From assembly GCA_003231975.1 (NCBI GenBank), contig QIKW01000270.1, forward strand, positions 1 to 61,083: a DNA stretch of 61,083 bases. Direction: 5' to 3'. The notes beneath the pieces were generated by a model. The model did not search any database. It was not told where the DNA came from and saw only the letters and a program-made list of their open reading frames with translations. This DNA comes from Acidimicrobiia bacterium (GTDB taxonomy: Bacteria > Actinomycetota > Acidimicrobiia > Acidimicrobiales > SZUA-35). Positions 1-61,083 of this stretch are shown here, piece by piece (the first letter of the stretch is position 1; each line of letters opens with the position of its first letter). A program made the position numbers and the translations under genes.

Positions 1-56
1 GTTGGGGCAGCCGTGGTTGGGGCAGCCGTGGTTGGGGCAGCCGTGGTTGGGGCAGG
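1..56 (-). repeat. 15-bp tandem repeat GTTGGGGCAGCCGTG x3.7, encoding (PTTAA)n at the kinase C-terminus
   Basis: Perfect units at 1-15, 16-30 and 31-45, with a partial unit at 46-56. In frame with the kinase on the minus strand. Confidence 0.9.
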
Positions 57-1673
57 AGTAGAAGGCGCTGCTGGCGGGCGCGTTGTTGCCACCCGTCTTG
101 CGGTGGTTGGCGCCGCGGTGGCCTGAGGCGATGTTGTTGTTGATCCGCTTGACCCGCCGGGCGCGGCCACTGTAAACCGTGACGAGGCCCTGGTTTCGGT
201 CCCGTCGGCCGCAACCAGAACAATCGAGACGGTAAGCCGGCGACCGACCCAGGCAGGATCGGTTGGTTGAACTGTGAGCAAACTTGTGCCAGGCACGTTT
301 GCAAGTGCTGTTTCCTCAACCAGACCCGGCACGGCCCATCGACCCTCAACGGCTCCTTCAGCCAAAACAGAGCAAACCAAGGACCCTCCAACCTCAACCT
401 CGGCTGGGCACGTGATCTCCAACTGCGGCACTAAGACTGCCGCCACAGTTGTTGATTGTTGAGTGGACGTTTGGGTGACGCCCGCAACCGCGACGCTGGC
501 GTTGCTTTCGTCACCTAGCCCGCTAGCGAGGACCGCGTACGAAGCCCCGGCCAGAAGGATGGCTATCGCCACCAGAACCAGGTAACGACGGCCGCCCTTT
601 ACAGACTCTTCGGAGGCCTCTGAGGCAGGCTGCAAACCGGCGGTTCCCGCCTGACCCACCAGGCCGGCAACGGTCAACCCGCTGTCGAGCTGGGCTCCAT
701 CGGTTAAGCCCGCCAGCCCGGTAATCGTTACTCCGCTGTCACCCTTACCCTGGGCCGCTACAGCGCCAAGCCCGGCAACCGTCAGATCGCCGCCCTGGGT
801 TTCCCCACCTGTGATGCCACCCGGAGCCAAACCGGGCCCGGCAGGGACGTAGCCATCGAGGTTGGCCTCCATTGCTTCCTTCAACGCGGCAGCCAACTGG
901 GCGGCCGAGCCGTGTCGATCCTTGGGTTCTTTGGCCAGTGCCCGCTCAATTTCTGTTGCCAGCGCATCTGGAACGCCGCCTGGGCGGAGGTCGGGCGGCG
1001 GCTCGAAGAGGATGCGCCGAAGCATCGCTGCTGCCGATTCGTCGTCTGGTTTGAGAAACGGCGGGATACCCGATATCAGGTTGTGCAAGGTTGAGCCAAG
1101 AGCGTAAACGTCCATGGCAACGGTACCCGGCTTGCCGTCAAGCAACTCGGGTGGGGCATGCGCCAAGCTGGCCGACGCTCCCTTCGTGGTGGTAGCCCCG
1201 CTCATCACCGTGGCGATTCCAAAGTCGGTAAGCTTTGGGTTGTCGAACTGATCAATCAGAATGTTGTCTGGCTTGATGTCTCGGTGGAGGATTCCTGCCT
1301 GGTGGGCGGCTTCAACACCAGCTGCTATCTGGCACACCAGCGAGACGGCGTCTGGCCAGGCAAGCGGCCCGTTCTTGTCAAGTCGCTCGCGCAACGAGCC
1401 ACCAGGCGCGAACTCCATGACCAGGTACGCCTGTCCGTCGTTGGTGTAGCCAGAGCCGTAGACCGGAACCACGTTTGGGTGGGCACCCAACTTGCCCATT
1501 GCTTTACGTTCGCGCTCGAACCGCTTACGTTCCTCTGGCCCAAGGTGCCCATCCAGGACCTTTACCGCAACGTCTCGTCCGTGCTCTTCGTCTGCGGCTC
1601 GATAAACCGACCCGAACCCGCCTCGTCCCACCAGTTCAGCATTACCGAATCCAGCTATTTCGCGCTCTGTCAT
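1..1673 (-). CDS. Ser/Thr protein kinase (Hanks/PknB-like), single-pass membrane protein; the 3' end runs off the left window edge
   Basis: Own minus-strand translation from ATG 1673..1671 (GAGGGGGG SD upstream). It shows GRGGFGSVY, VAVK, HRDIKPDNIL, DFG, a TM helix (YLVLVAIAILLAG) and a Pro/Thr/Ala tail. The frame stays open to position 1, so it is absent from the ORF track. Confidence 0.9.
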   Translation of the reverse strand, partial: MTEREIAGFGNAELVGRGGFGSVYRAADEEHGRDVAVKVLDGHLGPEERKRFERERKAMGKLGAHPNVVPVYGSGYTNDGQAYLVMEFAPGGSLRERLDKNGPLAWPDAVSLVCQIAAGVEAAHQAGILHRDIKPDNILIDQFDNPKLTDFGIATVMSGATTTKGASASLAHAPPELLDGKPGTVAMDVYALGSTLHNLISGIPPFLKPDDESAAAMLRRILFEPPPDLRPGGVPDALATEIERALAKEPKDRHGSAAQLAAALKEAMEANLDGYVPAGPGLAPGGITGGETQGGDLTVAGLGAVAAQGKGDSGVTITGLAGLTDGAQLDSGLTVAGLVGQAGTAGLQPASEASEESVKGGRRYLVLVAIAILLAGASYAVLASGLGDESNASVAVAGVTQTSTQQSTTVAAVLVPQLEITCPAEVEVGGSLVCSVLAEGAVEGRWAVPGLVEETALANVPGTSLLTVQPTDPAWVGRRLTVSIVLVAADGTETRASSRFTVAAPGGSSGSTTTSPQATAAPTTARRVATTRPPAAPSTPAPTTAAPTTAAPTTAAP

Positions 1674-2561
1674 GAGACCCCCCTCATTCTTGGTCTCAAT
1701 CGGCGTTTAGGCCACGCTCCAACGCCTAGCCGATTGTGATTTGTCTTGATTGTAGTCAGAACAACCATGGCTGGCGGTTCCAGCGATCTTGTTTGATGTG
1801 GGCCAACTGTAATGCCAGGTAGTCGCGGCGGCATGGGGGAGCTCCCCAGGTGCCCGGGTTTCCGGTAGGGGTTGGATTGGCTTTCCCTAGCAAAGGCGTT
1901 GTGCTGTGGGGGACCTCCCCGATGACCGAGAGCGGCTGCGGTTCCTATTCTGACCCCACCAACCAGAACGAATGGGGAGAGTCATGGCACGCAACGGAGG
2001 AAGACGAACCGGGGAAATCTTTGCTCAGATCGATGAGCTGCATCAGGTGCTCGACGGTCAAGTGGTGGTCTCCCAAAGTCGCTGGGTCGATCACCTTCTT
2101 GACCTTCTGAATCTCGTCGAGCTTCCGTCTCTGCGTAGGGTGGTCGAGGGCAGCCTTTCTTCGATCAGAAACCTCGGCTCCGTTGAGTCAAGATGGATGA
2201 GCAACGAGCTGAAGATGCTGGCATCTGCAATAGAGATCGAAGCCGCCTTCGACGCCGTCGCAGCCCCACTGGGCTGATGCCTTCGCTGCTTGGAACCCGC
2301 CGCCTGGAGCAGTTCGACCAGCCCTGATTCAGCAACGGCAATGACCGGATTCTATGACCGAAGGCAACTGAATAGAGGCTTTAGTCACTACCGGGGCTGC
2401 CGGTGACACCTTTCACCAAGCCGCACGACAACACCCCCAACATGTAGATTAGATGTACACCGCTTGCCCATCATCTGAAACGATGGATTCGATCGATTCT
2501 CGTTTGGTCGCAGTTCTGTTTGATCAGGTCCCCGTGGGCAGCGTATCGAAAGGACGAAGTT

Positions 2562-3224
2562 GTGACTTCAAGCCTTATCCGACGCCTGTCTGCACCGCTG
2601 CTCGGTGTTGTGTTGGTGGCAGCTGCGTGTGTTAGCGACGACCCCGATCCCAATGTGGCAACTGTCTCACCAGACTCCGACCTCGTGATGGTCATGGGAG
2701 AGTTCTGGTTTCTTCCCTCGGTGATTACCGTTACAGAAGGCACCACAATTCGGATCACTCTGGTGAACGAAGGGCTTGTAGACCACGAGTTCATGATCGG
2801 CCGAGACGTCAACCCGGGTGGGGGGTACGCCGAAGATCTGCTTGGTATGGCCCTGGTCAGTGCCGAAGGTTACGGGTTCGAAGCTATGCCTCCTCTTGAC
2901 GGAGGCGAGGGCGGCGGCATGGAAGGCATGGACGCCGAGGCCCCACACGACGAAGACGAGGGTGAAGACGCCGCTGAAGACGCCGAGGCCCCACACGACG
3001 AAGCCGAGGGTGAAGACGCCGAAGCCGCCCCACACGGTGAAGACGCCGGTGATGGCCTCGTTCTACACGGCTCGCAGATAACGGTTCGTCCAGGCGGGAA
3101 AGTCCAAATCGTTCTTGAGATCCCCACAGGCGTCACCGGAGAATGGAGCCTTGGCTGCTTCATCGAAGGCCACTTCGAAGCAGGAATGAAAGGCACCCTT
3201 TCCATCTCGGCCTCTAAGGCATAG
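2562..3224 (+). CDS. Cupredoxin-fold (type-1 blue copper) lipoprotein with a His/Asp/Glu-rich insert
   Basis: ORF 2520..3224. GTG 2562 follows the GAAAGGACGAAG SD. Lipobox VAAAC. T1 Cu ligand set: H in VDHEF, then GCFIEGHFEAGM. The insert has repeated APHDE(D/A)EGEDA. Confidence 0.75.
   Translation: MTSSLIRRLSAPLLGVVLVAAACVSDDPDPNVATVSPDSDLVMVMGEFWFLPSVITVTEGTTIRITLVNEGLVDHEFMIGRDVNPGGGYAEDLLGMALVSAEGYGFEAMPPLDGGEGGGMEGMDAEAPHDEDEGEDAAEDAEAPHDEAEGEDAEAAPHGEDAGDGLVLHGSQITVRPGGKVQIVLEIPTGVTGEWSLGCFIEGHFEAGMKGTLSISASKA
2931..3053 (+). repeat. 48-nt coding tandem repeat (about 2.5 units) encoding DAEAPHDExEGEDAxx
   Basis: Units 2931-2978 and 2979-3026 are near-identical; a partial third unit follows. 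Confidence 0.8.
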
Positions 3225-3265
3225 CGACAGAGGGCCTAGGGCTCCGCCTCGGTTCCCCTTGGTTG

Positions 3266-4153
3266 TCAGATCGGGCTTCCTACCAAGGAATCCAGTGCAA
3301 CCAGAGCGAAGAGAATGGACAAGTAAGAGATTGAATCTCGGAAGAAACCCATTGCCCTTTGCTCTGTAAGCCGGAAGGATCCCACAACGAACCAGCCGCC
3401 GAGCACCGCGGTCGGTATCAGGTAGACCAGGCCAACTGCTGAGCCAAAACCCACACCAAGGGAGACGAGCGCCGTGGCAACCGTGTAAAGCTGCATTTGG
3501 CGGATCGTTGCAGCCACGCCGGCCACAACGGGCAGCATTGGTACAGCGGCGTTTCGATAGTCGTCTCGATAGCGAATAGCCAGAGCCCAGAAGTGGGGCG
3601 GAGTCCACAAACAAACCACCATGAACAGCATGACAGCCTCAAACGAGATCGTTCCGGTTACAGCAGCCCAGCCAACCAGAACCGGCCCGGCGCCTGCCGC
3701 TCCCCCAACCACGATGTTCTGCGGTGTGCGCCGCTTCAGCCAGAGCGTGTACACGAACACATAAAAGAGTAGCGAACCAGTGGTTAACCACGCAGCCAAT
3801 TGGCCTACAAGAACTGCCAGCCAAATGTGCCCGGCAAAACCAAGGCAAACACCAAAGACCACGGCATTCCGAACCGGGACGGCATTGGTGGCAAGCGGCC
3901 TATGGGCTGTGCGATCCATCACCTGATCGATGTCACGGTCATACACGTTGTTCAAAACATTTGCACCACCGGCCGAAAGTGTGCCCCCAATCACGGTGGC
4001 CGCAACCAACCATGTGGACGGCCAGCCACCAGCAGCCAGCATCATCACGGGCACGGTTGTGACGAGGAGCAACTCGATTATTCGAGGCTTGGTGAGCCGA
4101 ATGTAGGTGCCGACGACCGATCGCCTACCAACGACGGTTCGGGTATCGAGCAC
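3266..4153 (-). CDS. ctaB: Protoheme IX farnesyltransferase (heme O synthase)
   Basis: UbiA-family motif NNVYDRDIDQVMDRTAHRPL, polytopic. Start moved to GTG 4153, 5 nt after the upstream stop; the longer ORF start at 4240 would overlap the upstream gene by 82 nt. Confidence 0.9.
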   Translation of the reverse strand: MLDTRTVVGRRSVVGTYIRLTKPRIIELLLVTTVPVMMLAAGGWPSTWLVAATVIGGTLSAGGANVLNNVYDRDIDQVMDRTAHRPLATNAVPVRNAVVFGVCLGFAGHIWLAVLVGQLAAWLTTGSLLFYVFVYTLWLKRRTPQNIVVGGAAGAGPVLVGWAAVTGTISFEAVMLFMVVCLWTPPHFWALAIRYRDDYRNAAVPMLPVVAGVAATIRQMQLYTVATALVSLGVGFGSAVGLVYLIPTAVLGGWFVVGSFRLTEQRAMGFFRDSISYLSILFALVALDSLVGSPI

Positions 4154-4158
4154 GGCGC

Positions 4159-4857
4159 TCAGGCCGCCAATACGAAGAGCTTGGTGTTCATTCCGGCATC
4201 CCAATGCGCTCCCCTGCCCTGGAAGCAACCAACCGCCCATTCACCAATTGCATCTTCGGGAACCGTAACGGTGAGGCGAGCAACTTCACCTGACCGACGC
4301 AACACCATGTAGCCCTCGTGAGGAGCCTCCTCACCGGCATCACCCATGGCACCCATCTCCTCATCGGTCATGTCCATGGCATCACCATCACCCATGTCCA
4401 TGCCCTCCATGGCCCCCATCTCCTCATCGGTCATGTCCATGGCATCACCATCACCCATGGCACCCATCTCCTCATCGGTCATGTCCATGGCATCACCATC
4501 ACCCATGTCCATGCCCTCCATGGCCCCCATGTTCATTCCTGCATTGGCGGGCACAACCGAAGGTGTCACATCTTCGAAAAAGTCGTGTTCAAAGCCGTCA
4601 GGAAAACCAGCCGGGGATTTCAGCAAGTTGCGGCCAATCATGAACTCATGCTCGTTGGCCCCACCGTTCACGATTACGAACGTGACGGTCTCGCCTGCGG
4701 TCACCTCGATGCGGTCTGCACCGAAGCTGAACTCATCCATGTTAATCACGATCTCGCCGTTGGCATCGGGGCTCAAAACGACGTCTTCCTCAGCCAGGCC
4801 ACAGCCAGCTGCAACAATTCCAATTGCGGCTAGCGAAAACAATGGGATTCGTTTCAT
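4159..4857 (-). CDS. Cupredoxin-fold (type-1 copper) lipoprotein with a Met/Asp-rich repeat insert
   Basis: Lipobox VAAGC. Ligands: H in NEHEF, then GCFQGRGAHWDAGM. The insert is GDGDAMDMTDEEMGAM x3. It lies between ctaE and ctaB on the same strand. Confidence 0.8.
   Translation of the reverse strand: MKRIPLFSLAAIGIVAAGCGLAEEDVVLSPDANGEIVINMDEFSFGADRIEVTAGETVTFVIVNGGANEHEFMIGRNLLKSPAGFPDGFEHDFFEDVTPSVVPANAGMNMGAMEGMDMGDGDAMDMTDEEMGAMGDGDAMDMTDEEMGAMEGMDMGDGDAMDMTDEEMGAMGDAGEEAPHEGYMVLRRSGEVARLTVTVPEDAIGEWAVGCFQGRGAHWDAGMNTKLFVLAA
4336..4530 (-). repeat. Near-perfect coding tandem repeat (42-nt core x3, at 4354, 4417 and 4465) encoding the Met/Asp-rich motif
   Basis: The core catctcctcatcggtcatgtccatggcatcaccatcacccat recurs exactly three times with 63- and 48-nt spacing. 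Confidence 0.9.
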
Positions 4858-4902
4858 TTTGGATTCCTCGCTTTTGGAACAGTAAAACCCTAGCTGACCT
4901 GT

Positions 4903-5466
4903 CTAGATCAGATAGAGCACGGGGTAGAAGAACACCCAGACAATGTCAACGAAATGCCAGTACTTGACCCCTGCTTCAACCGGCCAAGAATCGTCGGCGT
5001 ACCGGCCCGCCTTGGCATTTCGAATCAGCACCGTAAGAAAGATCAGGCCGGTGATCACGTGGAAGGCATGAATCCCAGTCATCGTGAAGAACACCGTGCC
5101 AAACGCTGTCCCTGGAGGAAACTCCATGAACGCCTCATACCACTCAAAGGCCACGCCACCCAGAAAGATCGTGCCGAGAATCAATGTCGCCCAGAGGTAT
5201 TGCACCATTGCAGCCTGGTCGCCTTTGTGGGCTGCGTGTTCGGCTCTGAAAGCCGTGTAGCTGGAAGCCAGGAGAATGACAGTGATCACCAGGCCGATCG
5301 ACTGAGAGACAGCCTCGTCAACCTCGGTTCCCAACAAACTGAACCGGATGGCAATCAACCCAGCGAACAACATCGCCTCGGACAAGAAGAACAGCCACAG
5401 CCCGATGCGATTGATCTTGATTCGAGAAACGCCGTGCTCTAGGGGAGGGGCATCGGTAACGGTCAT
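4903..5466 (-). CDS. ctaE: Cytochrome c oxidase subunit III
   Basis: Polytopic COX3-like sequence. ATG 5466 overlaps the upstream stop (ATGA). Confidence 0.9.
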   Translation of the reverse strand: MTVTDAPPLEHGVSRIKINRIGLWLFFLSEAMLFAGLIAIRFSLLGTEVDEAVSQSIGLVITVILLASSYTAFRAEHAAHKGDQAAMVQYLWATLILGTIFLGGVAFEWYEAFMEFPPGTAFGTVFFTMTGIHAFHVITGLIFLTVLIRNAKAGRYADDSWPVEAGVKYWHFVDIVWVFFYPVLYLI

Positions 5467-5651
5467 GAGTGTTCGTTCCCAAAGATGTTTCTCAAGTGCA
5501 TAAACGCAACCAAGATGATCGCCGCCTTCGCAATGGAGATGATGAGGAGCCAAAAGAAGGCTCCGGCCACCGCTTCGGCGCTCACAAAGTACTCAATAAC
5601 TGTCAAGACACTAAGCACCACAATTGCTGTAAACCCTGGTGATTCTCTCAT
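5463..5651 (-). CDS. ctaF: Small cytochrome oxidase subunit IV (COX4_pro-like, 2 TM)
   Basis: 62 aa with two hydrophobic helices and VAFMHLRN. ATGA overlaps with both ctaD and ctaE. Confidence 0.65.
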   Translation of the reverse strand: MRESPGFTAIVVLSVLTVIEYFVSAEAVAGAFFWLLIISIAKAAIILVAFMHLRNIFGNEHS

Positions 5652-7483
5652 GCCTCCACCGTTTCTTGGATCTTTGGCAGCGTTCCGATGCCAAGGTCGG
5701 CATGGTCAGAGTCTGGCTCTCCATAGCCGTAAGGATCGGCCAGGATGATCGGGGGGACCTCAAAATTCTCATGCGGCGGTGGCGAAGGGACCTGCCATTC
5801 CAACGTACGAGCGCCCCACGGGTTGGCCGGAGCCTTCGCCCCCTTGATCCAGCTGTAAATGAAGTTGTAGAGGAACACAACGAAGCTCGTGCCCAGAAAG
5901 AACCCGGCCATCGAGATAACACGATTGGTGCCGACCAAATCCGGGGTGTAGTCAGCAACCCTGCGGTTCATCCCCTGGAGGCCAACGATGAACATCGGCA
6001 GGAACGTAACGTTGAACCCCACCATCATCCACCAGAAGTGAATCTTGCCGAGCCGATCGTTCATCATCCGGCCGGTCATCTTTGGGAACCAATAGTAGAT
6101 AGCTGCAAAGAGCCCGAAGATCCCCCCGCCGAGGACCACGTAATGGAGATGGGCAACAACGAAGTAGGTGTCTTGAAGCTGGATGTCGACCGGAACATCG
6201 GCCAGGAATACCCCTGTGATCCCTCCGATCAGGAAGTTGAAGAGCACAGCTAATGCGAACAACATTGGCAGTTCTAACCGGATCTTTCCAAGCCAAAGAG
6301 TTCCTACCGCAGACAAAAAGATCATTCCAGTCGGGATCGAGATCAACTCTGTGCTGGCCAGGAACGGCTTGCGAAGGGCCTCGGCCATGCCACTGGTGAA
6401 CATGTGGTGGGCCCAAACAAACATGCTCATGCCCATTATCCCAAGCAGCCCGCCAACCGCCCACTTGTATCCAAACAGCGGCTTCCGAGAGAAGTGCGAG
6501 ATGATCTCAAGGGTGATTCCGAAGGCTGGCAGGATCATGATGTAGACCGCGGGGTGCGAATAGAACCAGAAGATGTGCTGATACAGCAAGGGGTCCCCGC
6601 CCGAGGCCGGATCGAAGAACACCATTCCCGCCGTTCGGTCAAGCACCACCATAAGCATCGCAAGGGCAATGAACTGAGTGAAGATCAGCGACAGAATCGA
6701 GGTGACAAAGATGGACCAGACAAAGATGGGGAGCCTCATCCAGTTCATGCCCTTTGCCCTCATCGTCACCACGGTCACAATGATGTTGAGGGCGCCAATT
6801 ATTGACGACAACCCCAGGGTGAAGAACGCCAGGTTGAAGAACAGGCCGCCAACGTCACTTTCAACAGACAGCGGGGCGTATCCCGTCCAGCCCGTGTCGT
6901 AGCCGCCTGATACAAAGGAAACGGTCAGCGCAATAAGGACTGGGGGAATCAACCAGAACGAGAGGGCATTCAGCCTGGGGAAGGCCATGTCGTCAGCCCC
7001 GATCATGATCGGTACGACGAAGTTGCCAAAGGCACCAACGGTTGCTGCAACGGCGACGAACACCATCATCGTGCCGTGGAGGCTCATTATCGCGTTGTAT
7101 CGACCTGAGTCCAGCAGAGCTTCGCCGTTGTCCATCAGCTCATAGCGCATCAGCATTGCGAACAGCCCTGCCATGAAGAACATGGTGAGGAATTTGACCA
7201 GATACTGAATACCGATCACCTTGTGGTCGGTGTCGAAGTCAAGGTAGCGGCGCCAACCAGTAGTGGTGTAGGGCACCAGCTCCAGCCCAAACCATTCCCT
7301 AGCCCAGTATCGCCACACACCAACGGCCAACAACCAGCCGATGAGGGCGAACATCCAGGCTCCGGCCGAAACCGACTCAACCTCCCAAGCTCTTGCTCCG
7401 GTGGCCACACGAATGGTCATCAACAAGGCAGCGCCCAATATGTAACCGACTGCCCCGCCGATCAAACCGCGAACGATGTTCAT
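5648..7483 (-). CDS. ctaD: Cytochrome c oxidase subunit I (aa3-type) with an N-terminal 2-TM extension
   Basis: TDHKVIGIQYL, SHPAVYIMILP and WAHHMF motifs. ATG 7483 lies 4 nt after the AAGGGAG SD. Confidence 0.95.
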   Translation of the reverse strand: MNIVRGLIGGAVGYILGAALLMTIRVATGARAWEVESVSAGAWMFALIGWLLAVGVWRYWAREWFGLELVPYTTTGWRRYLDFDTDHKVIGIQYLVKFLTMFFMAGLFAMLMRYELMDNGEALLDSGRYNAIMSLHGTMMVFVAVAATVGAFGNFVVPIMIGADDMAFPRLNALSFWLIPPVLIALTVSFVSGGYDTGWTGYAPLSVESDVGGLFFNLAFFTLGLSSIIGALNIIVTVVTMRAKGMNWMRLPIFVWSIFVTSILSLIFTQFIALAMLMVVLDRTAGMVFFDPASGGDPLLYQHIFWFYSHPAVYIMILPAFGITLEIISHFSRKPLFGYKWAVGGLLGIMGMSMFVWAHHMFTSGMAEALRKPFLASTELISIPTGMIFLSAVGTLWLGKIRLELPMLFALAVLFNFLIGGITGVFLADVPVDIQLQDTYFVVAHLHYVVLGGGIFGLFAAIYYWFPKMTGRMMNDRLGKIHFWWMMVGFNVTFLPMFIVGLQGMNRRVADYTPDLVGTNRVISMAGFFLGTSFVVFLYNFIYSWIKGAKAPANPWGARTLEWQVPSPPPHENFEVPPIILADPYGYGEPDSDHADLGIGTLPKIQETVEA

Positions 7484-7535
7484 CAAGCTCCCTTTTCATT
7501 CGACATGGTCATCGACACCGTGATCTGTTTCACTT

Positions 7536-8360
7536 CTATCCCGCGGAAGCCTCAAGCCAAGCGTCGAATTCTGCTTCGGTCACAACGCTTACACCCGTCC
7601 ACATTCGAGCGTGGCCAACCCCGCAGAGTTCGGCACACTGCACTCTCAGCTCGTCAGCACTTTCGAAGGTTCCGAGCTTCTCAGCGGTCACCATCGTTGT
7701 GGTAATTATGCCCGGAACTGCATCCATCTTGATCCGGAAGGCCGGGATCCAGAACGAGTGGATTACATCCGTTGAGGAGATTCGGAACATGATTCGGGTG
7801 TCGATGGGCACCATTAGGGTTCCGCGGGTCTGCACACCAGACTCGGCGTATGTGTACTCCCAACTCCAGCGCTCACCCTTCACGTCAATCACCAGATCGG
7901 GTTCGGGGTAGGCTCGCAGCTCGTCCAACCCGCTGAATCCAGGAGTAATGATTACAACGATCGACAAGATCGTCGTGACGGCCAACCAACCAACAACGAA
8001 TGTCCGATTGGTTCGGATCGGCGGACCGTCAACATCTTGGCCCCGATCCCGGTCTCGAAGCAGCGAATAGCCGATAACCACCAACACAAAGGTGGCAATC
8101 GGCACCGCCATGAGCATCAACAGGTCAAACGCCTCATCGGTGATCCGAGCTTCGCGTGATGCGCCGAACGGATGCCAGTCGTAGGCGGTAACCGCCCACC
8201 AACCAAGCACGGTGGCGATCAACCAGGCTACGCCAACAACAACGAGGCGGTTACGAGTGTTCGATTCTTGCTCTCCCCCTGACACGATTCGGAAAGCTAC
8301 TACATCATGTAGCGGTCGTCCAGCCTTCGACGAATATCTGGACATGAACCCCGAAATCAA
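7536..8360 (-). CDS. ctaC: Cytochrome c oxidase subunit II (CuA centre, no fused cytochrome c domain)
   Basis: HSFWIPAFRIKMD and the CuA motif CAELCGVGHARM. The protein ends right after the CuA domain. The exact start is uncertain. Confidence 0.9.
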   Translation of the reverse strand: MISGFMSRYSSKAGRPLHDVVAFRIVSGGEQESNTRNRLVVVGVAWLIATVLGWWAVTAYDWHPFGASREARITDEAFDLLMLMAVPIATFVLVVIGYSLLRDRDRGQDVDGPPIRTNRTFVVGWLAVTTILSIVVIITPGFSGLDELRAYPEPDLVIDVKGERWSWEYTYAESGVQTRGTLMVPIDTRIMFRISSTDVIHSFWIPAFRIKMDAVPGIITTTMVTAEKLGTFESADELRVQCAELCGVGHARMWTGVSVVTEAEFDAWLEASAG

Positions 8361-8457
8361 TGCTCTAGGTTTCTACCTTCAGTCGCACCTAGTTTTCCAG
8401 CTCCGCCATTTGAGCTAAGGTCAACCAACTCTGGTCGGAGCCGATGGGGAGGTTGAC

Positions 8458-9309
8458 ATGACCGGGATCGAGATCCTTATGGCAACTTCGGCCCTGCTGG
8501 CTGTGCCTGCCATCGCCAGCCGCTGGAAGATCAAGCCCCACCCGGTTGCGCTTGCCTCCGTATGGTCGGTTGGTCTGGCTGCTCTCATCGTGATGACAAC
8601 TTTGACAATTTGCGCGGTAGCTCTCATCGGTTGGTTTGCTTCTGGCGCTGAGAGCATGGCGTTCTCTCCCCGACACCTGATTCCCTCGGTCCCTTTCACC
8701 GGCTGGATCAGCCTGTTGATCATCACGTTGGCGTTCATCGGAGGGGCCCGGGCGTTCTTCTCCGCCCTTTGGCGCCGCCACTTGCTTTATGAGCAGCTTA
8801 GATTTGCTGACGTCACCAAGATCGACGACGTCGCAGTGGTAACGCTTCCGACTCAGGAGTTCGTCGCATTGGCGGTGCCGGGCCCAAAGGGATGCGTGCT
8901 GATGTCGCAGGGCGCAATCCAGCGCTTAACGGGTCCCGAACTTCTTGCGGTGGTTCATCATGAAGAAGCCCACCGCCGCCGGGGCCATCACCGTCACCTG
9001 CTGCTGGCCCGGGCAGCCGAGCGTGCACTGTGGTTCGTTCCAGGAATGCGGCATGCCACTCGAGCGCTTCGTAACTCGCTCGAAATCGTGGCTGATTCCG
9101 ACGCTTGCCAGGCGGTTGAGGCCTCCACACTCCGGGCCGCACTAGTTGACAACGCTTCTTCCAACGATCCAGTTGCCGCTAAGCGAATGAGCTTGTTGGA
9201 TCAGGATCCCTCTACTCGGTCTGCTCTGGCCGCTCTGTCGGTTGGCCTCGGCCTGGTGAGCGTGCTGGCCGTGGCACTTGAGCTAAGTTGGCTGGGGATC
9301 GGGATCTGA
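8458..9309 (+). CDS. M56-family (BlaR1-like) membrane zinc metalloprotease lacking a sensor domain
   Basis: Four N-terminal TM helices and HEEAH (HExxH). GGGGAGG SD before ATG 8458. Followed by a BlaI-type repressor gene. Confidence 0.75.
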   Translation: MTGIEILMATSALLAVPAIASRWKIKPHPVALASVWSVGLAALIVMTTLTICAVALIGWFASGAESMAFSPRHLIPSVPFTGWISLLIITLAFIGGARAFFSALWRRHLLYEQLRFADVTKIDDVAVVTLPTQEFVALAVPGPKGCVLMSQGAIQRLTGPELLAVVHHEEAHRRRGHHRHLLLARAAERALWFVPGMRHATRALRNSLEIVADSDACQAVEASTLRAALVDNASSNDPVAAKRMSLLDQDPSTRSALAALSVGLGLVSVLAVALELSWLGIGI

Positions 9310-9329
9310 CAGATGGCGGTAGAGGGCCA

Positions 9330-9677
9330 ATGAGACGACAAAGAGGGGCACTGGAGCGCGCGGTACTTGAAGTTCTTTGGGATCACGGTGGCTGGCTCTC
9401 ACCAGGAGAGGTAAGCCAGCGGCTCGAAGCCGACCTTGCCTACACCACCGTTGTTACAGTGCTACGCAGGCTCTACGGGAAAGACATGTTGGCCAGAGAG
9501 TCCGAAGGACGGGCCCACGTGTACCGCCCCCATCGCACGCGCGAAGAGCACACGGCGGTGGCGATGGCCGACATTCTTACTGGGGCCCGAGACCCCGCAA
9601 CGGCGTTGAACCACTTTGTCGACACGCTCGGTGAAGACGATCGGCGCCAATTGCGCCGACTGCTGCGCCGCAGCTAG
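9330..9677 (+). CDS. BlaI/MecI/CopY-family winged-helix transcriptional repressor
   Basis: LERAVLEVLW...SPGEV...YTTVVTVLRRLYGKDML pattern. ATG 9330 lies downstream of the M56 stop at 9307-9309. Confidence 0.85.
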   Translation: MRRQRGALERAVLEVLWDHGGWLSPGEVSQRLEADLAYTTVVTVLRRLYGKDMLARESEGRAHVYRPHRTREEHTAVAMADILTGARDPATALNHFVDTLGEDDRRQLRRLLRRS

Positions 9678-9692
9678 TGCCGTGCCCGTGAA

Positions 9693-10808
9693 ATGAGCAA
9701 TGGGAGGGCCGAAGGCGAGAGAGCGGGGCAAGCGCCACTGCAACTGCGGTGCATGATCATGCGGGGTGGCACGTCCAAGGGGGCGTACCTGATGGCAGCC
9801 GACATGCCTGCTGACCCGGCCGCTAGGGATGATTTGGTGGTTCGGATCGTTGGGTCTCCCGACCCTCGCCAGATCGACGGTATGGGCGGCGCTCATTCAC
9901 TGACCACCAAGGTGGCAGTGGTCGGGCCCTCGTTGCGCGAAGACGCCGACGTCGACTATCTGTTCCTTCAGCCGTCGGTGGCCGAGGCAGTGGTGAGCGA
10001 CCGCCAGAATTGCGGCAACCTGTTGGCAGGAGTCGGCCCCTTTGCGGTTGAACGAGGCTTGGTGCCAGCAACTGATGGCACCACCGCTGTGCGGATACAC
10101 ATGGTCAACACCGCTTCGGTGGCAACAGCCCGGTTCGAGGTTCGAGGTGGCTCCCCGGTCTACAGCGGAGCCACCTCAATATCAGGGGTGCCCGGCTCGG
10201 CTGCGCCGATCCGCCTCGAGTTCGAAGGTATCGCTGGCGGTTCGTGCGGTGCGTTGCTTCCAACCGGCAATGCGGTTGACGTGGTTGCCGGTGTTGAGTG
10301 CACGCTGATTGACAACGGCATGCCGGTTGTGGTTGTTCGCGCCACAGATCTTGGCGTCAGCGGCTACGAGGACTGCGAAGACTTGGACGCCAATTCCAGC
10401 CTTCGGAGCGCGCTGAATCAGATCCGGCTTGTGGCTGGCCCACTGATGAACCTCGGGGACGTATCGACCACCACCGTTCCAAAGGTCACGATTGTGGCCC
10501 CTCCTCGCGCCGAGGGCGCTCTTTGCACCCGCACGTTCATACCCCATCGCTGCCACAGTTCCATTGGAGTGCTGGGGGCTGTGTCTGTGGCAACCGCGGC
10601 CAGGCTGGCGGATTCACCTGCCGCCTCGGTTTCCAACCTGGCCGAGACCGACACGGTTGTATCAATCGAGCATCCAACTGGGACCTTTGAGGCAAACGTC
10701 ACCGTTGCTTTCGCCAACGATGGAAGCCCGTTGGTCCGCCATGCGGGGATTGTGCGAACGGCCCGCAAGCTAATGGATGGCATGGTGTTCCCTCGGCCCT
10801 CCACCTAG
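9693..10808 (+). CDS. PrpF-superfamily isomerase, 4-oxalomesaconate tautomerase/delta-isomerase-like (LigU/GalD-like)
   Basis: MRGGTSKG motif and PrpF-like length. It neighbours LigK- and LigJ-type genes. Confidence 0.75.
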   Translation: MSNGRAEGERAGQAPLQLRCMIMRGGTSKGAYLMAADMPADPAARDDLVVRIVGSPDPRQIDGMGGAHSLTTKVAVVGPSLREDADVDYLFLQPSVAEAVVSDRQNCGNLLAGVGPFAVERGLVPATDGTTAVRIHMVNTASVATARFEVRGGSPVYSGATSISGVPGSAAPIRLEFEGIAGGSCGALLPTGNAVDVVAGVECTLIDNGMPVVVVRATDLGVSGYEDCEDLDANSSLRSALNQIRLVAGPLMNLGDVSTTTVPKVTIVAPPRAEGALCTRTFIPHRCHSSIGVLGAVSVATAARLADSPAASVSNLAETDTVVSIEHPTGTFEANVTVAFANDGSPLVRHAGIVRTARKLMDGMVFPRPST

Positions 10809-10848
10809 GCCGATGCAACACCCGCAAAGCTCAGACTTGGTTCGCTGT

Positions 10849-11544
10849 CTACCGGTCGGGAGGCGAGTCCAGATAGCGAACACCTAGATCGGTCAGACGC
10901 TGGCGTAGGCCATAAATGTCGAGGCCAAGCTCGCCTGCCTGAAGCCTGGCCCGCGTCTCCTCTTCTTTGGCCTCCCTGGTTTTCGCTGCCGCCAGTGCGG
11001 TGGCTGCTTCGGTGCGGGGCACAACCACAACACCGTCGTCGTCTGCGCAAATAATGTCTCCGGGCTTCACCACCTGTGCCCCAAGCACAACCGGAACATT
11101 CACCGACCCCGGAGATGCCTTGACGGTCCCCTCACAGCTAACGTGCGCAGCCCAGACGGGGAAGCTCATCTGGCGCAACTCGGCGGTGTCTCGAACACCG
11201 GCATCGATCACCAAACCACGAACGCCTCGACTCAGCAGCGAGGTGGCCAGAAGATCTCCAAACATCCCGTGGCTCGATGCGGATGTGTTGGCAACCACCA
11301 GAATGTCTCCTTTCTGGCACATCTCAACCGCGGCATGAATCATCAGGTTGTCACCGGGATGGCTGGAGACCGTCACGGCCGATCCCGCAATCCGGGAACC
11401 TTCCTGGATTGGTCGAATGTGAGGCCCCAAGAACCCGCTCCGCCCAATTGCTTCATGAATTGTTGCTGCGCCAAGCCGAGCTAACTGGTCTATCTCGGCC
11501 GATGCGGCCCGTTTGATATTGCGGACAACAACGTTCTTACTCAT
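10849..11544 (-). CDS. ligK: 4-carboxy-4-hydroxy-2-oxoadipate aldolase / oxaloacetate decarboxylase (RraA-like fold)
   Basis: TIHEAIGR...GDNLMIH...GDILVV...RGLVIDAGVRD...DDDGVVVVP pattern. 4-nt overlap with the upstream hydratase gene. Confidence 0.8.
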   Translation of the reverse strand: MSKNVVVRNIKRAASAEIDQLARLGAATIHEAIGRSGFLGPHIRPIQEGSRIAGSAVTVSSHPGDNLMIHAAVEMCQKGDILVVANTSASSHGMFGDLLATSLLSRGVRGLVIDAGVRDTAELRQMSFPVWAAHVSCEGTVKASPGSVNVPVVLGAQVVKPGDIICADDDGVVVVPRTEAATALAAAKTREAKEEETRARLQAGELGLDIYGLRQRLTDLGVRYLDSPPDR

Positions 11545-12554
11545 GTCGGTACCAACTCGTGAAGACCGGGAAACACCCGAAACGCATTGCCGGCGAAGAC
11601 CGCCTCGCGTTCCGAGTCAGAAACCTCGGCCCGATCGATGTAGCGCTTTGTGTCATCGTAAAACTCACCGGTTTCAGGGTCAACCCCGCGAACCGCGCCA
11701 ACCATCTCAGACCCGAAAAGGATGTTTTTGGTTGGAACCACCTTGAGCAGAAGGTCAACACCTGGCTGGTGGTAGACACAGGTGTCAAACCAGATGTGGT
11801 CGGCCAGATGGTGAAAATCCCAACCCGCGTCGGCAGCCATCCCCTTGAAACGACCCCAGTGGTACGGCACAGCACCGCCTCCATGAGGAATGACAAACCG
11901 CAGGCCCGGAAAGTCCTTCATGAAACCAGACGAGAGCGCTTGCATGAACGCGGTGGTGTCTGCCCCAAGATAGTGAGAGCCGGTGGTGTGGAAGTTCGGG
12001 TTGCAGGCGGCACTGACATGAATCATGGCAGGCACATCTAGCTCAACCAGGGATTCCCACAACGGCCACCAGTACCGGTCAAAGAGTGGCGGGCCGGTCC
12101 AGTTGCCACCGCTGGGATCGGGGTTGACATTGCAGCCAATGAATCCCATCTCAGTGACGCACCGGCGCAACTCGTGAACTGATCCGGTGATCGACACGCC
12201 GGGAGACTGCGGCAACTGACACACCGGGACGAAGTTCTGCGGGTACAGATTGCAAACCCGACGGATTAGCTCATTCTGATGCTGGCTCCAAAACGTTGAA
12301 GTGTGTTCGTTGCCGACGTGATGAGCCATCCAACTGGCCCGCGGCGAAAATAGGGTGAGGTCGGTGCCACGCTCGCTCTGAAGCTTCAGTTGGGCTTCTT
12401 CGAGGCTTTGGCGCAGCTCGTCATCGCTGACAACGATGGCTCCCTTTTGACCAACCAACGCGGGGTCGGCCTTTACAGCCTCCACTTGGGCGTCTCGCCA
12501 CCTGCCGACAGCAGGCGGTGTTGTGGTGTAGTGGCCATGGCAGTCAATGATCAA
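11541..12554 (-). CDS. ligJ: 4-oxalomesaconate hydratase (amidohydrolase_2 family)
   Basis: IIDCHGH, NPDP, PPLFDRYWWPLWE, PHGGGAVPYHWGRF and LFGSE resemble LigJ. TTG 12554 lies 5 nt after the GAGGAG SD; the ORF track start is 12662. Confidence 0.8.
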   Translation of the reverse strand: MIIDCHGHYTTTPPAVGRWRDAQVEAVKADPALVGQKGAIVVSDDELRQSLEEAQLKLQSERGTDLTLFSPRASWMAHHVGNEHTSTFWSQHQNELIRRVCNLYPQNFVPVCQLPQSPGVSITGSVHELRRCVTEMGFIGCNVNPDPSGGNWTGPPLFDRYWWPLWESLVELDVPAMIHVSAACNPNFHTTGSHYLGADTTAFMQALSSGFMKDFPGLRFVIPHGGGAVPYHWGRFKGMAADAGWDFHHLADHIWFDTCVYHQPGVDLLLKVVPTKNILFGSEMVGAVRGVDPETGEFYDDTKRYIDRAEVSDSEREAVFAGNAFRVFPGLHELVPT

Positions 12555-12689
12555 TACTTCTCCTCGGTTTTGAGGTCCGCCAACCGGAGGAGAGTGTACG
12601 CAAAATTGTGCACAACTTCTGGCCAAAGGAGCCAACGCGGTCAATACTGAAGACTTGGCCACGAGCTGCTGGCTAGTATCTGCACCGAC

Positions 12690-12703
12690 ACCGACATGTC
12701 GGT
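12690..12703. promoter_or_regulatory. Perfect 14-bp palindrome ACCGACATGTCGGT in the divergent ligJ / ABC-importer intergenic region
   Basis: Read directly from the sequence. An extra ACCGAC half-site copy precedes it. Confidence 0.5.
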
Positions 12704-12719
12704 CAACAAAGGGGACTAA

Positions 12720-13967
12720 GTGATTCAGAAACGATCAACCACGCGGTTAGCACTGCTGTTTGGTTTTGCGCTGGTAGCGGCCGCCTGCGGGGCCGATGCC
12801 GACGACACAGCGCCAGCCAGCGACACCGAGGCGCCTGCGGACGCCGAACCCGCAAACACCGAGCCAATCAAGATCGGGGCTCTCACTTCTCTTACCGGAG
12901 TGTTCACATCGTGGGGGATCCCGTCAAGCAAGGGCATGCAGCTGGCAGTTGATGAGATTAATGCGGCGGGCGGTGTCGACGGCCGCATGTTGGAACTGGT
13001 TGTTGTTGATGACCAGTCAAACCCTGAAGAGGCGGTGATTGCGTTTGAACGCCTGATCGAAGAAGGTGTGGTTGCAGTTGGCGGCACCATCTCAAGTGGT
13101 GTGGGGCTGGCTACTGCCTTGGTGGCTGAGGAGCAACAAATTCCGCTCTTCCTCAGCAAAGCCGGATCGGCTGCCATCCTCACCACCGACAGCCGCTACA
13201 CGTTCAGGACGTGCCTCCCTGCCGCGCCAATGATCGCCGAACCCTGGGCCCAGTACGCAACCGAGCAAGGCTTCACCAGGATCGGCGTGATCATCGCCGA
13301 CTACGAGTGGGGCCAGTCATTCGGAAGCGCAGTCGAGTCTGAGTTTGGGAGCTTGGACGGCGTCGAGTACCAAATCGAAGTGGCCCCTGTGCCCGAGCAA
13401 GACTTCACCACCTACCTGCGGAGCCTTGAAGCATTCGAGCCAGACCTCATTCTTGGCACGGGCCACCCACCAGGCGTTGCTGCTATCACGGTGCAGTCTG
13501 CCGATCTTGGGTTTGACGTTGGGGTCTCTGGGCCGTCATCTTCACTGTCGGCAGTGATGAGCGCCGTAGGCGATTCGGCTATCGGCCGCTACCTCGACTA
13601 CAGCTGCGCCGACTACTTCAGCGATTCCTACCAGGATCTGGCTAAGCGCTACATAGCTTCCTCCGGGGAAACCTTCATGGAAGACGACGCCGTGGCAGGA
13701 TTCGGCGTTGTCACAATGGTTGCCGATGCGGTCAAGAATGTTGGCGACGATCCCGCCGCAATAGCGGCATACCTCCACACCCAGACTTATGACCTGCCCG
13801 GCTATGCCTTCCAGATGGGTTGGACCGAGTGGGGCGAATTGGCAACCTCCCAGCCGTTGTTGATCCAGGTTGGGGCCGGGCCGGCGCCGGAGGGCTTGAA
13901 CACCGGCGGAGACTGGTACCCCGAGCTTTTGCTCTTGCCAGATGTGCTTGAGCCCTATGTCCCGTAA
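12720..13967 (+). CDS. Liv-type (Peripla_BP_6) ABC substrate-binding lipoprotein
   Basis: Lipobox VAAAC, acidic linker, LivJ/K-like periplasmic binding fold. First gene of a 5-gene transporter. Confidence 0.9.
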   Translation: MIQKRSTTRLALLFGFALVAAACGADADDTAPASDTEAPADAEPANTEPIKIGALTSLTGVFTSWGIPSSKGMQLAVDEINAAGGVDGRMLELVVVDDQSNPEEAVIAFERLIEEGVVAVGGTISSGVGLATALVAEEQQIPLFLSKAGSAAILTTDSRYTFRTCLPAAPMIAEPWAQYATEQGFTRIGVIIADYEWGQSFGSAVESEFGSLDGVEYQIEVAPVPEQDFTTYLRSLEAFEPDLILGTGHPPGVAAITVQSADLGFDVGVSGPSSSLSAVMSAVGDSAIGRYLDYSCADYFSDSYQDLAKRYIASSGETFMEDDAVAGFGVVTMVADAVKNVGDDPAAIAAYLHTQTYDLPGYAFQMGWTEWGELATSQPLLIQVGAGPAPEGLNTGGDWYPELLLLPDVLEPYVP

Positions 13968-13973
13968 CAATCG

Positions 13974-14717
13974 GTGACCCTTCTGGAACTGGCCGGAGTT
14001 GAGAAACACTTCGGCGGTCTCCCCGCCGTCGCAGGCGTGGATCTCAAGGTCAACGAGGGCGAGATTCTCGCCCTCGTTGGCCCCAACGGAGCAGGCAAGA
14101 GCACTCTGCTAAAAGCCATCAGCGGTCTCCAGCCGCCAACTCTTGGAAGTATCAAGCTTCTTGGCAAGGAGATCGCCGGTTTGTCGGCCCACCAGACCCG
14201 CAGGCGAGGCGTGGCAATGGTGCTGCAAACCCCGCGCACGTTCCATTCAATGACTGTTCGGGAGAACGTGATGATCGGCGCCATGTTCGGCTCATCCGCC
14301 GGAACAACCAGTGCCCCCTCAATCGCAGATCGGGCTAACGAGTCCCTCGGATTCGTTGGCCTCACTCACCTGGCAGACCAGTCTGTAGACACCCTCAACC
14401 TGCACCAGCAGAGGTTTCTGGAGCTGGCAAGATCCCTGGCAGGCAGGCCCAAACTGTTGCTGTTGGATGAGGTAATGGCTGGCCTGAACGACACCGAACT
14501 GCGGGCCTCCATAGACATCGTGAGGCTGGCGAGGGATCAGCTCGGCGTTACCGTCATCTGGGTCGAACACGTGATGAAGGCCGTGATGAGCCTGGCCGAG
14601 CGGGTGGTTGTGCTTGACTTCGGGTCGCTGCTGGCCGACGGCCAACCAGCCGACGTGATGCGCAATCCCAAGGTGGTAGCCGCCTATCTGGGCGCAGAAA
14701 TCCAAACCAATGGCTGA
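13974..14717 (+). CDS. livG: Branched-chain amino acid-type ABC transporter ATP-binding protein
   Basis: Walker A GPNGAGKST and Walker B LLLLDEV. Confidence 0.9.
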   Translation: MTLLELAGVEKHFGGLPAVAGVDLKVNEGEILALVGPNGAGKSTLLKAISGLQPPTLGSIKLLGKEIAGLSAHQTRRRGVAMVLQTPRTFHSMTVRENVMIGAMFGSSAGTTSAPSIADRANESLGFVGLTHLADQSVDTLNLHQQRFLELARSLAGRPKLLLLDEVMAGLNDTELRASIDIVRLARDQLGVTVIWVEHVMKAVMSLAERVVVLDFGSLLADGQPADVMRNPKVVAAYLGAEIQTNG

Positions 14718-15420
14718 GGACCTCCTTACCGTCTCAGCCCTCTCGGCGGGGTATCTGGGCGAAGACGTTCTCTCCGAGGTAACGCTCGATGTTGCCTCCG
14801 GCGAAGCCGTTGCGGTAATTGGATCGAACGGCGCAGGCAAGACCACTCTGCTGAGGGCGATCTGTGGCCTTTTGCCAACAACCGCTGGCTCGGTCCATTT
14901 CGGCCAAACCAAGCTGACCGGCCTTGGCGCCCACAGTATTGCCCGCGCTGGAATCGCCTTTGTGCCTGCCGAGCGCCATCTGTTTCCAACAATGTCGGTA
15001 AGGGACAACCTCTCGCTTGGCGCATACCCGAAGCGCCATCAACACGCCAAGCTTGAATTTGTATTCGAGCTCTTCCCACGACTGGAGGAGCGCGGGGGCC
15101 AGCACGCTGGAACAATGAGCGGCGGCGAGCAACAGATGCTGGCGGTTGGGCGGGCGCTTATGTCAGAGCCTCGGCTGCTGGTGCTGGACGAGCCAACAAC
15201 AGGCCTTTCCCCGCTGCTGGCAACCGAGGCCTACAGCGCACTAGCCAAGTTGCGGGCCGACGGTCTGACCATTCTTGTTGCCGAGCAGCAGGTGCCGCTT
15301 GCGCTCAGCCTGGCCGACCGCGGCTATGTACTTGATCACGGAAAAATCCAGCTTTCTGGGCAGGCGGCCGAGTTGGCTGACGACCCAGGTGTTCGCAAGG
15401 CATACATGGGGGTGACGTGA
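14710..15420 (+). CDS. livF: Branched-chain amino acid-type ABC transporter ATP-binding protein
   Basis: GSNGAGKTT, MSGGEQQML and LLVLDEP. Confidence 0.9.
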   Translation: MAEDLLTVSALSAGYLGEDVLSEVTLDVASGEAVAVIGSNGAGKTTLLRAICGLLPTTAGSVHFGQTKLTGLGAHSIARAGIAFVPAERHLFPTMSVRDNLSLGAYPKRHQHAKLEFVFELFPRLEERGGQHAGTMSGGEQQMLAVGRALMSEPRLLVLDEPTTGLSPLLATEAYSALAKLRADGLTILVAEQQVPLALSLADRGYVLDHGKIQLSGQAAELADDPGVRKAYMGVT

Positions 15421-16274
15421 CAGCTGTAGTGCTTGACGGAATTGTTCTAGGCCTCCAATTGGGCTTGCTCGGGGTTGGCCTCACGCTGGTCTATGGCCTC
15501 GGCGGCGTCCTCAACCTGGCTCACGGTCAATTCGCGGTTCTTGGAGCAATCGTTATCGCCAGAATGCTCGACGCCAGCTTCTCACTTTGGGTGGCAATCC
15601 CGGTTGGGCTGGTGTGCATCGGGCTGGTTGGGCTCCTCATCGATCTCACTTTGATGCGACCGGTTTACAAACTCAGGGGCGAAGAGCGGGTACTGCTTGG
15701 GCTGCTGTTGATGCTGGGTGTTGGCACGATCATCGACGGGCTACTCGAGTGGCGCTACCCAATTGAGGCTCTCAGCATTCGTATCAGCGGAGACCCAGTG
15801 CCAATTCTGGGGGTCTCCATGCGCATCGGCGGCCTGGTTGGATCCGGAATTGCTCTGGTCGCGGGGGCCGCTCTCTTCGTCTTCTTCCGATTCTCAACCT
15901 TTGGCCGCGCTACCCGATCGGTAATTCAGGACGAGGAAGGAGCCAGGCTGTGCGGCATCAACCCGGCTACGGTCCGCACCACTATCTTCGCGCTCAGCGC
16001 AGTTCTTGCCGGTCTGGTTGCCATTGCGAGGGCAATGACCGCCCCAATCGTGGTGACCGGAGGCGTCAGGCTCACGATTCTGGCGCTAATAGTTGCAGTC
16101 GTTGGCGGCCTTGGCAGCGTGTCGGGCGCGTTCCTGGCTGGGATTCTGCTTGGCGTCGTTAGCACTGTGAGCGCCTTCTACATCGGCTCGTACATAACCT
16201 CGATCATCTTGCTGGCCACGGCCGCCATTACAATCGTGTTCAGACCAAGCGGCCTGCTGGGTCACCGGCCATGA
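15417..16274 (+). CDS. livH: Branched-chain amino acid-type ABC permease
   Basis: Polytopic LivH-like protein with 4-nt overlaps on both sides. Confidence 0.9.
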   Translation: MTAVVLDGIVLGLQLGLLGVGLTLVYGLGGVLNLAHGQFAVLGAIVIARMLDASFSLWVAIPVGLVCIGLVGLLIDLTLMRPVYKLRGEERVLLGLLLMLGVGTIIDGLLEWRYPIEALSIRISGDPVPILGVSMRIGGLVGSGIALVAGAALFVFFRFSTFGRATRSVIQDEEGARLCGINPATVRTTIFALSAVLAGLVAIARAMTAPIVVTGGVRLTILALIVAVVGGLGSVSGAFLAGILLGVVSTVSAFYIGSYITSIILLATAAITIVFRPSGLLGHRP

Positions 16275-17305
16275 CCGCTCCCGGCCAGACTTCCAGGCCT
16301 GTCGGGGCTCGCTCTCCAAGCTGGCAGGCCCCGTCGTTGCTACGCGGCTATGCCCCAATCGGGGCAGTGGCGCTGTTGCTGGCCCTGGTTCCCATCTTCT
16401 TTCAGAATTCACCGTCACGAATGACAGTGATCATCGTCGGAATGCTCTTTGCGGCGTACGCCATCTCGTTCAACATCATTTTCGGCAGCACCGGTCAACT
16501 GTTTCTTTGCACGGGCGCGCTGGCCGGAATCGGTGGTTTCTCATCGGCCATCCTCAGCGAAAGGGGCGTGCCGATGCTGGTGAGCATCCCACTGGGAGGT
16601 CTGCTGGCCGCGCTGGTTGGCGGCCTCCTCAGCTGGGTTGCGGTAAGGAGGTCCCTTGACACCATATTCACCGGTGTTGTCACCCTTGCCTTCTCGCTCT
16701 CTTATGACAATCTGGTGCTGGGCCGCAAAGACCTAACCGGCGGCGAAACCGGGCTGCGGGTTGGGGCTGGGTCCGACACAATTCTTACCGACCAGGTGAA
16801 GCCCTACTACGTCTTCCTGGCTCTCGTTGTCGCCTACCTTGTGCTGTACCGGGCAATCCAAAGATCCCACTTGGGCTGGGCGTTCCGAGCCCTGCGAGAC
16901 GATGAGGTTGCAGCCGAACTGGCAGGCGTGAACGTTGCCCGCTATCGGGTCTACGCTGGCTTGATCGGTTCTGGAATGCTTGGGATCGCCGGAGCGTTGT
17001 TTGCCCATCACCGTGGTTTCATCGGCCCAACAACTTACGCATTCGGCGACGTAGACGTTCGGGTACTCGTGATGCTGACCTTCGGCGGAGTCGGTTCCCT
17101 GCTCGGGCCGGTTCTTGGCGCCATCGTGTTCACAATCCTCGACGAGATCCTGGTTGGCTTCAACCAGCTTCGCATCGTGTTGTACGGCGTCACAATCGTT
17201 GCGCTGTTCCTTGGTTTCCGCCGCGGTGTGATTCCAACCTTGGAGACCGCCCGATCCAAGAAGCGAAGGACGCCAGCTGCATCCACCAAGTCTGCTGAAG
17301 ACTGA
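16271..17305 (+). CDS. livM: Branched-chain amino acid-type ABC permease
   Basis: Polytopic LivM-like protein. Confidence 0.9.
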   Translation: MTAPGQTSRPVGARSPSWQAPSLLRGYAPIGAVALLLALVPIFFQNSPSRMTVIIVGMLFAAYAISFNIIFGSTGQLFLCTGALAGIGGFSSAILSERGVPMLVSIPLGGLLAALVGGLLSWVAVRRSLDTIFTGVVTLAFSLSYDNLVLGRKDLTGGETGLRVGAGSDTILTDQVKPYYVFLALVVAYLVLYRAIQRSHLGWAFRALRDDEVAAELAGVNVARYRVYAGLIGSGMLGIAGALFAHHRGFIGPTTYAFGDVDVRVLVMLTFGGVGSLLGPVLGAIVFTILDEILVGFNQLRIVLYGVTIVALFLGFRRGVIPTLETARSKKRRTPAASTKSAED

Positions 17306-17391
17306 GGGGTTAGGGGCCGGTGAAACCCTGCAGGTCGTCGCTGTCCAAGAATTGATCTACCTGTTGGCCAAAACGGTCTGCATCGCCCCGC

Positions 17392-18372
17392 TCCTCGGAA
17401 CTCTGAGGTTCCCGAAGCTTGGGTGCCTCGCAACAAAAGCCCGGCCGCAAACTCCAGTTTGAACGACAGCCTGGTAAGCGAATGCAGGTTGTAGCGGTTG
17501 AAAAAACCGGATTGAGAGTAGAAGCCTTTGGCCCGCTCAACATCTCGGTACACCAACACGTTCTCCCACGGAACAAAGGCATCTTCGAACACCACAACGG
17601 CGTCGTTCTCGTCGAAACGGCTGGCCAACGGTGCCTCGAAAGGGCTTTGTGCTTTGGCTTCATAGGAAGGCCTTGAAATCAACTTGACCCCTGGCGCGTT
17701 CATCTCGGTTATGAACACGAGCGCCGTGTCGTCGTCTCGGCCCGCTTCCATCCTGGCCGACACGCCGCTGTTTACAGCAACGAAGGTGGCGTGGGTGAGA
17801 GCCGAGCCGGTGGCAACCATTTTGGCCCCGGACACATACATCCCGTTGTCGTCCGACCGATCCGTCGTGACAAAGACGTCTCGTACATCGCTTCGGTCTC
17901 GGCCTCGGTCAACCGGAGGGTCGATTAGAACATGGTTCAGGAAAAGCACCTGCGAGGCGCTCTTCTTATACCACGCAAGGGCGCTGTCTCCGAAGTCTCC
18001 ATAGAAGCTGTGGCCTTCGGCCAGCTGAGCCAGGAAGGCCGCCTTGTAGTCTGGGGTGCGGCTCATCCAGCCATGGGTCATCTGTTGCCATGTGGCAATG
18101 GCGGTGCGGCCCGCGCCAAGATCGGCCGCTGAATATGCGGGTGCGTAGAAAGAATGGGTGAGCTGGCCGAAGCGATCAACCCGGGTGAGGCTGGGGGCTG
18201 TTTCGGGATCGTGAAGTGCGTCGTACAACCCGGCGATGGTTCGAGCCGAGTTGGCGAACGCCGGGTGGGTGGTGACGTCTGGCACCTTCTCGCCGTCGTA
18301 CCAAACCTCGCGGCCATCCTGAAGGCTGGCCAGATAGCTCTCGCCGGTGAGCATGTCGTTAGAGAAGGTCAA
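17392..18372 (-). pseudogene. HpaB-family (4-hydroxyphenylacetate 3-monooxygenase-like) flavin oxygenase, 3'-truncated remnant
   Basis: The N-terminal 327 aa are HpaB-like, up to ...GTSEFRG. The rest of ORF 17035..18372 is low-complexity sequence antisense to livM. The usual C-terminal part, roughly 150 aa, is absent in every frame. Confidence 0.6.
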
Positions 18373-19840
18373 AATACTCTTCCTGTTCCCAGTCGGTCAC
18401 AGCCGAGAGGAAGCGGCTCCACTCGTTCTGCTTGATAGCAACCAGGTAGTCAACAAACGGATCGCCAAGGACCTCTCGATAGAACGAACTGGCGGCAAAG
18501 GCTTCAATTGCATCTCCCAGGTTGCGGTGCAATCTTGGACCTGCGGCGTCTTGGTAGGGCAGGTCGGTTGGAGGAGGCGGCTCAGCCCCGGCTTGAATTC
18601 CTGCCAGCCCCGACAGCACCTGGGAAGCCAAGTACAGATACGGATTGGCGCCCGAGTCTCCCACCCGGTTCTCAACCCGCGTGGCTGGATCGTTGGCTCC
18701 CCCGACTATCCGCAGCATGGCGCCCCTATTTTCACACCCCCAGGCAATCCGATCTGGAGCCAGCGAATCTGGCCGGTACCGCTTGTATCCAGTGATCGTG
18801 GGGGTTGTCAGCAAACATGATTCGGCCGCTTTGGCAAGTAGCCCCGCCACATAGCTGGCTCCGAGAGAAGACAAAGGGCTGGAGCCATCGGTGGGCACAA
18901 ACAGGTTCTCGCCTGTTTGGCTATCCAACAACGACTGATGCAGGTGCCAGCCACTGGTGAAAGAGTTTGGCAGGTTCGGTCGGCTCATGAACGTTGCGTG
19001 CAGGCCGTTGCGGTGCGCTATCTGCTTTATGGCGGATCTCAGGAAAACGGCTTCGTCGGCCGGCACCAAACCAACTGATGGCGAGAACGTCAGCTCAACC
19101 TGGCTGGGGCCAAGCTCAAGCTCCATGGATCGAGGGGCCAGCCCAATGGCGCTGAGGTCGGCCCGCAGCAGTTCCAGGAATGGTTCGATCTTGTCTTGGC
19201 GGCCCTCCCCCAAGTACACATAACCAAGATGGCTGTGAGACAGCGCAAGGCGCTCAACCGCGCCCCGGGAATCGGTGACGCTCAAATGCGGGTTGTCGAC
19301 CTGGTACAGATGGAATTCGACCTCCAGCCCAGCCTGAAACTGGTAACCCAACTGATCCAGACGATCCACGGCGGCTCGATAGACGTGACGAGTGGACAAC
19401 CCAACCGGGTTGGCCTCCGGGGTGTACAGGTCACACAAGAGCCAGCCAGTGCCCCCCACCCACGGAAGAATCCGGAATGTAGAGGGATCGGGCAGCATCA
19501 TCACATCGCCCGCCCCGGTCATCGAAGGTTCACCAACGCCAGACCCCACCGCCCACACCGGATGCACGTTGTTCTGGGCGGTGTCCTTCATAAGAAGGGC
19601 GCTGGTGATACCGACCCCGTTCTCCATGAGACCAGACAGAAGATCTGCCCGCAAAGTCTTGCCTCGAAGCATTCCGTGCTGATCGGCGAACGCCAGCCGC
19701 ACGCTGTGAAGGCCGGCGCTGTGTGCTTCGGCCAGAACCCCAGCCACCCGTTCTCGCCGCTCATCGGTGTCGACGCCCGCGGCTTCGGCCAGATTGGTCC
19801 GGCCCGTTTGACCAGGCGATGTCATCTCTTGATCCCACAT
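18359..19840 (-). CDS. Glutamine synthetase-family gamma-glutamyl ligase (GlnA3/PuuA/TdnQ-like)
   Basis: GS catalytic-domain pattern (SGWHLHQSL, NRGAMLRIV). The start shares 1 nt with the upstream Rieske gene stop (TGATG). Confidence 0.85.
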   Translation of the reverse strand: MWDQEMTSPGQTGRTNLAEAAGVDTDERRERVAGVLAEAHSAGLHSVRLAFADQHGMLRGKTLRADLLSGLMENGVGITSALLMKDTAQNNVHPVWAVGSGVGEPSMTGAGDVMMLPDPSTFRILPWVGGTGWLLCDLYTPEANPVGLSTRHVYRAAVDRLDQLGYQFQAGLEVEFHLYQVDNPHLSVTDSRGAVERLALSHSHLGYVYLGEGRQDKIEPFLELLRADLSAIGLAPRSMELELGPSQVELTFSPSVGLVPADEAVFLRSAIKQIAHRNGLHATFMSRPNLPNSFTSGWHLHQSLLDSQTGENLFVPTDGSSPLSSLGASYVAGLLAKAAESCLLTTPTITGYKRYRPDSLAPDRIAWGCENRGAMLRIVGGANDPATRVENRVGDSGANPYLYLASQVLSGLAGIQAGAEPPPPTDLPYQDAAGPRLHRNLGDAIEAFAASSFYREVLGDPFVDYLVAIKQNEWSRFLSAVTDWEQEEYFDLL

Positions 19841-21141
19841 CAGTCGGTTAGCGGCGGCGCCCAGCCAGAGATCTCGCGGCGTTCCCGATCTGCCTTGCGC
19901 CAGCAGGCATCGGGGGCTTCATCGGTGGCAACCGCGTCAATTGCGGCAGGCCCATGGCGCTGGGATGGATTGGATTTCCCAATCAGGTTGGGCTGGGACG
20001 GGTTCTCGGCCGCAGCAAGAAACAGCCGCCGATGCATGCGAATGCCAACATCGGAAGGGCTGAGATGTTCCTTGGTGCGGTCGGCGACGGCCCCCGGAGA
20101 CTCCACGGCCCACTGGTCGTGGACGTTGATGTCTGGACCCATCCCGGTGAAGGTCTTCGTTCGCTGTTCCACAGGATCGAATCCCCAGTTGTTGGTTTTG
20201 CCTATCTTTGGCCGGTAGGACGGCAGCTCAACAGCCCCAATTCGCTGTCGCCGCATCTTTGATGAATCAACGGGCTGTCCGTAGCTGACAAACATTGCGT
20301 ACCAGTAACACGAGGTGTCATCGATCGGCACATGCCATTGGGTGATCGATATCTCGCCGCTCATCGGAATGGTGATTGCGTTTGGGAACACGCAGTTGGT
20401 GATCCGGACGTGGGTGAACTGGTTCTGAAAGTTCCGGAGGGCAGTCAGGCGGAAACCGAACCCGGTTGGCTGAACGGTTACCACCGGGTTGGGCACCTCC
20501 CTGAGCAGCTTCGTTGATGCCAGGCCCGTATTCGCCAGCTGGGCCCTGAACTGGAGCCCGTACTGCTCGTCTTCGTCTTCCAGGAAGCGGTGGAGAAAGG
20601 AGGCATGCGATGGATCGATGCCAACCTCTTGGGCCTGGAACCAATTGCAGGCCCAGAGGCCCTTGAACGCAAAGACCTGCTGGCCAGGAGCTTCCAAGCA
20701 ATCCAAGGAGGCAAGCGGAGGCGCATCACCTTCGCCAAGCCAGGCCCAGATGATCCCGTTCCGTTCCAAGACGGGGTAGCTGGGCTGACACACGCGAGAT
20801 TTGAGAACGCTGCCTTCGGGCTCGGCCGGTGTGTCAAGGCAGCGACCGTCGACATCAAAGAGCCAGCCGTGGAAGGTGCAGCGCAGGCCACCATCTTCGG
20901 GCCTACCAAACGAAAGGTCTACGCCCCGGTGCGGACAGGCCCGGTCAAGAAGGCCCAGCCGCCCCGCCTGGTCCCTGAAGAGGACGAAGTTCTCGCCAAG
21001 CAGGCGAACCGACACCACCGGGCGCTCGCCGTCCAACTCTTCGGCCAGGGCAGCGGGCTGCCAGTACTGGCGGAGCACAAACCCCCCAGCCGTTCGGGGG
21101 CCTGATTCGGTGAGAAGCCGGTTCTGGCGAGCATCAATCAA
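19840..21141 (-). CDS. Rieske [2Fe-2S] non-heme-iron oxygenase alpha subunit (no beta subunit adjacent)
   Basis: CPHRG...CTFHGW Rieske motif and DPSHASFLH iron motif. TTG 21141 avoids the 82-nt overlap that the ORF-track start 21258 would create. The start is uncertain. Confidence 0.85.
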   Translation of the reverse strand: MIDARQNRLLTESGPRTAGGFVLRQYWQPAALAEELDGERPVVSVRLLGENFVLFRDQAGRLGLLDRACPHRGVDLSFGRPEDGGLRCTFHGWLFDVDGRCLDTPAEPEGSVLKSRVCQPSYPVLERNGIIWAWLGEGDAPPLASLDCLEAPGQQVFAFKGLWACNWFQAQEVGIDPSHASFLHRFLEDEDEQYGLQFRAQLANTGLASTKLLREVPNPVVTVQPTGFGFRLTALRNFQNQFTHVRITNCVFPNAITIPMSGEISITQWHVPIDDTSCYWYAMFVSYGQPVDSSKMRRQRIGAVELPSYRPKIGKTNNWGFDPVEQRTKTFTGMGPDINVHDQWAVESPGAVADRTKEHLSPSDVGIRMHRRLFLAAAENPSQPNLIGKSNPSQRHGPAAIDAVATDEAPDACWRKADRERREISGWAPPLTD

Positions 21142-21175
21142 TCGACCGGCCCCTTTCGTGGTTTGGAGCCCAGAG

Positions 21176-22039
21176 CTACTTGTCTGACCCCAATGCGAAG
21201 CCTGCCATGAACGGCTTCTGGAGCGCGATGAAAACAATGGCTGGCGGAATCGAGACAATGAGGGCTGCCAACATCAAGGGGCCGAATGAGAACCCGGTGT
21301 CTAGTGTCTGGAGGCCCTGTAGTCCAACCTGCACAACTTGTTTGTCTGCATCAGAAATGATCAACACCGGCCAGAGGTACATGTTCCAAACAAACACAAA
21401 CTGAATCACCGCTAGGGCCCCGATTACGTTCCAAGACAACGGGATCAGAATCTTGAACAGGAACTGAAGCGGCGAAGCCCCGTCGATTTGGGATGCCTCG
21501 GAGAGGTCTCTCGGCAGGTTGGCGAAGTGCTGGCGAAACAGGAAGGCGCCAGTGGCTGAGGCGGCGAACGGAATCACAAGGCCAGCCATCGAATCCTTCC
21601 AGCCAAGGCTGGAAACAATGCGGAACAAGGCCAGGATCATCACTTCTGTTGGCATCATCAGGGTGATCAGAACGAAGAAGAAGACCAACCATTTGCCCCG
21701 GAAGCTGAAATACACAAACGCCAGGCCAGCCAGCAACGACAACACCGTCTTTGCAACCGTGATCAGAGTGGCCTGAAGCAGCGAGTTCCACATCAAGCGA
21801 CCAAGGTTTCTGCCGCTCCACACCTGCTCGAAGTGCGTGGCCAGCCCAGTTCCCGGCGTGAGCTGAAAGCTGAAGATTTCGGCGTTGGTCTGGGTTGCCA
21901 CCAGGGCTGCGTACAGCAGCGGAAACAGAATCAACAGCATTGAGAACCAAATGCCGAAGTGCTTCGGCCAGGACCGGCCCCTGATCAGCCCAGGCTTGCC
22001 AACCTGGAGCGACAGCCCGGCCTTATTATGCGCTGCCAT
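21176..22039 (-). CDS. CUT1-family ABC permease (UgpE/MalG-like)
   Basis: EAA loop EASQIDGASPLQFLFKILIP, six TM helices. Confidence 0.9.
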   Translation of the reverse strand: MAAHNKAGLSLQVGKPGLIRGRSWPKHFGIWFSMLLILFPLLYAALVATQTNAEIFSFQLTPGTGLATHFEQVWSGRNLGRLMWNSLLQATLITVAKTVLSLLAGLAFVYFSFRGKWLVFFFVLITLMMPTEVMILALFRIVSSLGWKDSMAGLVIPFAASATGAFLFRQHFANLPRDLSEASQIDGASPLQFLFKILIPLSWNVIGALAVIQFVFVWNMYLWPVLIISDADKQVVQVGLQGLQTLDTGFSFGPLMLAALIVSIPPAIVFIALQKPFMAGFALGSDK

Positions 22040-23372
22040 AGCTGATCTTCCCCTCTGATTGGCGGAACTGCCAGGCGGTTAGGCCAATTACCGCCAGGAA
22101 CAACACCACAGATTGGGCGGCTCCTCGCCCAAGCTGGCCTGTTTCGATACCAACACGAATGATCTCATAAATCGAAACCGACGTTGCCCCGGCCGGAGCG
22201 CCCTTGGTGAGGAAGTCAATGGTTCCATACACATCAAAGAACGAAAAAGTTAGGTTGGTGATCAGCAAGAAAAAGGCGATTGGGCCAAGGGCTGGCATCA
22301 CAATCCGCCGGAACCTCTGTAGCGAGTTGGCTCCATCTATGGCCGCAGCCTCAATTTGTTCTCGAGGCACAGTTTGAAGCCCGGCTAAGAAGAACAGCAG
22401 GTTGTAGCCAATCAGCTTCCAAACCGAGGCCAAGATGATTGCCAGCCGGGCCAGGGTGGCGTTGGTTGAGTAGTTCGGGAAGTTGAAACCAAACCAGTTG
22501 TCGGCCACTGCGGCAAAAATCCCGCCGGTTGCGTCGAACATCATGAAGAACAAGATCCCTGCCACCGGTGGCGAGATGGCGTAAGGCCAAATCAGTAAGG
22601 TTCGGTAAACCGTGATACCCCGCACGTGACCGAAGGTGAGGTAGGCCAGGCCAAGGCCAATCACCATGCTGAGAATCACAATGCTTGATGAGATGATCAG
22701 GGTGTTCAGGTAGATCAGCTGGTAGCCACCGTTTTCGCTCTCGAAGATGAAGTAGAGCGAAAAGAGAAACAGGAGGATGCCGAACGGCCGGATAACCCTG
22801 GTGAACCCGTGGGCCGCAGAACCCGGCTCTGAGCGGCGATGCCAGAGCCCAACACCCCAAATCACCGCAACCGAAGTGAGCGGGAGCATCACCAAAAGAG
22901 CTGGGCTGGTAATCAGCAGTTCTGAGAAATTCTGGAGGCACCTGTCTCGAACAATCGGCGTGCCAAGCCGGGTGAGCTTGGTTGACAACGTGAACGTTTG
23001 GTAAGCCGGGAGATACAAGAAGAACACCAGGATCACCAGCGTTGGTGACAGCAAGATCCAGGGCCAGTACCAGCCAAGTTTGAAACTACCGGTTCGAATA
23101 TCGCCACTGCCAAGGTCAGCCGATTTCTGGCCAAGCACCGCCTTGGCACCAGCCCCGAACATCCAGGCGAAGGCGCCCGCTAGCACAACTCCCAGAACTG
23201 CCTGGGTTGACTCCACCTCGGAGCCAAACATGCAGAACCGAAGCGAGCCCAAGATCAGCGAGGCCCCTAAAACCCCAAGGGCAGCCCCCACAGCACCTCC
23301 TCGCATGGTCCTGGAACCAAACGAGAAGGCGCCGATCGCTATTGCGACCAGGAAGCTAGCAATAAGGGCCAT
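22026..23372 (-). CDS. CUT1-family ABC permease (UgpA/MalF-like) with an extended N-terminus
   Basis: EAAAIDGANSLQRFRRIVMP, plus extra N-terminal TM helices. Confidence 0.85.
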   Translation of the reverse strand: MALIASFLVAIAIGAFSFGSRTMRGGAVGAALGVLGASLILGSLRFCMFGSEVESTQAVLGVVLAGAFAWMFGAGAKAVLGQKSADLGSGDIRTGSFKLGWYWPWILLSPTLVILVFFLYLPAYQTFTLSTKLTRLGTPIVRDRCLQNFSELLITSPALLVMLPLTSVAVIWGVGLWHRRSEPGSAAHGFTRVIRPFGILLFLFSLYFIFESENGGYQLIYLNTLIISSSIVILSMVIGLGLAYLTFGHVRGITVYRTLLIWPYAISPPVAGILFFMMFDATGGIFAAVADNWFGFNFPNYSTNATLARLAIILASVWKLIGYNLLFFLAGLQTVPREQIEAAAIDGANSLQRFRRIVMPALGPIAFFLLITNLTFSFFDVYGTIDFLTKGAPAGATSVSIYEIIRVGIETGQLGRGAAQSVVLFLAVIGLTAWQFRQSEGKISYGSA

Positions 23373-23387
23373 TTCTGCGGCTGGCTA

Positions 23388-24875
23388 TCAGCCGCCAAAC
23401 AGCTCGTTGTAGTCGTCCAGGAGGCCCTGGGCTTCTTTCTGAGCCGACTCCATGCGCACATCGACATCGACATCGTTAACCAGGATGTCTTCGATTGCCA
23501 ATGTGACGACATCTCGGATTGCAACAAAGTTGCCAAGCAGGGCGCCGGTGGAGGCCGGAGTGTCTGCTGCGGCATCAAGCTGTTCTGAAGCAACCGCTGA
23601 GTTCGGGCTCTCGTCGTACCAACCCTCGGACTCAAGCAACGCTGTTGCTTCATTGGTGATTGGGATGTAGCCAGTGACCTTGTGCCACGAGGCCGCGTTC
23701 TCTGGGTTGGAGAAGAAGTTCATGAACGCTAGGGCGCCGTCTTCTTCCTCGGGCGAGAGGCCGTTGGTCATCCAGAGTGTGGCTCCACCAATCAGGTTGC
23801 CGACATACGGGCGATCCTGGTTGTAGGGCATGAACGAGGTGCGAACATCGAACCCGTTGGCTGTGGCGTCGTCGGTGATCACTGTTGTGTCAGACGATGA
23901 GTAAACCAGCATTGCCACGTTCTGTGAGTTAAACGCAGCCGCGGTGCCGCCCCAGTCGCGCTGGGTGCCGGTGTAGACGTAGGCGCCGGAATCCTCAAGA
24001 TCGCTCCACCACTGGACGTAGTCGATGGCAGCTTCGGAGTTCAGGATGACCTCGGTGGCCCGGGCAGAGCGTCCGTTGTCGTTGTTGGCCAGATCGGCTC
24101 CGGCCTGACCAAGTGACTGCTCGAAGAACCAACCGTGGTTGGGCCAGGTGATGCAGTTGTCTGGCCCGTCGGCGAGAGCCGCTATTGCCGTGCATGCGGC
24201 CTCGACGCCTTCCCATGTGGTTGGCGGCTCGGTGATTCCAGCTGCGCTGAGGATGTCCATATTGGAGAACATGGTTGTGGAGGATGTGTTCCACGGCATC
24301 GAGAACAGCTCGTCGTTGATTGTGTAGTACTTGCTTGCGGCCGAAACCACATCGCCAAGAACTACCGGCTCACCAAGAATCTCGGTTCGGCCTGCTACGG
24401 CTTCGGTGACCGACTTGAAGATCGGGTCTCCGTTGCTATCGATGGCGTCAAGTGCATCTTGGGTGGCAGCTTCGAAGAAGTGAATTATTTCGGGCGGGCT
24501 ACCGTCTTCGATGGCAAGCGCCGTCTGCTCAAACACCGTGTTGTAGGAATCGAACGGGGTGACAACAACGTTGTACCCAGACTGCCTGGCGTTGAACTCC
24601 GCAGCCCGATCCTGTGTGAAGTTCAGCCGGGCGTCGTCGCTGAAGGCAATCCACATCTCGATTTCGATGACATCATCCATTGCCTCCCCTTCTTCGTCAT
24701 CCATTGCCTCCCCTTCTTCGTCATCCATGGCGTCGCCCTCTTCGTCATCCATGGCGTCGCCCTCACCATCGGCCGGTGCTTCGGTTGAGTCAGGCGTTCC
24801 CGCAGACTCCTCCTCAGAGCTGCAGGCGGCAGCCACCAGGGCCATCGCAAACAGTAGTGCCAGTAACTTCTTCAC
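23388..24875 (-). CDS. CUT1-family ABC solute-binding lipoprotein with an acidic repeat linker
   Basis: Lipobox VAAAC, then GDAMDDEE/GEAMDDEE x4, then an SBP_bac_1-like body. Confidence 0.9.
   Translation of the reverse strand: MKKLLALLFAMALVAAACSSEEESAGTPDSTEAPADGEGDAMDDEEGDAMDDEEGEAMDDEEGEAMDDVIEIEMWIAFSDDARLNFTQDRAAEFNARQSGYNVVVTPFDSYNTVFEQTALAIEDGSPPEIIHFFEAATQDALDAIDSNGDPIFKSVTEAVAGRTEILGEPVVLGDVVSAASKYYTINDELFSMPWNTSSTTMFSNMDILSAAGITEPPTTWEGVEAACTAIAALADGPDNCITWPNHGWFFEQSLGQAGADLANNDNGRSARATEVILNSEAAIDYVQWWSDLEDSGAYVYTGTQRDWGGTAAAFNSQNVAMLVYSSSDTTVITDDATANGFDVRTSFMPYNQDRPYVGNLIGGATLWMTNGLSPEEEDGALAFMNFFSNPENAASWHKVTGYIPITNEATALLESEGWYDESPNSAVASEQLDAAADTPASTGALLGNFVAIRDVVTLAIEDILVNDVDVDVRMESAQKEAQGLLDDYNELFGG
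24674..24769 (-). repeat. 24-nt coding tandem repeat x4 (encodes the E/D-rich linker)
   Basis: Units at 24674, 24698, 24722 and 24746. The first two are identical to each other, and the last two are nearly identical to each other. Confidence 0.9.
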
Positions 24876-25213
24876 GTGAATACCTCAAATCTTGTTCGTT
24901 AGTCGGTAAGACCGTAACAGATCTCTCACGTATCAGTGGGCAGGTTGTGGCCAAGCTACGAACTCGTGACGTTCTGACATGGGCCGCTACTCGTCGTCAT
25001 CACAGCCGCCATCACGGTCGTCCCTCAAGAACTCATTGAGCGCTGGGGTTGGCCCGGGTGGTTCGACCGACCGGAGCGCAGCGGCAGCCTCAGCCAAACC
25101 AACGACGACTGGATGTCCGGCCAACTCGGGCTCAACCGTGCCTTCCAATCCCTTGTTGAGGTGCCCCGCCGAAAGATCTCTCATATTGGCCGGATGAACG
25201 GATTCCGATCCGG

Positions 25214-25771
25214 TCAGGAAACCACCTGCGAAGCGATTTCTTTATGAAGACGTCGGAGGCCGCGACGCTGCAGAGCCTTCACCGCCGAGACTGGCTTTCC
25301 TACGACGCTAGCAACCTGTTCCAGGCTCAGATCGGCGATCATCCGCAAGGCAACGACCTCTCGCTGCTGAATCGTCAAGACATTCAGAAGCTCCAGCGCG
25401 TCCGCAGTTCCCAGCCGAGCAAGAGCTTCGACTTCAGCTGACGGATGGGGCAGAACCGACACTGATTCGTCAGCCAACTTCGGCCTGCGTTCTCTGGCGC
25501 GGTGAGCGTCCACCAGGTGATTCCTGGCGATAGCGAAAACCCATCGCGTAAAGCCCGCCTCATCACCCTCAAACGAATCAAGGCTGCGAAACACACGCAA
25601 CAACACCTCGTTGGCTACCGCATCGGCATCTTCGGTACCACGCACCAGAGCGAACGCCTTGACCCTTCCCGCATAAGAACGGTACAACCGGTCAAAGGCA
25701 TCGCTATCGCCTTGAAGGGCCGCAGCCAAGACAAGCTCGAACGACGAACCGAGGCCCCCTACCTCAGTCAC
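25214..25771 (-). CDS. ECF-type RNA polymerase sigma-70 family factor
   Basis: Region 2 (FTRWVFAIARNHLVDAHR) and region 4 (LSLEQVASVVGKPVSAVKALQRRGL). GTG overlaps the upstream TAG by 1 nt. Confidence 0.9.
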   Translation of the reverse strand: MTEVGGLGSSFELVLAAALQGDSDAFDRLYRSYAGRVKAFALVRGTEDADAVANEVLLRVFRSLDSFEGDEAGFTRWVFAIARNHLVDAHRARERRPKLADESVSVLPHPSAEVEALARLGTADALELLNVLTIQQREVVALRMIADLSLEQVASVVGKPVSAVKALQRRGLRRLHKEIASQVVS

Positions 25772-26814
25772 TAGCGCAGCGGGGCGGCGAATTCGCCCCG
25801 GTCGGGGCTATGCCTCAATGGTTGCGCATCGGGAAGAGCCTCGCACACGGCCTGTGCCGCCAACAGTTCGCTTGTCTGTTTTCCAACGTCACGAAACCGG
25901 TAGAGCGCTGCCAGCCGAAGCCACGTGTGGCGCTGGACGGTTCGTACTGTTTCCAGATCGATGAGGCGAACCTCGCGGTAGCCATCCAGAAATGCTGAAA
26001 CCTGGCCAGCGGCCAGCTTCGGCGCCAGCCCAGCCTGGATTTTGCGAAGCACCAGATGGGCTGCGAGGTTGCCAACATCAACTTCGCCAGCCCCGGTGGT
26101 CAGACCGTCCATGTCTATGACTGCGACCGAGTCGTGACTCAGGATCAGGTTCTTGTCATGGAGATCGCCGTGAACCACTGCACGCCCACGGAAATTCGGC
26201 TGCGGCAGTTCAGCCAGCAAGCGCCGGAGCGTTGCCGCCCATTCCGGGTCGGCGCGGGCCGTTGTGTCCAACCAACTCTGGTCTGCTCCTTTGTCACCGG
26301 GGGTAAGGCCCGGCGGTGGAACGTGGCTGTGAATCTTGCCGAGCGTTCGACCAACAGCTCGAAGCTGATCTGCGGTGACGGTGTCTCCAGCAAGGAGTTC
26401 ATTGAGGGAAGGCCCCACTATGGCCGACAACTCAATCCTGCCGTCGCGGTGGACCGAAAGAACCTTCGGTGCCGCGATTCCCAGCGATTCAGCCAACTGA
26501 TGGCGATGCGCAACTGCCTCCACCCGTGAGGCTCTGAGCACCTTGATGAAGCGGCCTCGTTTCGCAACTACTGCCCTTCGGTTATGGCGATACGAAACCA
26601 GCTGGCCCCCTTCGGCAAGAGCGGGGCCCAGACCGGGAAGAGCTTTGTCGGCCAACGGATTGACCGGAACCACCAAACCAGTCTCGGGCCAGAGAGTGCC
26701 CCACTTGGATTTGTCAGTAACGGTCCAGTGGCCGCGCCGCTTTGGATAGGTGATCGGCCACTCCTGAAGCCACGGAGCAGCGGAAGCAATTGGCGGGCGA
26801 CGGGTGGCGCTCAT
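25771..26814 (-). CDS. APH/choline-kinase-fold phosphotransferase (kinase-like)
   Basis: VVHGDLHDKNLIL ... IDMDG catalytic and Mg-binding motifs. Confidence 0.75.
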   Translation of the reverse strand: MSATRRPPIASAAPWLQEWPITYPKRRGHWTVTDKSKWGTLWPETGLVVPVNPLADKALPGLGPALAEGGQLVSYRHNRRAVVAKRGRFIKVLRASRVEAVAHRHQLAESLGIAAPKVLSVHRDGRIELSAIVGPSLNELLAGDTVTADQLRAVGRTLGKIHSHVPPPGLTPGDKGADQSWLDTTARADPEWAATLRRLLAELPQPNFRGRAVVHGDLHDKNLILSHDSVAVIDMDGLTTGAGEVDVGNLAAHLVLRKIQAGLAPKLAAGQVSAFLDGYREVRLIDLETVRTVQRHTWLRLAALYRFRDVGKQTSELLAAQAVCEALPDAQPLRHSPDRGEFAAPLR

Positions 26815-28073
26815 CGCAACACGCTTGCGCCGTGCTGCATGACGTCGCCTGCCATGTCAAGCAGCACTTTTGCTCGATCCTCGAATCCAGGTTCGAGATG
26901 GCGTGAAACCAGCAAGGCCTGATCCAGCAGGGCTGCTGCTGTGTAGAACGCAAGATCACCCGATCCGGACGGGTTGTCCTGCTGGTGGAGCTCAACGGAC
27001 TCGCCGACAAGCGAGGTCAGCAGGGCAATCGGGAGCTCTGGCCGTCGAACTGCCAGCGCATGCGGGTGGGCCAGCAGTCGGCCAGCGTCTCGGTACGGAT
27101 GACCAATTGCGGCTCGCTCCCAGTCGACCAGCCACACAGCGTCGCCGTCAACCATGAACTGGTTCAGGTGAAGGTCGCCGTGAGAAACTCCGAGCCGGCC
27201 GGGGCATGGAGCGCGCCTGTCAAGCAGGGCACTGAGAAGCCTGAACTCACGATTCGGCCCAGGAAGGTAGGAGGCAACATCATCCAGTACCCGCTGGGTG
27301 CGATAGAGATCGAAGCCAGGCGTCTCGACGTCGAGCCCCGCCTTATCGATCCGACCGATCCGACCGAGAATGTCTGCGATCGCCGCCGGTTCTGGCCGGT
27401 TCTGTCTGATTGTCTCAACCAGAGGCTCAGCGGTCAACGCCTCCTCCAGGTGGAGACGACCGTCTTCCAGGCAGGCGATTGGTTCGGGAACGTTTATGCC
27501 CGCAGCGCGGGCGGCCGTATTCACTCGGCCAAGCTTGGGTGCAGCCGAATTGCTGGTGAGACGGAAGAAGAAAGATAAGTCCGGTCGCTTTGGCGACTTC
27601 GGGACCAGGTGCGCTAGGCCGACCAACCGTCTCTCCGGCTTGTACCGCAATACTTTGACACTTGAGCGCAGATAGTCGAACGGGGCCCCACCCAAATGAT
27701 CACCTACGACGTACCGGATCTTCTCAGCAGAGCTGACCCAGCGCAGCCGCCGGATCTTGGCGTCGTTGGGGAACAGGAACAAGGCGGCATGAGGATCAAG
27801 AAGGCGGACCCCTGGCCCAAGATCAGAGCAAGCAGGCTTCTTTGTGTTGGCCTTGGCAACGATGCGGGCTGCCCTCTCCTTTTCGTGGCTCCAGCGCAGA
27901 TAGCCTCGATGGGTCCGGGCTTCTGACCGCATTTCCAAGGCAACCACCATTCCCGAGCCTGGTTTGTAACGAACATAAGTGGCCTCTGCGGCCTCGATGT
28001 CCATCCCCCCTGCCACGAGGAAGCGAGTCAACTCGCCGGGGTCGGTTAGCTGCTCGGCAACGGAACTGATCAT
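26811..28073 (-). CDS. APH-fold phosphotransferase (kinase-like, maltokinase-sized), paralog of the downstream kinase
   Basis: VSHGDLHLNQFMV ... LVDWE. Shares the YKPERR/YRHNRR N-lobe motif with 25771..26814. Confidence 0.7.
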   Translation of the reverse strand: MISSVAEQLTDPGELTRFLVAGGMDIEAAEATYVRYKPGSGMVVALEMRSEARTHRGYLRWSHEKERAARIVAKANTKKPACSDLGPGVRLLDPHAALFLFPNDAKIRRLRWVSSAEKIRYVVGDHLGGAPFDYLRSSVKVLRYKPERRLVGLAHLVPKSPKRPDLSFFFRLTSNSAAPKLGRVNTAARAAGINVPEPIACLEDGRLHLEEALTAEPLVETIRQNRPEPAAIADILGRIGRIDKAGLDVETPGFDLYRTQRVLDDVASYLPGPNREFRLLSALLDRRAPCPGRLGVSHGDLHLNQFMVDGDAVWLVDWERAAIGHPYRDAGRLLAHPHALAVRRPELPIALLTSLVGESVELHQQDNPSGSGDLAFYTAAALLDQALLVSRHLEPGFEDRAKVLLDMAGDVMQHGASVLR

Positions 28074-29830
28074 GCGGTTCGCCTTTCTTCCAGCTGCTCA
28101 ACCTCAAGGTGGAGCTTCCCGTCTTCGAGGTGAAGCTGAAATCCGGCCCCCAGTTCTTGAGGGTCGCCATGGTGCACAACGAGAGCTGTTCTACCCTCGG
28201 CGAGGCTGGCGATTGCCCCGATGACCTCTTCGCGCGAAGTTGTGTCCAGGCCGCTGAGAGGCTCGTCCAACAGCAAAATTGGGGCGTCTCGGAGCGCCGC
28301 CCTGGCCAGCATCAAGCGTCTGGCTTCGCCTCCGGAGAGAGACTGGCCGTCTTCGTCAAGCACCGTGTCATAACCATCGGGAAGCCCGTCGATCACCGTG
28401 TCGAACCTTGCGACCAATGCCGCTGCTTCCACTTCCTGCTCGGTTGCCTCGGGCTTCCCATAGAGGATGTTGTCCCGGATCGAGCCGCTGAACAGAGACA
28501 GCTGCTGAGGCACATAGGCAATCTGGGATCGGTAGCTGGCCAGCTTGAAGGACTCGATTGGATGCCCGTCAACGAGAATCTCGCCCGAAGATGGTTTGTA
28601 GAGGCGCATTAGCAGCGCCAGCAGCGTTGATTTCCCAGAGCCGTTGTCGCCGGTCACAACAACGAAACCGCCGGCGGGCAAGCGCACCGATAGCCCTCGC
28701 AACGATTGACGCTTATCGTGATAGCGGTGATGAACGTCGTCGAAGACAAGTTCTCCTCGGAGACGGGGAGCCTTCACCCCACCTCGAGGACCTTCAACCG
28801 GCAAGTCAAGCACGTCAAGCACTCGAGCCGCGCACGCTGTGGCCTTGGCCAGCCGCGCCGCTTCGCCTGTAAGCTTCCTGATTGGCTTGTACATCATCCG
28901 GGTGTAGCTCATAGTCACCAGCAGCTCCCCCGGGGTAAGTAGCCCTGCCCGAACCTTGAAGGCCCCAAACGCCAACACCAGACCGACCCCGGCCCCGGTC
29001 AGAACTTCGGTGGTTCGAGCCAGTCTGGCTGCGTGGCGGGTGGCGGCCATTGTTGCCCGCTCCGCTCCCCGGGCGTCCCTCGTGAACTTCTCCGTTGTGC
29101 GCTTCTCGGCCCCGAACGCCTTCGTAAGATCGATGTGTCTCAGCGCCTCGGCAACGTTGGCGGCAATGCTTCCCTCCTTGCGACGTTGTTTGCCAGCAGC
29201 ACTCTTCACCTTCTTCGATGCGGTCTTGACCCCAACCCAGAGCAGCGGAATTGGCACCAAGGCCAGCAAGAACAGCCTCCAATCGATGATTGCAAAGATG
29301 ACGGCGGCACCAATCAGAACAGTTCCCCTGGACATGATGTTGAGCCAGGACGAAAAGAGCAGGTCCCTCACCATGTTCACGTCGCCCATGATTCGCATAA
29401 GTAGGTCGCCGGTCTGACGGCGCTGATGCTCGGTAAGTTCGATCCTGTGCAAGTGCCGGAACACGTCGGTGCGGATACGAACGGTTGCCTTGCGAGAAAT
29501 CTTGGCAACCGCTATTTGCAGCCGTTCGGTGACCCCGCCGATGGCCGCGGGAACAAAGAACGCCATGGCTGCGAACACCACCAACGACCGGTCTGAGATA
29601 CCAGACAACGCCGTGCCGGCGGCCTCTGGGTCCGCCACTGTTGTGAGGGCATCGATCACCCACTTGACCGGCCACGGACGGACTAGCTCAAGCGCTGTGA
29701 GACCCAGAGCAAGGGCGCCCGCTCCCACCATCGCCAGCTTCTGATCATAAAGCACATGTCGAAACTGAACCCAGGCCCGACCAACATCGCCCCGGTTCAC
29801 CGGGACAGCCAACTTGTTTTGCAACCTCAT
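28070..29830 (-). CDS. ABC exporter, fused TMD-NBD (MsbA/lipid-flippase-like)
   Basis: Six-TM domain, Walker A GDNGSGKST, signature LSGGEARR, Walker B ILLLDEP. Confidence 0.9.
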   Translation of the reverse strand: MRLQNKLAVPVNRGDVGRAWVQFRHVLYDQKLAMVGAGALALGLTALELVRPWPVKWVIDALTTVADPEAAGTALSGISDRSLVVFAAMAFFVPAAIGGVTERLQIAVAKISRKATVRIRTDVFRHLHRIELTEHQRRQTGDLLMRIMGDVNMVRDLLFSSWLNIMSRGTVLIGAAVIFAIIDWRLFLLALVPIPLLWVGVKTASKKVKSAAGKQRRKEGSIAANVAEALRHIDLTKAFGAEKRTTEKFTRDARGAERATMAATRHAARLARTTEVLTGAGVGLVLAFGAFKVRAGLLTPGELLVTMSYTRMMYKPIRKLTGEAARLAKATACAARVLDVLDLPVEGPRGGVKAPRLRGELVFDDVHHRYHDKRQSLRGLSVRLPAGGFVVVTGDNGSGKSTLLALLMRLYKPSSGEILVDGHPIESFKLASYRSQIAYVPQQLSLFSGSIRDNILYGKPEATEQEVEAAALVARFDTVIDGLPDGYDTVLDEDGQSLSGGEARRLMLARAALRDAPILLLDEPLSGLDTTSREEVIGAIASLAEGRTALVVHHGDPQELGAGFQLHLEDGKLHLEVEQLEERRTA

Positions 29831-30921
29831 GTCGGGCCAAGCGCCATACGCCCAGACAAGGCCAGCCCGATGGCCGCCTCAGTGCGTTCGGCAACATGCG
29901 CCCAAGTCATCGACTCAAAAGCCCGACGCCTACCCGCCCTCCCCATTTGTTCCCGGCCGCGACGGTCGTCCAAGAGCGATCCAACTGCGTCCGCGAATTG
30001 CTCGTCGTTGTCGGGGTCAGAAACCACCAACCCTGCGTCGCCAACCAGCTCGCCGATGTCTCCCTGGTCGGTCGACACGATCGCCAGGCCCGCAGCCAGA
30101 TAGTCCAGAATCTTCAGTGGTGAAAAATAGAAACCAGGTTGAGCCTTGTAGGGGGCCAACCCGACAGCAGCTCTGGTGACCAGCAGGCTGGCAATATCTG
30201 GTTCCACCGCTCCGGTAATCGTCAGCTGCGATTGAACGCCTTGACGGGCCGCTACTTGTTCCAACTCGTCGCCACCATCTCCGCCGCCGATCACCGTGAC
30301 CTGCGGCCGATGACCTCGTTCGTTGAGGAGGCGAATCAGATTCGGTATTCGGTCCGCACCATGCCAGGGCCTCGGGTGACCAAGAAACACAAGCCTGTCA
30401 TCGCGGTCTGAGTGTCGAACCCCATCGGGAAACCAGGCGGGTTCGAATCCGTTCGGGATCACAACGACAGGGCCGTCTCGCAAGGTGCGGGCCCATGCAG
30501 CCAACGTTCGGGAAACAACGATCACAACATCGGCATCACGTAGCAATCTCTCCTCTCGTTCCCCCGCTCCGGGGTCTACCGTCTCTGGTCGATGTTGTCT
30601 TGCCTCTGAAACCAGCGGAGCGTTCACCTCCAGAACAAAGGGGACGCCAAGGCGCCGGGCGTAGCGCAGGCCGCCGCCGCTTGAGAGTGAATAGCGCTCA
30701 TAGACCAGGTCGATGGCGGTTGCGGTCTCCAACTCGGCCAAGCGGACGCAATGAACCGGATGGGGCCCCAGCTGCTCTCGTTCGCTGTAGGTGGTGACGC
30801 TGTGGCCAGCTTCAACCAGACCACCGGCCACACCAGCCAGATGCCGGGCTGCCCCCTTCGTTCCGCCAGGCGCTATTCCCCGATCAGCGCAGAGTTGAGC
30901 GATACGTAGGCTCTGTTTCAT
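29827..30921 (-). CDS. Glycosyltransferase, GT4 family
   Basis: GT-B fold pattern with C-terminal PLKILDYLAAGLAIVSTDQGDIGELV. Confidence 0.85.
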   Translation of the reverse strand: MKQSLRIAQLCADRGIAPGGTKGAARHLAGVAGGLVEAGHSVTTYSEREQLGPHPVHCVRLAELETATAIDLVYERYSLSSGGGLRYARRLGVPFVLEVNAPLVSEARQHRPETVDPGAGEREERLLRDADVVIVVSRTLAAWARTLRDGPVVVIPNGFEPAWFPDGVRHSDRDDRLVFLGHPRPWHGADRIPNLIRLLNERGHRPQVTVIGGGDGGDELEQVAARQGVQSQLTITGAVEPDIASLLVTRAAVGLAPYKAQPGFYFSPLKILDYLAAGLAIVSTDQGDIGELVGDAGLVVSDPDNDEQFADAVGSLLDDRRGREQMGRAGRRRAFESMTWAHVAERTEAAIGLALSGRMALGPT

Positions 30922-32153
30922 GCCGTCACCAGCCGATTACCGGTGAAGACCTCGATTAGCTCATCTGCTGTGGATTCACGGGAGAAGCGCTCGGCCAGTC
31001 GAATCGGGCCTGCTGCTGCCAGCCGCGACCAAAGCGCAGTATCGGTAAGGAGCTTCATGATGCCGTCTGCCAGTTCTGTGGCACTTCCGGGTGAGACCAA
31101 CAGGCCCTGCCGATGATCGGTAATGATCTCAGGCACACCGGCGACCGGTGTTGAAACTGCTGGCAAGCCTGCGGCCAGGGCCTCCAACAACACGGTCGGA
31201 AGAGCATCCTGGTTGCCGTCGGCCCCAACCACACAAGGAGCAGCCACCACTGTCGCGGTTCGCAACCAGCGAGACACTTCTGTTTGCGTAACAGCTCCCC
31301 GGAAGTCAACCAGATCCTCGATTGCCAGATTGGCGGCCTGGCGTTCGAGCTGAACTCTTTGGTCGCCGTCTCCAAGGATCACACACTGGACTGGCTGCTC
31401 TTTGGCCCTCAGGATCGCGACTGCGTCCAACAGAACGTCGAAGCCCTTCTTTTCAACGAGCCGACCCACTCCAACAACTAGGTCCTTCAGCCGACCGCTT
31501 GGCGGTGCAGGTGGTTCGGGATCGTTCAGGCCGTTGTAGATCCGCCGTAGATTGACCTCGGGCCCAAGTTTGATTTCCAGATGCTCACGGTTGGCATCAC
31601 ACACCGTCACAATCGTCGCCGCCTCCTTGGCTATCAATTGGGCCAGATCCCAATCCACGGTGTGGCGGTAGATGTCTTTGGCGTGGGCGGTCACCGAGAA
31701 AGAAATGCCGGTAAGCAGGTGGGCCAGGTAGGACACATGGGCCGCGATCGTAAGGAAGTGGGCATGGAAGTGAGTGACACCGCCGTCAACTGCCTGGCGC
31801 GCTACCGCAACAGCCTGAACCATTAGGTCGGCCCGCCGCGAGGCTGGGACGCGCTCCAACATCGACACCATCTCGTCGTACCGACCAAGATCCAGACCAG
31901 CCATTGCCGCAAAGGCATCTGCGGCTGCGGCCCTTCCCAACTGAGAAGGGTAAACAACGTCTCCTTGATAGTCAGCAAGCGCTGGGTGGAACCGGCCCTC
32001 GGTTGGCACTCTCAGCGAGAACACCCGGGTAGGAACTCCGGCCGCTTGAAGAGCCAGCAGTTCGTGCAGAATGAACGTTTCTGAAAGGCGCGGGTACTGT
32101 TTCAGCACGTACCCAATGAAGGGATCCTTCCCAATCAACGGATCCTCAGCCAT
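30918..32153 (-). CDS. Glycosyltransferase, GT4 family (WcaL-like)
   Basis: ALPTVLLEALAAGLPAVSTPVAGVPEII motif. Confidence 0.85.
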   Translation of the reverse strand: MAEDPLIGKDPFIGYVLKQYPRLSETFILHELLALQAAGVPTRVFSLRVPTEGRFHPALADYQGDVVYPSQLGRAAAADAFAAMAGLDLGRYDEMVSMLERVPASRRADLMVQAVAVARQAVDGGVTHFHAHFLTIAAHVSYLAHLLTGISFSVTAHAKDIYRHTVDWDLAQLIAKEAATIVTVCDANREHLEIKLGPEVNLRRIYNGLNDPEPPAPPSGRLKDLVVGVGRLVEKKGFDVLLDAVAILRAKEQPVQCVILGDGDQRVQLERQAANLAIEDLVDFRGAVTQTEVSRWLRTATVVAAPCVVGADGNQDALPTVLLEALAAGLPAVSTPVAGVPEIITDHRQGLLVSPGSATELADGIMKLLTDTALWSRLAAAGPIRLAERFSRESTADELIEVFTGNRLVTA

Positions 32154-33402
32154 GGCTGGCCACCGCTTCCACCGGTACCACTCGCAGCAAAAGCCTCGCT
32201 AGATTCCCGGCTCCGCCGAGGTCCAAAGAACAAGACTGGCGAGGCGACCCAGTGGCACTCCGAACAAAGGCGCCCAACCTGGCACTTGTCAGATCGTTGG
32301 CCCGGCACCACTCGAGGTGAGACACCTGAGAAAGCCGCTTGGCTCGAAGAGTTTGCTCTAACCGAGGCTCGGACCGGGGAACGAGAAGAGCGGGAGTCCC
32401 GGCCGCAAGCAGCTCAACAACCGTGTTGTATCCCGCCATCGCAACTACAGCATCGGCCTCGCCAAGACGATTGCGCATTTCTGGATCGAATGTCTTAATC
32501 TCAACATCACTTCCAACCAGGGCCGCCAATCGGGCCAGGCTCTTGCGGCGGCGGCCCGACATCAGTGGGCCAGTAACAACGAGGCTGTGGAAGTCCGCTC
32601 CTGGGTTCTCGACACAGAACTTTAGATACCGATAGCACAGGTCATAGCCGTCACCCCCACCACCAACCGTCACCACAACAAATGGCTTCCTGTTGCCAGC
32701 GCGACGACTGGAATCCGCCCGGGGGCCAGCTGCCGGCGCAGCGTACCCAACGTGGTCGATCGGTTTGCCCAGCCGAGCCTGTAGATCAAGGTCATCCGCC
32801 GTTGATCGCACCCGTCGGTCACCGTAAACAACAACATCGTCATAGCGACTGAGCAGGTTCCAGACTCCGTTCCTAGACCATTCAGCCCTAACTCGACGCG
32901 GCTCGTCGATGATGTCACGAAGCCCCAACACCATCCGAGGCCGCAGCGGGTTGTCGGCCATCCCGGCAAAGACCGGCAACAACTCCCCGCCCATGCCCGC
33001 CGGGGCATGGTCTACCAGCATTACATCAGGCCGATACGCACCAACCGCGGCCTCAATTACCGTCGAGCGAAGCTCCACAACACTTTCGATGTCTCCTGTG
33101 AGGCGACGCGGCCGGTAGGTGCCAGAAGCCGACTTCGTCACAGAAGGCAGCTGTAGAACATCAGTCCTGGTCGGCAACCTGAAGGAACTTGACCGAGGTG
33201 AGCCCGAAACGAGCAACACCTCGGCGTCCTCGCATTGAGCCGTCAACGCCTCGGCGATGGTCGTGTTGCGGCGCAAATGGCCGAGCCCGTAGGTGTCGTG
33301 GCTATAAAAGAGAAAGCGGCGGGTCATGTGACTCTCACAGTCCTTGGTGTTCCAGAACACCCACAGCATGAACCGAGTCGGGTCCTCATTGGTATCCGAC
33401 AT
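32146..33402 (-). CDS. Predicted glycosyltransferase (COG4671 / GT28-like)
   Basis: N-terminal FYSHDTYGLGHLRR motif, typical of this family. First gene of the operon. Confidence 0.7.
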   Translation of the reverse strand: MSDTNEDPTRFMLWVFWNTKDCESHMTRRFLFYSHDTYGLGHLRRNTTIAEALTAQCEDAEVLLVSGSPRSSSFRLPTRTDVLQLPSVTKSASGTYRPRRLTGDIESVVELRSTVIEAAVGAYRPDVMLVDHAPAGMGGELLPVFAGMADNPLRPRMVLGLRDIIDEPRRVRAEWSRNGVWNLLSRYDDVVVYGDRRVRSTADDLDLQARLGKPIDHVGYAAPAAGPRADSSRRAGNRKPFVVVTVGGGGDGYDLCYRYLKFCVENPGADFHSLVVTGPLMSGRRRKSLARLAALVGSDVEIKTFDPEMRNRLGEADAVVAMAGYNTVVELLAAGTPALLVPRSEPRLEQTLRAKRLSQVSHLEWCRANDLTSARLGAFVRSATGSPRQSCSLDLGGAGNLARLLLRVVPVEAVASHG

Positions 33403-33435
33403 TGGTCCTAGGACTCTTCTTATTGGGACCTGCTC

Positions 33436-33470
33436 TCGCAGGTCCGGCTCCGCCCATCCAGGTCAATAAC
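33436..33470. repeat. 35-bp direct repeat, copy 1 (TCGCAGGTCCGGCTCCGCCCATCCAGGTCAATAAC), followed by a short GC hairpin
   Basis: Identical to 33581..33615. Followed by the palindrome GTCGCCGACGGCGAC. Confidence 0.9.
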
Positions 33471-33580
33471 TCACCGCTCGTCGCCGACGGCGACCACGCC
33501 AAACATGGCAGGGCGAGTTTTGAGCGAAGCGAAAAACTTGCGAAGAGACGAGGCCACAGGCCGAGGAACGGCGACCGCTG

Positions 33581-33615
33581 TCGCAGGTCCGGCTCCGCCC
33601 ATCCAGGTCAATAAC
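33581..33615. repeat. 35-bp direct repeat, copy 2
   Basis: Perfect copy 145 bp from copy 1. Followed by the palindrome GCCGACGCCGTCGGC and the shared tail CGCCAAAC. Confidence 0.9.
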
Positions 33616-33687
33616 CCGCTGCGTGCCGACGCCGTCGGCAACGCCAAACGCGGGGGTTCCAGGGGGCAGAGCTCCGCGGCGCCCCCG

Positions 33688-33704
33688 GGAACTCTTCGAG
33701 TTCC
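33688..33704. promoter_or_regulatory. Palindrome GGAACTC-N3-GAGTTCC (site 1)
   Basis: Perfect 7-bp arms, in the leader of the GT operon. Confidence 0.5.
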
Positions 33705-33759
33705 TGGGCCAGGCAGGATCCGGCTTCGCCGGTCCTGACTGAAACAAACAGCCCGCCGG

Positions 33760-33776
33760 GGAACTCCCCGAGTTCC
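33760..33776. promoter_or_regulatory. Palindrome GGAACTC-N3-GAGTTCC (site 2)
   Basis: Same arms as site 1, 72 bp away, just downstream of the response-regulator stop. Confidence 0.5.
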
Positions 33777-33828
33777 TTGGCGCAACAAAAGACGCTCGGT
33801 CGAAAGGGTTTCCATTTCGACCGATTAC

Positions 33829-34446
33829 TTAGCTGTGGATGCCGTGGTCGCGAGCCCACCGAGCGGCCGCGGCCCGGTCTGGGGCTCCGATGGTGGCGTA
33901 GACACTTGTGAGATGGGCCTTCACGGTCTTTTCGGCTATTCCGAGCCTGGTCGCGATCTGACGGTTGGTCAACCCTGCCTCGATCAGCTCAAGCACATCG
34001 TTTTCCCTGGTTGTGATCGACAGTCTGGAGGGACCCCTCGAATCCACGAGCGCTCGGGCCGCCGTGCTGTCTAAGTAGGACGCTCCAACCGAGGCGTCAC
34101 GAACCGCTCTGAGAATGTCTCCCGGCGGTGCGTCTTTCACCACATAGCCAATCATGCCCACATCGAGGCTGGCCAAGACACGGCGATCCTCACGAAACGC
34201 CGTCAACGCCACAATTGCAATCTCTGGATGCAGATCATGAATTGTCTTTGCGGCCTCGATGCCAGAGACCGGGCTCATGCTCAAATCCATCAACATCACA
34301 TCGGGGCTCACCTCAGAGGCAAGGGCGATTGCCTCTTGGCCGCTGGTGGCGACACCGACAAGAGCGATGTCTTCAGCATCGCCAAGCATCACCTGCAGTC
34401 CCTCACGAACAATATGGTGGTCATCGGCAATAGTTACCCGAATCAT
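33829..34446 (-). CDS. NarL/LuxR-family response regulator
   Basis: Receiver domain (DDHHIV..., MDLSM) plus the LuxR HTH (NRQIATRLGIAEKTVKAHL). ATGA overlap with the kinase gene. Confidence 0.9.
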   Translation of the reverse strand: MIRVTIADDHHIVREGLQVMLGDAEDIALVGVATSGQEAIALASEVSPDVMLMDLSMSPVSGIEAAKTIHDLHPEIAIVALTAFREDRRVLASLDVGMIGYVVKDAPPGDILRAVRDASVGASYLDSTAARALVDSRGPSRLSITTRENDVLELIEAGLTNRQIATRLGIAEKTVKAHLTSVYATIGAPDRAAAARWARDHGIHS

Positions 34447-35759
34447 GCTGGTATCTCGAGCCGAAGGGAGGTGCCCTTTGGTTCCCTTGCATCTATGGCA
34501 ACATCAGCCTCAACGTCGGCTGCCAGGCCTCGCAGTAACTTAAGACCCATGCCCTTCTGATCAGAGACCGACGGTTCGTAGCCGCCGCCATCGTCCATGA
34601 CCGAAGCAACCATGCTTCTCTCATCAGAGACCAGAGACACCTGCACGTTGTCGGCGTTTGCGTGCTTCACAACGTTGCGCAGTCCTTCTTGGACAAATCG
34701 GTACACGAGGCGCTGATGGGGGCCAACGTCTGCTTCAACAGAAACCTTTGTGTCCAAGCCGTACCGATGGTTGTACTGATCGGCCAAATCATTCAAAGCG
34801 GCCTCAAGGCCTACCTCAACTAGGTCAGGAGGGTGGATCTCGATCGCAAGCGTGCGGAGCGACTGAAGCGAGTGCCTCAGGCCTGCCGTTGCTTTTTCGA
34901 TCCTCATCGAAACGTCTCGATTTCCATTGGCCGAGCGGTTTCCGTTAACCGAATTTCCTGCTGCCGACACAAGCATCAGGGTGCCAGACAAGTCTTGGAT
35001 CACGCCGTCGTGGAGATCGGCCGCTATGCGGCGACGCTCAAGCATCGACGCATCGACGGCCCGGGTCAAAAGCTGCTCGCGCTCTAGCGCCGAGCGCACC
35101 ATCCGAGCCTCCATTCTGGCTGCTGTCAACAGTGTAAGGAGGCCAACCAACGCCAAGCTGATCAGCACAATAGGCACCACCGTTGAACGGATTCGGGCAC
35201 TTGCTGCGTCTACTGAACCCGTGGTGAAGTACGTCTCGAAGAGCATGGTTTCGCCATTGGGGCCGTCGAAAGGGAGATAGACCTCCAGAAGTGGCCCGAG
35301 TTCCTGTTCGAATCGGTTTTCGGGATCCCCGAGGTCAAGACTCTCGGCCACCGCTACCGCTTCGGTAACTGCTCGAAGCCGATCCGGCTGGATCGAATAG
35401 TGTTCACCAATCAACTCGGTCGCGTCGGAGTAGACGATGGTTCCGTTGGAGAGCCAAACCTTTACTCGCACAAACGACTCGTCGAGCAGGCGATCCCTTA
35501 CTCGCTCGTCCAGCTTGGCCAAGGCCTCAGGATCGCCGTCGATCAGTTCTGCTGTTAACAACGGCGCAAGCACAGACCGAAGCGACGCCTCGGTGACAGA
35601 CCGAGCTTCATTCAGAGCTTCTCGGTGGCCAGCTCGCTCAGAAGCCCAGACAGCTCCAGCAGCTACCAGGGCCAAGCCCAGGAGAGTCAGAATCAGAAAC
35701 TGTAAGAAAGGGCCATGCCGCCAACCCTGTGTCGCCCCTGGGGCTGCTTCTGCTGTCAT
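34443..35759 (-). CDS. Sensor histidine kinase (HisKA_3 / NarX-DesK type)
   Basis: RRRIAADLHDGVIQDL H-box, HATPase_c motifs, two TM helices. ATG 35759 is preferred over the ORF-track start 35858. Confidence 0.85.
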   Translation of the reverse strand: MTAEAAPGATQGWRHGPFLQFLILTLLGLALVAAGAVWASERAGHREALNEARSVTEASLRSVLAPLLTAELIDGDPEALAKLDERVRDRLLDESFVRVKVWLSNGTIVYSDATELIGEHYSIQPDRLRAVTEAVAVAESLDLGDPENRFEQELGPLLEVYLPFDGPNGETMLFETYFTTGSVDAASARIRSTVVPIVLISLALVGLLTLLTAARMEARMVRSALEREQLLTRAVDASMLERRRIAADLHDGVIQDLSGTLMLVSAAGNSVNGNRSANGNRDVSMRIEKATAGLRHSLQSLRTLAIEIHPPDLVEVGLEAALNDLADQYNHRYGLDTKVSVEADVGPHQRLVYRFVQEGLRNVVKHANADNVQVSLVSDERSMVASVMDDGGGYEPSVSDQKGMGLKLLRGLAADVEADVAIDAREPKGTSLRLEIPA

Positions 35760-35966
35760 GTCTCCCCTTTGCCGAGCCGTCGAGGCGGGTATAGGAGTCT
35801 GCCCGCAGCGCGGGGCAGACTCCTGGGTGTTTCGGCAACTATATGAACGACGGGCCAACAGAACAGGAAACCACCGAAACCGAAATCTTTGGGAGAACTC
35901 TCAGCCTGGTGAGCCAGCGCCGCCCGGCCTTGCGCGGATCCAATGCACCCGGGCCTGGCTGGCCCG

Positions 35967-36740
35967 TTAGGTGCGCACCTGGGCCCGGCTGCCGGGCTTA
36001 CTGGCGGGCTTAATGAAGGCGGTTGCCTGGAGCGCAACAACCGCAAGACCAGCTACCAGAAACGGGACTCGGAACCAGTCGAGGTTTGGCAACGGCGCTT
36101 TGTGAAACGACGGTGTGTAATGGATGAACAGGAAGTAGCCGCCATGCAACAGGGCGAGGAGAAGAACAGACTGGGCGAACCGGTGCAACCAGGTCCAAGC
36201 CGGGCGGCCAAGTCGGCGCAGGGCAAAGTCAGACGAGGTTGCCGCCAGGATAAGGGCCAGTATCAGAGCCACACTTCCGATGATATTGCTAAGACCAAAA
36301 CCAGGCTCCAGCCGCACTTCTCTTCCTAGCTGGGGGACAAACTCATAACCGAGGAACCGACGGAGGCTCCAACGGGCCCACCCATTGAGGATCAGAAATC
36401 CGTGCAGCGAAGCGGTAAGCGCGAACCAGATGCCAATTTGCCTGCGCCAGCGCAGCAGAGACCGCGTCGACGGCGCAAGCTTTGCGATGGGACCGATGAC
36501 CAAACTGAGAAGCAGCAGCATATAGGAGGCGTCGCCTACTGCCTTCCAGAAGCGCATGTCGCCAGTCCAGTTGGACCGCGTCAACCAGAAAATCCAAACC
36601 AGACCGGCCGACAAAACAGCAACCGCGGCATGACGGAGCAAGCGCTGTCCGGAGCGAGCCGACGAGTTCGGAATCTGCTTGGTAGACTTGGTTTTACTGC
36701 CGGACGCTGGTTTCTTCTTGGTACTTGTCTGTGTGGCCAC
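35967..36740 (-). CDS. Ferric-reductase-like transmembrane (MsrQ/YedZ-like) heme-b membrane protein
   Basis: Six TM helices with conserved His (SLHGF, LLHGGYF). Lys-rich N-terminus. Confidence 0.55.
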   Translation of the reverse strand: MATQTSTKKKPASGSKTKSTKQIPNSSARSGQRLLRHAAVAVLSAGLVWIFWLTRSNWTGDMRFWKAVGDASYMLLLLSLVIGPIAKLAPSTRSLLRWRRQIGIWFALTASLHGFLILNGWARWSLRRFLGYEFVPQLGREVRLEPGFGLSNIIGSVALILALILAATSSDFALRRLGRPAWTWLHRFAQSVLLLALLHGGYFLFIHYTPSFHKAPLPNLDWFRVPFLVAGLAVVALQATAFIKPASKPGSRAQVRT

Positions 36741-36766
36741 GGCGAAAGGTTAGTTCGTGGTTGGAA

Positions 36767-37204
36767 CTAATTTTGGTCGGGGTTCTCATGACGGCTGGCC
36801 AACCCCGGCACTAGCCTGGGCCACGAAGCCAGTAGCTGATAGATGAGAGCACCAAAGGTTGCCACTCCAAGAGGAATGTGGATGGCGGCTGCACCCTCAG
36901 AGCCACGGGCGGAATAGCCAAGCCCAATCTGTGATGTGAGCAGGAACAACATTAAGACACCGATGACTTTCAGTGAGCTACTGTCTAGTTTCAGGATGGC
37001 TATGGCCGCCACCAGAACGGCGATGCTGAAAGCAGCGTTGCCGATGTTGGCATGGAGGGCAATTCCCCAACTGCCAAAGATGTGTTGACCAGCAATGACT
37101 GCCTGTACTCCCACTAAGAACACAAGGCTGGCAGTACCGGCTCGATGAAGATTTGTCCACATATCCGATTGTGTAGCAGCCTGCCAGCCTGCACCGGTGG
37201 TCAC
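36767..37204 (-). CDS. Small 4-TM membrane protein, unknown function
   Basis: Hydrophobic ORF with TM-embedded His residues. Same strand, between two other membrane-protein genes. Confidence 0.5.
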   Translation of the reverse strand: MTTGAGWQAATQSDMWTNLHRAGTASLVFLVGVQAVIAGQHIFGSWGIALHANIGNAAFSIAVLVAAIAILKLDSSSLKVIGVLMLFLLTSQIGLGYSARGSEGAAAIHIPLGVATFGALIYQLLASWPRLVPGLASRHENPDQN

Positions 37205-37246
37205 ACCAGCGGGATTTGTGTCTTCTGATTGAGGTCCGAGTCGCTG

Positions 37247-38770
37247 TCAGCTGCTTGGACTGCTAATCGGGGCTTTGAATGTACTTCGCACCGTCACAAC
37301 AACGCGAGCGATGATTGCGGCAGAAAGCGCAACCAGAATTGCCCCTACCAAGAGTTGAGCGGTGGTTGAGTCTGCGGATGCCGAGGCCCCATAGAGGGCG
37401 GTTCGTTTTGTGGTTACCGACTCTACGTTCACCCCCACCTTCACCGGCAGCCATGCCTCTAGTCGGTCTTGACCGGTTGTGGCCTCAACGTAGATGAACC
37501 AGCGACCGTCCCGGTCAAGTTGCACATCGCCAACCCAAGCCCCTGTAGCGTCGGCTGCCAACGATCCCTCAAGCAGCCTGCCTGCCCGGCGGGCAACGAT
37601 TCGCACCGGCTCGGTCTCTGGGGCAGCACTTTCAGCGGTAACTGTGACCAACCGACCAGATGTCGAGGCCGACAGCGCGATGTCAGCAACCTCAATTCCC
37701 TGCCCAGGGTCGTGGGCCGCGGCCGGTGGCGGGACAGAGGCCAGGGCCAAAACCACCACGGCGAATGCACTCACAGTCATGGCGCCTCCGGCCAGGGCTC
37801 CGGGTTTGGCTGCGCCTGCGGAAAGCGGGTCAAAGAACAGAATCGTTGCCGCCACTGCCGCCGCGGCGATTGCCACCCCAAGGGCTGCCTCGGCAATCGT
37901 GACAGAAACACCACCTGGCACAACCGACAGGTATGGCACATACACAACGAATAGGGCAACCACCAGTGATAAAGCCCGAGTCAGAACCGACCAGCCGCGT
38001 CGCCGAGCGAAGTCTGCGGCGGCCAGTGCAGGCACAACAGCAGGCACGATCGGTGGCGAAAAATCCGTGACCCGAAGAAGGCCGATGACCACGATCATCA
38101 TCGCTGTGTAGGCCAGGCCGGCCAGGGTGGCGGGCCACCGAACTCGGCGAAACAATACCGACTGCACCATCAACGCAGCGGCCGACAAGCCGGCTGCCAT
38201 AATTGGCAGGTACCACAGAGGCGAGAACTGAGCCACGTCGGTGTCGTACTCGAGAACCAGTACTTGCCAGCCGCCAATCACGCCTGCTCCGGACGCAGCC
38301 AAAAGCAGAATCCCTGGCTTCCCAACCTCGCTACTACTACGGCCCGCCACCAGCAGAACCCCTGAACCGAGCGCAATGGTTCCAACCAGCGCCAGAAGAT
38401 GCGGCGGGCTCCAGAGAACCGCGTCGCGTCCGAACGCGGTGTGCCACCACTCATCCACGGGGGCCGAGCCAAGCGTGACCAAAGCCCCAACCACCCCGAC
38501 ACCAATGGGACCGGAGACCACGGCGCGGCTTCCGTCGAGCCGCTGATGCCAACCCCATCGCACAACCACGCCAACCGCAACGGCAACTCCAAGGTAGAGC
38601 GCCAGGTGGGGTGCGCTCAAAAACTCGTCGCGACCCCTGTCGGTATGCCATGCGTCATCCCAATAGACCCCGAACAGCGCGGTGGCAAAGCCAGCGACGG
38701 CGAGAGGCACGGTGCCTGCCACCGAGAAGGCTGGGCGGTGCTGCATCTTTGCATCAATGGTGTTGCTCAC
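37247..38770 (-). CDS. Polytopic membrane protein with a duplicated WHT..GRD...PHL motif and a C-terminal extracytoplasmic beta-rich domain, unknown function
   Basis: YWDDAWHTDRGRDEFLSAPHLALY and DEWWHTAFGRDAVLWSPPHLLAL. About 10 TM helices, then AAAHDPGQG..., then a final TM helix. Confidence 0.6.
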   Translation of the reverse strand: MSNTIDAKMQHRPAFSVAGTVPLAVAGFATALFGVYWDDAWHTDRGRDEFLSAPHLALYLGVAVAVGVVVRWGWHQRLDGSRAVVSGPIGVGVVGALVTLGSAPVDEWWHTAFGRDAVLWSPPHLLALVGTIALGSGVLLVAGRSSSEVGKPGILLLAASGAGVIGGWQVLVLEYDTDVAQFSPLWYLPIMAAGLSAAALMVQSVLFRRVRWPATLAGLAYTAMMIVVIGLLRVTDFSPPIVPAVVPALAAADFARRRGWSVLTRALSLVVALFVVYVPYLSVVPGGVSVTIAEAALGVAIAAAAVAATILFFDPLSAGAAKPGALAGGAMTVSAFAVVVLALASVPPPAAAHDPGQGIEVADIALSASTSGRLVTVTAESAAPETEPVRIVARRAGRLLEGSLAADATGAWVGDVQLDRDGRWFIYVEATTGQDRLEAWLPVKVGVNVESVTTKRTALYGASASADSTTAQLLVGAILVALSAAIIARVVVTVRSTFKAPISSPSS

Positions 38771-38807
38771 AGATCATAGCCTGGACTCCCAAAGACAGAA
38801 AAGCAAC

Positions 38808-38829
38808 ATTATAGTTGCAATCTTGCAAC
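38808..38829 (-). promoter_or_regulatory. Candidate promoter -10 (TATAAT on the minus strand, 38813..38808) abutting the operator-like palindrome GTTGCAA-TC-TTGCAAC (38814..38829)
   Basis: AT-rich island in a GC-rich genome, 38-60 bp upstream of GTG 38770. A third half-site GTGCAAC lies at 38836..38842. Confidence 0.5.
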
Positions 38830-38891
38830 ACAAACGTGCAACGCTGCTCGCACACCAAGACCACCCGCAGCTCGGCCATCGCTTTCGCCGT

Positions 38892-39611
38892 TCAGACCGA
38901 CTGGACAACGCTTCCGTTTGCTTGACGGGCAAGTTGACCGATGACCACCAGGCCCGTCACGGCAGCAGCGAGCACGCCTATCGAGGTGAGGTGCTGACGT
39001 GTGAGCCCGCCGCCAACGTGAGGCAACCAGACGGATCCAGCGGCCCGCACGGCCGCGACTGAAGCAACACCTGCCAACACAACTACGGCGTCGGACGCCC
39101 CGTTTCTTGACAACCTTCGCAAACCAACCGCGGCCACTGCTGCCCCTGCGGCCATGAACAGACCGATTGGCAACATTCTGGCGCCCAGCCCGGGTGGGAC
39201 CAGCCCAACGGAACTCTCAGGGCCAAAACAGCCATCACGAAACAGACAAGCCGCCTCATAACCGGCGTAGCTGACAACCGAGAGAGCCGTGATGTCGGCA
39301 ACTCTTGTTAGCGAGCCAAAGCCAGCTCTCTTGGCGCCGACCACCAAAAGGGCGCAGGCGGCTCCCACCCCAGGCCAGAATTCAACCCCGCTACGAATTA
39401 TCAGCATGTCCGAGATGCTTCCGATCGAGCTTGGATCGTCAATGGCCAGGGCCACAAGTCTGCCAACGGCCAGGCCTGCAAACGCTGGGCCGAGAGCCAC
39501 ATCGGTGAACCCGACCGAGTCCTTGTGGCTGGAAAGAGGCCACCAGTTCATCACAAAGGCGGGCAATCCAAGACCGACAATCATGCTGAACAGCAGGCCG
39601 TAGTCGATCAC
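38892..39611 (-). CDS. Integral membrane protein, distantly Lgt (prolipoprotein diacylglyceryl transferase)-like
   Basis: Weak resemblance to Lgt core segments (IIRSGVEFWPGVGA, AKRAGF...VADI, LFRDGCFG). 4-nt overlap with the upstream TlpA-like gene. Confidence 0.4.
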   Translation of the reverse strand: MIDYGLLFSMIVGLGLPAFVMNWWPLSSHKDSVGFTDVALGPAFAGLAVGRLVALAIDDPSSIGSISDMLIIRSGVEFWPGVGAACALLVVGAKRAGFGSLTRVADITALSVVSYAGYEAACLFRDGCFGPESSVGLVPPGLGARMLPIGLFMAAGAAVAAVGLRRLSRNGASDAVVVLAGVASVAAVRAAGSVWLPHVGGGLTRQHLTSIGVLAAAVTGLVVIGQLARQANGSVVQSV

Positions 39612-40186
39612 CTCAGGGCGTCTTCAATAAGGCTGGCAAGGCGCTGCTCAGACACCCCGCCGTTGACCCTGGCGCGAATTGTGCCGTCGGCATCGAACAC
39701 GTAGGTGGTTGGATACGCAGTCAGATCCAGCGCGACGCGAATCTCGCCCGTAATGTCGAAGACGTTCGGATAGGTGAGGCCCAACTCGTCGAGGAACTTC
39801 TGGGCCTCCTCAGGGTCGTCGTTCGACGCAACCCCCAGAATCACCGCCCGGCCCTTGTAGGTGTCTGCTGCGTTTTGCAGCAACGGCATTTCGGTCCGAC
39901 AAGGAGCGCACCACGACGCCCAGATATTCACCACAACCGGCTGGCCCCGCAGCCCGACCAATAGACCTTCGAACTCAGACAACCCAGCCACGGGGAAGGA
40001 CCCTTCGGCGGGCATCGCAACCGGCTCTCCGGATGCCGCAAACTCCGGCAGATCGGGTTGACGCAACGCGGTTTGCCCAACCCACACTGCGGCCACCACA
40101 GCCAAAGCGATCATCCCAAGACGGCGGACGGAAAACCGTCCTCGGACCAGTTCGGAGTCGCTCACGTTCGCAGTATCGCAGCCCAT
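39608..40186 (-). CDS. TlpA/ResA/DsbE-family thiol:disulfide oxidoreductase (membrane-anchored thioredoxin fold)
   Basis: VVNIWASWCAPCRTEMP active site and an N-terminal TM anchor. Confidence 0.85.
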   Translation of the reverse strand: MGCDTANVSDSELVRGRFSVRRLGMIALAVVAAVWVGQTALRQPDLPEFAASGEPVAMPAEGSFPVAGLSEFEGLLVGLRGQPVVVNIWASWCAPCRTEMPLLQNAADTYKGRAVILGVASNDDPEEAQKFLDELGLTYPNVFDITGEIRVALDLTAYPTTYVFDADGTIRARVNGGVSEQRLASLIEDALR

Positions 40187-40362
40187 CGGCGGACATCGCG
40201 TTCGGGGCTAGATTCAGCCCCCTCGGCCTCGTGATCCCAGTGAGGCGACAAGCCGCGCCATTTCCAACGAGGCGGTGTCCTAGGATTCTCGAGCTAGCAG
40301 AGATCGCCGGCTGTGAGCGCTTGGGTGCGCTACAAGGCGTAGGCCTAAAAACAAGGAGCCGC

Positions 40363-40926
40363 ATGGCCAACAAACAATCAAAACGAGCAAGACGCGAGGC
40401 TGCACTAAAAGCCAAGCAACGCAAGCAGCGGATGACGTGGGGAGGAATGACCGCAGCAATCGTGCTGGGAATCGGACTCTTTGTGTTCTTGGGTGGCAGC
40501 TCGGCCAACGAGGCAGCCGCTGTTGCGCCCGATTTCGAACTTGAAGACGCCGATGGTGGCACCGTCAAGCTGAGCGACTTCCGAGGCCAACCCGTAGCCG
40601 TAACCTTCATGCACACGTGGTGACCAGCTTGTAACGCCAGTGCCCCCGAGTTACGGGCGGCCTACGAAAAGTACGAAGCACAAGGCTTTGAAGTCTTGTC
40701 AATCAGCGTTCAAGAAGGCAATGCAGAAGTAGACGAGTTCATCGATCGCTACGGCCTTACCTATTCTTTCCTACTCGACCGAACCGGTGAAATCAGTAAC
40801 AACTACGAGGTGCAAAACACCCCAACCACCTACTTCATCGCACCCGATGGCACCATCGCCGACGTGTTGGCTGGCGTTGTCAGCCAACGCTGGCTCGAGG
40901 GGAACATCGACGACTACATCAGCTAA
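40363..40926 (+). CDS. TlpA/ResA-like thioredoxin-fold protein with an in-frame TGA (40621..40623) at the first active-site Cys. Candidate selenoprotein (W-U-P-A-C), alternatively a nonsense pseudogene
   Basis: ATG 40363 lies 4 nt after the AAGGAG SD. ORFs 40033..40623 and 40696..40926 share a frame, with 24 stop-free codons between them. The joined 187-codon product is a full-length TM-anchored TlpA-like protein. Confidence 0.6.
40624..40660 (+). promoter_or_regulatory. Candidate bacterial SECIS-like hairpin immediately 3' of the in-frame UGA
   Basis: 40627-40635 (GCUUGUAAC) pairs with 40650-40658 (GUUACGGGC), including two G-U pairs. C40624/C40625 pair with G40660/G40659 across a bulged A40626. 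The apical region is 14 nt and contains GU. Confidence 0.4.
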
Positions 40927-40953
40927 AACAATTCTCGGGTCCGGTCGCGAACG

Positions 40954-41802
40954 ATGAAATCCCCAGCGACCGGGCTCAAGAGCCAAGCCTTCACCCGCGC
41001 CGTTGCGCTTGTGTCGAGTGCCGCCCTGCTGTTGGCAGCGTGTGGCACCGCCAGCCCGATCGCACCGTCGGTGCGCCCAGTTGTGGAGCGACTGGACAAG
41101 GCGGTTGTGCCCCCGAGATGGAGCTTCCGTTACATACCAAACAGCGCATCGCCGTTCCTGGCGTGCCTGGCAGGAATCGATGAAGTATCAGGGGTGATGG
41201 ACATCGAAAACGGGGTGGTCTTCCTGGAACCGAACAGAGATGCCCCGCCAATAGTCGTCACCGACACCTCCTTCATGATTGCGGCGAACAACTCGGGCAG
41301 CCGACAGTGGACCGAGGTGCCATGGAACGCTGAGAACGACCGACGCTCTTTGGCTCCACTGTTCGGCGACGTTCTCACCGGGTTTATTGCCGACGGAATT
41401 AGAGCACCGGACCTCAACCTCACGGCCCTGGCCGCAGTCAGCATCGCCGAGTCGGTTGAGCCGGCTGATACGCCAATCGGACTGGTTGGGGACTCCTTCA
41501 CCGTCACCATGGACTCAGAGCGGTATCGAGCTGAACTTGAGGCTGAAGGAGCACCGGTTCCCGACCAAACACCCAGCCTGACGGCGACGGTGAACCCAGA
41601 CGGGCTGGTAATAGCGCTGGCAATTGGTACCGCCGCTTCCTCGCCCGCTGACGATGAACCCCACGGCAGCGGCTATTTCGTCACTGCCGCATTTGACGAG
41701 GTCAATCCCGTTCTGGTGCCGGATGCGGCTATCCGCCGAACCACTTCCCTTAGTGCGGTCCTTTACCCAGGGCCAGACGAATCCTGCTCGTTTCGCCCGT
41801 AA
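40954..41802 (+). CDS. Lipoprotein of unknown function
   Basis: Signal peptide with lipobox LLAAC. No recognisable domain. Confidence 0.6.
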   Translation: MKSPATGLKSQAFTRAVALVSSAALLLAACGTASPIAPSVRPVVERLDKAVVPPRWSFRYIPNSASPFLACLAGIDEVSGVMDIENGVVFLEPNRDAPPIVVTDTSFMIAANNSGSRQWTEVPWNAENDRRSLAPLFGDVLTGFIADGIRAPDLNLTALAAVSIAESVEPADTPIGLVGDSFTVTMDSERYRAELEAEGAPVPDQTPSLTATVNPDGLVIALAIGTAASSPADDEPHGSGYFVTAAFDEVNPVLVPDAAIRRTTSLSAVLYPGPDESCSFRP

Positions 41803-41928
41803 CACCAAGCGTCGGGGTGATGCTGGGCTGCTTGGGTCTTCATGGTTCCGGAGCCCCGACACAGAACTATATGTCCCGTCGGTCACACCGAAACGATGTC
41901 ATGGCGGTCGTCGCTTACGCTGGGCACG

Positions 41929-43392
41929 ATGCAAACTCCGAACCCCACACGCCGACGCTTTCTTGGGTTTGTCGGTGCCGCAGGTGCCAGCGCCTGGCTG
42001 GCAGGCTGTTTCCGCGACCCCGACGCTGGGAGAATCACTGTCTCCCCAAACGGTTCATCATTCGCTGAGCCTGAGGTTCTAAGCAGCGAAAGCGGTCGGC
42101 TTGAGCTGACCCTGCGGGCCGAGCCAAACGACATCCCCTGGGGTGACTCCACCCGGTATGGCTACACCTACAACGGCAACACCCCTGGACCAACGTTGCG
42201 AGTCAAGCCCGGCGACCAACTGACAATCCATCTGGAAAATCAGCTTGATGCCGACACGAATCTGCACACCCACGGGCTGCACGTATCGCCATCAGGAAAC
42301 GGCGACAACATCTTCGTCCGGGTCCCTCCCGGCGGATCTCGCACCTACTCCTACCAGATCCCCGCCGATCATCGCAGCGGCTTGTTCTGGTATCACCCTC
42401 ACGCTCATGGCACGGTGGCTCCACAAGTGGCTGCCGGCCTGGCCGGCGCCATCGTGATCACAGACCAGATCGATGAACTGCCCGAAATGGCAGGCTCCAC
42501 CGAACGAACCTGGATCTTGTCGGACCCCCCAATCGGCGAAGGCTCTGGCATCTTGGACGCCAGCGGCATGGATCGGATGCAGGGCCGCGAGGGCAACAAG
42601 GTGCTTGTGAACGGAATTGAGCAGCCAGACATTACCACCCAAGCGGGGGTGCTCGAACGCTGGCGGATCGTGAATGCCAGCTCGTCCAGGTATTACCGAC
42701 TTGGCCTGGATGACCACCCCCTGCACATCGTGGCGACCGACGGGGGCAGGATCGCAAAGCCGGTTTCGGTCTCGGAAATTCTGCTGTCTCCCGGCGAACG
42801 CGCCGAGTTCTTCGTTAGACCCTCAAAGCCGGGAAGCTACGCATTCAGGGCCCTGGAATACGACCGCGGCGGAATGGGTATGGGAATGGGCGGCGGAATG
42901 ATGGGCGGAGGAGGGGGCTCTGAGGAGTTGGCGGTTGCCACAATGACTGTTACCGGAGATGCCGCCCCAGCCGCGCTTCCTGCTGGCCTTGTTGATGCCG
43001 ACACCTTGATCGTGCCTGCTCATTCAGCGTCTCGCGTTCTGGAACTGGGCATGGGTGGCGGCGGCGGGGGCCAGATGATGTCGTTCACAATCGACGACAA
43101 GATCTTCGACGGCGACCGCACCGACATCACTGCTGGCCTCAACACAGTCGAAGAGTGGGAGATCCGCAACACATCCCCCATGGATCATCCGCTGCATCTT
43201 CACGTCTGGTCGTTTCTGGTGGCCGATGAAACACTTGGGAGCGTCTGGAAAGACACAATTAATGTGCCAGCCAACCAATCGGTCAAGGTTGTGGTCCCCT
43301 TCGCCGCCATCCCAGGCAGAACCGTGTACCACTGCCACATCCTGGACCACGAAGACCTCGGCATGATGGGTGTAATCGACGTGCCCGGCTGA
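41929..43392 (+). CDS. Multicopper oxidase (CueO/laccase-like), Tat-exported lipoprotein with Met/Gly-rich segments
   Basis: RRRFLGF Tat motif plus lipobox LAGC. Copper motifs HTHGLH, WYHPHAHG, HPLHLH and HCHILDHEDLGMM. GGMGMGMGGGMMGGGGG insert. The start could instead be 41896 or 41842. Confidence 0.9.
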   Translation: MQTPNPTRRRFLGFVGAAGASAWLAGCFRDPDAGRITVSPNGSSFAEPEVLSSESGRLELTLRAEPNDIPWGDSTRYGYTYNGNTPGPTLRVKPGDQLTIHLENQLDADTNLHTHGLHVSPSGNGDNIFVRVPPGGSRTYSYQIPADHRSGLFWYHPHAHGTVAPQVAAGLAGAIVITDQIDELPEMAGSTERTWILSDPPIGEGSGILDASGMDRMQGREGNKVLVNGIEQPDITTQAGVLERWRIVNASSSRYYRLGLDDHPLHIVATDGGRIAKPVSVSEILLSPGERAEFFVRPSKPGSYAFRALEYDRGGMGMGMGGGMMGGGGGSEELAVATMTVTGDAAPAALPAGLVDADTLIVPAHSASRVLELGMGGGGGGQMMSFTIDDKIFDGDRTDITAGLNTVEEWEIRNTSPMDHPLHLHVWSFLVADETLGSVWKDTINVPANQSVKVVVPFAAIPGRTVYHCHILDHEDLGMMGVIDVPG

Positions 43393-43394
43393 TC

Positions 43395-44327
43395 GTGGTG
43401 GCAGCAAAGCGTATTGGGACAGGAGCCACAGTTCTGGCTCCTGTGGTGTGGGGCTTGCGCCATGCTCGGTCAGCCGCGGTATCCAACTGGGCGCCGCCAA
43501 CACTCCCGGGGCGAATGCACGGCCCCCTCTACGCTCGCTCGGGCGGCTCAGGTGATCGTTCGGTGATGTTGTTGCACGGCCTTGTTTCCAGCGGTGATCT
43601 GTTCGGCGCTCCCTATGACCGATTGGCCGAAGACAACCGGCTGGTGGTGCCCGACCTCCTGGGATTCGGCCGCTCGTTGGATCCCTCGCGCCGCAGCTTT
43701 TCTGCAGAGGCTCACCTCGATGCCTTGGACACGCTGGCCCGCGGGCTAGGACTGTTTGACTCCAAGGTGACGGTAGGCGCCCATTCGATGGGTTCGGCAC
43801 TGGCGCTGATGTGGGCTGGCCGGCACCCACAAGTAGTTGATCGGGTTGTGTGCTGGGGCGCCCCGATCTACTCCTCTCGCGCAGCCGCCAGCTCGCAAAT
43901 CTCTGGCAGCGCCATGACCAGGCTGTTTGTTATGGACACCGGGATCGCCAGGCGCGTCTGCGCTCTGAGTTGCCAGAATCGGGTAGCTGCTGGATGGATA
44001 ACCGCTGCCTTCGAGCCTGGCCTTCCGATACCAGTGGCGCGGGCGGTGTCGCTACACACCTGGCCTGCCTATCGAGACTCGATCAGGGATCTGGTGATCG
44101 AGCCAGACTGGCCCAGCCTTCTTCAGGGCCTGACAAGCAGCGCCGTTCAGACTGAGCTTGTTTGGGGAAGCAACGACTCCGTTGGCGACCAGCGATACGC
44201 CGCGGATCTTTCTGCTGCTGGTATCGCTGCGGCCGCCAACCCAAGGCTCACCCTGGTCGATCGTGCCAACCATCACCTCCCGATGACGCACCCAGCTCTC
44301 TGCATCGGAAGCCTCGCGGGGTCCTGA
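43395..44327 (+). CDS. Alpha/beta-fold hydrolase
   Basis: HGLVSSG oxyanion region and GAHSMGS nucleophile elbow. It starts 2 nt after the oxidase stop. Confidence 0.8.
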   Translation: MVAAKRIGTGATVLAPVVWGLRHARSAAVSNWAPPTLPGRMHGPLYARSGGSGDRSVMLLHGLVSSGDLFGAPYDRLAEDNRLVVPDLLGFGRSLDPSRRSFSAEAHLDALDTLARGLGLFDSKVTVGAHSMGSALALMWAGRHPQVVDRVVCWGAPIYSSRAAASSQISGSAMTRLFVMDTGIARRVCALSCQNRVAAGWITAAFEPGLPIPVARAVSLHTWPAYRDSIRDLVIEPDWPSLLQGLTSSAVQTELVWGSNDSVGDQRYAADLSAAGIAAAANPRLTLVDRANHHLPMTHPALCIGSLAGS

Positions 44328-44397
44328 GAGCCGGGCTCCCAAAGCTCAGGCACCACTGTCCACACCACTGTCCAAACCCTGAATCTCTGCTTGATGG

Positions 44398-44431
44398 GCC
44401 CAATGGCCTACAGCAAGGCAGGCCATTGGGC
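44398..44431 (+). terminator. Perfect 12-bp-stem hairpin (GCCCAATGGCCT / AGGCCATTGGGC, 10-nt loop) between the hydrolase and the giant gene
   Basis: Read directly from the sequence. There is no U-tract, so it may be a terminator or a 5'-UTR element. Confidence 0.4.
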
Positions 44432-44531
44432 TCAGTTGCCGTGGTTGATCTCAAGCCGGACCTGCACACGCCGAAACATGGCCTAGCCAGAGCTGTTTGC
44501 CTGGCTAACTGCCGCCAACAAGAGGACGACC

Positions 44532-47500
44532 ATGTTTCGCCGAATTCCCGCCGCGCTTGCGAGCTTCGTAGTGTTTGCTGCGCTGGTTACCGTTCCACTA
44601 GTCGGTGGAACACCTGCTGCCGAAGCTGCCGCAGACGACAACTTCTCACTAACCAAGTCAGACAGTGTTGGCGGCGAGGCCCTCATTGGAGAGAACGTTA
44701 CCTACACCCTCACCGCATCTGGCACGCAGTCTTCAGCTGCGTATCTGTACAACCTGTCGTTCCGGGATGTGCTGCCTGCCGGTGTGTCCTTCGTTTCGGC
44801 CGATCCGGCTCCGACTGCAATTCTGAGCGACGTCCCAACCGCCGGACAGACCACGCTCATCTGGGAAAACACCAGCGACCTGCCTGCGGCTTCCAACGCA
44901 TCCGTTAGCTACACAATCGACACCAACCCAGACTTCGCCGGTGGCACTTCTGGCTCCGGCACCGTTCCTGTTGGCGCAACCGTTCCCAACTCAGCTCAAG
45001 CAGTGGCATCCCTGAACGCATTCCTAATCCCAGACTGGAGCCCAACCACTGGTGCCTTCACCGGCGACTTCGACGGCGAAGCCAGCGCCACCAACTCTCT
45101 GAACGTTATTGCGTTCCGCGTTACGAAGAGCGGCCCCGGCGAGTTGCTGCGCGGCGTGCACGACAACGGCTTCGGCGGCCGCAGCGGCTCCGCCGGAGAC
45201 ACATTCACAATCGAGATCCGTAACAATCCGGACTACGCAACCAACTCGGTCTCACTTCTAGACGTGCTTGACCCTCAGCTCGAGTTCTTGGGCTGCGCTA
45301 GTTATTATCCGCTAGGCGACGACAACTCAACCGACGTGCCTTTCCGAGAGTCCGCGGCGGCCCCAGATGAGGAATGGGCGGGCTCGGGCCAGATGGCAAC
45401 AGGAGCAGGCACCTGCACCACACCAACTTCGGTTGACACCGTCGACGCAGGCATCGGCGGCGGTTTGGCCAACACCGAGGTTCTCTGGGACCTCGGGAAC
45501 CTCGCGCCAAACGATGTGGTCACGGTTCAGTACCTTGCCGGTATCCCAATGCGGGCCAACACAACCACCTGGACCACCGTTGGTGGCCAACCCACAGCGG
45601 CCTCACTGGATCAGGGCCGCAACCTCGACAACAACTCGGGCCCCTCGACCAACGAGTTGGACCGAACGCTGAACGCAGACCCCGAACTACTGACCGACGG
45701 TGCGCCCGCCATTGCCAACACAGCAACTGCCAGCGGCACCTACACGCCGTCTGGCGCTGTTGCCACCGACACCGACATCCTCCAGACCGAGGCTGAAGAC
45801 ATCATCATCACGAAGAGCGCGGCGGGAACCTTGAACCACGGAGCGGTGATCTCGAACCAACTTACGGTCACGACTGGCGAGTACCGAGACTTCACCAGCT
45901 TGGTGGTTCGAGACCTTCTGCCAAGTGCGCTTTGTTACACCGGCGGCTTTGGGTCAGACAACACCCCGGGCGGCTCAGACTGGAACAGCAACGACTGCTC
46001 GGGAGCAGGCAGCGGAGCTGGCAGCTCTACCTCGGTGCGAGAAATAGCGGCGGGCGGGCCGTACGGTACCGGCCGATTCGAGATCGTCTGGGACCAAACA
46101 AGCGTGCCAGGTTTGGCCGACCTGGACAGCGACTCTTCGATCACAATTGGCTACGACGCTGTGGTCCGCACCGACTACCGCGGTGGCCTTGCCAGGCTTA
46201 CAGCAGAACCCGTTCTAGCTGGCGACTCTGTCACCAATGTGGCTGAGGTTTCCGGGCCAGACTTTGTGGTTGCCGCCCACGTCAACGACGGAGGCGCAGA
46301 CGACGAGGCTGACGGCGGGATCGACGGAGACACCACGTCTGCCAGCTTGTCCAACAGCCTGCCAAATATCAACAAGCGCATCTCGGCCAAGGCCGGGCCC
46401 CTAGCCACCGGCAGCAACGTAACTGGCGCGGTCTGCGGTGCTTCTTATGGCTCGATCACCTGGCAAGACACCGTTGCCACTGGCTTCGGCCCTGGCGAAA
46501 TCGTGTGTTTCGAACTGGGAGCAAGCTTTCCAAGCACAATCGACTACGAGAACGTCGTAATCCAGGACCTCCTACCTCCCGGCTACACCTACGTTGCCGG
46601 ATCAGCAGCCAGGATCGCCTCGATCGATGACCTCCCGGGAACAACATTTGACGCCACCACCCTCCGCTGGAACCTCGGAACGGTTAACAACCCCGGGCAC
46701 CAGTTCCGTTGGGTAATTGCTGTGCAGATTGGTGTGCCAGACGACGGTGTTGCACTTGACATCAACGCCAACCTCCAGAAGATGACCCACAACCAAAGCG
46801 CCGGGACCGTGTTCCAGTACCGAGACGAGGTGCCTGCTGAGTGGACCGAACCCCAGCTTGACCTGGCAAAGGGAGTTCAGAACGTTGACGCTCCAGACAA
46901 CACGCTTGACCTTGGACCGAACGGAATCGACTTTGACGGATCAACCACCGGTGGATCGACCTCGGTTCAGGTTCAGGCAGATGCGGTTGTCACCTTCAGG
47001 GTTGATGTTTCCAACGACGGGAACGAGCCCGCCCTGGCCGTTGAGGTCTGGGACCGAATTCCAACCGGCTTCACCTGCACAAACGTTTCAGCCATCAGTG
47101 CCGGCGGCTCATGTTCGGCCGGGCTTATCAGCTGGACAGTGCCAACGATCACGTCGGCGACACCAGCTCAGCTCACCTACGACCTTACAGTTCCAGCCGA
47201 CGTTGTTGCCGACGAGAGTTGGACCAACGAGGCAGGCGTGCGCACCTACCAGGCCGCGCTCAACTCAGACACCGCAGCCGACTCTGATCCGAACACCAAC
47301 GGCGGCCGCTACGACTACTACCCCCGCAACAACATCGACCCAACCGTTACATCCAACACCGATGACGCCGACGACGTGGCATTCATGTTCACCGCCGCCC
47401 CGTCTCTGGCCAAGGCTCAGGCCTCCGGTATCAGCGAAGCTGGCAACCCAAGCAATGGCACGCCCGCTGCTGGCCTGGACCGGGCAACGATCGGCGAGAT

Positions 47501-50500
47501 CAACCAGTACGAACTCCAGCTGACCATCCCCGACGGAACCGCCGTCTACAGCGGCGTGCTGAGCGACTTCCTGCCAACGGGCCTCACCTACTTCGAGGGG
47601 CTTGCGGCCTTCGGCGGCAGCGATCAAGTTCTGACCCCAACGGTCGTCTCCACCGATTCTGATGTTGATGGAGACGCCCTTGGTGGCGGCACCCTCAGCA
47701 CCCCGGCCGTTGGCTCTGGCGGGGCCTTGGTCTACACCCTGCCTGCCGACTACAGGAACCCGGCCGGATCCGGCGACGACACCGTAACGGTCACGTTCTA
47801 CGTGCAGGTTGCAAGCGGCGCGGCTGGCACCACTAGGAACAACCGCGGCCGGTTCGATTGGGACGATCTGGGCGGCACGGCCCAAACCAGAGTGGATAGT
47901 AACAACGCCCGACTGCGTCTGGTTGAGCCATCACCCTCGGTGACAAAGAGCCACACCTCCCCCGTTGGTAACAACGTGGCGCCAGGCGACACCATCACCT
48001 ACCGAATTGACGTTGCGAACGCTTCAGGTTCCAACCGCTCAGTTCTCCACGACGTAACCGTTGTTGATGACGTACCCATTGGCACAACCCCGCTTCAGGC
48101 CGGCGGCGTCCCCGCAATCGCAGACGGCGACCTGATTCCCAGCACAGGCATTAGCCCAGCAGGCTCATTCAACGGGGTCTGGAGCCAGACCAATCGCCAG
48201 ATCACCTGGACGCCTTCAAACTGGGCTCCCCTGGTTTCGCTCGATCCCGGCGTTACCCGTAGCTTCACATACCAAACCGCGGTGGACGATCCAGCTACCG
48301 CCAGCGGCACTCTTTTGAACACCGCATCCATCACCGGATCGAACCTGGCGACGGCCGATCCGAACTTCGCAGACGGTCGCACCTATAACGATTCAGACAC
48401 CGATCTGGTCAACCTGCCAGCGGCAACCATTGTGAAAGACATTGAGCCGTTGCCGTCAGACTCCACAGACCGGGCAACGGTAACCATCGGCGAGCCCCTC
48501 GATTTCGACATCGAGATCACACTGCCCGCCAACACCAGGGCCTATGACCTCACCCTGTTCGACCAGCTGCCAGCCGGCATCACGTTCGACAGCTTCGGGA
48601 CTCCTGCCCTTGGCGGCGCCTGCTCGGTGATCCCTGGCCTTGGTGCCCTGGCGGCAGGTGACATCGAAACGTTCGGCCCCGGCGTTGGAGGAGACAGCTC
48701 GCGCATTGCCTGGTTCCTTGGCGACGTTCTTGCCAACGGCTCAACCTGCACCATCACCGTTCCCTACACGGTCCATGTAGACCAGAACGCAGCCGACGGC
48801 AACACGCTCGACAACTCGGCCACCTTGGTGTGGAACAACACAGACGAAGTTCCTGACCAGTCACCGCCGTCACTGCCTGCCGGCTATGACGACCCGACCA
48901 GCTCCAGCTGGGACATCAGCGACGGCCCAGACGTAGAGTCGATCCTGGTGGTTGAGCCCCAGTTGGAGCTTGACAAGGATGTCACCTACGCATCAGGGGC
49001 CACGCTTGGCCCTTGCGATTCCACAGCAGGCAACAACCGCTTCGGCGCCAACGACACCGACACCGCGGCCGGGCTAACCAACGGCTGCGACGTTGAGTCA
49101 GGCGACCAACTTCGCTACACCCTTACCGTCACCAACTCTGGCACTTCGGGAGCCAACGACACAACCGTCGTTGACACCCTGCCGGTGGGATTTGAACCTT
49201 TGGTAGCACCAGGCGGAGCGATCGCCGCAAACGGCGCAACCATCGTTGGAGCCAGCGGCTCCGCTGGAATTTGGAACACCACCAACCGCACAATCACCTG
49301 GACCATCACAGGCCCAATCGCCCCAACAGGCGGAGCGGTAACGCTTGACTACGACGTGCAGCTTGATCCTTCAGCCTCGCTAACACAGGGCCAGGACCTG
49401 ACAAACACCGCCGACATTGGCACGTACTTCGGCCTTGACCTGGCAACCCGCACGGCTATCACGAACCCCGACGTTCCAACCTACGGCAATGCGCCAGCGG
49501 CAACCCGCGGGGCACTATTGCCAGATGTTGTGACCGTTGAGGTTCAGTTCCCTGAGCTCCAGATCACAAAAACCGCTATCGACGATGCAACCGACGCTCG
49601 CTTCGATCAGCCATTCGAGTGGCTGATCCAAGTTGAGAACATCGCTCCGTCAGCTTCGGCTTTCAACGTCGACGTTCGAGACCTCCTGCCTGCGGGCTGG
49701 ACCTACGTTGCAAACTCGGCCCTGGTAACCACCCCGTTCGGTGGGCCAACCCAAATCGAGCCCGCAATTTTCGCCTCGAACCTGACCTGGGACAACGCAG
49801 TTTCGGGCCCAGCACAACCTCTCGGACCCGGTGAGACAATCACTATCACTCTCGACGCGGTGCCAGAAGCAGCACTGCTGGCGCCAGACGTTCCAACCGC
49901 AATCACCAATACCGGCCCAGCCAACTTGCACACGAACAGCGCCGTGGTTACCGGTGAAGACTCCAGCGGCGCACTCGGCTGCTGCGACACCGGTGCTGGC
50001 ATCGTCAGCTACACCGACAGCGATTCAGCAGACGCCATCGTTCGTCGAGTTGACCTTGAGGTCTCCAAGGCCATCGTGGATTCTGCTCCCATCTACTTCG
50101 GCGACATCGTTACCTACGTGGTTGATGTAACCAACCAGGGCCCAAGCGACGCAACCGCAGTAACCCTTACCGACGTGTTCGCCCCGGGTCACGCATACCT
50201 CAGCACCACATCCATTGATGCAGGCACCTTCACCCCAGGCACTTCAACGTGGGACATTGGCACCCTGGCAAGCGGCGCAACCGTGCAGCTTGTCATCCAG
50301 CTTGAGGTCAACGCCGTTGGCCCAATCACCAACACCGCCCAGATCACAACCACTGATCAGTGGGACGTGGACTCCACCCCAGACAACGATGTTGAACTTG
50401 AGGACGACCAGGAAACCGTAACCATCACCGGCCTCGACACCGATCTTGGCAACCGTGTATGGCTGGACCTGAATGCAGACGGCGTGCAGGATGGAAGCGA

Positions 50501-53153
50501 GCCTGGCATCCCCGGTGTGAACGTGTACGTCAGCTGGACCGACGTGAACAGCGTTGTGCAGGTACGCAGCACCGTCACCGACTCAGACGGCAACTGGAAC
50601 GTTTCCGGCTTGCCTGCGAACAGACCGATCACCGTCACCGTTGATCCGTCGAACCTCGCAGCACCTGCCGGAACCGGCGGAGCGGGCAGCACCCTTCCTG
50701 CGGGCCTCTCCCCCACTTGGGAGTTGGCAGACAACCCCATCATCACCAACCCTCAGGCTGGTAACGGCCAGTCAACGGGCTTGGATCACGAAACAGCCGG
50801 GGTGATTCTGACCACGGCCAACAACAGCTATGTGGACGTTGACTTCGGCTACGTCGGGATCAACAGCGTTGGCGACGAAGTGTGGTTCGACGCCGACGCC
50901 GGCGGCGAACCCTCACCAGAGCCAGGCGACGTTGCCCTCGTTGGAGTTGACATGACCCTCACCTGGGCGGGCTTCGACGGCACCTTCGCCACCGCGGACG
51001 ACTTGGTGTTCAGCGACACCACAGATGGCTCCGGCAACTACCTGTTCAGCGGGCTCCCCGATGGCCAGTACCGGGTGGATGTAACCCCTGGCACGCTGCC
51101 AATGGGCGAAGTTCCAACCTATGACCTTGACGGTGTTGGCTCTGCCCACACCAGCGGCAACTTCAACTTGGGCGTAGGCCAGACTGCTCCGGAGGATCGC
51201 ACCGACGTTGACTTTGCCTACTCTGCCACAGGGACGCTTGGCGACACTGTGTGGGTAGACGTGAACCGCGACGGCGTGTTTGACGCCAACGAGGTCCCGC
51301 TTGGCGGGATCCGAGTTACCGCAACCTTCACCCTCCCAGGAGGCCTGGTTGTCAACCTCGAAACCACCACTGCCCCAGACGGCACCTACCAGTTCACCGA
51401 CCTTCCATTCGACCTTCCAGTAACTGTTGCGGTCGACGTCTCTACCTTGCCCCCCGGCTTGGTGCAGACATATGACCTCGACGGCTTGGCCACCCCAGAC
51501 ACTGCGGTTGCCACCCTCACCCAGGCTGTCCCGGTTCGAAACAACCTGGACTTCGGCTACACCGGCGACGGTGAGATCGGCGATCTCGTTTGGCTTGACG
51601 CCGATGCAAGCGCCACGCCTACTCAGGACGCAGGCGAGCCCGGCCTCGGCGGGGTTGGTGTAACCCTCACATGGACGAACCCAACCGGTGGAGCCGACAT
51701 GGTTCTCACAACAGTCACCGATGGCTCCGGCGCCTACCTGTTCGAGAATCTTCCCCCTGGGGACTACAACGTTGCCGTCGCCGGGCTACCAGCGGGCACC
51801 ACCCCAACCTTTGATGCCGACGGCGGGAACGACTTGATGTCTGACCTGACGCTCACTGCGGGCGAATCAAACAGGGACCAGGACTTCTCGGTTACCGGGA
51901 CCGGTTCGCTTGGCGACACGGTTTGGCGAGACACAAACGCAAACGGAGTGTTCGAAGCAGGCGAAAGCCCAATCGAAGGCGTCGACATTGAGATCACATG
52001 GACCGACTCGGCCACTAGCTCCACCTACACCTGGACCGAAACCACAGATGCCTCTGGCAACTACACCGTCGGCAACCTGCCTGCCGGTTCCTACACCGGA
52101 ACCGTCATTGCCTCCACCCTGCCTCCTGGCTACGTGGCAACCTTCGACCTTGACGGAGCCAACGACGGCACCGCAACACTCATTCTTGGCTCGGGCGAGG
52201 ATCGAGTGGACCTTGACTTTGGCTACCGACCTGAAGCTGACCTCGCCGTGGTGAAGAGCCACATCGGAGACTTCCGTCTTGGCGAGCAAAACGTTTGGAG
52301 CATCGCGGTTGCGAACAACGGCCCGGCCAGCGCCGTAGCTCCGGTCACAGTGGTTGACGTGTTGCCATCAACGGTCAACTTCGTAAGCGCAGGCGGACCC
52401 GATTGGGACTGCACCGAAGCCTCGGGCACGGTGACCTGCACATACGTCGGCTCCGGCGGGGTGCCGATCGACATGGCAAACGGTGCAAACTCTGGCTTCA
52501 CAATCACCGTTGAGCCAACGAGGGCTGCCGCGCCGTCGATCCTCAACACTGTCGCTGTCACAAGCCCAACCGACGACCCCGAGCAAGAGAACAACTTCTC
52601 GTTCGACCTCACCCGGGTTCCGCTGGCCGAGCTAGAACTTGAGAAAGCTCTGAACGGCAACCTCGAAGCTGGCGAGAACGCGGTCTACACAATCACCGTC
52701 ACCAACACCGGGCCGTCGGCAAGCAACGGCACGATCACCGTGACAGACGTTCTGCCTGCCGGGCTTACCTTCGTTTCAGCCAACGCCCCAGCCGGGGTTT
52801 CGTGCAGCGCCTCCGGTCAAACAGTTACGTGCGTGAGCGATGCTTCCCTGGCGGTTGACGCCACGTTCGCAGTGGAGCTCACGGTCAGGGTCATGGCTCT
52901 TGAGGGGCTTGCCATAGACAACGTTGCAGTTAGCAGCGGCGGCAACCGAGTGAACGATGCTCCGCTCTCGCCGTTGCTGGTGCCCGGACTAACTCAGAGC
53001 GCGAACGAAACGGCAACGGTTGGGGTCAACATTCTGGCGTTCACCGGAATGAACGGTGCCCTGATGCTGGGCGGCGCCCTTCTATTGGTCGGCCTCGGCA
53101 GCCTGATTCTGCTGGGTCGACGACGGGTTCTGGCCCCGGTACGGTCCAACTAG
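44532..53153 (+). CDS. Giant (2873 aa) cell-wall-anchored surface protein/adhesin with DUF11-type repeats, five SdrD-B/Cna-B-like repeats and a LAFTG sorting signal
   Basis: Signal peptide (AEA/A). Repeated (I/V)TVTNxGPSxAxxVxVxDxLPxG modules. Five xGDxVWxDxNxDG modules in aa 1972-2568 (nt 50445-52235). C-terminal LAFTG, TM helix and RRR. GAGGA SD before the ATG. Confidence 0.9.
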   Translation: MFRRIPAALASFVVFAALVTVPLVGGTPAAEAAADDNFSLTKSDSVGGEALIGENVTYTLTASGTQSSAAYLYNLSFRDVLPAGVSFVSADPAPTAILSDVPTAGQTTLIWENTSDLPAASNASVSYTIDTNPDFAGGTSGSGTVPVGATVPNSAQAVASLNAFLIPDWSPTTGAFTGDFDGEASATNSLNVIAFRVTKSGPGELLRGVHDNGFGGRSGSAGDTFTIEIRNNPDYATNSVSLLDVLDPQLEFLGCASYYPLGDDNSTDVPFRESAAAPDEEWAGSGQMATGAGTCTTPTSVDTVDAGIGGGLANTEVLWDLGNLAPNDVVTVQYLAGIPMRANTTTWTTVGGQPTAASLDQGRNLDNNSGPSTNELDRTLNADPELLTDGAPAIANTATASGTYTPSGAVATDTDILQTEAEDIIITKSAAGTLNHGAVISNQLTVTTGEYRDFTSLVVRDLLPSALCYTGGFGSDNTPGGSDWNSNDCSGAGSGAGSSTSVREIAAGGPYGTGRFEIVWDQTSVPGLADLDSDSSITIGYDAVVRTDYRGGLARLTAEPVLAGDSVTNVAEVSGPDFVVAAHVNDGGADDEADGGIDGDTTSASLSNSLPNINKRISAKAGPLATGSNVTGAVCGASYGSITWQDTVATGFGPGEIVCFELGASFPSTIDYENVVIQDLLPPGYTYVAGSAARIASIDDLPGTTFDATTLRWNLGTVNNPGHQFRWVIAVQIGVPDDGVALDINANLQKMTHNQSAGTVFQYRDEVPAEWTEPQLDLAKGVQNVDAPDNTLDLGPNGIDFDGSTTGGSTSVQVQADAVVTFRVDVSNDGNEPALAVEVWDRIPTGFTCTNVSAISAGGSCSAGLISWTVPTITSATPAQLTYDLTVPADVVADESWTNEAGVRTYQAALNSDTAADSDPNTNGGRYDYYPRNNIDPTVTSNTDDADDVAFMFTAAPSLAKAQASGISEAGNPSNGTPAAGLDRATIGEINQYELQLTIPDGTAVYSGVLSDFLPTGLTYFEGLAAFGGSDQVLTPTVVSTDSDVDGDALGGGTLSTPAVGSGGALVYTLPADYRNPAGSGDDTVTVTFYVQVASGAAGTTRNNRGRFDWDDLGGTAQTRVDSNNARLRLVEPSPSVTKSHTSPVGNNVAPGDTITYRIDVANASGSNRSVLHDVTVVDDVPIGTTPLQAGGVPAIADGDLIPSTGISPAGSFNGVWSQTNRQITWTPSNWAPLVSLDPGVTRSFTYQTAVDDPATASGTLLNTASITGSNLATADPNFADGRTYNDSDTDLVNLPAATIVKDIEPLPSDSTDRATVTIGEPLDFDIEITLPANTRAYDLTLFDQLPAGITFDSFGTPALGGACSVIPGLGALAAGDIETFGPGVGGDSSRIAWFLGDVLANGSTCTITVPYTVHVDQNAADGNTLDNSATLVWNNTDEVPDQSPPSLPAGYDDPTSSSWDISDGPDVESILVVEPQLELDKDVTYASGATLGPCDSTAGNNRFGANDTDTAAGLTNGCDVESGDQLRYTLTVTNSGTSGANDTTVVDTLPVGFEPLVAPGGAIAANGATIVGASGSAGIWNTTNRTITWTITGPIAPTGGAVTLDYDVQLDPSASLTQGQDLTNTADIGTYFGLDLATRTAITNPDVPTYGNAPAATRGALLPDVVTVEVQFPELQITKTAIDDATDARFDQPFEWLIQVENIAPSASAFNVDVRDLLPAGWTYVANSALVTTPFGGPTQIEPAIFASNLTWDNAVSGPAQPLGPGETITITLDAVPEAALLAPDVPTAITNTGPANLHTNSAVVTGEDSSGALGCCDTGAGIVSYTDSDSADAIVRRVDLEVSKAIVDSAPIYFGDIVTYVVDVTNQGPSDATAVTLTDVFAPGHAYLSTTSIDAGTFTPGTSTWDIGTLASGATVQLVIQLEVNAVGPITNTAQITTTDQWDVDSTPDNDVELEDDQETVTITGLDTDLGNRVWLDLNADGVQDGSEPGIPGVNVYVSWTDVNSVVQVRSTVTDSDGNWNVSGLPANRPITVTVDPSNLAAPAGTGGAGSTLPAGLSPTWELADNPIITNPQAGNGQSTGLDHETAGVILTTANNSYVDVDFGYVGINSVGDEVWFDADAGGEPSPEPGDVALVGVDMTLTWAGFDGTFATADDLVFSDTTDGSGNYLFSGLPDGQYRVDVTPGTLPMGEVPTYDLDGVGSAHTSGNFNLGVGQTAPEDRTDVDFAYSATGTLGDTVWVDVNRDGVFDANEVPLGGIRVTATFTLPGGLVVNLETTTAPDGTYQFTDLPFDLPVTVAVDVSTLPPGLVQTYDLDGLATPDTAVATLTQAVPVRNNLDFGYTGDGEIGDLVWLDADASATPTQDAGEPGLGGVGVTLTWTNPTGGADMVLTTVTDGSGAYLFENLPPGDYNVAVAGLPAGTTPTFDADGGNDLMSDLTLTAGESNRDQDFSVTGTGSLGDTVWRDTNANGVFEAGESPIEGVDIEITWTDSATSSTYTWTETTDASGNYTVGNLPAGSYTGTVIASTLPPGYVATFDLDGANDGTATLILGSGEDRVDLDFGYRPEADLAVVKSHIGDFRLGEQNVWSIAVANNGPASAVAPVTVVDVLPSTVNFVSAGGPDWDCTEASGTVTCTYVGSGGVPIDMANGANSGFTITVEPTRAAAPSILNTVAVTSPTDDPEQENNFSFDLTRVPLAELELEKALNGNLEAGENAVYTITVTNTGPSASNGTITVTDVLPAGLTFVSANAPAGVSCSASGQTVTCVSDASLAVDATFAVELTVRVMALEGLAIDNVAVSSGGNRVNDAPLSPLLVPGLTQSANETATVGVNILAFTGMNGALMLGGALLLVGLGSLILLGRRRVLAPVRSN
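53034..53048 (+). other. LAFTG sortase (LAxTG, class E-type) cleavage motif of the giant protein
   Basis: Followed by the hydrophobic helix GALMLGGALLLVGLGSLILLG and the basic tail RRR. Confidence 0.8.
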
Positions 53154-53183
53154 GTTGGTCCGGCCCGGGCCCAGCCCGTAGCT

Positions 53184-54056
53184 CTAGCCCTTCAGCCCTG
53201 ATCCGGCGACACCTTCGATGAAGTGTCGCTGGAACAGGATGAACACGATCACAACTGGCAGCACCATCATTGTGGCGAACGCCATCAAGTCGGCCCACTG
53301 AACTGGCGGCACACCACGGAAGAACGTGAGGCCCAGTGGCAGGGGCCTGACCTCCGCACTTCGGGCGACCATGACCGGCCACAAGAATTGACCCCACGAG
53401 TACAGGAACGTGAGGATCGCAGCGCTGGCATACGCCGGGCGGGCCAGCGGAAAGACGACGCTGAAGAAGGTGCGGTAGGGGCCAGCCCCGTCGATCATTG
53501 CGGCTTCTTCAAGTTCCTTTGGAAGACCTTTGAAAAAGGAATAGAACAAATAGATGTAGAGCGGCTGAGCGATGAACGGCAGAAACTGCGCCCGGAGGGT
53601 GTCGGTCCACTGAATTTCAGACATCATCAGCAAGAGCGGTACGGCCAGCGCTTCGAACGGGATAATGATGAGGGCAACCACCAGCCCCAGAAGGAATCGT
53701 TGTCCTTTGAACTTCAGCCGTGCGAGGGCGTACCCGAACAGGCTGTTGACAAACATTCCTCCGATAACAATGACGGTGGAAACAATCATTGAGACACGCA
53801 GCGAGGTGAAGTAGTTGCCAGTGTCGGCTGCTGATGCGTAGTTGGAGCCTGCCTCGAACGGGCTGGGGTTGAACGCAGCCAGCGACGTCTGGTCTCTGAT
53901 CACAACCTCGTCTGCCTTGAGCGATCCGATCACCATGATTGCCACCGGAAACAAGAAGAAGATGGCGAACAACCCCATGGCAACATAGGAGGGCCAGACC
54001 CGTTTCTTGATGCCCTTTGACTTCGGCGGCGCAACAGCCGCGGCAACTGCGGTCAT
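53184..54056 (-). CDS. CUT1-family ABC permease (MalG-like)
   Basis: EAAMIDGAGPYRTFFSVVFP EAA loop. Confidence 0.9.
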   Translation of the reverse strand: MTAVAAAVAPPKSKGIKKRVWPSYVAMGLFAIFFLFPVAIMVIGSLKADEVVIRDQTSLAAFNPSPFEAGSNYASAADTGNYFTSLRVSMIVSTVIVIGGMFVNSLFGYALARLKFKGQRFLLGLVVALIIIPFEALAVPLLLMMSEIQWTDTLRAQFLPFIAQPLYIYLFYSFFKGLPKELEEAAMIDGAGPYRTFFSVVFPLARPAYASAAILTFLYSWGQFLWPVMVARSAEVRPLPLGLTFFRGVPPVQWADLMAFATMMVLPVVIVFILFQRHFIEGVAGSGLKG

Positions 54057-54991
54057 AGATCCTTCGGTTCGAATCGTCGTTGGAAAATTGTGAGGAACAG
54101 CACCAGCAAGAAGAACAGAACGGCAATGGCTGACCCCTTGCCAACCTGGCCTGCCCCGAAGCCGGTATCGACCAGTTCGACCATGATGGTGTTGGTCGCA
54201 TCCACTGGACCGCCTGGCCTTGGCGGCAGGATCCAGACCTGGTCAAACAGGCGGAACGAGAGGATCATGGTGATGGTGATAACGAAGAAAAGCTGATGGC
54301 GGATTCCCGGCAGGGTGACGTTGCGGAACTGCCCCCAAGCTGAAGCCCCGTCAACCGACGCTGCCTCATAAAGAACGCGTGGCACGTCTTGAAGCGCGGC
54401 CAACAGAATGACCATTTGGAACCCAACACTGGCCCACAGTGAAACCAAGATCACGGCGGCCATCGTGTATGTGGGATTGTTCAACCAGTCCGGGCTGAAG
54501 GCGCCGAAGGTGAAGACCTCAAGAACAGTGTTGACCATTCCCGACGGGTTCAGCAGAACCAGCCAGATGATGGATGCCGCCGAAAGCGAGAACGTGATTG
54601 GCAGAAAGTAGACCACCCGGAAAAATACCGAGCCCCGCAGCTTCTGGTTGACCAGGATGGCCAGCAACAGGGCAAGGGCGGACTGGACCGGGACAGTGAC
54701 TATCGAAAAGACCAGGTTGTTCTTAATGGCCCCCCAAAAGCCCGAATCGGTTAAGACATCGACGTAGTTGTCGAATCCGACCCAACGAGTTGCCAGCGGA
54801 CTGAGCAGCTTTCGGTTGGTGAAAGACAATACGAGGGCGAACCCGAACGGGATCACCATGAACAGGGTGAGCAGCAACGCGGCAGGAAGCGAGAAGATGA
54901 TGCCTGCTGAGAAGCGCGACTCTCGCTCGCGAGACTGCGGCTCAGGCGAGCTTGGCTCCAGATCTCCAGTGGTGGCGGCGGGCGCCGTCAT
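54053..54991 (-). CDS. CUT1-family ABC permease (MalF-like)
   Basis: EAASVDGASAWGQFRNVTLP EAA loop. 4-nt overlap with the downstream permease gene. Confidence 0.9.
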   Translation of the reverse strand: MTAPAATTGDLEPSSPEPQSRERESRFSAGIIFSLPAALLLTLFMVIPFGFALVLSFTNRKLLSPLATRWVGFDNYVDVLTDSGFWGAIKNNLVFSIVTVPVQSALALLLAILVNQKLRGSVFFRVVYFLPITFSLSAASIIWLVLLNPSGMVNTVLEVFTFGAFSPDWLNNPTYTMAAVILVSLWASVGFQMVILLAALQDVPRVLYEAASVDGASAWGQFRNVTLPGIRHQLFFVITITMILSFRLFDQVWILPPRPGGPVDATNTIMVELVDTGFGAGQVGKGSAIAVLFFLLVLFLTIFQRRFEPKDL

Positions 54992-55111
54992 CTGACGGTC
55001 CTTTCAGAGGGGAGACGGTTTGTTGTTAAGCGATGTTGGCACCTACCCAGGTGGAAGCGACGCTGGGGTAGCGGTTAACTGCCCCTTGGGCAGGTGCCGG
55101 ATTTCTTGGGG

Positions 55112-56524
55112 TTACTGCGTGGGGTAGCCGTCGTTTGCTGCGATGTCAGCATCGATCTCGGCGACGGCCTTGTCGAGGGTTTCCTGAACATCTGCACCCG
55201 CAACGATGTCTGCAAGTGCGTCGGAGAAGGCGTCTCGAATGGCTCCGTATGCCGGGGTTGCCGGGCGAGGGAACGCAATGTCGGGAGCTGCCTCAAGATT
55301 CAGAACATAGAGGTAGCGGTCTCCCCCAGGCTGGAAAGTTGGGTCGGCGGCCAGAACCGAGCGCAGTGCGGGAACCGCGCTCTCAGCGTCGGCAATGATC
55401 TTGACCTGCTCGGGGCTGGTTACAAATTCGATGAAGGCCCAGACTGCGTCGGGATCTGCATCACCTGTAGCCATTGCGTAGTTCCAAGAGCCCATTCCAG
55501 CTTTGGATCCGGTACCGAAGTCTGGCAGCGGAACCAGGACGAGGTCGTCACCAAGGGCTTCTTTGTAGGCTCCGTACATCCAGTGACCAACCCAAGACAG
55601 TGGCACATCGCCTTCGATGAACGGGGTGTCGTCGACAGCTTCCAGATCGAGCAGACCATCTTGGGCCCAGGTCTGGAAAGTGGTCATGGCGGCAACAGCT
55701 TCAGGACCGTTGAGGGCCCCTTCGGCGCTCTGGAAGTCGGAGCGGTTGATTATGTCGCCACCGGCTGACTGGATGATGGGGGCGAATCCGTATGGCCGCC
55801 ACTCGCCTGCCCCGTAGAACCACTTGATGTCGAGGGGAGAGCTAATTCCGCTGTCTTGCAGAGTTCGGAGGATGGTGTCGAACTCATCAACGGTCCAAGC
55901 ATCTTCAGAAGTCTCGGGGATGCGGATGTCGTTCGCCTCAAGAACTGACCTCTTGGCCCAGATTCCCATTCCCGAGTCGAACGCTCCTAGTGAGTAGAGC
56001 TCTCCGTTGTATGTGCCCTGGCTGATTATGGATGGCAGGAAGTCATCAAGTGACCCGTCTGGCACGCAGTTTCCAAGGGGCTGCACAAAGCCGTTCCAGG
56101 CAAAGTTGTAAAGGAACGGGCCATCCATGTCGATGATGTCGGGAAGGTCGCCGGATGCGGCGGCGGCCACGATGAAGTCTTCATAGCCTGCCTCGCCTAG
56201 ATCGATAAGTTCAACAGTTACGCCAAGTTCAGTGCCAGGCCCGGCGTTGAAGTCGGCAACAGCACCTGTGTAGGCGTCGCCAGAGCCGTGAGATGTGAGG
56301 GTCAAAGTTACCGGGCCATCAATGTTGCCGTCGCATGGGGCTGCGGCATCACCGCCAGCTGCTTCTTCAGATCCAGATCCTTCTTCAGATCCAGATCCTT
56401 CTTCAGATCCGGCTCCTTCGCCATCACCGTCGTCGCCTCCGCAGGCGGCAGCCAGCAAAGTGAAGGCGAACAGAATCGCCAACAGACGTGAGAACTTTCG
56501 AGGGGCATGTGACATGTCGGGCAT
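55112..56524 (-). CDS. CUT1-family ABC solute-binding lipoprotein with a (GSEE)n linker
   Basis: Lipobox LAAAC, then GSEEGSGSEEGSGSEE, then an SBP_bac_1-like body. Confidence 0.9.
   Translation of the reverse strand: MPDMSHAPRKFSRLLAILFAFTLLAAACGGDDGDGEGAGSEEGSGSEEGSGSEEAAGGDAAAPCDGNIDGPVTLTLTSHGSGDAYTGAVADFNAGPGTELGVTVELIDLGEAGYEDFIVAAAASGDLPDIIDMDGPFLYNFAWNGFVQPLGNCVPDGSLDDFLPSIISQGTYNGELYSLGAFDSGMGIWAKRSVLEANDIRIPETSEDAWTVDEFDTILRTLQDSGISSPLDIKWFYGAGEWRPYGFAPIIQSAGGDIINRSDFQSAEGALNGPEAVAAMTTFQTWAQDGLLDLEAVDDTPFIEGDVPLSWVGHWMYGAYKEALGDDLVLVPLPDFGTGSKAGMGSWNYAMATGDADPDAVWAFIEFVTSPEQVKIIADAESAVPALRSVLAADPTFQPGGDRYLYVLNLEAAPDIAFPRPATPAYGAIRDAFSDALADIVAGADVQETLDKAVAEIDADIAANDGYPTQ
56363..56416 (-). 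repeat. 18-nt coding tandem repeat x3 (encodes GSGSEE)
   Basis: Units at 56363 and 56381 (identical) and 56399 (3 mismatches). Confidence 0.9.
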
Positions 56525-56647
56525 CCTTCTCCGGGGCTGAAAGCGCTTACAGCCCAGCGCTGAAACCCTACGCGTGAAATGCCTCTTGCGTCAACCAACT
56601 TGAGGATTCTGGCCCAAAAAGGTCTGATCCAAGGCCAAATCCGTGCC

Positions 56648-58201
56648 CTAATTTCTCACTTCTGCCAGGAACCAACGGCTTCCCGGCGCGGCAAACCCGG
56701 ATTCGGCGGGGCCGCCTGCGGTGGGGTCGATAGCACCAGTGCCCTGAACCAGGGCAAGTACAAACCCGCCTCCGATTGCTATCTCCACAAACGAACTGCT
56801 TGGAGTCCCGAAAGCTTCGGTGGTTGGCTGCCAACCCCAACTGGCCCCGTCCGGCGACCAGCCGAGCCACGTTTCGGGAGAGCCCTCAACGTAAGGCTCG
56901 GCGTCGAGGGGACCCTCAAGCTCAGGCGTGGCCTGGGCCACCAACGCAAGTCCGGCAACGCCTGCCTCAATTGGGCCAAACGGACTCAGGCCCGCGAACT
57001 CTGCTGCAACCTCCCAATCGGCGTCCTCGGCAACCTTCTGTATGGCTAGGCCGTCGTTCACCTGCCACGACACCACCCAGGCTTCGCTGCCTCGAGCCGA
57101 GGGGGGAAAAATCGCGTCACCGGGCGTAGAAGCGGGTTCCCACCCTCGCCCATCAGAAGAGAAAATCGTGTTTGTCTCAGCGAGGTCTGCCCGTCCGCCG
57201 AACACGTTGACAAAGAACTGTGACTCTGTTGCAACCAGGGCCGCATCAGACCCGGTGACGGTAAGAACCAGTTCAAATTCGTCTCCCTCGCTCAAATAGA
57301 TGTCTGTGGTCTCAAACATTCCCTCGGCAAAGCCCGCAGCCCCTTCGCCAGCAGAGAGCTGCTCCGCGGTCTCAATCTCAGCCAGTCCCGTCTCCTCATC
57401 GACCCGGGTTGCCAAAACCACCACTCTGTCTCCTGAGACGGCTGCGGCCTGGATGTACGCCGAGCCGGAAACGACGGACTCATCAGCCCGAGGCCTTGCG
57501 CCAAGATCAATCGACAGCCGATCCCACGACTCGCCTTGATCGCTGCTGAGGTAAACATCCTGTTGCTCAATGTCCCTGCCTCCCGGGAAACCAACGACGA
57601 CCCATGTGGGCCCGGCGACCGAGAACGCCGCAACCTCCGCCGGGGGCGCATTGACGTTGGACCAGTTGCGTCCGTCGCTTGTGATCATCAGCTGCTGGCC
57701 GCCATCGTCGCTCCAATTGATGCCGACAACCCGACCATCAGAAGTTGGCTGCGCTGTCCATCCTTCTATGGGAGGCGCCGGAATTTCCACCCAATCCAAT
57801 ACTGGGCCATTCGGAGTGGGCGGCACCCAGAGGCCCGCACCGTCCAAGCCGTCGCTGCCAGCCTCCAAGCCCGATCCGTCTGCCATCTGACTTTGCGAGG
57901 CCACAACCACCCGTTGCCCGCTCGGCGGAGGCAGCGCGTTCCAAACTGCCTGGCCCCCGGCGAAGATTGCGACGGCGGCAGCCAGGCTGCCCACCGCCCG
58001 TCGGGCGCGGCGAGCTTTTGACTGCGCCTCGGCCCGTTCAACAATCAACGAAATCGCGGGCTTGGTCAGCCTGCCGTCAGTGGCGTTGTCGACCGTTCGG
58101 GTGACTGCCCGACCCAACTTCGCGCCCAACGCCTGATCGAATCCTGCTGGTTCATCCCGGCCTGGCTCTGCTTGCCTTGGCCCTCGTCGGCGGCGGCTCA
58201 T
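56648..58201 (-). CDS. Putative single-pass anti-sigma factor with an extracytoplasmic Asp-box (BNR) repeat domain
   Basis: 4-nt overlap with the upstream ECF sigma gene. TM helix AVGSLAAAVAIFAGG. Asp-boxes SSDQGESW, TSDGRNW and SSDGRGW. Confidence 0.6.
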   Translation of the reverse strand: MSRRRRGPRQAEPGRDEPAGFDQALGAKLGRAVTRTVDNATDGRLTKPAISLIVERAEAQSKARRARRAVGSLAAAVAIFAGGQAVWNALPPPSGQRVVVASQSQMADGSGLEAGSDGLDGAGLWVPPTPNGPVLDWVEIPAPPIEGWTAQPTSDGRVVGINWSDDGGQQLMITSDGRNWSNVNAPPAEVAAFSVAGPTWVVVGFPGGRDIEQQDVYLSSDQGESWDRLSIDLGARPRADESVVSGSAYIQAAAVSGDRVVVLATRVDEETGLAEIETAEQLSAGEGAAGFAEGMFETTDIYLSEGDEFELVLTVTGSDAALVATESQFFVNVFGGRADLAETNTIFSSDGRGWEPASTPGDAIFPPSARGSEAWVVSWQVNDGLAIQKVAEDADWEVAAEFAGLSPFGPIEAGVAGLALVAQATPELEGPLDAEPYVEGSPETWLGWSPDGASWGWQPTTEAFGTPSSSFVEIAIGGGFVLALVQGTGAIDPTAGGPAESGFAAPGSRWFLAEVRN

Positions 58202-58710
58202 CGGTCGATCTCCTTTCTCAGCTCGGCCAAGGCCCGGGAAATCGTGCTCTTAACGGTGCCCGGCCGGACGCCCATCAACTCTGCAATCTCCTTCTCGGGG
58301 AGGTCGGCGTAGAACCGCAGAACGAGTGCCGTTTTTCTGTTTGGCGACAGCTTCGCCAACGCGTCCACCATGTGATCGCGTTCGTCTGGCCCGGAATCGA
58401 GCGGGCGATCAAGGCCGATCCGTCGCCTCACCTCCCGTTTACGCAACTCACTCCGAGAGCCGTTCACCACTGCCGTTCTGAGGTAACCGCCGGGCTCCTT
58501 CAGGCTGTTCCAGCGATCAAAAACCTTGGTGTAGGCGTCCTGAACGATTTCTTCTGCCTGCTCGGTAGTGTCGACCAGCCCGCGGGCCAGCCGCACCATC
58601 GCGGCGTACTCTGCCTCGTACAGAGCCTCGAACCCGGCAGCCACTGAGGGAGCTTCCACCACTACAGCTTCGCCTGACATCATCACCAACGCAGCTTCCA
58701 TCACTCTCAT
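58198..58710 (-). CDS. ECF-type RNA polymerase sigma factor
   Basis: Region 2 (EEIVQDAYTKVF) and region 4 (LPEKEIAELMGVRPGTVKSTISRAL). Confidence 0.9.
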   Translation of the reverse strand: MRVMEAALVMMSGEAVVVEAPSVAAGFEALYEAEYAAMVRLARGLVDTTEQAEEIVQDAYTKVFDRWNSLKEPGGYLRTAVVNGSRSELRKREVRRRIGLDRPLDSGPDERDHMVDALAKLSPNRKTALVLRFYADLPEKEIAELMGVRPGTVKSTISRALAELRKEIDR

Positions 58711-58752
58711 CGACGCCCAGCAGGCCGGTTTGGTTCCCCGGTCGAACAGTCG

Positions 58753-59721
58753 TCAGAGGTCGATCAGCACCCCGACGCTCGATGCTTGCGCCAGGTCATA
58801 GACCAAACGGGCGGCCGCAATGTCCTGAACGGCATGACCGGTGCTCTTGTAGACGGTGATCTGATCTGAGCCAGTTCGGCCGCCGTCGCCACTGGCAATT
58901 AAGGCACCCAGTTCGGTCACAGAGTCTGGCAACACATGCTGAATCTCTGCCGCTCCCGCCGGTGGCTCTGTTGTAACCGCTCCGAGGTGATCAACAACCA
59001 GCGGCCCAACCCCAACCAGGCCGACCGGTAGCTCGGCCTGGGAACCTACCGAACTGACGTGGCAGCCAGGGCCCACCCAAGCCGGGTCGATCACAGCTTC
59101 AGCAGCGTGAGTGCACAGAGCAACGACGTCTGCCCCTCGCACTGCCTCCTCGAACCCATTGAAGTTGGCAACGGTTACCTTTGGAGTGAAGGCGGTGCGC
59201 GCCTGGGCGGCCAGCACGGTTGCCGAGTTGCGGTTGCGGCTGACAACCCGTACCTCTTGCCAATCTCGGAGTGCCCCAAACGCTTCCACATGAGCCTTTC
59301 CCTGGGCTCCGGCACCAACGATTGTGAGCACCGATGCGTCGGCTCGGGCCAGAAGGTCAGTGGCGATGGCAGCTGCCATTGCGGTGCGATCCTCGGTGAT
59401 CTTCTCGGCGTCCAACAACGCCAGGGGCATCCCCGTAGCCACGTCGAAGTAGACGATCACCCCCATGTGAGAAGGGAGGCCGACGTTGCCGGGAAAGATC
59501 GAAACGATTTTGGTTGCCAGGCCAACGCCATCCAGGTAGCCCGGCATGGCCGCCACCATGCCGTTCGGCGCGGCCGCAGCAATCCGGGGCGGGACGTTCG
59601 CCTTGCCGCCAGCTTGGGCGACGAGGGCAACCTCAAGCGCAGACCGCAGCTGCCCCGGCTCCAGCAGTTCGCTTACCTGAGCGGCGTTGATGACTCTCAG
59701 CGTTGGCATCATGACATTCAA
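58753..59721 (-). CDS. Ornithine cyclodeaminase / mu-crystallin family protein
   Basis: Family-like length and Rossmann motif TIVGAGAQGKAHVEAF. Confidence 0.8.
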   Translation of the reverse strand: MNVMMPTLRVINAAQVSELLEPGQLRSALEVALVAQAGGKANVPPRIAAAAPNGMVAAMPGYLDGVGLATKIVSIFPGNVGLPSHMGVIVYFDVATGMPLALLDAEKITEDRTAMAAAIATDLLARADASVLTIVGAGAQGKAHVEAFGALRDWQEVRVVSRNRNSATVLAAQARTAFTPKVTVANFNGFEEAVRGADVVALCTHAAEAVIDPAWVGPGCHVSSVGSQAELPVGLVGVGPLVVDHLGAVTTEPPAGAAEIQHVLPDSVTELGALIASGDGGRTGSDQITVYKSTGHAVQDIAAARLVYDLAQASSVGVLIDL

Positions 59722-59790
59722 GCAGCTCCCGAGCGGGACCGACCAGCCAACGATCTGACCGAGCGAGGTAACTTGAGCCAGGATGAGGGA

Positions 59791-60999
59791 ATGAACGGCA
59801 TGGACCCAGCAAGGCTGGCCCGAATAGACAACTTCATCGCAGGCGCCTACCTAGATACGAAGCGCTACCCCGGTTTCTCCTTTCTGGTCAGTCGAGGCGG
59901 CCAGATAGTTCATCGTTCAGATCAGGGCTACGAGGCAAACTCCATATTCCGCATCTACTCAATGTCGAAACCAATCACCTCGGTTGCTCTCCTCCAACTC
60001 TACGAACAAGGGCACTTCCAGCTGACCGATCCGGTTTCCCGGTTCATCCCCGAGTGGGCAGACCTGAGGGTCTGGGTCGACGGCACCCCAGCCAGCTATA
60101 CCACCAAGGCGCCCGAGCGGCCAATGGAAATTAGAGACCTGCTGACACACACGGCGGGGCTCACCTATAGCTGGATGTACCGTCACCCGGTCGACTCGAT
60201 CTATCGCCGGAGAGGAATTGATCGTCTCGCAGGCAACTCGTTGGCCCAGATGTGTGAGCTGCTGGCCGACGCTCCCCTGCTCTTTTCGCCTGGATCCGAA
60301 TGGAGCTACAGCGTGGCCACCGATGTGTGCGGACACCTGATAGAGGTGATAAGCGGCCAGAGTCTCGACGCCTACCTCAAAGAACACATCCTTGATCCGC
60401 TGCGCATGGCAGACACCGGCTTCTTTGTGGAAGACGCCAAGGCCGACCGATTCGCCAACTGCTACGCCGTGCCTTCGTTGTCACCCTTCGGTCTCCCCGA
60501 CGGAGCTTCGGGAGACGACATGGTCGAGGTTGACAGCACCAGCCCGGACAGCCCCTTTCGCAGCCACCCGACATTCCTTTCCGGAGGCGGCGGCTTGGTT
60601 TCAACCATGGATGATTACCACCGGTTCTGCCTCATGCTCCTTGGAGGGGGCACGCTTGACGGGGCCAGGATTCTTGGCAGGAAAACCATCCAGTTCGCCA
60701 CGCAGAACCATCTCGCCACAGGCGGCGACCTCGCATCGATGGGCCAACCGGTTTTCAGCGAGACAAGGTACGACGGAATCGGGTTCGGACTGGGGTTCTC
60801 CGTGGTTCTCGACACGTCACAAGCAGCGGTGATTGGCTCTCCGGGCAGCTATGCATGGGGCGGCGCGGCCTCAACCCTGTTCTGGATCGACCCTGCCGAA
60901 GAGCTCATTGTGATTGGCATGACCCAGCTGATGCCGTCGGCGGCCTACCCGATCCGAGACGAACTCAAGCCTCAGGTTTATGCCGCTCTTGTCGACTGA
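59791..60999 (+). CDS. Serine hydrolase, beta-lactamase/transpeptidase-like (class C/esterase family)
   Basis: SMSK (SxxK) motif. ATG 59791 follows GAGGGA. The longer ORF from 59059 is antisense to the cyclodeaminase gene. Confidence 0.85.
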   Translation: MNGMDPARLARIDNFIAGAYLDTKRYPGFSFLVSRGGQIVHRSDQGYEANSIFRIYSMSKPITSVALLQLYEQGHFQLTDPVSRFIPEWADLRVWVDGTPASYTTKAPERPMEIRDLLTHTAGLTYSWMYRHPVDSIYRRRGIDRLAGNSLAQMCELLADAPLLFSPGSEWSYSVATDVCGHLIEVISGQSLDAYLKEHILDPLRMADTGFFVEDAKADRFANCYAVPSLSPFGLPDGASGDDMVEVDSTSPDSPFRSHPTFLSGGGGLVSTMDDYHRFCLMLLGGGTLDGARILGRKTIQFATQNHLATGGDLASMGQPVFSETRYDGIGFGLGFSVVLDTSQAAVIGSPGSYAWGGAASTLFWIDPAEELIVIGMTQLMPSAAYPIRDELKPQVYAALVD

Positions 61000-61038
61000 C
61001 GGTCTCGCCGTTCTTCGGTCCTCACAGGGAGCTAACGG

Positions 61039-61083
61039 ATGAACATTGCGGGCCATGTGGCCATAGCCCTGCACCTCGATGGC
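61039..61083 (+). CDS. 5' end of an unidentified CDS (MNIAGHVAIALHLDG...), truncated by the window edge
   Basis: ATG preceded by AGGGAG at suitable spacing. Only 15 codons are visible. Confidence 0.25.
   Translation, partial: MNIAGHVAIALHLDG

Follow-up and report, generated by a model that had tools for sequence, protein, structure and literature searches.

An AcoP-like cupredoxin lipoprotein with a methionine-rich disordered loop is a conserved, putative partner of a cytochrome-c-less CuA oxidase

The 61,083-nt stretch of DNA analysed here (the window) carries genes for two cupredoxin lipoproteins, A and B, and our analysis identifies B as a conserved yet unstudied oxidase partner with a floppy methionine-rich loop. 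We judge it about as probable as a coin toss (roughly 0.5) that, taken jointly, B is a redox partner delivering electrons into CuA that also bears a Cu(I)-capturing Met/Asp loop, and A is a separate copper-handling protein. AcoP has hitherto been regarded as an oddity confined to iron-oxidising acidophiles. Here, a distinct cytochrome-c-less oxidase has an AcoP-like cupredoxin as its conserved fifth gene in non-acidophile Acidimicrobiia, in Chloroflexota and in a Bacillota-type genome; beyond Acidithiobacillus ferrooxidans, such cupredoxins possess, as a rule, a long, fast-evolving, Met-rich disordered loop. The locus thus offers a tractable system for studying electron entry to CuA without a fused cytochrome c and the physical coupling of copper capture to an oxidase, while the Met-rich and His/acid-rich subfamilies represented by B and A form a natural pair in which the handling of Cu(I) can be set against that of Cu(II) within a single fold.

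The features of the locus are as follows (positions in the window, strand, description).
2562..3224, + strand: cupredoxin A, lipoprotein of the C-x4-H-x4-M subfamily (H75, C199, H204, M209)
2892..3065, + strand: His/Asp/Glu-rich disordered insert of A (residues about 111-168), with DNA-level tandem repeats
3266..4153, - strand: ctaB, haem o synthase, 295 aa, likely GTG start at 4153
4159..4857, - strand: cupredoxin B, lipoprotein of the C-x6-H-x4-M (AcoP-type loop) subfamily (H70, C211, H218, M223)
4321..4533, - strand: Met/Asp-rich disordered insert of B (residues 109-179), with a 48-nt tandem repeat
4903..5466, - strand: ctaE, subunit III of the oxidase, probably starting at M30 of the long ORF
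5463..5651, - strand: small subunit IV (COX4_pro), 62 aa, between ctaD and ctaE
5648..7486, - strand: ctaD, oxidase subunit I
7536..8360, - strand: ctaC, oxidase subunit II, with a CuA site and without a cytochrome c domain
8458..9309, + strand: sensor-less M56/M48-type membrane protease, divergent from ctaC
9288..9677, + strand: BlaI/Penicillinase_R-family repressor

A sequence-only reading of this DNA had proposed that A and B are paralogous type-1 cupredoxin lipoproteins with full ligand sets, and the ORFs, their lipoboxes and their ligands bear this out. The A gene begins with a GTG codon preceded by AGGA and encodes the lipobox LVAAAC (Cys23), while the B gene begins with ATG preceded by GAGGA and encodes VAAGC (Cys19). 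The lipobox cysteine is invariant among 30 aligned homologues and the genome encodes both Lgt and LspA; for B, this lipobox predicts, from sequence only, an anchor on the outer face of the membrane. The ligand sets read H75...C199-x4-H204-x4-M209 in A and H70...C211-x6-H218-x4-M223 in B, such that the Cys-His-Met loop of B (CFQGRGAHWDAGM) is of the C-x6-H-x4-M type and that of A of the C-x4-H-x4-M type. All four His/Cys/His/Met ligands are invariant across hundreds of sequences (alignments A1, A2, A3 and A4), which excludes the case, named in the sequence-only reading as one that would overturn it, that the ligands are not conserved. The two proteins share 31 % identity (BLASTP: E value 3e-19), in keeping with paralogy, and their top Foldseek matches are cupredoxins without exception. 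Sequence and modelled structure together identify A and B as predicted type-1 cupredoxin lipoproteins with a Greek-key beta-sandwich, and we infer that they bind copper. Residues H91, H180 and M184 of B, conserved within the close B-type set (alignment A2), represent a candidate second site.

Both folds were expected to harbour a low-complexity insertion of 55-75 aa, and repeat-containing disordered inserts of 55-70 aa are indeed present. Structure prediction with AlphaFold2, the check that had been proposed, returned confident cores for A and B (pLDDT >90) and values of about 50-57 across both inserts (residues 111-178 in B, 111-168 in A). In B, the insert contains GDGDAMDMTDEEMGAM repeated three times, underlain by a DNA tandem repeat with a 48-nt period (98 % match), and the protein has six MxM and six MxxM motifs; the insert of A contains repeats of the APHDE(D/A)EGEDA type, with a DNA repeat period of 39 nt. 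The contrast in ligand chemistry suggested from these two proteins extends to their subfamilies, as C-x6-H proteins have median Met and His fractions of 12 % and 2.8 %, respectively, against 4.7 % and 5.0 % in C-x4-H proteins. Among B-type orthologues, the insert ranges from 54 to 130 aa although the cores are 97.5-100 % identical. Since the B-type inserts remain Met-rich and disordered while being hypervariable in length beside near-identical cores, the pattern fits selection on composition. It is unlikely that so variable a loop serves as a specific docking surface. Nor would a pure electron carrier need a Met-rich loop, and both points count against the reading that we prefer.

The oxidase genes around B form an operon. 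The longest ctaB ORF extends to 4240 and overlaps B; the most likely start is, rather, the GTG at 4153, 5 nt past the B stop codon, as the resulting length of 295 aa agrees with that of relatives. The ends of the COX4_pro gene overlap the ctaD stop and the ctaE start. CtaC, 274 aa long, contains a COX2 domain together with the CuA motif HSFW...CAELCGVGHARM; as the sequence-only reading had stated, no cytochrome c domain is present in the CtaC of the window. In the second oxidase of the genome, a cytochrome c is fused, and elsewhere the genome encodes a cluster with a Rieske protein, cytochrome b and cytochrome c. Window CtaD displays 59-62 % identity to the cupredoxin-linked CtaD of Chloroflexota and 43 % identity to the other CtaD of its own genome. 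By sequence comparison, the cupredoxin-linked enzymes appear as a distinct group of A-family, CuA-containing, cytochrome-c-less haem-copper oxidases, with the gene order ctaC-ctaD-ctaF-ctaE-cup-ctaB. The M56/M48-type protease and BlaI-family genes are syntenic with the cta operon in relatives, and the ORF at 1972-2277, upstream of A, returned no Pfam match.

Linkage of the B-type gene to the oxidase is strongly conserved. Of 30 loci drawn from Acidimicrobiia, Microthrix and Chloroflexota, about 27 place the gene directly after ctaC-D-(F)-E, an order also present in genome G018. Relatives of B immediately precede COX2 in a Bacillota-type genome (CP002344.1) and on the contig of P0145, the nearest relative of AcoP. 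These gene neighbourhoods mark the B-type protein as a conserved oxidase partner in, by sequence, at least three bacterial phyla. On the 3' side, ctaB follows only in the closest relatives, and the 78 ORFs found 3' of cupredoxin genes revealed no conserved downstream partner besides ctaB, only scattered matches to thioredoxin-like proteins (2), DsbD (2), cytochrome c (2), Sco (1), SURF1 (1) and CtaA (1). In Chloroflexota, a cytochrome c gene lies directly 3' of the cupredoxin gene, and the cupredoxin therefore need not be the sole donor.

The A subfamily (C-x4-H-x4-M, His/acid-rich and Met-poor), sister to that of B, has a different setting. No A-type gene was linked to cta genes in any relative examined; neighbours are instead HisKA_3/GerE two-component genes, CsoR and MerR in one context, and, in another, thioredoxin-like and DsbD genes alongside a two-component system. 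Of the earlier picture of two cupredoxins bracketing ctaB, the B half is thus strongly conserved, whereas the position of A next to ctaB is peculiar to this lineage, since A-type genes elsewhere lie away from cta genes. Two further candidates were discarded: A as a component of the oxidase system, given that no relative examined has an A-type gene at its cta locus, and a recent local duplication giving rise to A and B, given that the family tree places them in separate, well-supported subfamilies.

In the reading that we prefer, B would be an AcoP-family type-1 (possibly green) cupredoxin, lipid-tethered on the outer side of the membrane, and the dedicated accessory gene product of a cytochrome-c-less CuA oxidase. 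Its copper centre may exchange electrons with the CuA of subunit II, so that B would supply electron entry to the oxidase in place of the fused cytochrome c of caa3-type enzymes; the likely upstream donor would be the monohaem cytochrome c of the Rieske/split-cytochrome-b complex of the genome. The Met/Asp loop, occupying the place of the AcoP extended loop, may bind Cu(I) and act locally as a copper-capturing antenna, for the cupredoxin, for the copper sites of the oxidase or for both. A would be a separately regulated copper handler whose His/carboxylate-rich loop offers Cu(II)-type ligands.

Two alternatives would remove B from the electron path. B, and perhaps A, could be a pure metallochaperone that brings external copper to CuA or CuB at assembly, replacing PCuAC/Sco and carrying no respiratory electrons. 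The genome, which is 95.5 % complete and encodes two CuA oxidases, returned no match to PCuAC (PF04314) or Sco (PF02630), an absence that fits such a role equally well; A and B themselves match neither model. Both chaperones are missing in four of five carrier genomes, but about half of 121 sampled Acidimicrobiia also lack both without carrying the cupredoxin gene, and carrier genome G018 has the cupredoxin together with PCuAC and Sco. The biogenesis gene ctaB comes directly after B, albeit in an order restricted to the closest relatives of B, and thioredoxin-like and DsbD genes recur near the locus in some relatives. PcuC-type chaperones have Met/His tails that are Met-rich, as is the loop of B (PMC12860648), and a comparison has been drawn between the extended loop of AcoP and the motifs that protrude from PCuAC and Sco (PMC10804444). 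A conserved His/Cys/His/Met type-1 site, however, implies tightly held copper, typical of electron transfer rather than hand-over, and we regard the chaperone role as unlikely. It seems very unlikely that B is a non-redox structural partner that stabilises or shields the CuA domain. The conserved operon linkage of B would suit this role, and AcoP was at first described as a stabiliser of oxidase activity, as that work is cited in PMC5982212; a shield, though, would have no need of four ligands kept invariant across hundreds of sequences.

Other explanations retain a redox centre and assign it to metals. A and B might serve copper tolerance in the manner of CopI, buffering or oxidising excess envelope copper independently of the oxidase, with the gene linkage reflecting co-regulation only. 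The best NCBIfam matches of both are CopI models, CopI likewise combines a cupredoxin with an internal ligand-rich region (PMC13308877), A-type relatives adjoin CsoR, MerR and two-component genes, and a CopA-type ATPase, YHS proteins and a multicopper oxidase occur near some B-type loci. The matches are nevertheless far below threshold (36-40 bits vs a cut-off of 280), the N-terminal His-rich site of CopI is absent from A and B, and incidental co-regulation does not account for the linkage of B to structural genes of the oxidase in at least three phyla; this explanation seems very unlikely to us. In CueO-type oxidases, a Met-rich insert is the Cu(I) substrate site. B and the oxidase might form a split cuprous (or ferrous) oxidase: Cu(I) (or Fe(II)) would be captured by the loop at the cell surface and oxidised at the type-1 copper, from which the electron would pass via CuA to O2; the aa3-type enzyme would thereby reduce O2 at the expense of captured Cu(I), and A would take up the Cu(II) product. 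An electron sink for B is encoded in the same operon, and oxidation of Cu(I) at the cupredoxin centre has been proposed for CopI (PMC13308877). For iron, COX1 proteins of iron oxidisers cluster with COX1 from Actinobacteria and Chloroflexi MAGs (bioRxiv 10.1101/2020.03.01.968255; PMC10654088), and the cupredoxin-oxidase gene pairs of Sulfobacillus are co-regulated in iron oxidation (PMC6315122). Against this, AcoP has no insert though it comes from a copper- and iron-rich acid habitat, the carrier organisms are not known to oxidise metals, and the supply of Cu(I) would fall far short of respiratory demand. We consider a split metal oxidase, with or without A as the acceptor of its product, quite improbable; if true, it would wire copper detoxification or acquisition directly into a proton-pumping respiratory oxidase.

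The closest known relative of A and B is AcoP, the cytochrome c oxidase partner ('cup') of A. ferrooxidans (PDB 7Z3B). For both proteins it is the best match by sequence (PDB search: E value 6e-5 with the single sequence, 1.4e-10 with a profile) and by fold (Foldseek E value 5.5e-10 for B and 9e-10 for A; target TM 0.76-0.81), and it is placed inside the cupredoxin family tree. B and AcoP have in common the C-x6-H-x4-M loop and the motifs HxF-x-IGR and GFP...FF. In A. ferrooxidans, the AcoP gene forms part of the oxidase operon, and the protein co-purifies with this enzyme and accepts electrons from cytochrome c4, although its physiological role is unsettled (PMC5982212); the locus layout, which the sequence-only reading had placed outside the textbook actinobacterial cta locus, thus has a precedent there. 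Like A and B, AcoP is membrane-tethered, has the same His/Cys/His/Met site and has its variable region where the inserts lie, past the first His ligand and ahead of the C-terminal strands, and like B it is specified within an oxidase operon. In contrast to A and B, it comes from a Gram-negative acidophile, is anchored by a transmembrane helix rather than a lipid, and has a structured extended loop without the Met/Asp or His/acid low-complexity insert. Its gene lies 5' of COX2, whereas the B gene of the window lies 3' of COX3, and identity to A and B in structural alignment is only about 15-18 %.

Similarity to other systems is more limited. We rejected membership of A and B in the CopI family on score: matches to NF051440 reached 36-40 bits against the cut-off of 280, and those to NF047895 15-19 bits (cut-off 200). 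CopI of Rubrivivax gelatinosus resembles A and B in having a single cupredoxin domain with classical ligands; its internal ligand-rich flexible region, whose His/Met-rich stretches are held to bind Cu(I) for oxidation at the cupredoxin centre (PMC13308877), has a possible counterpart at the equivalent place in A and B. That region is short and conserved in CopI, whereas the A- and B-type inserts are much longer (55-130 aa), hypervariable and either Met-only (B) or His/acid-rich (A). CopI also has an N-terminal His-rich Cu(II) site and no oxidase linkage, while the mature N-termini of B (GLAEEDVV) and A (VSDDPDPN) are free of His. Auracyanin, halocyanin and sulfocyanin/SoxE are lipid- or helix-anchored type-1 cupredoxins, as are A and B, and serve terminal oxidases or bc-type complexes; in Sulfobacillus, sulfocyanin genes adjoin oxidase genes (PMC6315122). 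The auracyanins are the next-best fold matches, although much weaker (Foldseek E value about 1e-5), and auracyanin, halocyanin and sulfocyanin are without a Met-rich or His-rich disordered insert. The multicopper oxidases CueO, PcoA and CopA, like B, carry flexible, length-variable, MxM/MxxM-rich segments inside a cupredoxin domain, which in those enzymes bind Cu(I); they possess their own trinuclear O2-reducing cluster, whereas A and B are single domains with a type-1 site only.

The two cupredoxin lipoprotein genes of the window, A and B, and the oxidase genes beside them are arranged as follows:

7536-8360, minus strand: ctaC, subunit II
5648-7486, minus strand: ctaD, oxidase subunit gene
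5463-5651, minus strand: COX4_pro gene, 62 aa (29.7 bits against a cut-off of 28.9)
4903-5466, minus strand: ctaE, oxidase subunit gene
4159-4857, minus strand: cupredoxin B, between ctaE and ctaB
3266-4153, minus strand: ctaB, with a GTG start 5 nt after the stop codon of B
2562-3224, plus strand: cupredoxin A, convergent with ctaB

CtaC carries a CuA motif, as aligned with Rhodobacter sphaeroides subunit II, and its domain matches bear out the sequence-only reading that it lacks a cytochrome c domain. An extension of ~80 aa (7276-7486) precedes the conserved COX1 core of CtaD, whose Pfam match begins at residue 91; CtaD proteins at syntenic positions in relatives are of comparable length (605-611 aa). 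The ~0.9 kb upstream of A (1674-2561) are without a convincing gene, and an ORF within them (1972-2277) returned no match in a Pfam search.

A plausible ribosome-binding site precedes each of A and B, and both have signal peptides that end in a lipobox Cys; this Cys was invariant across the aligned homologues, and the genome encodes both Lgt and LspA. The copper-ligand patterns proposed earlier were recovered exactly (B: H70...C211-x6-H218-x4-M223; A: H75...C199-x4-H204-x4-M209), and the two proteins share 31 % identity (E value 3e-19). Sub-threshold matches to Cupredoxin_1 were the sole Pfam result, and NCBIfam returned weak matches to the copper-resistance cupredoxin CopI (36-40 bits against a cut-off of 280). 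The best PDB match was AcoP, the oxidase-partner cupredoxin of Acidithiobacillus ferrooxidans (E value 6e-5 with B alone, 1.4e-10 with a B-type profile), in an alignment spanning the HxF-x-IGR ligand strand, the GFP...FF segment and the GCF-x5-H-x4-M loop. In AlphaFold2 models built from family alignments, the cores of A and B were predicted with pLDDT >90; Foldseek ranked AcoP chains first for both models (E values 5.5e-10 and 9e-10, target-normalised TM 0.76-0.81); auracyanins, rusticyanin and multicopper-oxidase domains came next.

A word-indexed search returned 62 B homologues from Acidimicrobiia, MAGs of other Actinomycetota and Chloroflexota, and a profile search of 1.8 billion representatives returned 115 proteins at E <1e-30 and 1434 at E <1e-10. 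The family is patchy: of 121 genomes sampled from the class, only 5 gave matches at E <1e-10. Mapping the window's proteins onto 31 fetched loci, with most of the relatives compared being MAGs, placed a B-type gene directly after ctaC-ctaD-(COX4_pro)-ctaE in ~27, including those of Anaerolineales, Dehalococcoidales and Candidatus Microthrix; another genome of the class, G018, also has this order. Placement of ctaB after B is confined to the closest Acidimicrobiales. In CP002344.1, which we take to be Thermaerobacter marianensis, the genes run UbiA-cupredoxin-COX2-COX1-COX3, with 40 Met residues lying between the ligands of the cupredoxin. Within the tree, AcoP's closest relative is P0145 (43 % identity); it is helix-anchored with a Met/Asp/His/Glu-rich insert, and its gene directly precedes COX2. 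The window's CtaD is 59-62 % identical to cupredoxin-linked CtaD of Chloroflexota and 52 % to that of CP002344.1, compared with only 43 % to the second CtaD of its own genome; the cupredoxin-linked oxidases thus form a distinct group common to several phyla. Published trees, which place COX1 of iron oxidisers with Actinobacteria and Chloroflexi MAGs, fit this grouping, as does the location of 'cup' ahead of COX2 in the rus operon (bioRxiv 10.1101/2020.03.01.968255; PMC10654088).

Other genes accompany these operons. A sensor-less M56 protease and a BlaI-family repressor (8458-9677 in the window) recur in most Acidimicrobiia loci (L001, L017, L018, L020, L021, L023, L024, L031, L032 and L036) and in the Bacillota-type record CP002344.1 (L079, 12682-14053), and this pair is therefore probably the operon's dedicated regulator. 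In a Chloroflexota genome (L004, 9975-11797) and again in CP002344.1 (L079, 3638-6559), the cluster is neighboured by genes for an Lgt paralog, a thioredoxin-like protein, a DsbD-type membrane protein and a rhodanese, which suggests a larger assembly or maturation neighbourhood.

The repeats described within the two inserts, three copies of GDGDAMDMTDEEMGAM in B and APHDExEGEDA repeats in A, are indeed present, and both are tandem repeats at the DNA level. Low-confidence segments of the models mark the inserts (B, residues 111-178, ~68 aa; A, residues 111-168, ~58 aa). Among B orthologues with 97.5-100 % identical cores, the inserts measure 54, 62, 66, 117 and 130 aa and differ in repeat unit; their composition (Met, Asp, Glu, Gly and Ser) is kept, while sequence and length are not. 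Sequence comparison indicates ongoing repeat expansion and contraction in B inserts, and the conserved composition, together with variable sequence and length and predicted disorder, suggests that they bind or capture metal in a polymer-like manner instead of offering a defined surface for docking. Near-identical B orthologues whose inserts differ by up to 64 aa are P0002, P0003 and P0009; P0005 and P0006; and P0019 and P0023. The MxM and MxxM motifs are those classically associated with Cu(I) in CueO, PcoA and CopA-type oxidases and in Ctr transporters. In peptide work on CopI, a His-rich segment bound Cu(II) tightly via nitrogen donors, and a flexible internal His/Met-rich segment was considered a Cu(I) site feeding the cupredoxin centre (PMC13308877). 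The sequence-only prediction of Cu(I) chemistry for the B insert and Cu(II) chemistry for the A insert is consistent with this picture.

This contrast in insert chemistry held at family level. Across 207 family members, the median content of the stretch between the ligands is 12.1 % Met and 2.8 % His in C-x6-H proteins (n=124), against 4.7 % Met and 5.0 % His in C-x4-H proteins (n=43), a difference whose nominal P-values overstate its significance because the sequences are related. A maximum-likelihood tree of the trimmed core splits the two types (main C-x6-H clade, SH-aLRT 99), with only 3-5 changes of loop type compared with ~32 when labels were shuffled; a small C-x6-H group at the base is where AcoP joins. 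The paralogs do flank ctaB here, but no A-type gene was found at the cta locus of any other genome among the relatives' contexts examined, and the bracket is therefore a lineage-specific juxtaposition. Elsewhere, A-type genes neighbour a HisKA_3 kinase and a GerE-type regulator (in L042, and in G018 on a contig other than that of its cta operon), an OmpR-type two-component system with SHOCT, DsbD and thioredoxin-like genes, or CsoR and MerR regulators, and a distant member lies in a TonB-receptor/DUF3179 neighbourhood. We tentatively regard A as a member of the His/acid-rich subfamily that handles copper under separate regulation, a reading to which we give less than even confidence. A small SHOCT-domain gene adjoins A-type or other cupredoxin genes on three unrelated contigs (L042, 4873-5145; L045, 2423-2626; L002, 3034-3285).

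The 3.7-Mb assembly (95.5 % complete) encodes a second, caa3-type oxidase locus on contig C20 (6059-16639), with CtaC (440 aa, fused cytochrome c), CtaD, CtaE and CtaF, and with CtaG-like, second ctaB and ctaA genes assigned by sequence resemblance alone. The locus also includes a divergent 566-aa COX1-like ORF (12845-14545; 108 bits to PF00115) with a COX3-like neighbour. The sequence-only reading had proposed looking for a qcrCAB complex; a bc-type complex is present on contig C66, where 6273-6752 and 13149-15540 cover a third, plastocyanin-like lipoprotein and a cluster of split cytochrome b, Rieske and membrane-anchored monoheme cytochrome c genes. This cluster encodes a b6c-like complex and not the canonical actinobacterial qcrCAB with a diheme QcrC.

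The reading we favour, at a probability of roughly 0.5, makes B a redox-active partner of the oxidase encoded in its operon. Tethered to the outer face by its lipid anchor, B would draw electrons from the cytochrome c of the bc-type complex or from a different donor and deliver them to CuA, replacing the fused cytochrome c of caa3 enzymes; the Met/Asp loop would enrich Cu(I) close to the oxidase. Redox work is favoured by the invariant type-1 site, copper capture by the Met-rich loop, and the oxidase as partner by the operon linkage. A role as a non-redox stabiliser seems to us the least probable of the readings, and we think it very unlikely that B is a CopI-like tolerance protein acting independently of the oxidase.

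A role of B as a pure metallochaperone we consider rather doubtful. Genes for the CuA chaperones PCuAC and Sco were not found in the 95.5 % complete assembly, which lends a chaperone role only weak support, since they are likewise missing from roughly half of the class and one cupredoxin carrier has both. It is more doubtful still that the loop-bound metal is itself the electron donor of a split cuprous or ferrous oxidase.

We found no description, in open-access papers or preprints, of this lipoprotein family or its Met-rich disordered insert, of its conservation in oxidase operons of Acidimicrobiia and Chloroflexota, or of the split into C-x6-H and C-x4-H subfamilies. AcoP and CopI are already known proteins, and A. 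ferrooxidans and Sulfobacillus provide known cases of a cupredoxin gene adjoining oxidase genes (PMC6315122). AcoP has been proposed to replace a fused cytochrome c in part (PMC5982212), and the inserts of A and B sit where AcoP has a non-conserved extended loop (residues 90-128), which the authors of its structure likened to the protruding motifs of PCuAC and Sco (PMC10804444).

Follow-up and report, generated by a model that had tools for sequence, protein, structure and literature searches.

A widely conserved glycosyltransferase, exporter and kinase cassette joined to a lineage-specific ECF sigma factor in an Acidimicrobiia genome

The stretch of Acidimicrobiia DNA analysed here (61,083 nt, referred to as the window) contains seven minus-strand open reading frames, running from 33402 down to 25214, that encode three glycosyltransferases (GT1, GT2, and GT3), a fused ABC exporter, two kinases (K1 and K2), and an ECF-type sigma factor (Table 1). 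Each gene overlaps the next, by 8, 4, 4, 4, 4, and 1 nt in turn, where the first overlap has the sequence ATGGCTGA, the following four are ATGA, and the last, between K2 and the sigma factor gene, lies within TAGTG. Orthologous loci overlap in like manner; in L001, for example, the overlaps are 8, 4, 1, 4, 4, 4, and 1 nt. Both this overlapping arrangement and the domain assignments of the seven products had been proposed in a preliminary description of the DNA; the former was recovered here, and Pfam upholds the latter. The coordinates of GT1 stand only in part: the gene is real, but in place of the 33402 start the ATG at 33327 (MTRRFLFYSHDTYG...) is the most likely one, because all orthologues begin there. 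The 25 additional codons up to 33402 run over a conserved non-coding element.

Table 1. Genes and sequence elements of the locus, with coordinates in the window
Feature	Coordinates	Strand	Evidence
Sensor histidine kinase, HisKA_3/HATPase_c	34443..35858	-	NCBIfam partial: MctS, LiaS, NarX
LuxR/NarL-type response regulator, Response_reg + GerE	33829..34446	-	Pfam, NCBIfam
Hairpin + U-run directly 3′ of regulator stop	33784..33824	-	RNA fold
GGAACTC-N3-GAGTTCC palindrome, two copies	33688..33704, 33760..33776	.	2 matches, 0 expected by chance
Perfect 34-nt direct repeat, two copies	33436..33469, 33581..33614	-	2 exact matches, 0 expected
Conserved element AGTCCTAGGACCAATGTCG, consensus GGTCCTAGGACCAATGTCC	33397..33415	-	Cross-locus comparison
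GT1, GT-B glycosyltransferase, GT1/GT28 type, 393 aa (revised start)	32146..33327	-	Pfam PF04101 (Glyco_tran_28_C)
GT2, GT4-type glycosyltransferase, 411 aa	30918..32153	-	Pfam Glycos_transf_1/Glyco_transf_4
GT3, GT4-type glycosyltransferase, 364 aa	29827..30921	-	Pfam Glyco_transf_4 + Glycos_transf_1
Fused TMD-NBD ABC exporter, MsbA/PglK/NdvA type, 586 aa	28070..29830	-	Pfam ABC_membrane + ABC_tran
K1, APH/choline-kinase-fold kinase, extra N-terminal domain, 420 aa	26811..28073	-	Pfam APH, alignment
K2, APH-fold kinase, K1 paralogue, 347 aa	25771..26814	-	Pfam APH, alignments
ECF-type sigma factor, 185 aa	25214..25771	-	Pfam Sigma70_r2 + r4
65-aa ORF, truncated partner homologue	24987..25184	-	blastp

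The GT1 enzyme bears an invariant N-terminal motif, SHDxxGxGH..R, and its profile matches MurG in the PDB (4.9e-10), as well as YjiC and OleD. Foldseek searches with its AF2 model (pLDDT 92.4) retrieve macrolide and natural-product glycosyltransferases, plant UGTs, and MurG, where the best structural matches are OleI/OleD, the kitacinnamycin and calicheamicin glycosyltransferases, and plant UGTs. GT2 and GT3 have relatives among the GT4 enzymes of EPS and teichuronic acid synthesis; GT2 matches NCBIfam NF041876, of the EPS EpsE/WcaL type, over its full length but below threshold (172 bits, cut-off 400), and GT3 gives sub-threshold NCBIfam matches to stp3 and TuaH. The exporter, in which hydropathy analysis finds transmembrane segments and Pfam no peptidase domain, likewise scores beneath the cut-offs of its nearest models, with 317 bits against 602 for TIGR02203 (MsbA) and 142 bits against 1000 for PglK.

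K1 and K2 are paralogues (29% identity over 174 aa, E 8e-8), and both retain the HGDLH catalytic loop and the downstream metal-binding Asp, in keeping with their earlier description as kinase-fold proteins. In K2, His215, Asp217, Asp234, and Asp236 are invariant, and Lys91, which is taken to be the usual ATP-binding lysine, is kept in at least 90% of homologues. The K2 profile finds the capreomycin and viomycin phosphotransferases and APH(3′) in the PDB, with the corramycin phosphotransferase also among the best matches. The sequences nearest to K2, like the structures nearest to GT1, are equally compatible with a small-molecule substrate and with a glycan. K1 carries the motifs YKPERR, HGDLH (within a catalytic loop HGDLHxxQ), and DWER. 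The residue aligned with Lys91 of K2 is Arg171, invariant in the 18 closest K1 homologues, and because an invariant Arg replaces a near-invariant Lys, K1 may not be a conventional kinase. The top Foldseek match to its AF2 model (pLDDT 92.0) is mycobacterial maltokinase (TM-score ~0.5, identity ~11-14%), followed by APH(3′) and choline kinases. K1 and K2 thus resemble small-molecule kinases (maltokinase, APH, viomycin/capreomycin) and not protein kinases. Fusions of K1 to K2 are common, occurring in many genomes, and in a single case seen, P0382, an exporter homologue is fused to a K1-type kinase. These features bear on whether the kinases could be sugar-1-kinases, comparable to maltokinase and NahK, which supply sugar-1-phosphates to the glycosyltransferases, directly or once activated, instead of decorating the product. 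The match of K1 to maltokinase extends to the extra N-terminal domain, and its HGDLHxxQ loop is of the sugar/small-molecule kinase type; however, the structural similarity to maltokinase is low, the cassette contains no nucleotidyltransferase, and P0382 is a better fit to action on a transported substrate, so that this role seems unlikely. We favor instead phosphorylation of the product itself by both kinases.

Upstream of the seven genes lies a two-component system that, together with a palindromic DNA element, makes up a conserved, putative control system absent from the preliminary description. By hydropathy, the histidine kinase is predicted to have an external domain of ~150 aa between two transmembrane helices; its gene probably begins 3′ of the TTG at 35858 and overlaps that of the response regulator by 4 nt. 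In 13 Acidimicrobiia loci the histidine kinase gene is directly upstream of the cassette, and the regulator is 66-70% identical to its counterparts in three of the orthologous loci (L001, L003, L005). The hairpin that follows the regulator stop (-20.9 kcal/mol, z-score -3.8; none of 200 shuffled sequences folds as stably) is a probable terminator parting the two-component operon from the cassette operon. The GGAACTC-N3-GAGTTCC palindromes are unique to this intergenic region, being missing from the orthologous ones, and the 34-nt direct repeats were likewise not found in orthologous loci; a consensus promoter scan gave nothing above chance. The conserved element, in contrast to these private repeats, was recovered by comparison across loci. 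It lies 70 nt 5′ of the ATG now assigned to GT1 and has one match in the window and none in shuffles. The palindrome of this element, GGTCCTAGGACC, precedes GT1 in all 13 of the related loci with the regulator and in none of the 59 lacking it, and is also found ahead of the histidine kinase gene in L016, L020, and L021. Judging from this co-occurrence, the conserved element is a probable, still putative, binding site for the response regulator.

The order GT1-GT2-GT3-ABC-kinase-kinase recurs in ~75 species genomes, which span at least six phyla, with carriers among Acidimicrobiia, Arthrobacter, Planctomycetota, Chloroflexota, Pasteurellaceae, Neisseria, and Erwinia. Gene order is identical to that of the window's cassette in L001-L007, and essentially all complete loci have the exporter followed by two kinase domains. 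Surroundings differ; the cassette lies between hflXKC and purA in Erwinia endophytica, and between genes for a CdaR-type regulator (Diacid_rec/PucR) and a DeaD-type helicase in Aggregatibacter kilianii. A UDP-glucose dehydrogenase gene is within or adjoining the cassette in ~40 loci, with none in the window, and in 14 loci, of Gram-negative-type lineages, a gene for an AlgE-like outer-membrane porin (Alginate_exp) lies 3′ of the cassette on the same strand. The cassette holds no priming phosphoglycosyl transferase, polymerase, chain-length regulator, or ligase. Synteny is very strong for the six genes from GT1 to K2, which form a self-contained, uncharacterised cassette, and the sigma factor falls outside the conserved unit. 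The preliminary description recognised no characterised pathway in this gene order, and our search likewise found no characterised member or pathway.

The most likely function of the cassette is the assembly, phosphorylation, and export of an acidic glycoconjugate, and the earlier proposal of glycoconjugate synthesis, phosphorylation, and export is still the best reading. On the cytoplasmic side of the membrane, the core cassette (33327..25771) would attach a short, acidic chain of sugars to a common cellular acceptor. GT1, as a MurG/UGT-like enzyme, would link the first sugar to an acceptor that is a lipid or otherwise lipophilic, and GT2 and GT3 would lengthen the chain. K1 and K2 would phosphorylate it at sites that we infer, as we do the acceptor and the sugars, and the MsbA/PglK-type exporter would carry the phosphorylated chain across the membrane. 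In Gram-negative-type relatives, the AlgE-like porin would then pass it through the outer membrane. Because many relatives carry their own UDP-glucose dehydrogenase, glucuronic acid is suggested as a building block. Precedent for a kinase that phosphorylates a lipid-linked glycan ahead of ABC export is provided by WbdD (PMC3482155) and WaaP (PMC6147952).

The same genes could also be read as a module that glycosylates (possibly glucuronidates) and phosphorylates a lipophilic small molecule, either a foreign toxin or antibiotic or a metabolite of the cell's own, and pumps the conjugate out, as in macrolide glycosylation with ABC export and in self-resistance through antibiotic kinases. The natural-product enzymes and plant UGTs that lead the GT1 structural matches, and the antibiotic phosphotransferases that lead those of K2, point this way, as do islands without aglycone-making genes, which fit an external or common substrate, and an upstream two-component system that senses externally. 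However, MurG, which acts on a lipid-linked acceptor, matches GT1 about equally well; three glycosyltransferases, two of them EPS-type GT4 enzymes, are many for detoxification; a dedicated UDP-glucose dehydrogenase makes the gene set heavier still; the porin is typical of anionic polymer export; and PADLOC reports no defence family match beyond generic ABC-ATPase similarity. We regard such a module as possible, if doubtful. Scarcely credible is a glycosylated and phosphorylated RiPP exported by the ABC transporter. Both kinases match the class V lanthipeptide kinase LxmK, albeit weakly (33-36 bits, cut-off 315), and the peptide kinase TvaE is among the Foldseek matches of K1, but the loci share no conserved small ORF ahead of GT1, lyase and cyclase genes are absent, the exporter lacks a peptidase domain, and UDP-glucose dehydrogenase and an AlgE-like porin are ill-suited to a peptide product. 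An acidic glycoconjugate remains our preferred product.

The sigma factor passes the general ECF model TIGR02937 (72.8 bits, cut-off 42.9), and its nearest specific models are both sub-threshold (BldN, 89 against a cut-off of 206; ShbA, 85 against 209). Its GTG start, which overlaps the K2 stop, aligns with the N-termini of its orthologues, and in the window the gene no longer has an intergenic region of its own. These orthologues (55-59% identity) are located in unrelated contexts, each with a partner protein of 282-359 aa. The partner crosses the membrane once, with a conserved N-terminus on the cytoplasmic side; although it matches no known anti-sigma family or Pfam entry, it is a probable anti-sigma factor, which would bind the sigma factor. 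No anti-sigma gene had been evident in the preliminary description. That statement no longer holds, as the 65-aa ORF downstream of the sigma factor gene aligns by blastp with the proteins that follow sigma orthologues in L010 (E 2e-8), L009 (6e-7), and L008 (1e-5), and likewise with that in L090. The ORF, which has no Pfam match, corresponds only to the N-terminal ~55 residues of the partner, its cytoplasmic segment; no transmembrane segment is predicted, and the membrane anchor and external part are missing. The sigma factor and its cut-down partner, seen together at the cassette only in this genome, are by these comparisons a lineage-specific add-on.

This bears on the stronger earlier claim of a single seven-gene functional unit, with the sigma factor as part of the pathway and under the control of the adjacent kinases, which would phosphorylate or bind it. 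Besides the overlap with K2, two related loci have an ECF sigma factor within 1-6 kb of the cassette: L008 has a sigma orthologue 6 kb upstream, and L024 has a sigma and anti-sigma pair 1 kb downstream. The L024 sigma, however, is of another family (SigK-like, 33% identical, with an RskA-domain anti-sigma), and in 0 of ~75 related cassettes does a sigma gene abut the second kinase. The kinases are conserved in genomes with no adjacent sigma factor, often occur as fusions with each other or with the exporter, and have small-molecule kinases as their nearest fold and profile relatives, while the sigma factor has its own partner in other genomes. Membership of the sigma factor in the unit is not borne out, its regulation by the kinases is unlikely, and a seven-gene unit of this kind is highly improbable; the sigma factor is dispensable for the chemistry of the cassette. 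What does survive of the earlier reading is that sigma dose may be tied to operon expression, which is plausible for this genome alone.

On balance, we lean towards an arrangement in three layers, comprising the acidic-glycoconjugate core cassette, two-component regulation, and a lineage-specific sigma add-on. Of this picture, the genes present, their conservation and fusions, the co-occurrence of the motif, and the similarities of fold are direct observations. In Acidimicrobiia, the histidine kinase and LuxR-type regulator would control the cassette through the palindrome upstream of GT1, as we infer from its distribution. In this genome alone, the operon ends 3′ in the genes for the ECF sigma factor and its truncated partner, and since the sigma gene occupies this position, sigma synthesis is probably tied to cassette transcription, creating a cascade from two-component system to sigma factor.

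Among known systems, the LPS inner core pathway (WaaC/F/G, WaaP/WaaY, MsbA) resembles the proposed working of the cassette: glycosyltransferases at the cytoplasmic face, the GT4-type WaaG among them, assemble a short lipid-borne oligosaccharide, its sugars are phosphorylated by two kinases, and a fused TMD-NBD exporter flips the product. WaaP is itself a sugar kinase with a kinase fold (PMC6147952). In contrast, the cassette also occurs in Gram-positive-type bacteria without LPS (Arthrobacter and Acidimicrobiia), has no heptosyltransferases or Kdo genes, encodes an exporter that falls short of the MsbA cut-off, and has APH/choline-kinase-like kinases, with neither WaaP nor Kdo-kinase among the matches listed. 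In E. coli O9a, GT4 mannosyltransferases build a cytoplasmic lipid-linked glycan, and phosphorylation by WbdD precedes and controls ABC export (PMC3482155). The cassette shares GT4 enzymes, an ABC exporter, and a proposed glycan-phosphorylating kinase function with this O-antigen system, but has a fused MsbA/PglK-type half-transporter in place of the two-part Wzm/Wzt ABC-2 transporter, and two APH-type kinases with no methyltransferase in place of a kinase-methyltransferase with a coiled-coil ruler. PglK/Wzk flips undecaprenyl-diphosphate-linked oligosaccharides, and here too the gene for a fused ABC exporter stands amid GT4 genes for a short lipid-linked oligosaccharide. Unlike this system, the cassette lacks a priming transferase and an oligosaccharyltransferase, and its exporter is far from the PglK cut-off; to our knowledge, the pgl pathway is without kinases. 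Mycobacterial maltokinase (Mak/Pep2), with its actinobacterial sugar kinase relatives, parallels K1 in joining an APH-like catalytic core to an extra N-terminal domain, and differs in its low identity to K1, in the cassette context, which is without TreS and GlgE, and in the invariant Arg that K1 places opposite the near-invariant Lys of K2. As in ECF systems with membrane anti-sigma factors, the sigma factor here has no regions other than 2 and 4, and a membrane protein with a single pass is encoded after its orthologues, whereas the partner belongs to no Pfam family and in the window is reduced to an unanchored 65 aa. Finally, the macrolide system (OleI/OleD, OleB/OleC) likewise encodes an ABC exporter alongside glycosyltransferases of the type matched by GT1, and the antibiotic kinases Vph, Cph, and APH are the closest sequences to K2. 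In contrast to these systems, the cassette has no antibiotic biosynthesis cluster beside it, and is instead a compact island, conserved in order across phyla and accompanied by two EPS-type GT4 enzymes, UDP-glucose dehydrogenase, and an AlgE-like porin.

The seven open reading frames (ORFs) reported for the minus strand in the preliminary description were all found in the window, and their junctions do overlap, by 8, 4, 4, 4, 4, and 1 nt, the overlap sequences being ATGGCTGA, then ATGA four times, and finally TAGTG. The domain content named there was borne out by Pfam: three glycosyltransferases (GT1, GT2, and GT3) are followed by an ABC exporter, two kinases of the APH family (K1 and K2), and an ECF sigma factor. 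K1 and K2 share 29% identity over 174 residues (E = 8e-8), making them paralogues, and base composition is even throughout the seven-gene block. The start of GT1 was revised to 33327, because the starts of orthologues match there and a conserved non-coding element lies under the remainder of the longer ORF. Gene calls in four of four related Acidimicrobiia-type loci begin with M-(T/S)-R-...-(F/V)-L-(L/F)-Y-S-H-D-T-Y-G, and the ATG at 33327 (MTRRFLFYSHDTYG), 25 codons inside the long ORF, yields exactly this N-terminus, while the 75 extra nucleotides, reaching up to 33402, overlie the element. The interval listed for GT1 in the table is, judged from these alignments, the most likely one.

Features of the window and of related loci (L numbers) in other genomes
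Feature	Sequence	Position	Assignment or remark
Six-gene cassette, GT1 to K2	window, minus strand	33327..25771	
GT1	window, minus strand	32146..33327 (most likely)	Glyco_tran_28_C glycosyltransferase (Pfam)
GT2, GT3	window, minus strand		Glycos_transf_1/Glyco_transf_4 enzymes (Pfam)
Exporter	window, minus strand		fused ABC_membrane+ABC_tran (Pfam)
K1, K2	window, minus strand		APH-family kinases (Pfam)
Sigma factor	window, minus strand	25214..25771	regions 2 and 4 (Pfam)
65-aa ORF	window	24987..25184	matches N-terminus of sigma partner
Shared upstream element	window	33397..33415	2 mismatches
34-nt direct repeats, TTATTGACCTGGATGGGCGGAGCCGGACCTGCGA	window	33436..33469; 33581..33614	perfect repeats
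GGAACTC-N3-GAGTTCC palindromes	window	33688..33704; 33760..33776	
2873-aa ORF	window, plus strand	44532..53153	
Second palindrome	L004	12296..12307	just after K2
~100-aa ORF	L013	4275..4733	
~100-aa ORF	L017	4397..4816	
~100-aa ORF	L023	4412..4732	
~100-aa ORF	L026	4409..4804	
ECF sigma and anti-sigma pair	L024	13220..14381	SigK-like sigma; RskA-domain anti-sigma

The first six of these genes form a cassette that is conserved far beyond the source genome. In a word-based homologue search, K1 had only 18 relatives, the closest of them 52% identical, and their contigs carry, in order, a histidine kinase, a LuxR-type regulator, GT1, GT2, GT3, the exporter, K1, in some cases a UDP-glucose dehydrogenase, and K2; on none of them does a sigma gene follow K2. 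Scanning with a K1 alignment, at one genome per species, gave 79 loci, whose content was determined by tblastn with the window proteins together with profile searches for the kinases. Essentially all complete loci encode GT1-GT2-GT3-ABC and then two kinase domains. Synteny outside the source genome had been set beforehand as a test of the proposed operon, and the six-gene order does recur in other phyla, being kept in at least six: it is present in Acidimicrobiia (including Ilumatobacter) and Arthrobacter/Pseudarthrobacter, in Planctomycetota (Phycisphaerales), Gemmatimonadaceae, and Zixibacteria, in the Chloroflexota Caldilinea and Litorilinea, in Pasteurellaceae (Aggregatibacter, Actinobacillus, Pasteurella, and Glaesserella), and in Neisseria, Cardiobacterium, Lautropia, Erwinia/Kalamiella, Lampropedia, and Thauera. 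The K1-type kinase has 1157 cluster representatives at E ≤ 1e-30 in an exhaustive profile search, and most of the top matches are proteins of 750-820 aa with two matched stretches, which are fused K1-K2 proteins. The closest relatives of the window cassette (L001, L003, and L005) are 60-67% identical to it. Its 5′ boundary is syntenic, as L003 shares with the window a ferric-reductase-like gene upstream of the two-component system, and its 3′ boundary is variable, since the 3′ neighbours in these three loci differ (an ATP-grasp-like gene, an HDOD gene, or the contig end).

Two accessory genes recur with the cassette. A UDP-glucose 6-dehydrogenase lies within or adjoining it in about 40 loci, though none was found anywhere in the window, and a gene for an Alginate_exp (AlgE-like) outer-membrane barrel lies 3′ of it on the same strand in 14 loci, all from Gram-negative-type lineages. 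In Erwinia endophytica, the cassette and porin form an island between hflX-hflK-hflC and purA-rnr, and in Aggregatibacter kilianii the cassette and dehydrogenase lie between the gene of a CdaR-type regulator (Diacid_rec/PucR domains) and that of a DeaD-type helicase. The six-gene island occupies 4436..13503 of L049 in E. endophytica and 4315..13358 of L033 in A. kilianii. Neither compact island contains genes for a priming transferase, polymerase, ligase, or aglycone synthesis, and these islands show the unit to be self-contained. Most genomes of Aggregatibacter actinomycetemcomitans apparently retain only cassette fragments, including a 203-aa piece of the dehydrogenase on 45 contigs, the cassette being intact in A. 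kilianii and strain SL7469 (L052/cluster members); this suggests that the island is decaying in A. actinomycetemcomitans. Metagenome fragments of 54-55 aa also cluster with GT1 and the kinase. Separately, two homologous proteins, P0374 (1349 aa) and P0376 (1371 aa), are single ORFs that join two APH kinase domains to an Alginate_exp outer-membrane barrel, and a third of similar size (P0400, 1358 aa) has two kinase stretches. Such an arrangement is hard to square with cytoplasmic kinases and may reflect read-through, assembly errors, or something unexpected.

No cassette protein reaches any equivalog cut-off in NCBIfam. The predicted GT1 model (pLDDT 92.4) matches GT1-family natural-product and plant UDP-glycosyltransferases as well as MurG; a role as MurG itself was rejected, as GT1 scores 27 against a cut-off of 250 for TIGR01133 and its gene context is not dcw, the fold and C-terminal domain being similar. 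Its PF04101 match and sub-threshold match to TIGR00661 (MJ1255/VC2487) are consistent with the COG4671 label. GT2 and GT3 are both GT4-type enzymes by PF00534 and PF13692; GT3 additionally matches PF13439 and PF13579, the latter being a weak match in GT2. GT2 has a sub-threshold but full-length match to EpsE of EPS synthesis and to WcaL, while GT3 matches stp3 and TuaH. The exporter is of the MsbA/PglK/NdvA type, below all equivalog cut-offs: it has the same ABC_membrane and ABC_tran architecture as MsbA and PglK, with scores of 317.3 against 602 for MsbA (TIGR02203) and 142.1 against 1000 for PglK (NF050066), and it was accepted as neither. The classical polysaccharide export routes were rejected too, as neither the window cassette nor the compact islands encode domains of Wzx/Wzy, of Wzm/Wzt (ABC-2), or of a processive GT2 enzyme (synthase-dependent route). 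Membership of a known anti-phage defence system was also rejected, for in PADLOC the exporter shows only generic ABC-ATPase similarity and the glycosyltransferases, kinases, and sigma factor have no match.

Both kinases belong to the APH/choline-kinase-like group, scoring 47.8 (K1) and 51.0 (K2) bits for PF01636 against a cut-off of 23.2. Lack of catalytic residues had been named in advance as one ground for refuting the proposed operon, and the alignments show them kept in both proteins, with the caveat that K1 has an invariant arginine (R171) at the position of K2 K91, a lysine conserved in at least 90% of K2 homologues. Otherwise, K1 has an invariant HGDLH catalytic loop and D317-W-E-R, and H215, D217, D234, and D236 are invariant in K2, with K91 nearly so. 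The K1 model is confident (pLDDT 92.0), and residues 1 to about 130 repeat the strand/helix pattern and the Y-x-R-x-K-P motif of the protein's own N-lobe, as if this N-terminal domain were a duplicated N-lobe. By Foldseek, K1 comes closest in the PDB to the mycobacterial maltokinase, along the whole protein, with APH(3′) enzymes and choline kinases next; the likeness to maltokinase is at the level of fold only (E = 2.5e-11, TM ~0.5, 11-14% identity). K1 was rejected as a maltokinase (Mak/Pep2), as no NCBIfam maltokinase model matched and neither treS nor glgE lies nearby. The best matches of the K2 profile are capreomycin and viomycin phosphotransferases and APH enzymes. Among the matches listed for K1 and K2, nearly all are small-molecule kinases, the sole protein-kinase entry being one weak chain (E = 0.008).

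What the cassette makes can be read in two main ways. In the mechanism we favour, a short acidic sugar chain would be built on a common acceptor, probably a lipid, phosphorylated by the two kinases, and translocated by the ABC exporter; where an AlgE-like porin exists, it would give passage across the outer membrane. The main rival is a module for glycosylation, phosphorylation, and efflux of a small molecule, a reading favoured by the nearest relatives of GT1 and K2. We prefer the acidic glycoconjugate because the GT4 enzymes are of the EPS type, the dehydrogenase is frequent, a porin can be present, and one homologue (P0382) fuses the exporter to a K1-type kinase, a fusion that argues for action of the kinase on, or together with, whatever is transported. 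The mechanism also has precedents: LPS-core assembly, where WaaP/WaaY act with MsbA (PMC6147952), and the export of the O9a O-antigen, where WbdD acts (PMC3482155). WaaP, WaaY, and the WbdD kinase domain do not appear in the PDB profile search (E ≤ 0.01) or among the top 50 Foldseek matches, and the likeness of K1 and K2 to these sugar kinases would be one of function only, an analogy. A third possibility, a RiPP or class V lanthipeptide pathway, was rejected because a search for conserved small ORFs upstream of GT1 across loci gave only artefacts; with the LxmK model (cut-off 315 bits) the two kinases score 36 and 33, and lyase and cyclase domains are absent.

Upstream of the cassette, on the same strand, lie the genes of a histidine kinase, with two transmembrane helices around an external domain of ~150 aa, and a response regulator of the LuxR type. 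The regulator stop codon is followed by a hairpin that is stable (-20.9 kcal/mol, z = -3.8) and has a U-run, so the cassette probably has its own promoter. When the regulator-to-GT1 intergenic regions were compared across loci, a common element emerged, GGTCCTAGGACCAATGTCC, the first 12 nt of which form a perfect palindrome; the window holds one copy, with none expected by chance. At up to two mismatches, all 13 loci with the regulator upstream have the palindrome 100-400 nt ahead of GT1, against 0 of 59 loci without the regulator, and in L016, L020, and L021 the palindrome also precedes the histidine kinase gene. This is the distribution that an operator of the regulator, autoregulation included, would show, and we regard the palindrome as a putative site. 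In L004, a second copy stands before a block of aminotransferase, AMP-binding, PP-binding, and cupin genes, which suggests an extension of the regulon in that lineage.

Several other features of this intergenic region vary among loci. The window's pair of perfect 34-nt direct repeats and its pair of GGAACTC-N3-GAGTTCC palindromes are confined to the regulator-to-GT1 region, and neither pair occurs in orthologous loci; additional regulatory sites or a small repeat element are possible explanations. The whole window has no match to an Rfam family, hence no sign of a riboswitch in the leader region of 500 nt, and a promoter and terminator scan returned nothing above chance. A subset of Acidimicrobiia cassettes (L013, L017, L023, and L026) carries an ORF of ~100 aa between the GGTCCTAGGACC element and GT1, with the shared motifs RRR(S/T)LR...EG.L...GGPP...CG.G...LLTG, which is absent from the window. 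In L016, L020, and L021, the regulator-to-GT1 gap extends to 1.0-1.4 kb and contains a long repetitive stretch on the opposite strand (GTCGTC and GCCGCT runs), which could be a gene for a Ser/Asp/Gly-rich protein.

The sigma factor had been presented as the terminal gene of the operon, but no other cassette has a sigma gene joined to K2, and it is not part of the conserved unit. Matches to Sigma70_r2 and Sigma70_r4/r4_2 and a TIGR02937 score of 72.8 (cut-off 42.9) place it in the ECF class (group IV); it was rejected as a BldN-family member (TIGR02952, 89.4 against 206.45) and as ShbA (PRK09648, 84.6 against 209). Homologues are many, at 50-59% identity. In all four orthologous loci with enough flanking sequence (L008, L009, L010, and L090), the sigma gene is directly followed by that of a partner protein. 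In L009 and L010, the genes around the pair have no relation to the cassette, the L090 locus has no cassette match, and the L008 pair is found ~6 kb upstream of a further copy of the cassette, one without a two-component system. A metagenome scan with the sigma alignment gave mostly distant sigmas, only L090 being informative. The partners in L008, L009, and L010 are proteins of 282-359 aa with a conserved N-terminus and one hydrophobic stretch that is likely membrane-spanning, and two of these three have a threonine-rich, strongly acidic C-terminal part. They match no Pfam family, anti-sigma domains included; their layout is typical of anti-sigma factors, making the partner a candidate anti-sigma factor on the basis of its sequence.

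The 65-aa ORF after the window's sigma gene, called unconfirmed in the preliminary description, proved to match the partner N-terminus over ~55 residues, with blastp E-values of 1e-5, 6e-7, and 2e-8 against the partners in L008, L009, and L010, and likewise aligns with that of L090. It comprises the conserved N-terminal part and a short acidic tail, with no predicted transmembrane segment. Most simply read, the operon of the source lineage gained a sigma/partner pair at its 3′ end, and the joining removed the sequence upstream of the sigma gene along with the bulk of the partner gene; production of the sigma factor would in that case track transcription of the cassette. No -35/-10 dyad shared upstream of the four sigma orthologues was found. 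From the histidine kinase through the downstream solute-binding gene, GC and GC3 stay level, so the sigma segment bears no sign of recent foreign origin. The capture is a single-genome curiosity, and with its truncated partner a natural example of regulatory rewiring through gene capture. A second, independent case of an ECF pair beside the cassette, from a different sigma family, is found in L024, where the kinases of the cassette are fused and the pair lies 1 kb downstream.

A literature search, covering openly accessible sources, found no description of the cassette, including under COG4671, and database names of members from cultured species are generic ('glycosyltransferase family protein', 'phosphotransferase family protein', 'ABC transporter ATP-binding protein'). 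We infer a system for exporter-coupled glycoconjugate assembly with sugar kinases, of which no characterised member was found. Its hosts include cultivable genera of medical or agricultural relevance (Aggregatibacter, Neisseria, Cardiobacterium, Erwinia, and Arthrobacter), the six-gene islands of Erwinia and Aggregatibacter are compact and experimentally tractable, and the conserved palindrome offers a testable regulator-operator pair in the source genome. Were the product identified, bacterial envelope biology would gain a new glycoconjugate, surface-bound or secreted, and the large family of proteins named 'aminoglycoside phosphotransferase family', which are probably not resistance genes, would gain a function. 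We advance only tentatively, and with more doubt than confidence, the full reading: a horizontally mobile, self-sufficient route to an exported, phosphorylated uronic-acid glycolipid or oligosaccharide in Gram-positive- and Gram-negative-type bacteria, in which phosphorylation by two dedicated APH-type kinases, physically coupled to the exporter, licenses export and which here has captured an ECF sigma factor with an anchorless anti-sigma factor. If the capture is as we read it, induction of an envelope glycan and a sigma regulon would be switched on together. If true, the route, with or without the UDP-glucose dehydrogenase and AlgE-like porin, would be previously undescribed, and it would be, outside LPS biology, an analogue in function of the phosphorylation and flipping of the LPS core.

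Follow-up and report, generated by a model that had tools for sequence, protein, structure and literature searches.

We analysed a 61,083-nucleotide stretch of DNA (the window) from an Acidimicrobiia bacterium, in which two open reading frames, 40033-40623 and 40696-40926, lie in the same frame and are separated by just the TGA at 40621-40623 and 24 sense codons. Translation through this codon from the ATG at 40363 yields a 187-codon product reading ...VAVTFMHTW-[TGA]-PACNASAPEL... around the TGA. Every sequence detail given in a preliminary description of this DNA (the frame, the ATG, its Shine-Dalgarno sequence, the 187 codons and the position of the TGA at the first Cys of a CxxC motif) was confirmed, as was the divergent paralogue at 39608-40186 with a WCAPC motif. 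Public records annotate the gene as two pieces of 86 and 76 amino acids, and a second public contig record (L164) carries the same TGA. The features of the gene, with the TGA assigned as argued below, are:

40353-40358, plus strand: Shine-Dalgarno sequence AAGGAG, read from the sequence, with a 4-nt spacer to the ATG at 40363
40363-40926, plus strand: predicted ResA/TlpA-like selenoprotein coding sequence, 187 codons including Sec, with stop codon TAA at 40924-40926
40441-40497, plus strand: predicted signal anchor formed by one N-terminal transmembrane helix, residues 27-45 (GGMTAAIVLGIGLFVFLGG), following a Lys/Arg-rich N-terminus
40621-40623, plus strand: UGA putatively read as selenocysteine, residue 87, the first (nucleophilic) residue of UxxC in W-U-P-A-C
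40630-40632, plus strand: codon TGT for the resolving second Cys of U-P-A-C, C90, an invariant column in the alignment
40822-40824, plus strand: codon CCA for the conserved proline P154 in the TP(T)TYF loop that faces the active site in the thioredoxin fold, invariant and aligned with the ResA PLPTTF loop

Pfam searches with the joined protein matched AhpC-TSA (PF00578, 3.8e-31) and Redoxin (1.9e-24), as well as Thioredoxin_8, and the closest solved structure by sequence is Bacillus subtilis ResA (E=7e-25 over a 126-residue alignment), the first Cys of whose CxxC motif aligns with the TGA. The predicted thioredoxin fold, the active site at the CxxC position and the proline loop are those of the ResA/TlpA family. 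No NCBIfam model reaches its cut-off for this protein, the ResA subfamily model (NF002854) scoring 116.7 bits against a cut-off of 170 and the TlpA equivalog 47.4 bits against 230; as judged from its sequence, the protein is a relative of ResA/TlpA and not an equivalog. The anchor at residues 27-45 is the highest Kyte-Doolittle 19-mer (mean 1.94), in a layout also seen in relatives, and by the positive-inside rule it would place the redox domain outside the cytoplasm.

The gene is flanked by the following genes:

35967-36740, minus strand: MsrQ/Ferric_reduct-like haem-b membrane protein (PF01794, 5.7e-10; NCBIfam MsrQ, 3.7e-12, under the cut-off)
38892-39611, minus strand: 239-aa membrane protein, distantly Lgt-like, with an invariant C-x5-C motif (YEAAC.FRDGC.GP), syntenic in 7-8 loci
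39608-40186, minus strand: Cys-type TlpA/ResA paralogue (WCAPC), divergent, with Pfam and NCBIfam matches, adjoining the TGA-containing gene in 7-8 Acidimicrobiia loci
40954-41802, plus strand: 282-aa lipoprotein-like protein, 27 nt downstream of the TGA-containing gene, matching no family
41842-43392, plus strand: multicopper oxidase (Pfam Cu-oxidase, Cu-oxidase_2 and Cu-oxidase_3), 39 nt beyond the 282-aa gene

The start of the C-x5-C gene overlaps the stop of the paralogue by 4 nt, and PF01790 is recorded for some of its homologues; Pfam and NCBIfam searches with this protein, with 37247-38770 and with 40954-41802 returned no family even at permissive thresholds. The 282-aa gene is probably co-transcribed with the TGA-containing gene; no terminator-like site was found on the plus strand between the two, and a promoter and terminator scan of 40100-41050 was uninformative. 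The neighbours kept in relatives are ccdA, the MsrQ-like protein and the Cys-type TlpA, of which the MsrQ-like protein is the most widely retained (10 of 15 loci, including L001 and L085 of the Chloroflexota clade). At least ten relatives (L013-L018, L025, L084, L086 and L091) have a ccdA-like gene (PF02683; 28.0 bits, cut-off 27.1) immediately upstream on the same strand, ending 0-140 nt before the start of the TGA-containing gene; none is adjacent to the gene in the window, in the closest relative (L012) or in the Chloroflexota loci. The preliminary description had somewhat loosely placed the gene among copper and cytochrome-oxidase maturation genes; a multicopper oxidase is adjacent, whilst the cytochrome c oxidase operon (at approximately 3.2-8.4 kb) is 32 kb away and no oxidase-maturation genes were found near the gene in the window. 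A distant homologue of the multicopper oxidase (~27% identity, on the opposite strand) occurs near the gene in only two other loci, and a link to copper or cytochrome-oxidase maturation is weakly supported.

Twenty-six close relatives (L001-L005, L012-L026, L083-L087 and L091; approximately 21 distinct sequences) come from independent genomes and metagenomes of Acidimicrobiia and Chloroflexota, and share 49-75% protein identity with the window gene. The preliminary description had set scattered stops against a conserved Cys or TGA as the outcomes to be distinguished among orthologues, and TGA proved to occupy the identical codon in 26/26 of them, a pattern well outside what chance would give; more distant relatives (more than 100) carry TGC or TGT there. 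In a phylogenetic tree the TGA-containing forms group as a single clade, to which a Cys form (P0002, motif CHSC) is sister, and the TGA codon aligns with Cys in this sister (P0002/L163) too. Over the ~100 codons 3' of the TGA the orthologues are colinear and share the same end point, with dN/dS of 0.05-0.22, equal to that of the upstream part and indicative of purifying selection, and conservation along the gene, in protein and in DNA alike, is highest in the 24 codons between the two called frames. The clade, found so far only in Acidimicrobiia and Chloroflexota, bears the signature FMH[TS][WFY]-U-xxC-NASAPE[LF]RAAY, and one metagenome-assembled genome holds two different TGA copies (L018 and L022); no full-length clade member was present among the protein search results. 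Two of the in-silico marks of a selenoprotein (PMC13188914), a Cys/Sec pair and TGA-containing orthologues conserved on either side of the codon, are both found here. Separately, decayed copies exist: L026 ends right after the hairpin described below, and L006-L011 retain the 3' part only.

Just 3' of the TGA lies a compact candidate RNA element:

40639-40663, plus strand: candidate bacterial SECIS hairpin, AG-u-GCCCCCG [AGUUA] CGGG-c-GGCCU, with its loop at 40649-40653, which starts 25 nt after the UGA

The hairpin comprises 9 bp with two 1-nt bulges and a 5-nt loop, AGUUN, with G in second position followed by U. It fits the published bSECIS model, which specifies a 3-9 nt apical loop with G as its first or second nucleotide, an upper stem of 4-16 bp and a UGA-to-loop distance of 16-37 nt (PMC13188914). 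An RNAalifold consensus yields the same hairpin, and 15 of 21 members contain it in their minimum-energy fold; 95.2% of hairpin cells are paired across the alignment, a value reached by 1 of 500 shuffles. Covariation support is weak: most pairs are invariant, there is one compensatory pair (27-42, C-G to A-U in L086), and one or two pairs are broken in L005, L012, L083 and L087; such variable third positions as occur in the region sit on the bulges or the loop. The folding energy of the window hairpin itself (-12.5 kcal/mol over 31 nt) is modest against shuffles (z=-1.7). Constraint at the nucleotide level is seen in the normalised synonymous entropy, which is 0.24 in codons +4 to +14 against 0.74 elsewhere (Mann-Whitney p=1.7e-7), the lowest of any 11-codon window of the gene, and in dS, which is 0-0.14 in these codons and from 0.4 to saturated in the flanks. 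One member (L085) has a differing sequence that forms a stronger hairpin at the same location, and no hairpin forms in the Cys relative L163 (-6.9 kcal/mol; TGA-containing members, -12 to -21). A longer competing stem (40627-40635/40650-40658, 14-nt loop), which is the single-sequence minimum-energy fold of an 86-nt window segment, was 86% paired on the alignment with many broken pairs, a level matched by 356 of 500 shuffles, and was dropped in favour of the compact hairpin.

A covariance model of the element (R1), searched against 41 sources, detected it once in each family locus and nowhere else, and hence no second selenoprotein with this type of SECIS in the DNA searched; other in-frame TGA candidates in the window were just antisense frames within known genes. 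Rfam returned nothing relevant, either for the whole window at the gathering threshold or for 40560-40760 at E<=10, as expected because bacterial SECIS elements are poorly represented in that database.

With the TGA kept, the frame beyond it under purifying selection and a SECIS-type hairpin kept alongside, the suggestion in the preliminary description that this is a candidate selenoprotein is strongly supported. We consider it highly likely that one intact gene spans 40363-40926 and encodes an extracytoplasmic, membrane-anchored oxidoreductase of the ResA/TlpA type with Sec as its nucleophile (U-P-A-C); on the comparative sequence evidence, the in-frame TGA very probably does encode selenocysteine.

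Of the alternatives, the one that survives best, improbable as we judge it, is that the UGA is decoded without selenium, either under a reassigned code (as Trp or Gly) or by near-cognate read-through (as Trp or Cys) stimulated by the hairpin, which could in principle promote read-through as well. The stored JGI product of L005 (P0001) does show W at the TGA, and searches for the Sec machinery in the window and in fetched loci were negative: selA, selB and selD were not found in the 61-kb window or in 1.57 Mb of fetched loci, no tRNA-Sec was found in the window or in 16 Sec-bearing loci, and tblastn searches of the window and 163 loci with E. coli SelA, SelB and SelD queries gave as sole match a GTPase domain in L056. 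Against selenium-free decoding, TGA is the normal stop of 13 of the 22 Pfam-supported genes of the window, in agreement with the preliminary description, which had taken the code to be standard; reassignment was rejected on this stop-codon usage. Furthermore, the codon stands where a CxxC motif has its catalytic Cys, and Trp or Gly at that position would abolish function; the hairpin conforms to the particular geometry of the bSECIS model, its conserved loop G included. Use of Sec is, moreover, documented in both lineages. The preliminary description had called it uncommon here, which was an overstatement: in Actinomarinales, another order of Acidimicrobiia, Sec machinery is reported in 84/84 complete genomes (bioRxiv 10.64898/2026.04.03.716425), and several of the richest selenoproteomes known belong to Chloroflexota (PMC13326102).

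A very small probability attaches to the TGA being a true stop, giving an 86-aa anchored N-terminal half together with a 76-aa C-terminal half initiated at TTG 40696, or the first product alone. This would match the public annotation, but the split cuts through the active-site motif, each half falls short of a complete thioredoxin fold and the 24 codons that would then be intergenic are the best conserved of the gene; in addition, neither a start nor a ribosome-binding site is conserved for the second frame, and relatives have no start at this point. Least credible of all, and rejected on the comparative data, is the nonsense pseudogene raised in the preliminary description, in which a TGY-to-TGA mutation killed a Cys-type TlpA and left the downstream frame as a decaying remnant: although gene prediction cuts the gene into pieces of 86 and 76 aa and decayed copies occur elsewhere (L026; L006-L011), the same codon is TGA in 26 relatives from two phyla and Cys in no close relative, the downstream frame is intact and selected, constraint acts at the RNA level immediately 3' of the TGA, and the 49-75% identity of the relatives excludes their being assembly copies of one sequence.

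On the preferred reading, that of a selenoprotein, the UGA at 40621-40623 would be recoded co-translationally, with Sec inserted in place of termination. The hairpin 15-40 nt downstream, with its apical loop AGUUA, would act as a bacterial SECIS and recruit SelB carrying Sec-tRNASec, and the N-terminal anchor would hold the thioredoxin-fold domain on the outer side of the membrane, where the selenolate may attack substrate disulfides, or sulfenic or metal-bound thiols, with Cys90 resolving the selenenylsulfide. Re-reduction of the oxidised U-C pair probably falls, in most of the relatives from Acidimicrobiia, to the CcdA-type transporter encoded immediately upstream, and genomic linkage suggests an electron route from cytoplasmic thioredoxin through CcdA to Sec-TlpA. 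Candidate substrates would be envelope copper proteins, in view of the multicopper oxidase downstream in the window, or the conserved MsrQ-like and Cys-TlpA module. A more far-reaching proposal, which we regard as unlikely and put forward only tentatively, is that the clade represents an undescribed, distinct and obligately selenium-dependent envelope redox module, in which Sec-TlpA with its own CcdA, the MsrQ-like protein, the C-x5-C protein and Cys-TlpA would serve the maturation or repair of copper or redox proteins outside the cytoplasm in aerobic Acidimicrobiia and Anaerolineae, with a tightly constrained SECIS dictating the peptide NASAPE[LF]RAAY that follows the active site across two phyla.

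These results add a well-supported predicted exported selenoprotein to aerobic, high-GC Acidimicrobiia and to Chloroflexota of the Anaerolineae type, and would imply that the Sec system works, and that selenium is required, in these abundant environmental lineages. A hairpin that is near-invariant in two phyla, swapped in one member and missing from the Cys sister should be useful for training SECIS and selenoprotein predictors, and the ccdA linkage offers a concrete, testable electron pathway. The underlying concept is unchanged, UxxC selenoproteins with a thioredoxin fold having been known for approximately 20 years.

The nearest precedents are the Prx-like thiol:disulfide oxidoreductase selenoproteins (PF00578, UxxC; prototype WP_010940744.1), reported in the Sargasso Sea selenoproteome (PMC1088965) and tabulated since (PMC13188914, PMC9312934). 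The novelty claimed in the preliminary description was accordingly overstated, since UxxC oxidoreductases of Prx-like and TlpA-like type are long-known predicted bacterial selenoproteins (PMC1088965; PMC13188914); the type dates from 2004-2005, and the Sec gene adds one more example. The clade resembles the Prx-like family in having AhpC-TSA (PF00578) as its best Pfam match, in carrying UxxC as opposed to the TxxU of Sec-peroxiredoxins, in Sec forms far outnumbering Cys forms and in its origin in environmental and marine metagenomes, a likeness drawn from PF00578, the UxxC motif and the family description. It differs in its N-terminal anchor, its own signature, its own highly conserved SECIS and its synteny with ccdA and the MsrQ-like gene. 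The hairpin shares with the E. coli fdhF-type SECIS and the bSECISearch consensus a position within the coding sequence just after the UGA, a small apical loop that has G followed by U in its first positions, one bulged nucleotide in the 5' arm and a 25-nt UGA-to-loop spacing; unlike the E. coli element, to which it bears no sequence resemblance, it is near-invariant across two phyla and thereby fixes the peptide NASAPE[LF]RAAY.

Bacillus subtilis ResA and Bradyrhizobium TlpA are CcdA-dependent extracytoplasmic thiol-disulfide reductases. By sequence they provide the closest structures to the Sec protein (ResA, PDB 1st9 and 3c71, E=7e-25; TlpA, PDB 1jfu and 4txo, E=2e-11), which shares with them a membrane-anchored thioredoxin fold, the W-x-x-x-C position, the proline loop and, in many relatives, ccdA next door. 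Compared with ResA, Sec stands for the nucleophilic Cys, UPAC-NASAPE takes the place of CEPC-KKE, and neither resB/resC (cytochrome c synthase) nor sco genes occur near the Sec gene; the Cys-type paralogue beside it may do the job of ResA. Curated precedent for Sec in a TlpA/ResA fold exists in the ResA-like WAxxUGC selenoprotein (NF041054), although the motif of that 354-position model is UGC and not UxxC at the classical position, and the Sec protein, at 51.6 bits against a cut-off of 300, is not a member. Scores against PrxU (NF040737; 19.1 bits against 270) and the SelL-related model (NF040769; 36.3 against 120) are likewise below the cut-offs, and their Sec motifs differ.

Streptococcus pneumoniae Etrx1 and Etrx2 draw their electrons from CcdA and act in envelope repair (MsrAB2), not in cytochrome c maturation. 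These TlpA-like extracytoplasmic reductases (PDB 2yp6, 4hqz) match the Sec protein at E ~3e-14, and differ from it in being Cys enzymes and lipoproteins, where the Sec protein is signal-anchored; genes for MsrA, MsrB and MsrP were not found beside the Sec gene. Given the MsrQ-like neighbour, a functional analogy of Sec-TlpA with Etrx1 and Etrx2 is plausible.

The preliminary description had proposed that a ResA/TlpA-like gene with an in-frame TGA at the first cysteine of its CxxC motif encodes a selenoprotein, naming a TGY-to-TGA nonsense pseudogene as the alternative. The ORF geometry, start, Shine-Dalgarno sequence and same-frame join on which this was based are confirmed in the sequence, as is the WCAPC motif of the divergent paralog, and the gene comprises the following elements:

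40353-40358, forward strand: Shine-Dalgarno sequence AAGGAG, 4-nt spacer before ATG 40363
40363-40926, forward strand: joined coding sequence of 187 codons (ATG 40363, TGA 40621-40623, TAA 40924-40926)
40639-40663, forward strand: candidate SECIS hairpin, AG-u-GCCCCCG, loop AGUUA (40649-40653), CGGG-c-GGCCU
40363-40623 and 40696-40926 (564-824 and 261-491 in L164, a second public contig record with an identical locus, TGA included): split public gene calls, 86 and 76 residues

The TGA is linked in frame by 24 sense codons to the ORF called from 40696, and the joined product reads ...GQPVAVTFMHTW-[TGA]-PACNASAPELRAAY... around it. This product matches AhpC-TSA (3.8e-31) and Redoxin (1.9e-24) in Pfam and has a single hydrophobic helix (residues 27-45) after a Lys/Arg-rich N-terminus; its nearest solved structure is B. 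subtilis ResA (E=7e-25, 126 residues aligned), the first CxxC cysteine of which aligns exactly with the TGA. The gene is mis-annotated in the public records of its contig, NCBI and JGI each calling two products, and the product that JGI stores for a relative (P0001, locus L005) has W placed at the TGA.

A protein search returned three N-terminal fragments (P0049, P0054 and P0077) ending ...FMHTW; in their contigs and that of P0001 a TGA directly follows the FMHTW position, and the frame then continues with PAC/PVC/AAC-NASAPE... through an entire thioredoxin fold. The protein collection searched held no full-length member of this clade, and further members were recovered by scanning JGI metagenomes and genomes sampled at one per species. 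Mapped in these loci, the aligned codon is TGA in 15/15 close genome loci (L012-L026, from 11 Acidimicrobiia-type and 4 Chloroflexota/Anaerolineae MAGs) and in all six close metagenome loci (L083-L087, L091). Whether orthologs carry Cys or TGA here, a question raised in the preliminary description, is thus answered by 26 TGA-bearing loci (approximately 21 distinct; 49-75% protein identity to the window, lower for the truncated L026) and by TGC or TGT in remoter relatives. In a neighbour-joining tree the TGA forms make up one clade, split into an Acidimicrobiia branch that includes the window and a Chloroflexota branch, with the Cys form P0002 (FMQAE-C-HSC) as sister; one Acidimicrobiales MAG (metawrap_LS4_58) contains two diverged TGA copies (L018, JBBSLH010000194.1; L022, JBBSLH010000003.1). 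This distribution indicates that the TGA is conserved, not accidental.

Approximately 100 codons 3' of the TGA are colinear in all members and end at a common stop position, with dN/dS (Nei-Gojobori) of 0.05-0.22 for codons +17 to +84, the same level as in the 32 codons 5' of the TGA (0.06-0.21). Together these observations exclude both a genuine stop and the pseudogene, and argue that the region 3' of the TGA is translated. Code reassignment is opposed by the ordinary use of TGA as stop in 13/22 Pfam-supported window genes, which, in keeping with the preliminary description, makes the genetic code standard. Even taken jointly, the pseudogene, read-through or reassignment, and split-gene explanations are unlikely.

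Synonymous-codon entropy, normalised by degeneracy, is 0.24 in codons +4 to +14 vs 0.74 elsewhere (Mann-Whitney p=1.7e-7), the lowest of any 11-codon window in the gene; pairwise dS is 0-0.14 there and 0.4 to saturated in the flanks, and four- and six-fold degenerate codons (CCC, CGG, GCC) are near-fixed even across phyla. The candidate SECIS element, a compact hairpin from RNAalifold extended by one more pair, occurs in the minimum-energy fold of 15/21 members, with 95.2% paired cells, a value that only 1/500 column shuffles attain and that all slid controls fall well short of. Its bulges and last loop base are exactly the third-codon positions still varying. The geometry, with a UGA-to-loop spacing of 25 nt, agrees with the bacterial SECIS model, which calls for 3-9 nt in the loop, a G among the first two of them and usually G/U next, 4-16 bp in the upper stem, and a UGA-to-loop distance of 16-37 nt (PMC13188914). 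The element varies so little that there is minimal covariation: L086 has A-U in place of C-G at pair 27-42, L003, L004 and L023 have the shifted pair A27-U41, one or two pairs are broken in four members, and the window hairpin alone gives z=-1.7. A long-stem alternative from single-sequence folding was without support from the alignment.

Two natural controls agree with the SECIS reading. At the same place L085 (2840-2891; JGI contig Ga0116152_10000841) has a stronger, unrelated hairpin, AGCGCACC[GGC]GGUGCGCU (-20.8 kcal/mol with an added outer stem), and its peptide, APAVRSAY, has changed along with the RNA, an apparent SECIS turnover; the Cys sister (locus L163) has no hairpin, its 55-nt segment folding at -6.9 kcal/mol vs -12 to -21 in TGA members. 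Conserved TGA, selection beyond it and a SECIS-type hairpin thus support the selenoprotein reading of the preliminary description, and on these comparative grounds the UGA is very probably decoded as selenocysteine. No tRNA-Sec, SelA, SelB or SelD was found in the window or in 1.57 Mb of relatives' loci; there is precedent at the level of lineages, in that selC, selA, selD and a divergent selB are reported for 84/84 complete genomes of Actinomarinales, class Acidimicrobiia (bioRxiv 10.64898/2026.04.03.716425), and that BSepDB places Dehalococcoidia (Chloroflexota) with the richest selenoproteomes (PMC13326102).

The loci compared also include incomplete copies and one unrelated family. L006 (777-1109) is a 5'-truncated remnant, its identical product P0003 occurring on 10 Logan contigs (L006-L011); what remains is the C-terminal two thirds, at 64% identity to the window, and, of the SECIS, its 3' part (model positions 17-55, 41 bits), with unrelated sequence after a cupredoxin-like ORF in place of the membrane anchor and UxxC region. 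L026 (8583-8630; Acidimicrobiaceae MAG CAXBAZ010000020.1) retains the N-terminal half, TGA and hairpin, diverges fully directly after ...GGCGGCCTA and then stops, and its upstream ccdA is reduced to a 54-residue remnant; decay or rearrangement of the copy, or else an assembly join, is the probable cause. In Burkholderiales/Betaproteobacteria MAGs, five loci (L073 at ~10133, L076, L078, L079, L082) read RPVVVTFMPFAFTGG-[TGA]-TNQVNGFRANYE, the TGA being at the peroxidatic position (TxxU) of a Prx/AhpC-like protein, which looks like the known Sec-peroxiredoxin type.

The other genes considered in the window are:

3266-8360, reverse strand: cytochrome c oxidase operon, ~32 kb from the TGA-containing gene
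3266-4240, reverse strand: UbiA-family (haem O synthase-like) gene
4903-5553, reverse strand: COX3
5648-7486, reverse strand: COX1
7536-8360, reverse strand: COX2
33829-35858, reverse strand: LuxR-type response regulator and histidine kinase
35967-36740, reverse strand: MsrQ/Ferric_reduct-like membrane protein
37247-38770, reverse strand: 507-aa polytopic membrane protein, no family assignment
38892-39611, reverse strand: 239-aa C-x5-C membrane protein, start overlapping the Cys-TlpA stop by 4 nt
39608-40186, reverse strand: Cys-TlpA paralog (WCAPC)
40954-41802, forward strand: lipoprotein-like gene, 27 nt 3' of the TGA-containing gene
41842-43392, forward strand: multicopper oxidase, 39 nt beyond the lipoprotein-like gene
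44532-53153, forward strand: giant 2873-aa predicted surface protein (DUF11, SdrD B-like, Cna-B/SpaA-like and CarboxypepD_reg repeats)

CcdA is the established electron donor for ResA/TlpA-type reductases, and L013-L018, L025, L084, L086 and L091 have a co-oriented CcdA/DsbD-type gene (PF02683) immediately 5', with a gap of 0-140 nt; none adjoins the gene in the window, in its closest relative (L012) or in the Chloroflexota loci. Given this donor role and adjacency, a reductive, CcdA-fed pathway is the best reading, in which electrons would pass from cytoplasmic thioredoxin to CcdA, on to Sec-TlpA and finally to a substrate in the envelope; the selenolate would make the nucleophilic attack, with Cys90 as resolving residue.

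An MsrQ-like gene is nearby in 10/15 loci, Chloroflexota-clade loci among them, and the C-x5-C protein and Cys-TlpA in 7-8 Acidimicrobiia loci; the 4-nt overlap suggests that the C-x5-C protein could be a membrane redox partner. The copper and cytochrome-oxidase setting previously described holds for the multicopper oxidase, which is close by, but not for the cytochrome c oxidase operon, which is distant and shows the organism to be aerobic. Since the multicopper oxidase link is kept in only two other loci, it is a weak functional lead.

The C-x5-C family has 260 matches at E<=1e-3, the named ones from Acidimicrobiales/Acidimicrobiia MAGs, with invariant motifs YEAAC.FRDGC.GP, SDM.IIRSGVEFWP and S.WLPH.G.G.TRQH; Pfam and NCBIfam gave no match for the window copy, and PF01790 (Lgt) is on record for some homologs. 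The 507-aa protein has the motif W-H-T-x-x-G-R-D twice (YWDDAWHTDRGRDEF, DEWWHTAFGRDAV), homologs near the TGA-containing gene in L017, L018 and L084, and a non-significant AmoC match (E=0.028) as its sole family hint. In L022 the ccdA, Cys-TlpA, C-x5-C and MsrQ-like genes have a different arrangement, with a multicopper oxidase 1.9 kb 5'. In L001 (383-8309), a Chloroflexota-type Logan contig, a YceI-domain gene precedes the TGA-containing gene, and the region has a cupredoxin, a YkuD transpeptidase, a C39-like peptidase, a DUF2085 membrane protein, and an MsrQ-like protein with a LuxR-type response regulator, the same pairing as in the window.

No curated NCBIfam model reached its cut-off for the joined product (ResA, 116.7 vs 170; WAxxUGC, 51.6 vs 300; PrxU, 19.1 vs 270). 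The Sargasso Sea survey described a 'Prx-like protein' family with UxxC, a thioredoxin fold and a PF00578 match, whose members are not peroxiredoxins (PMC1088965); it is now tabulated as 'Prx-like thiol:disulfide oxidoreductase', alongside 'Thiol:disulfide interchange protein', 'Redoxin family protein' and a 'UGC-containing TlpA' family (PMC13188914). The case for its SECIS is tidy, and its link to ccdA can be tested. The gene is real and well supported, and, since the defining features of the Prx-like family are present in it, a likeness of features, it adds a member to an already known kind of selenoprotein and is conceptually unsurprising.
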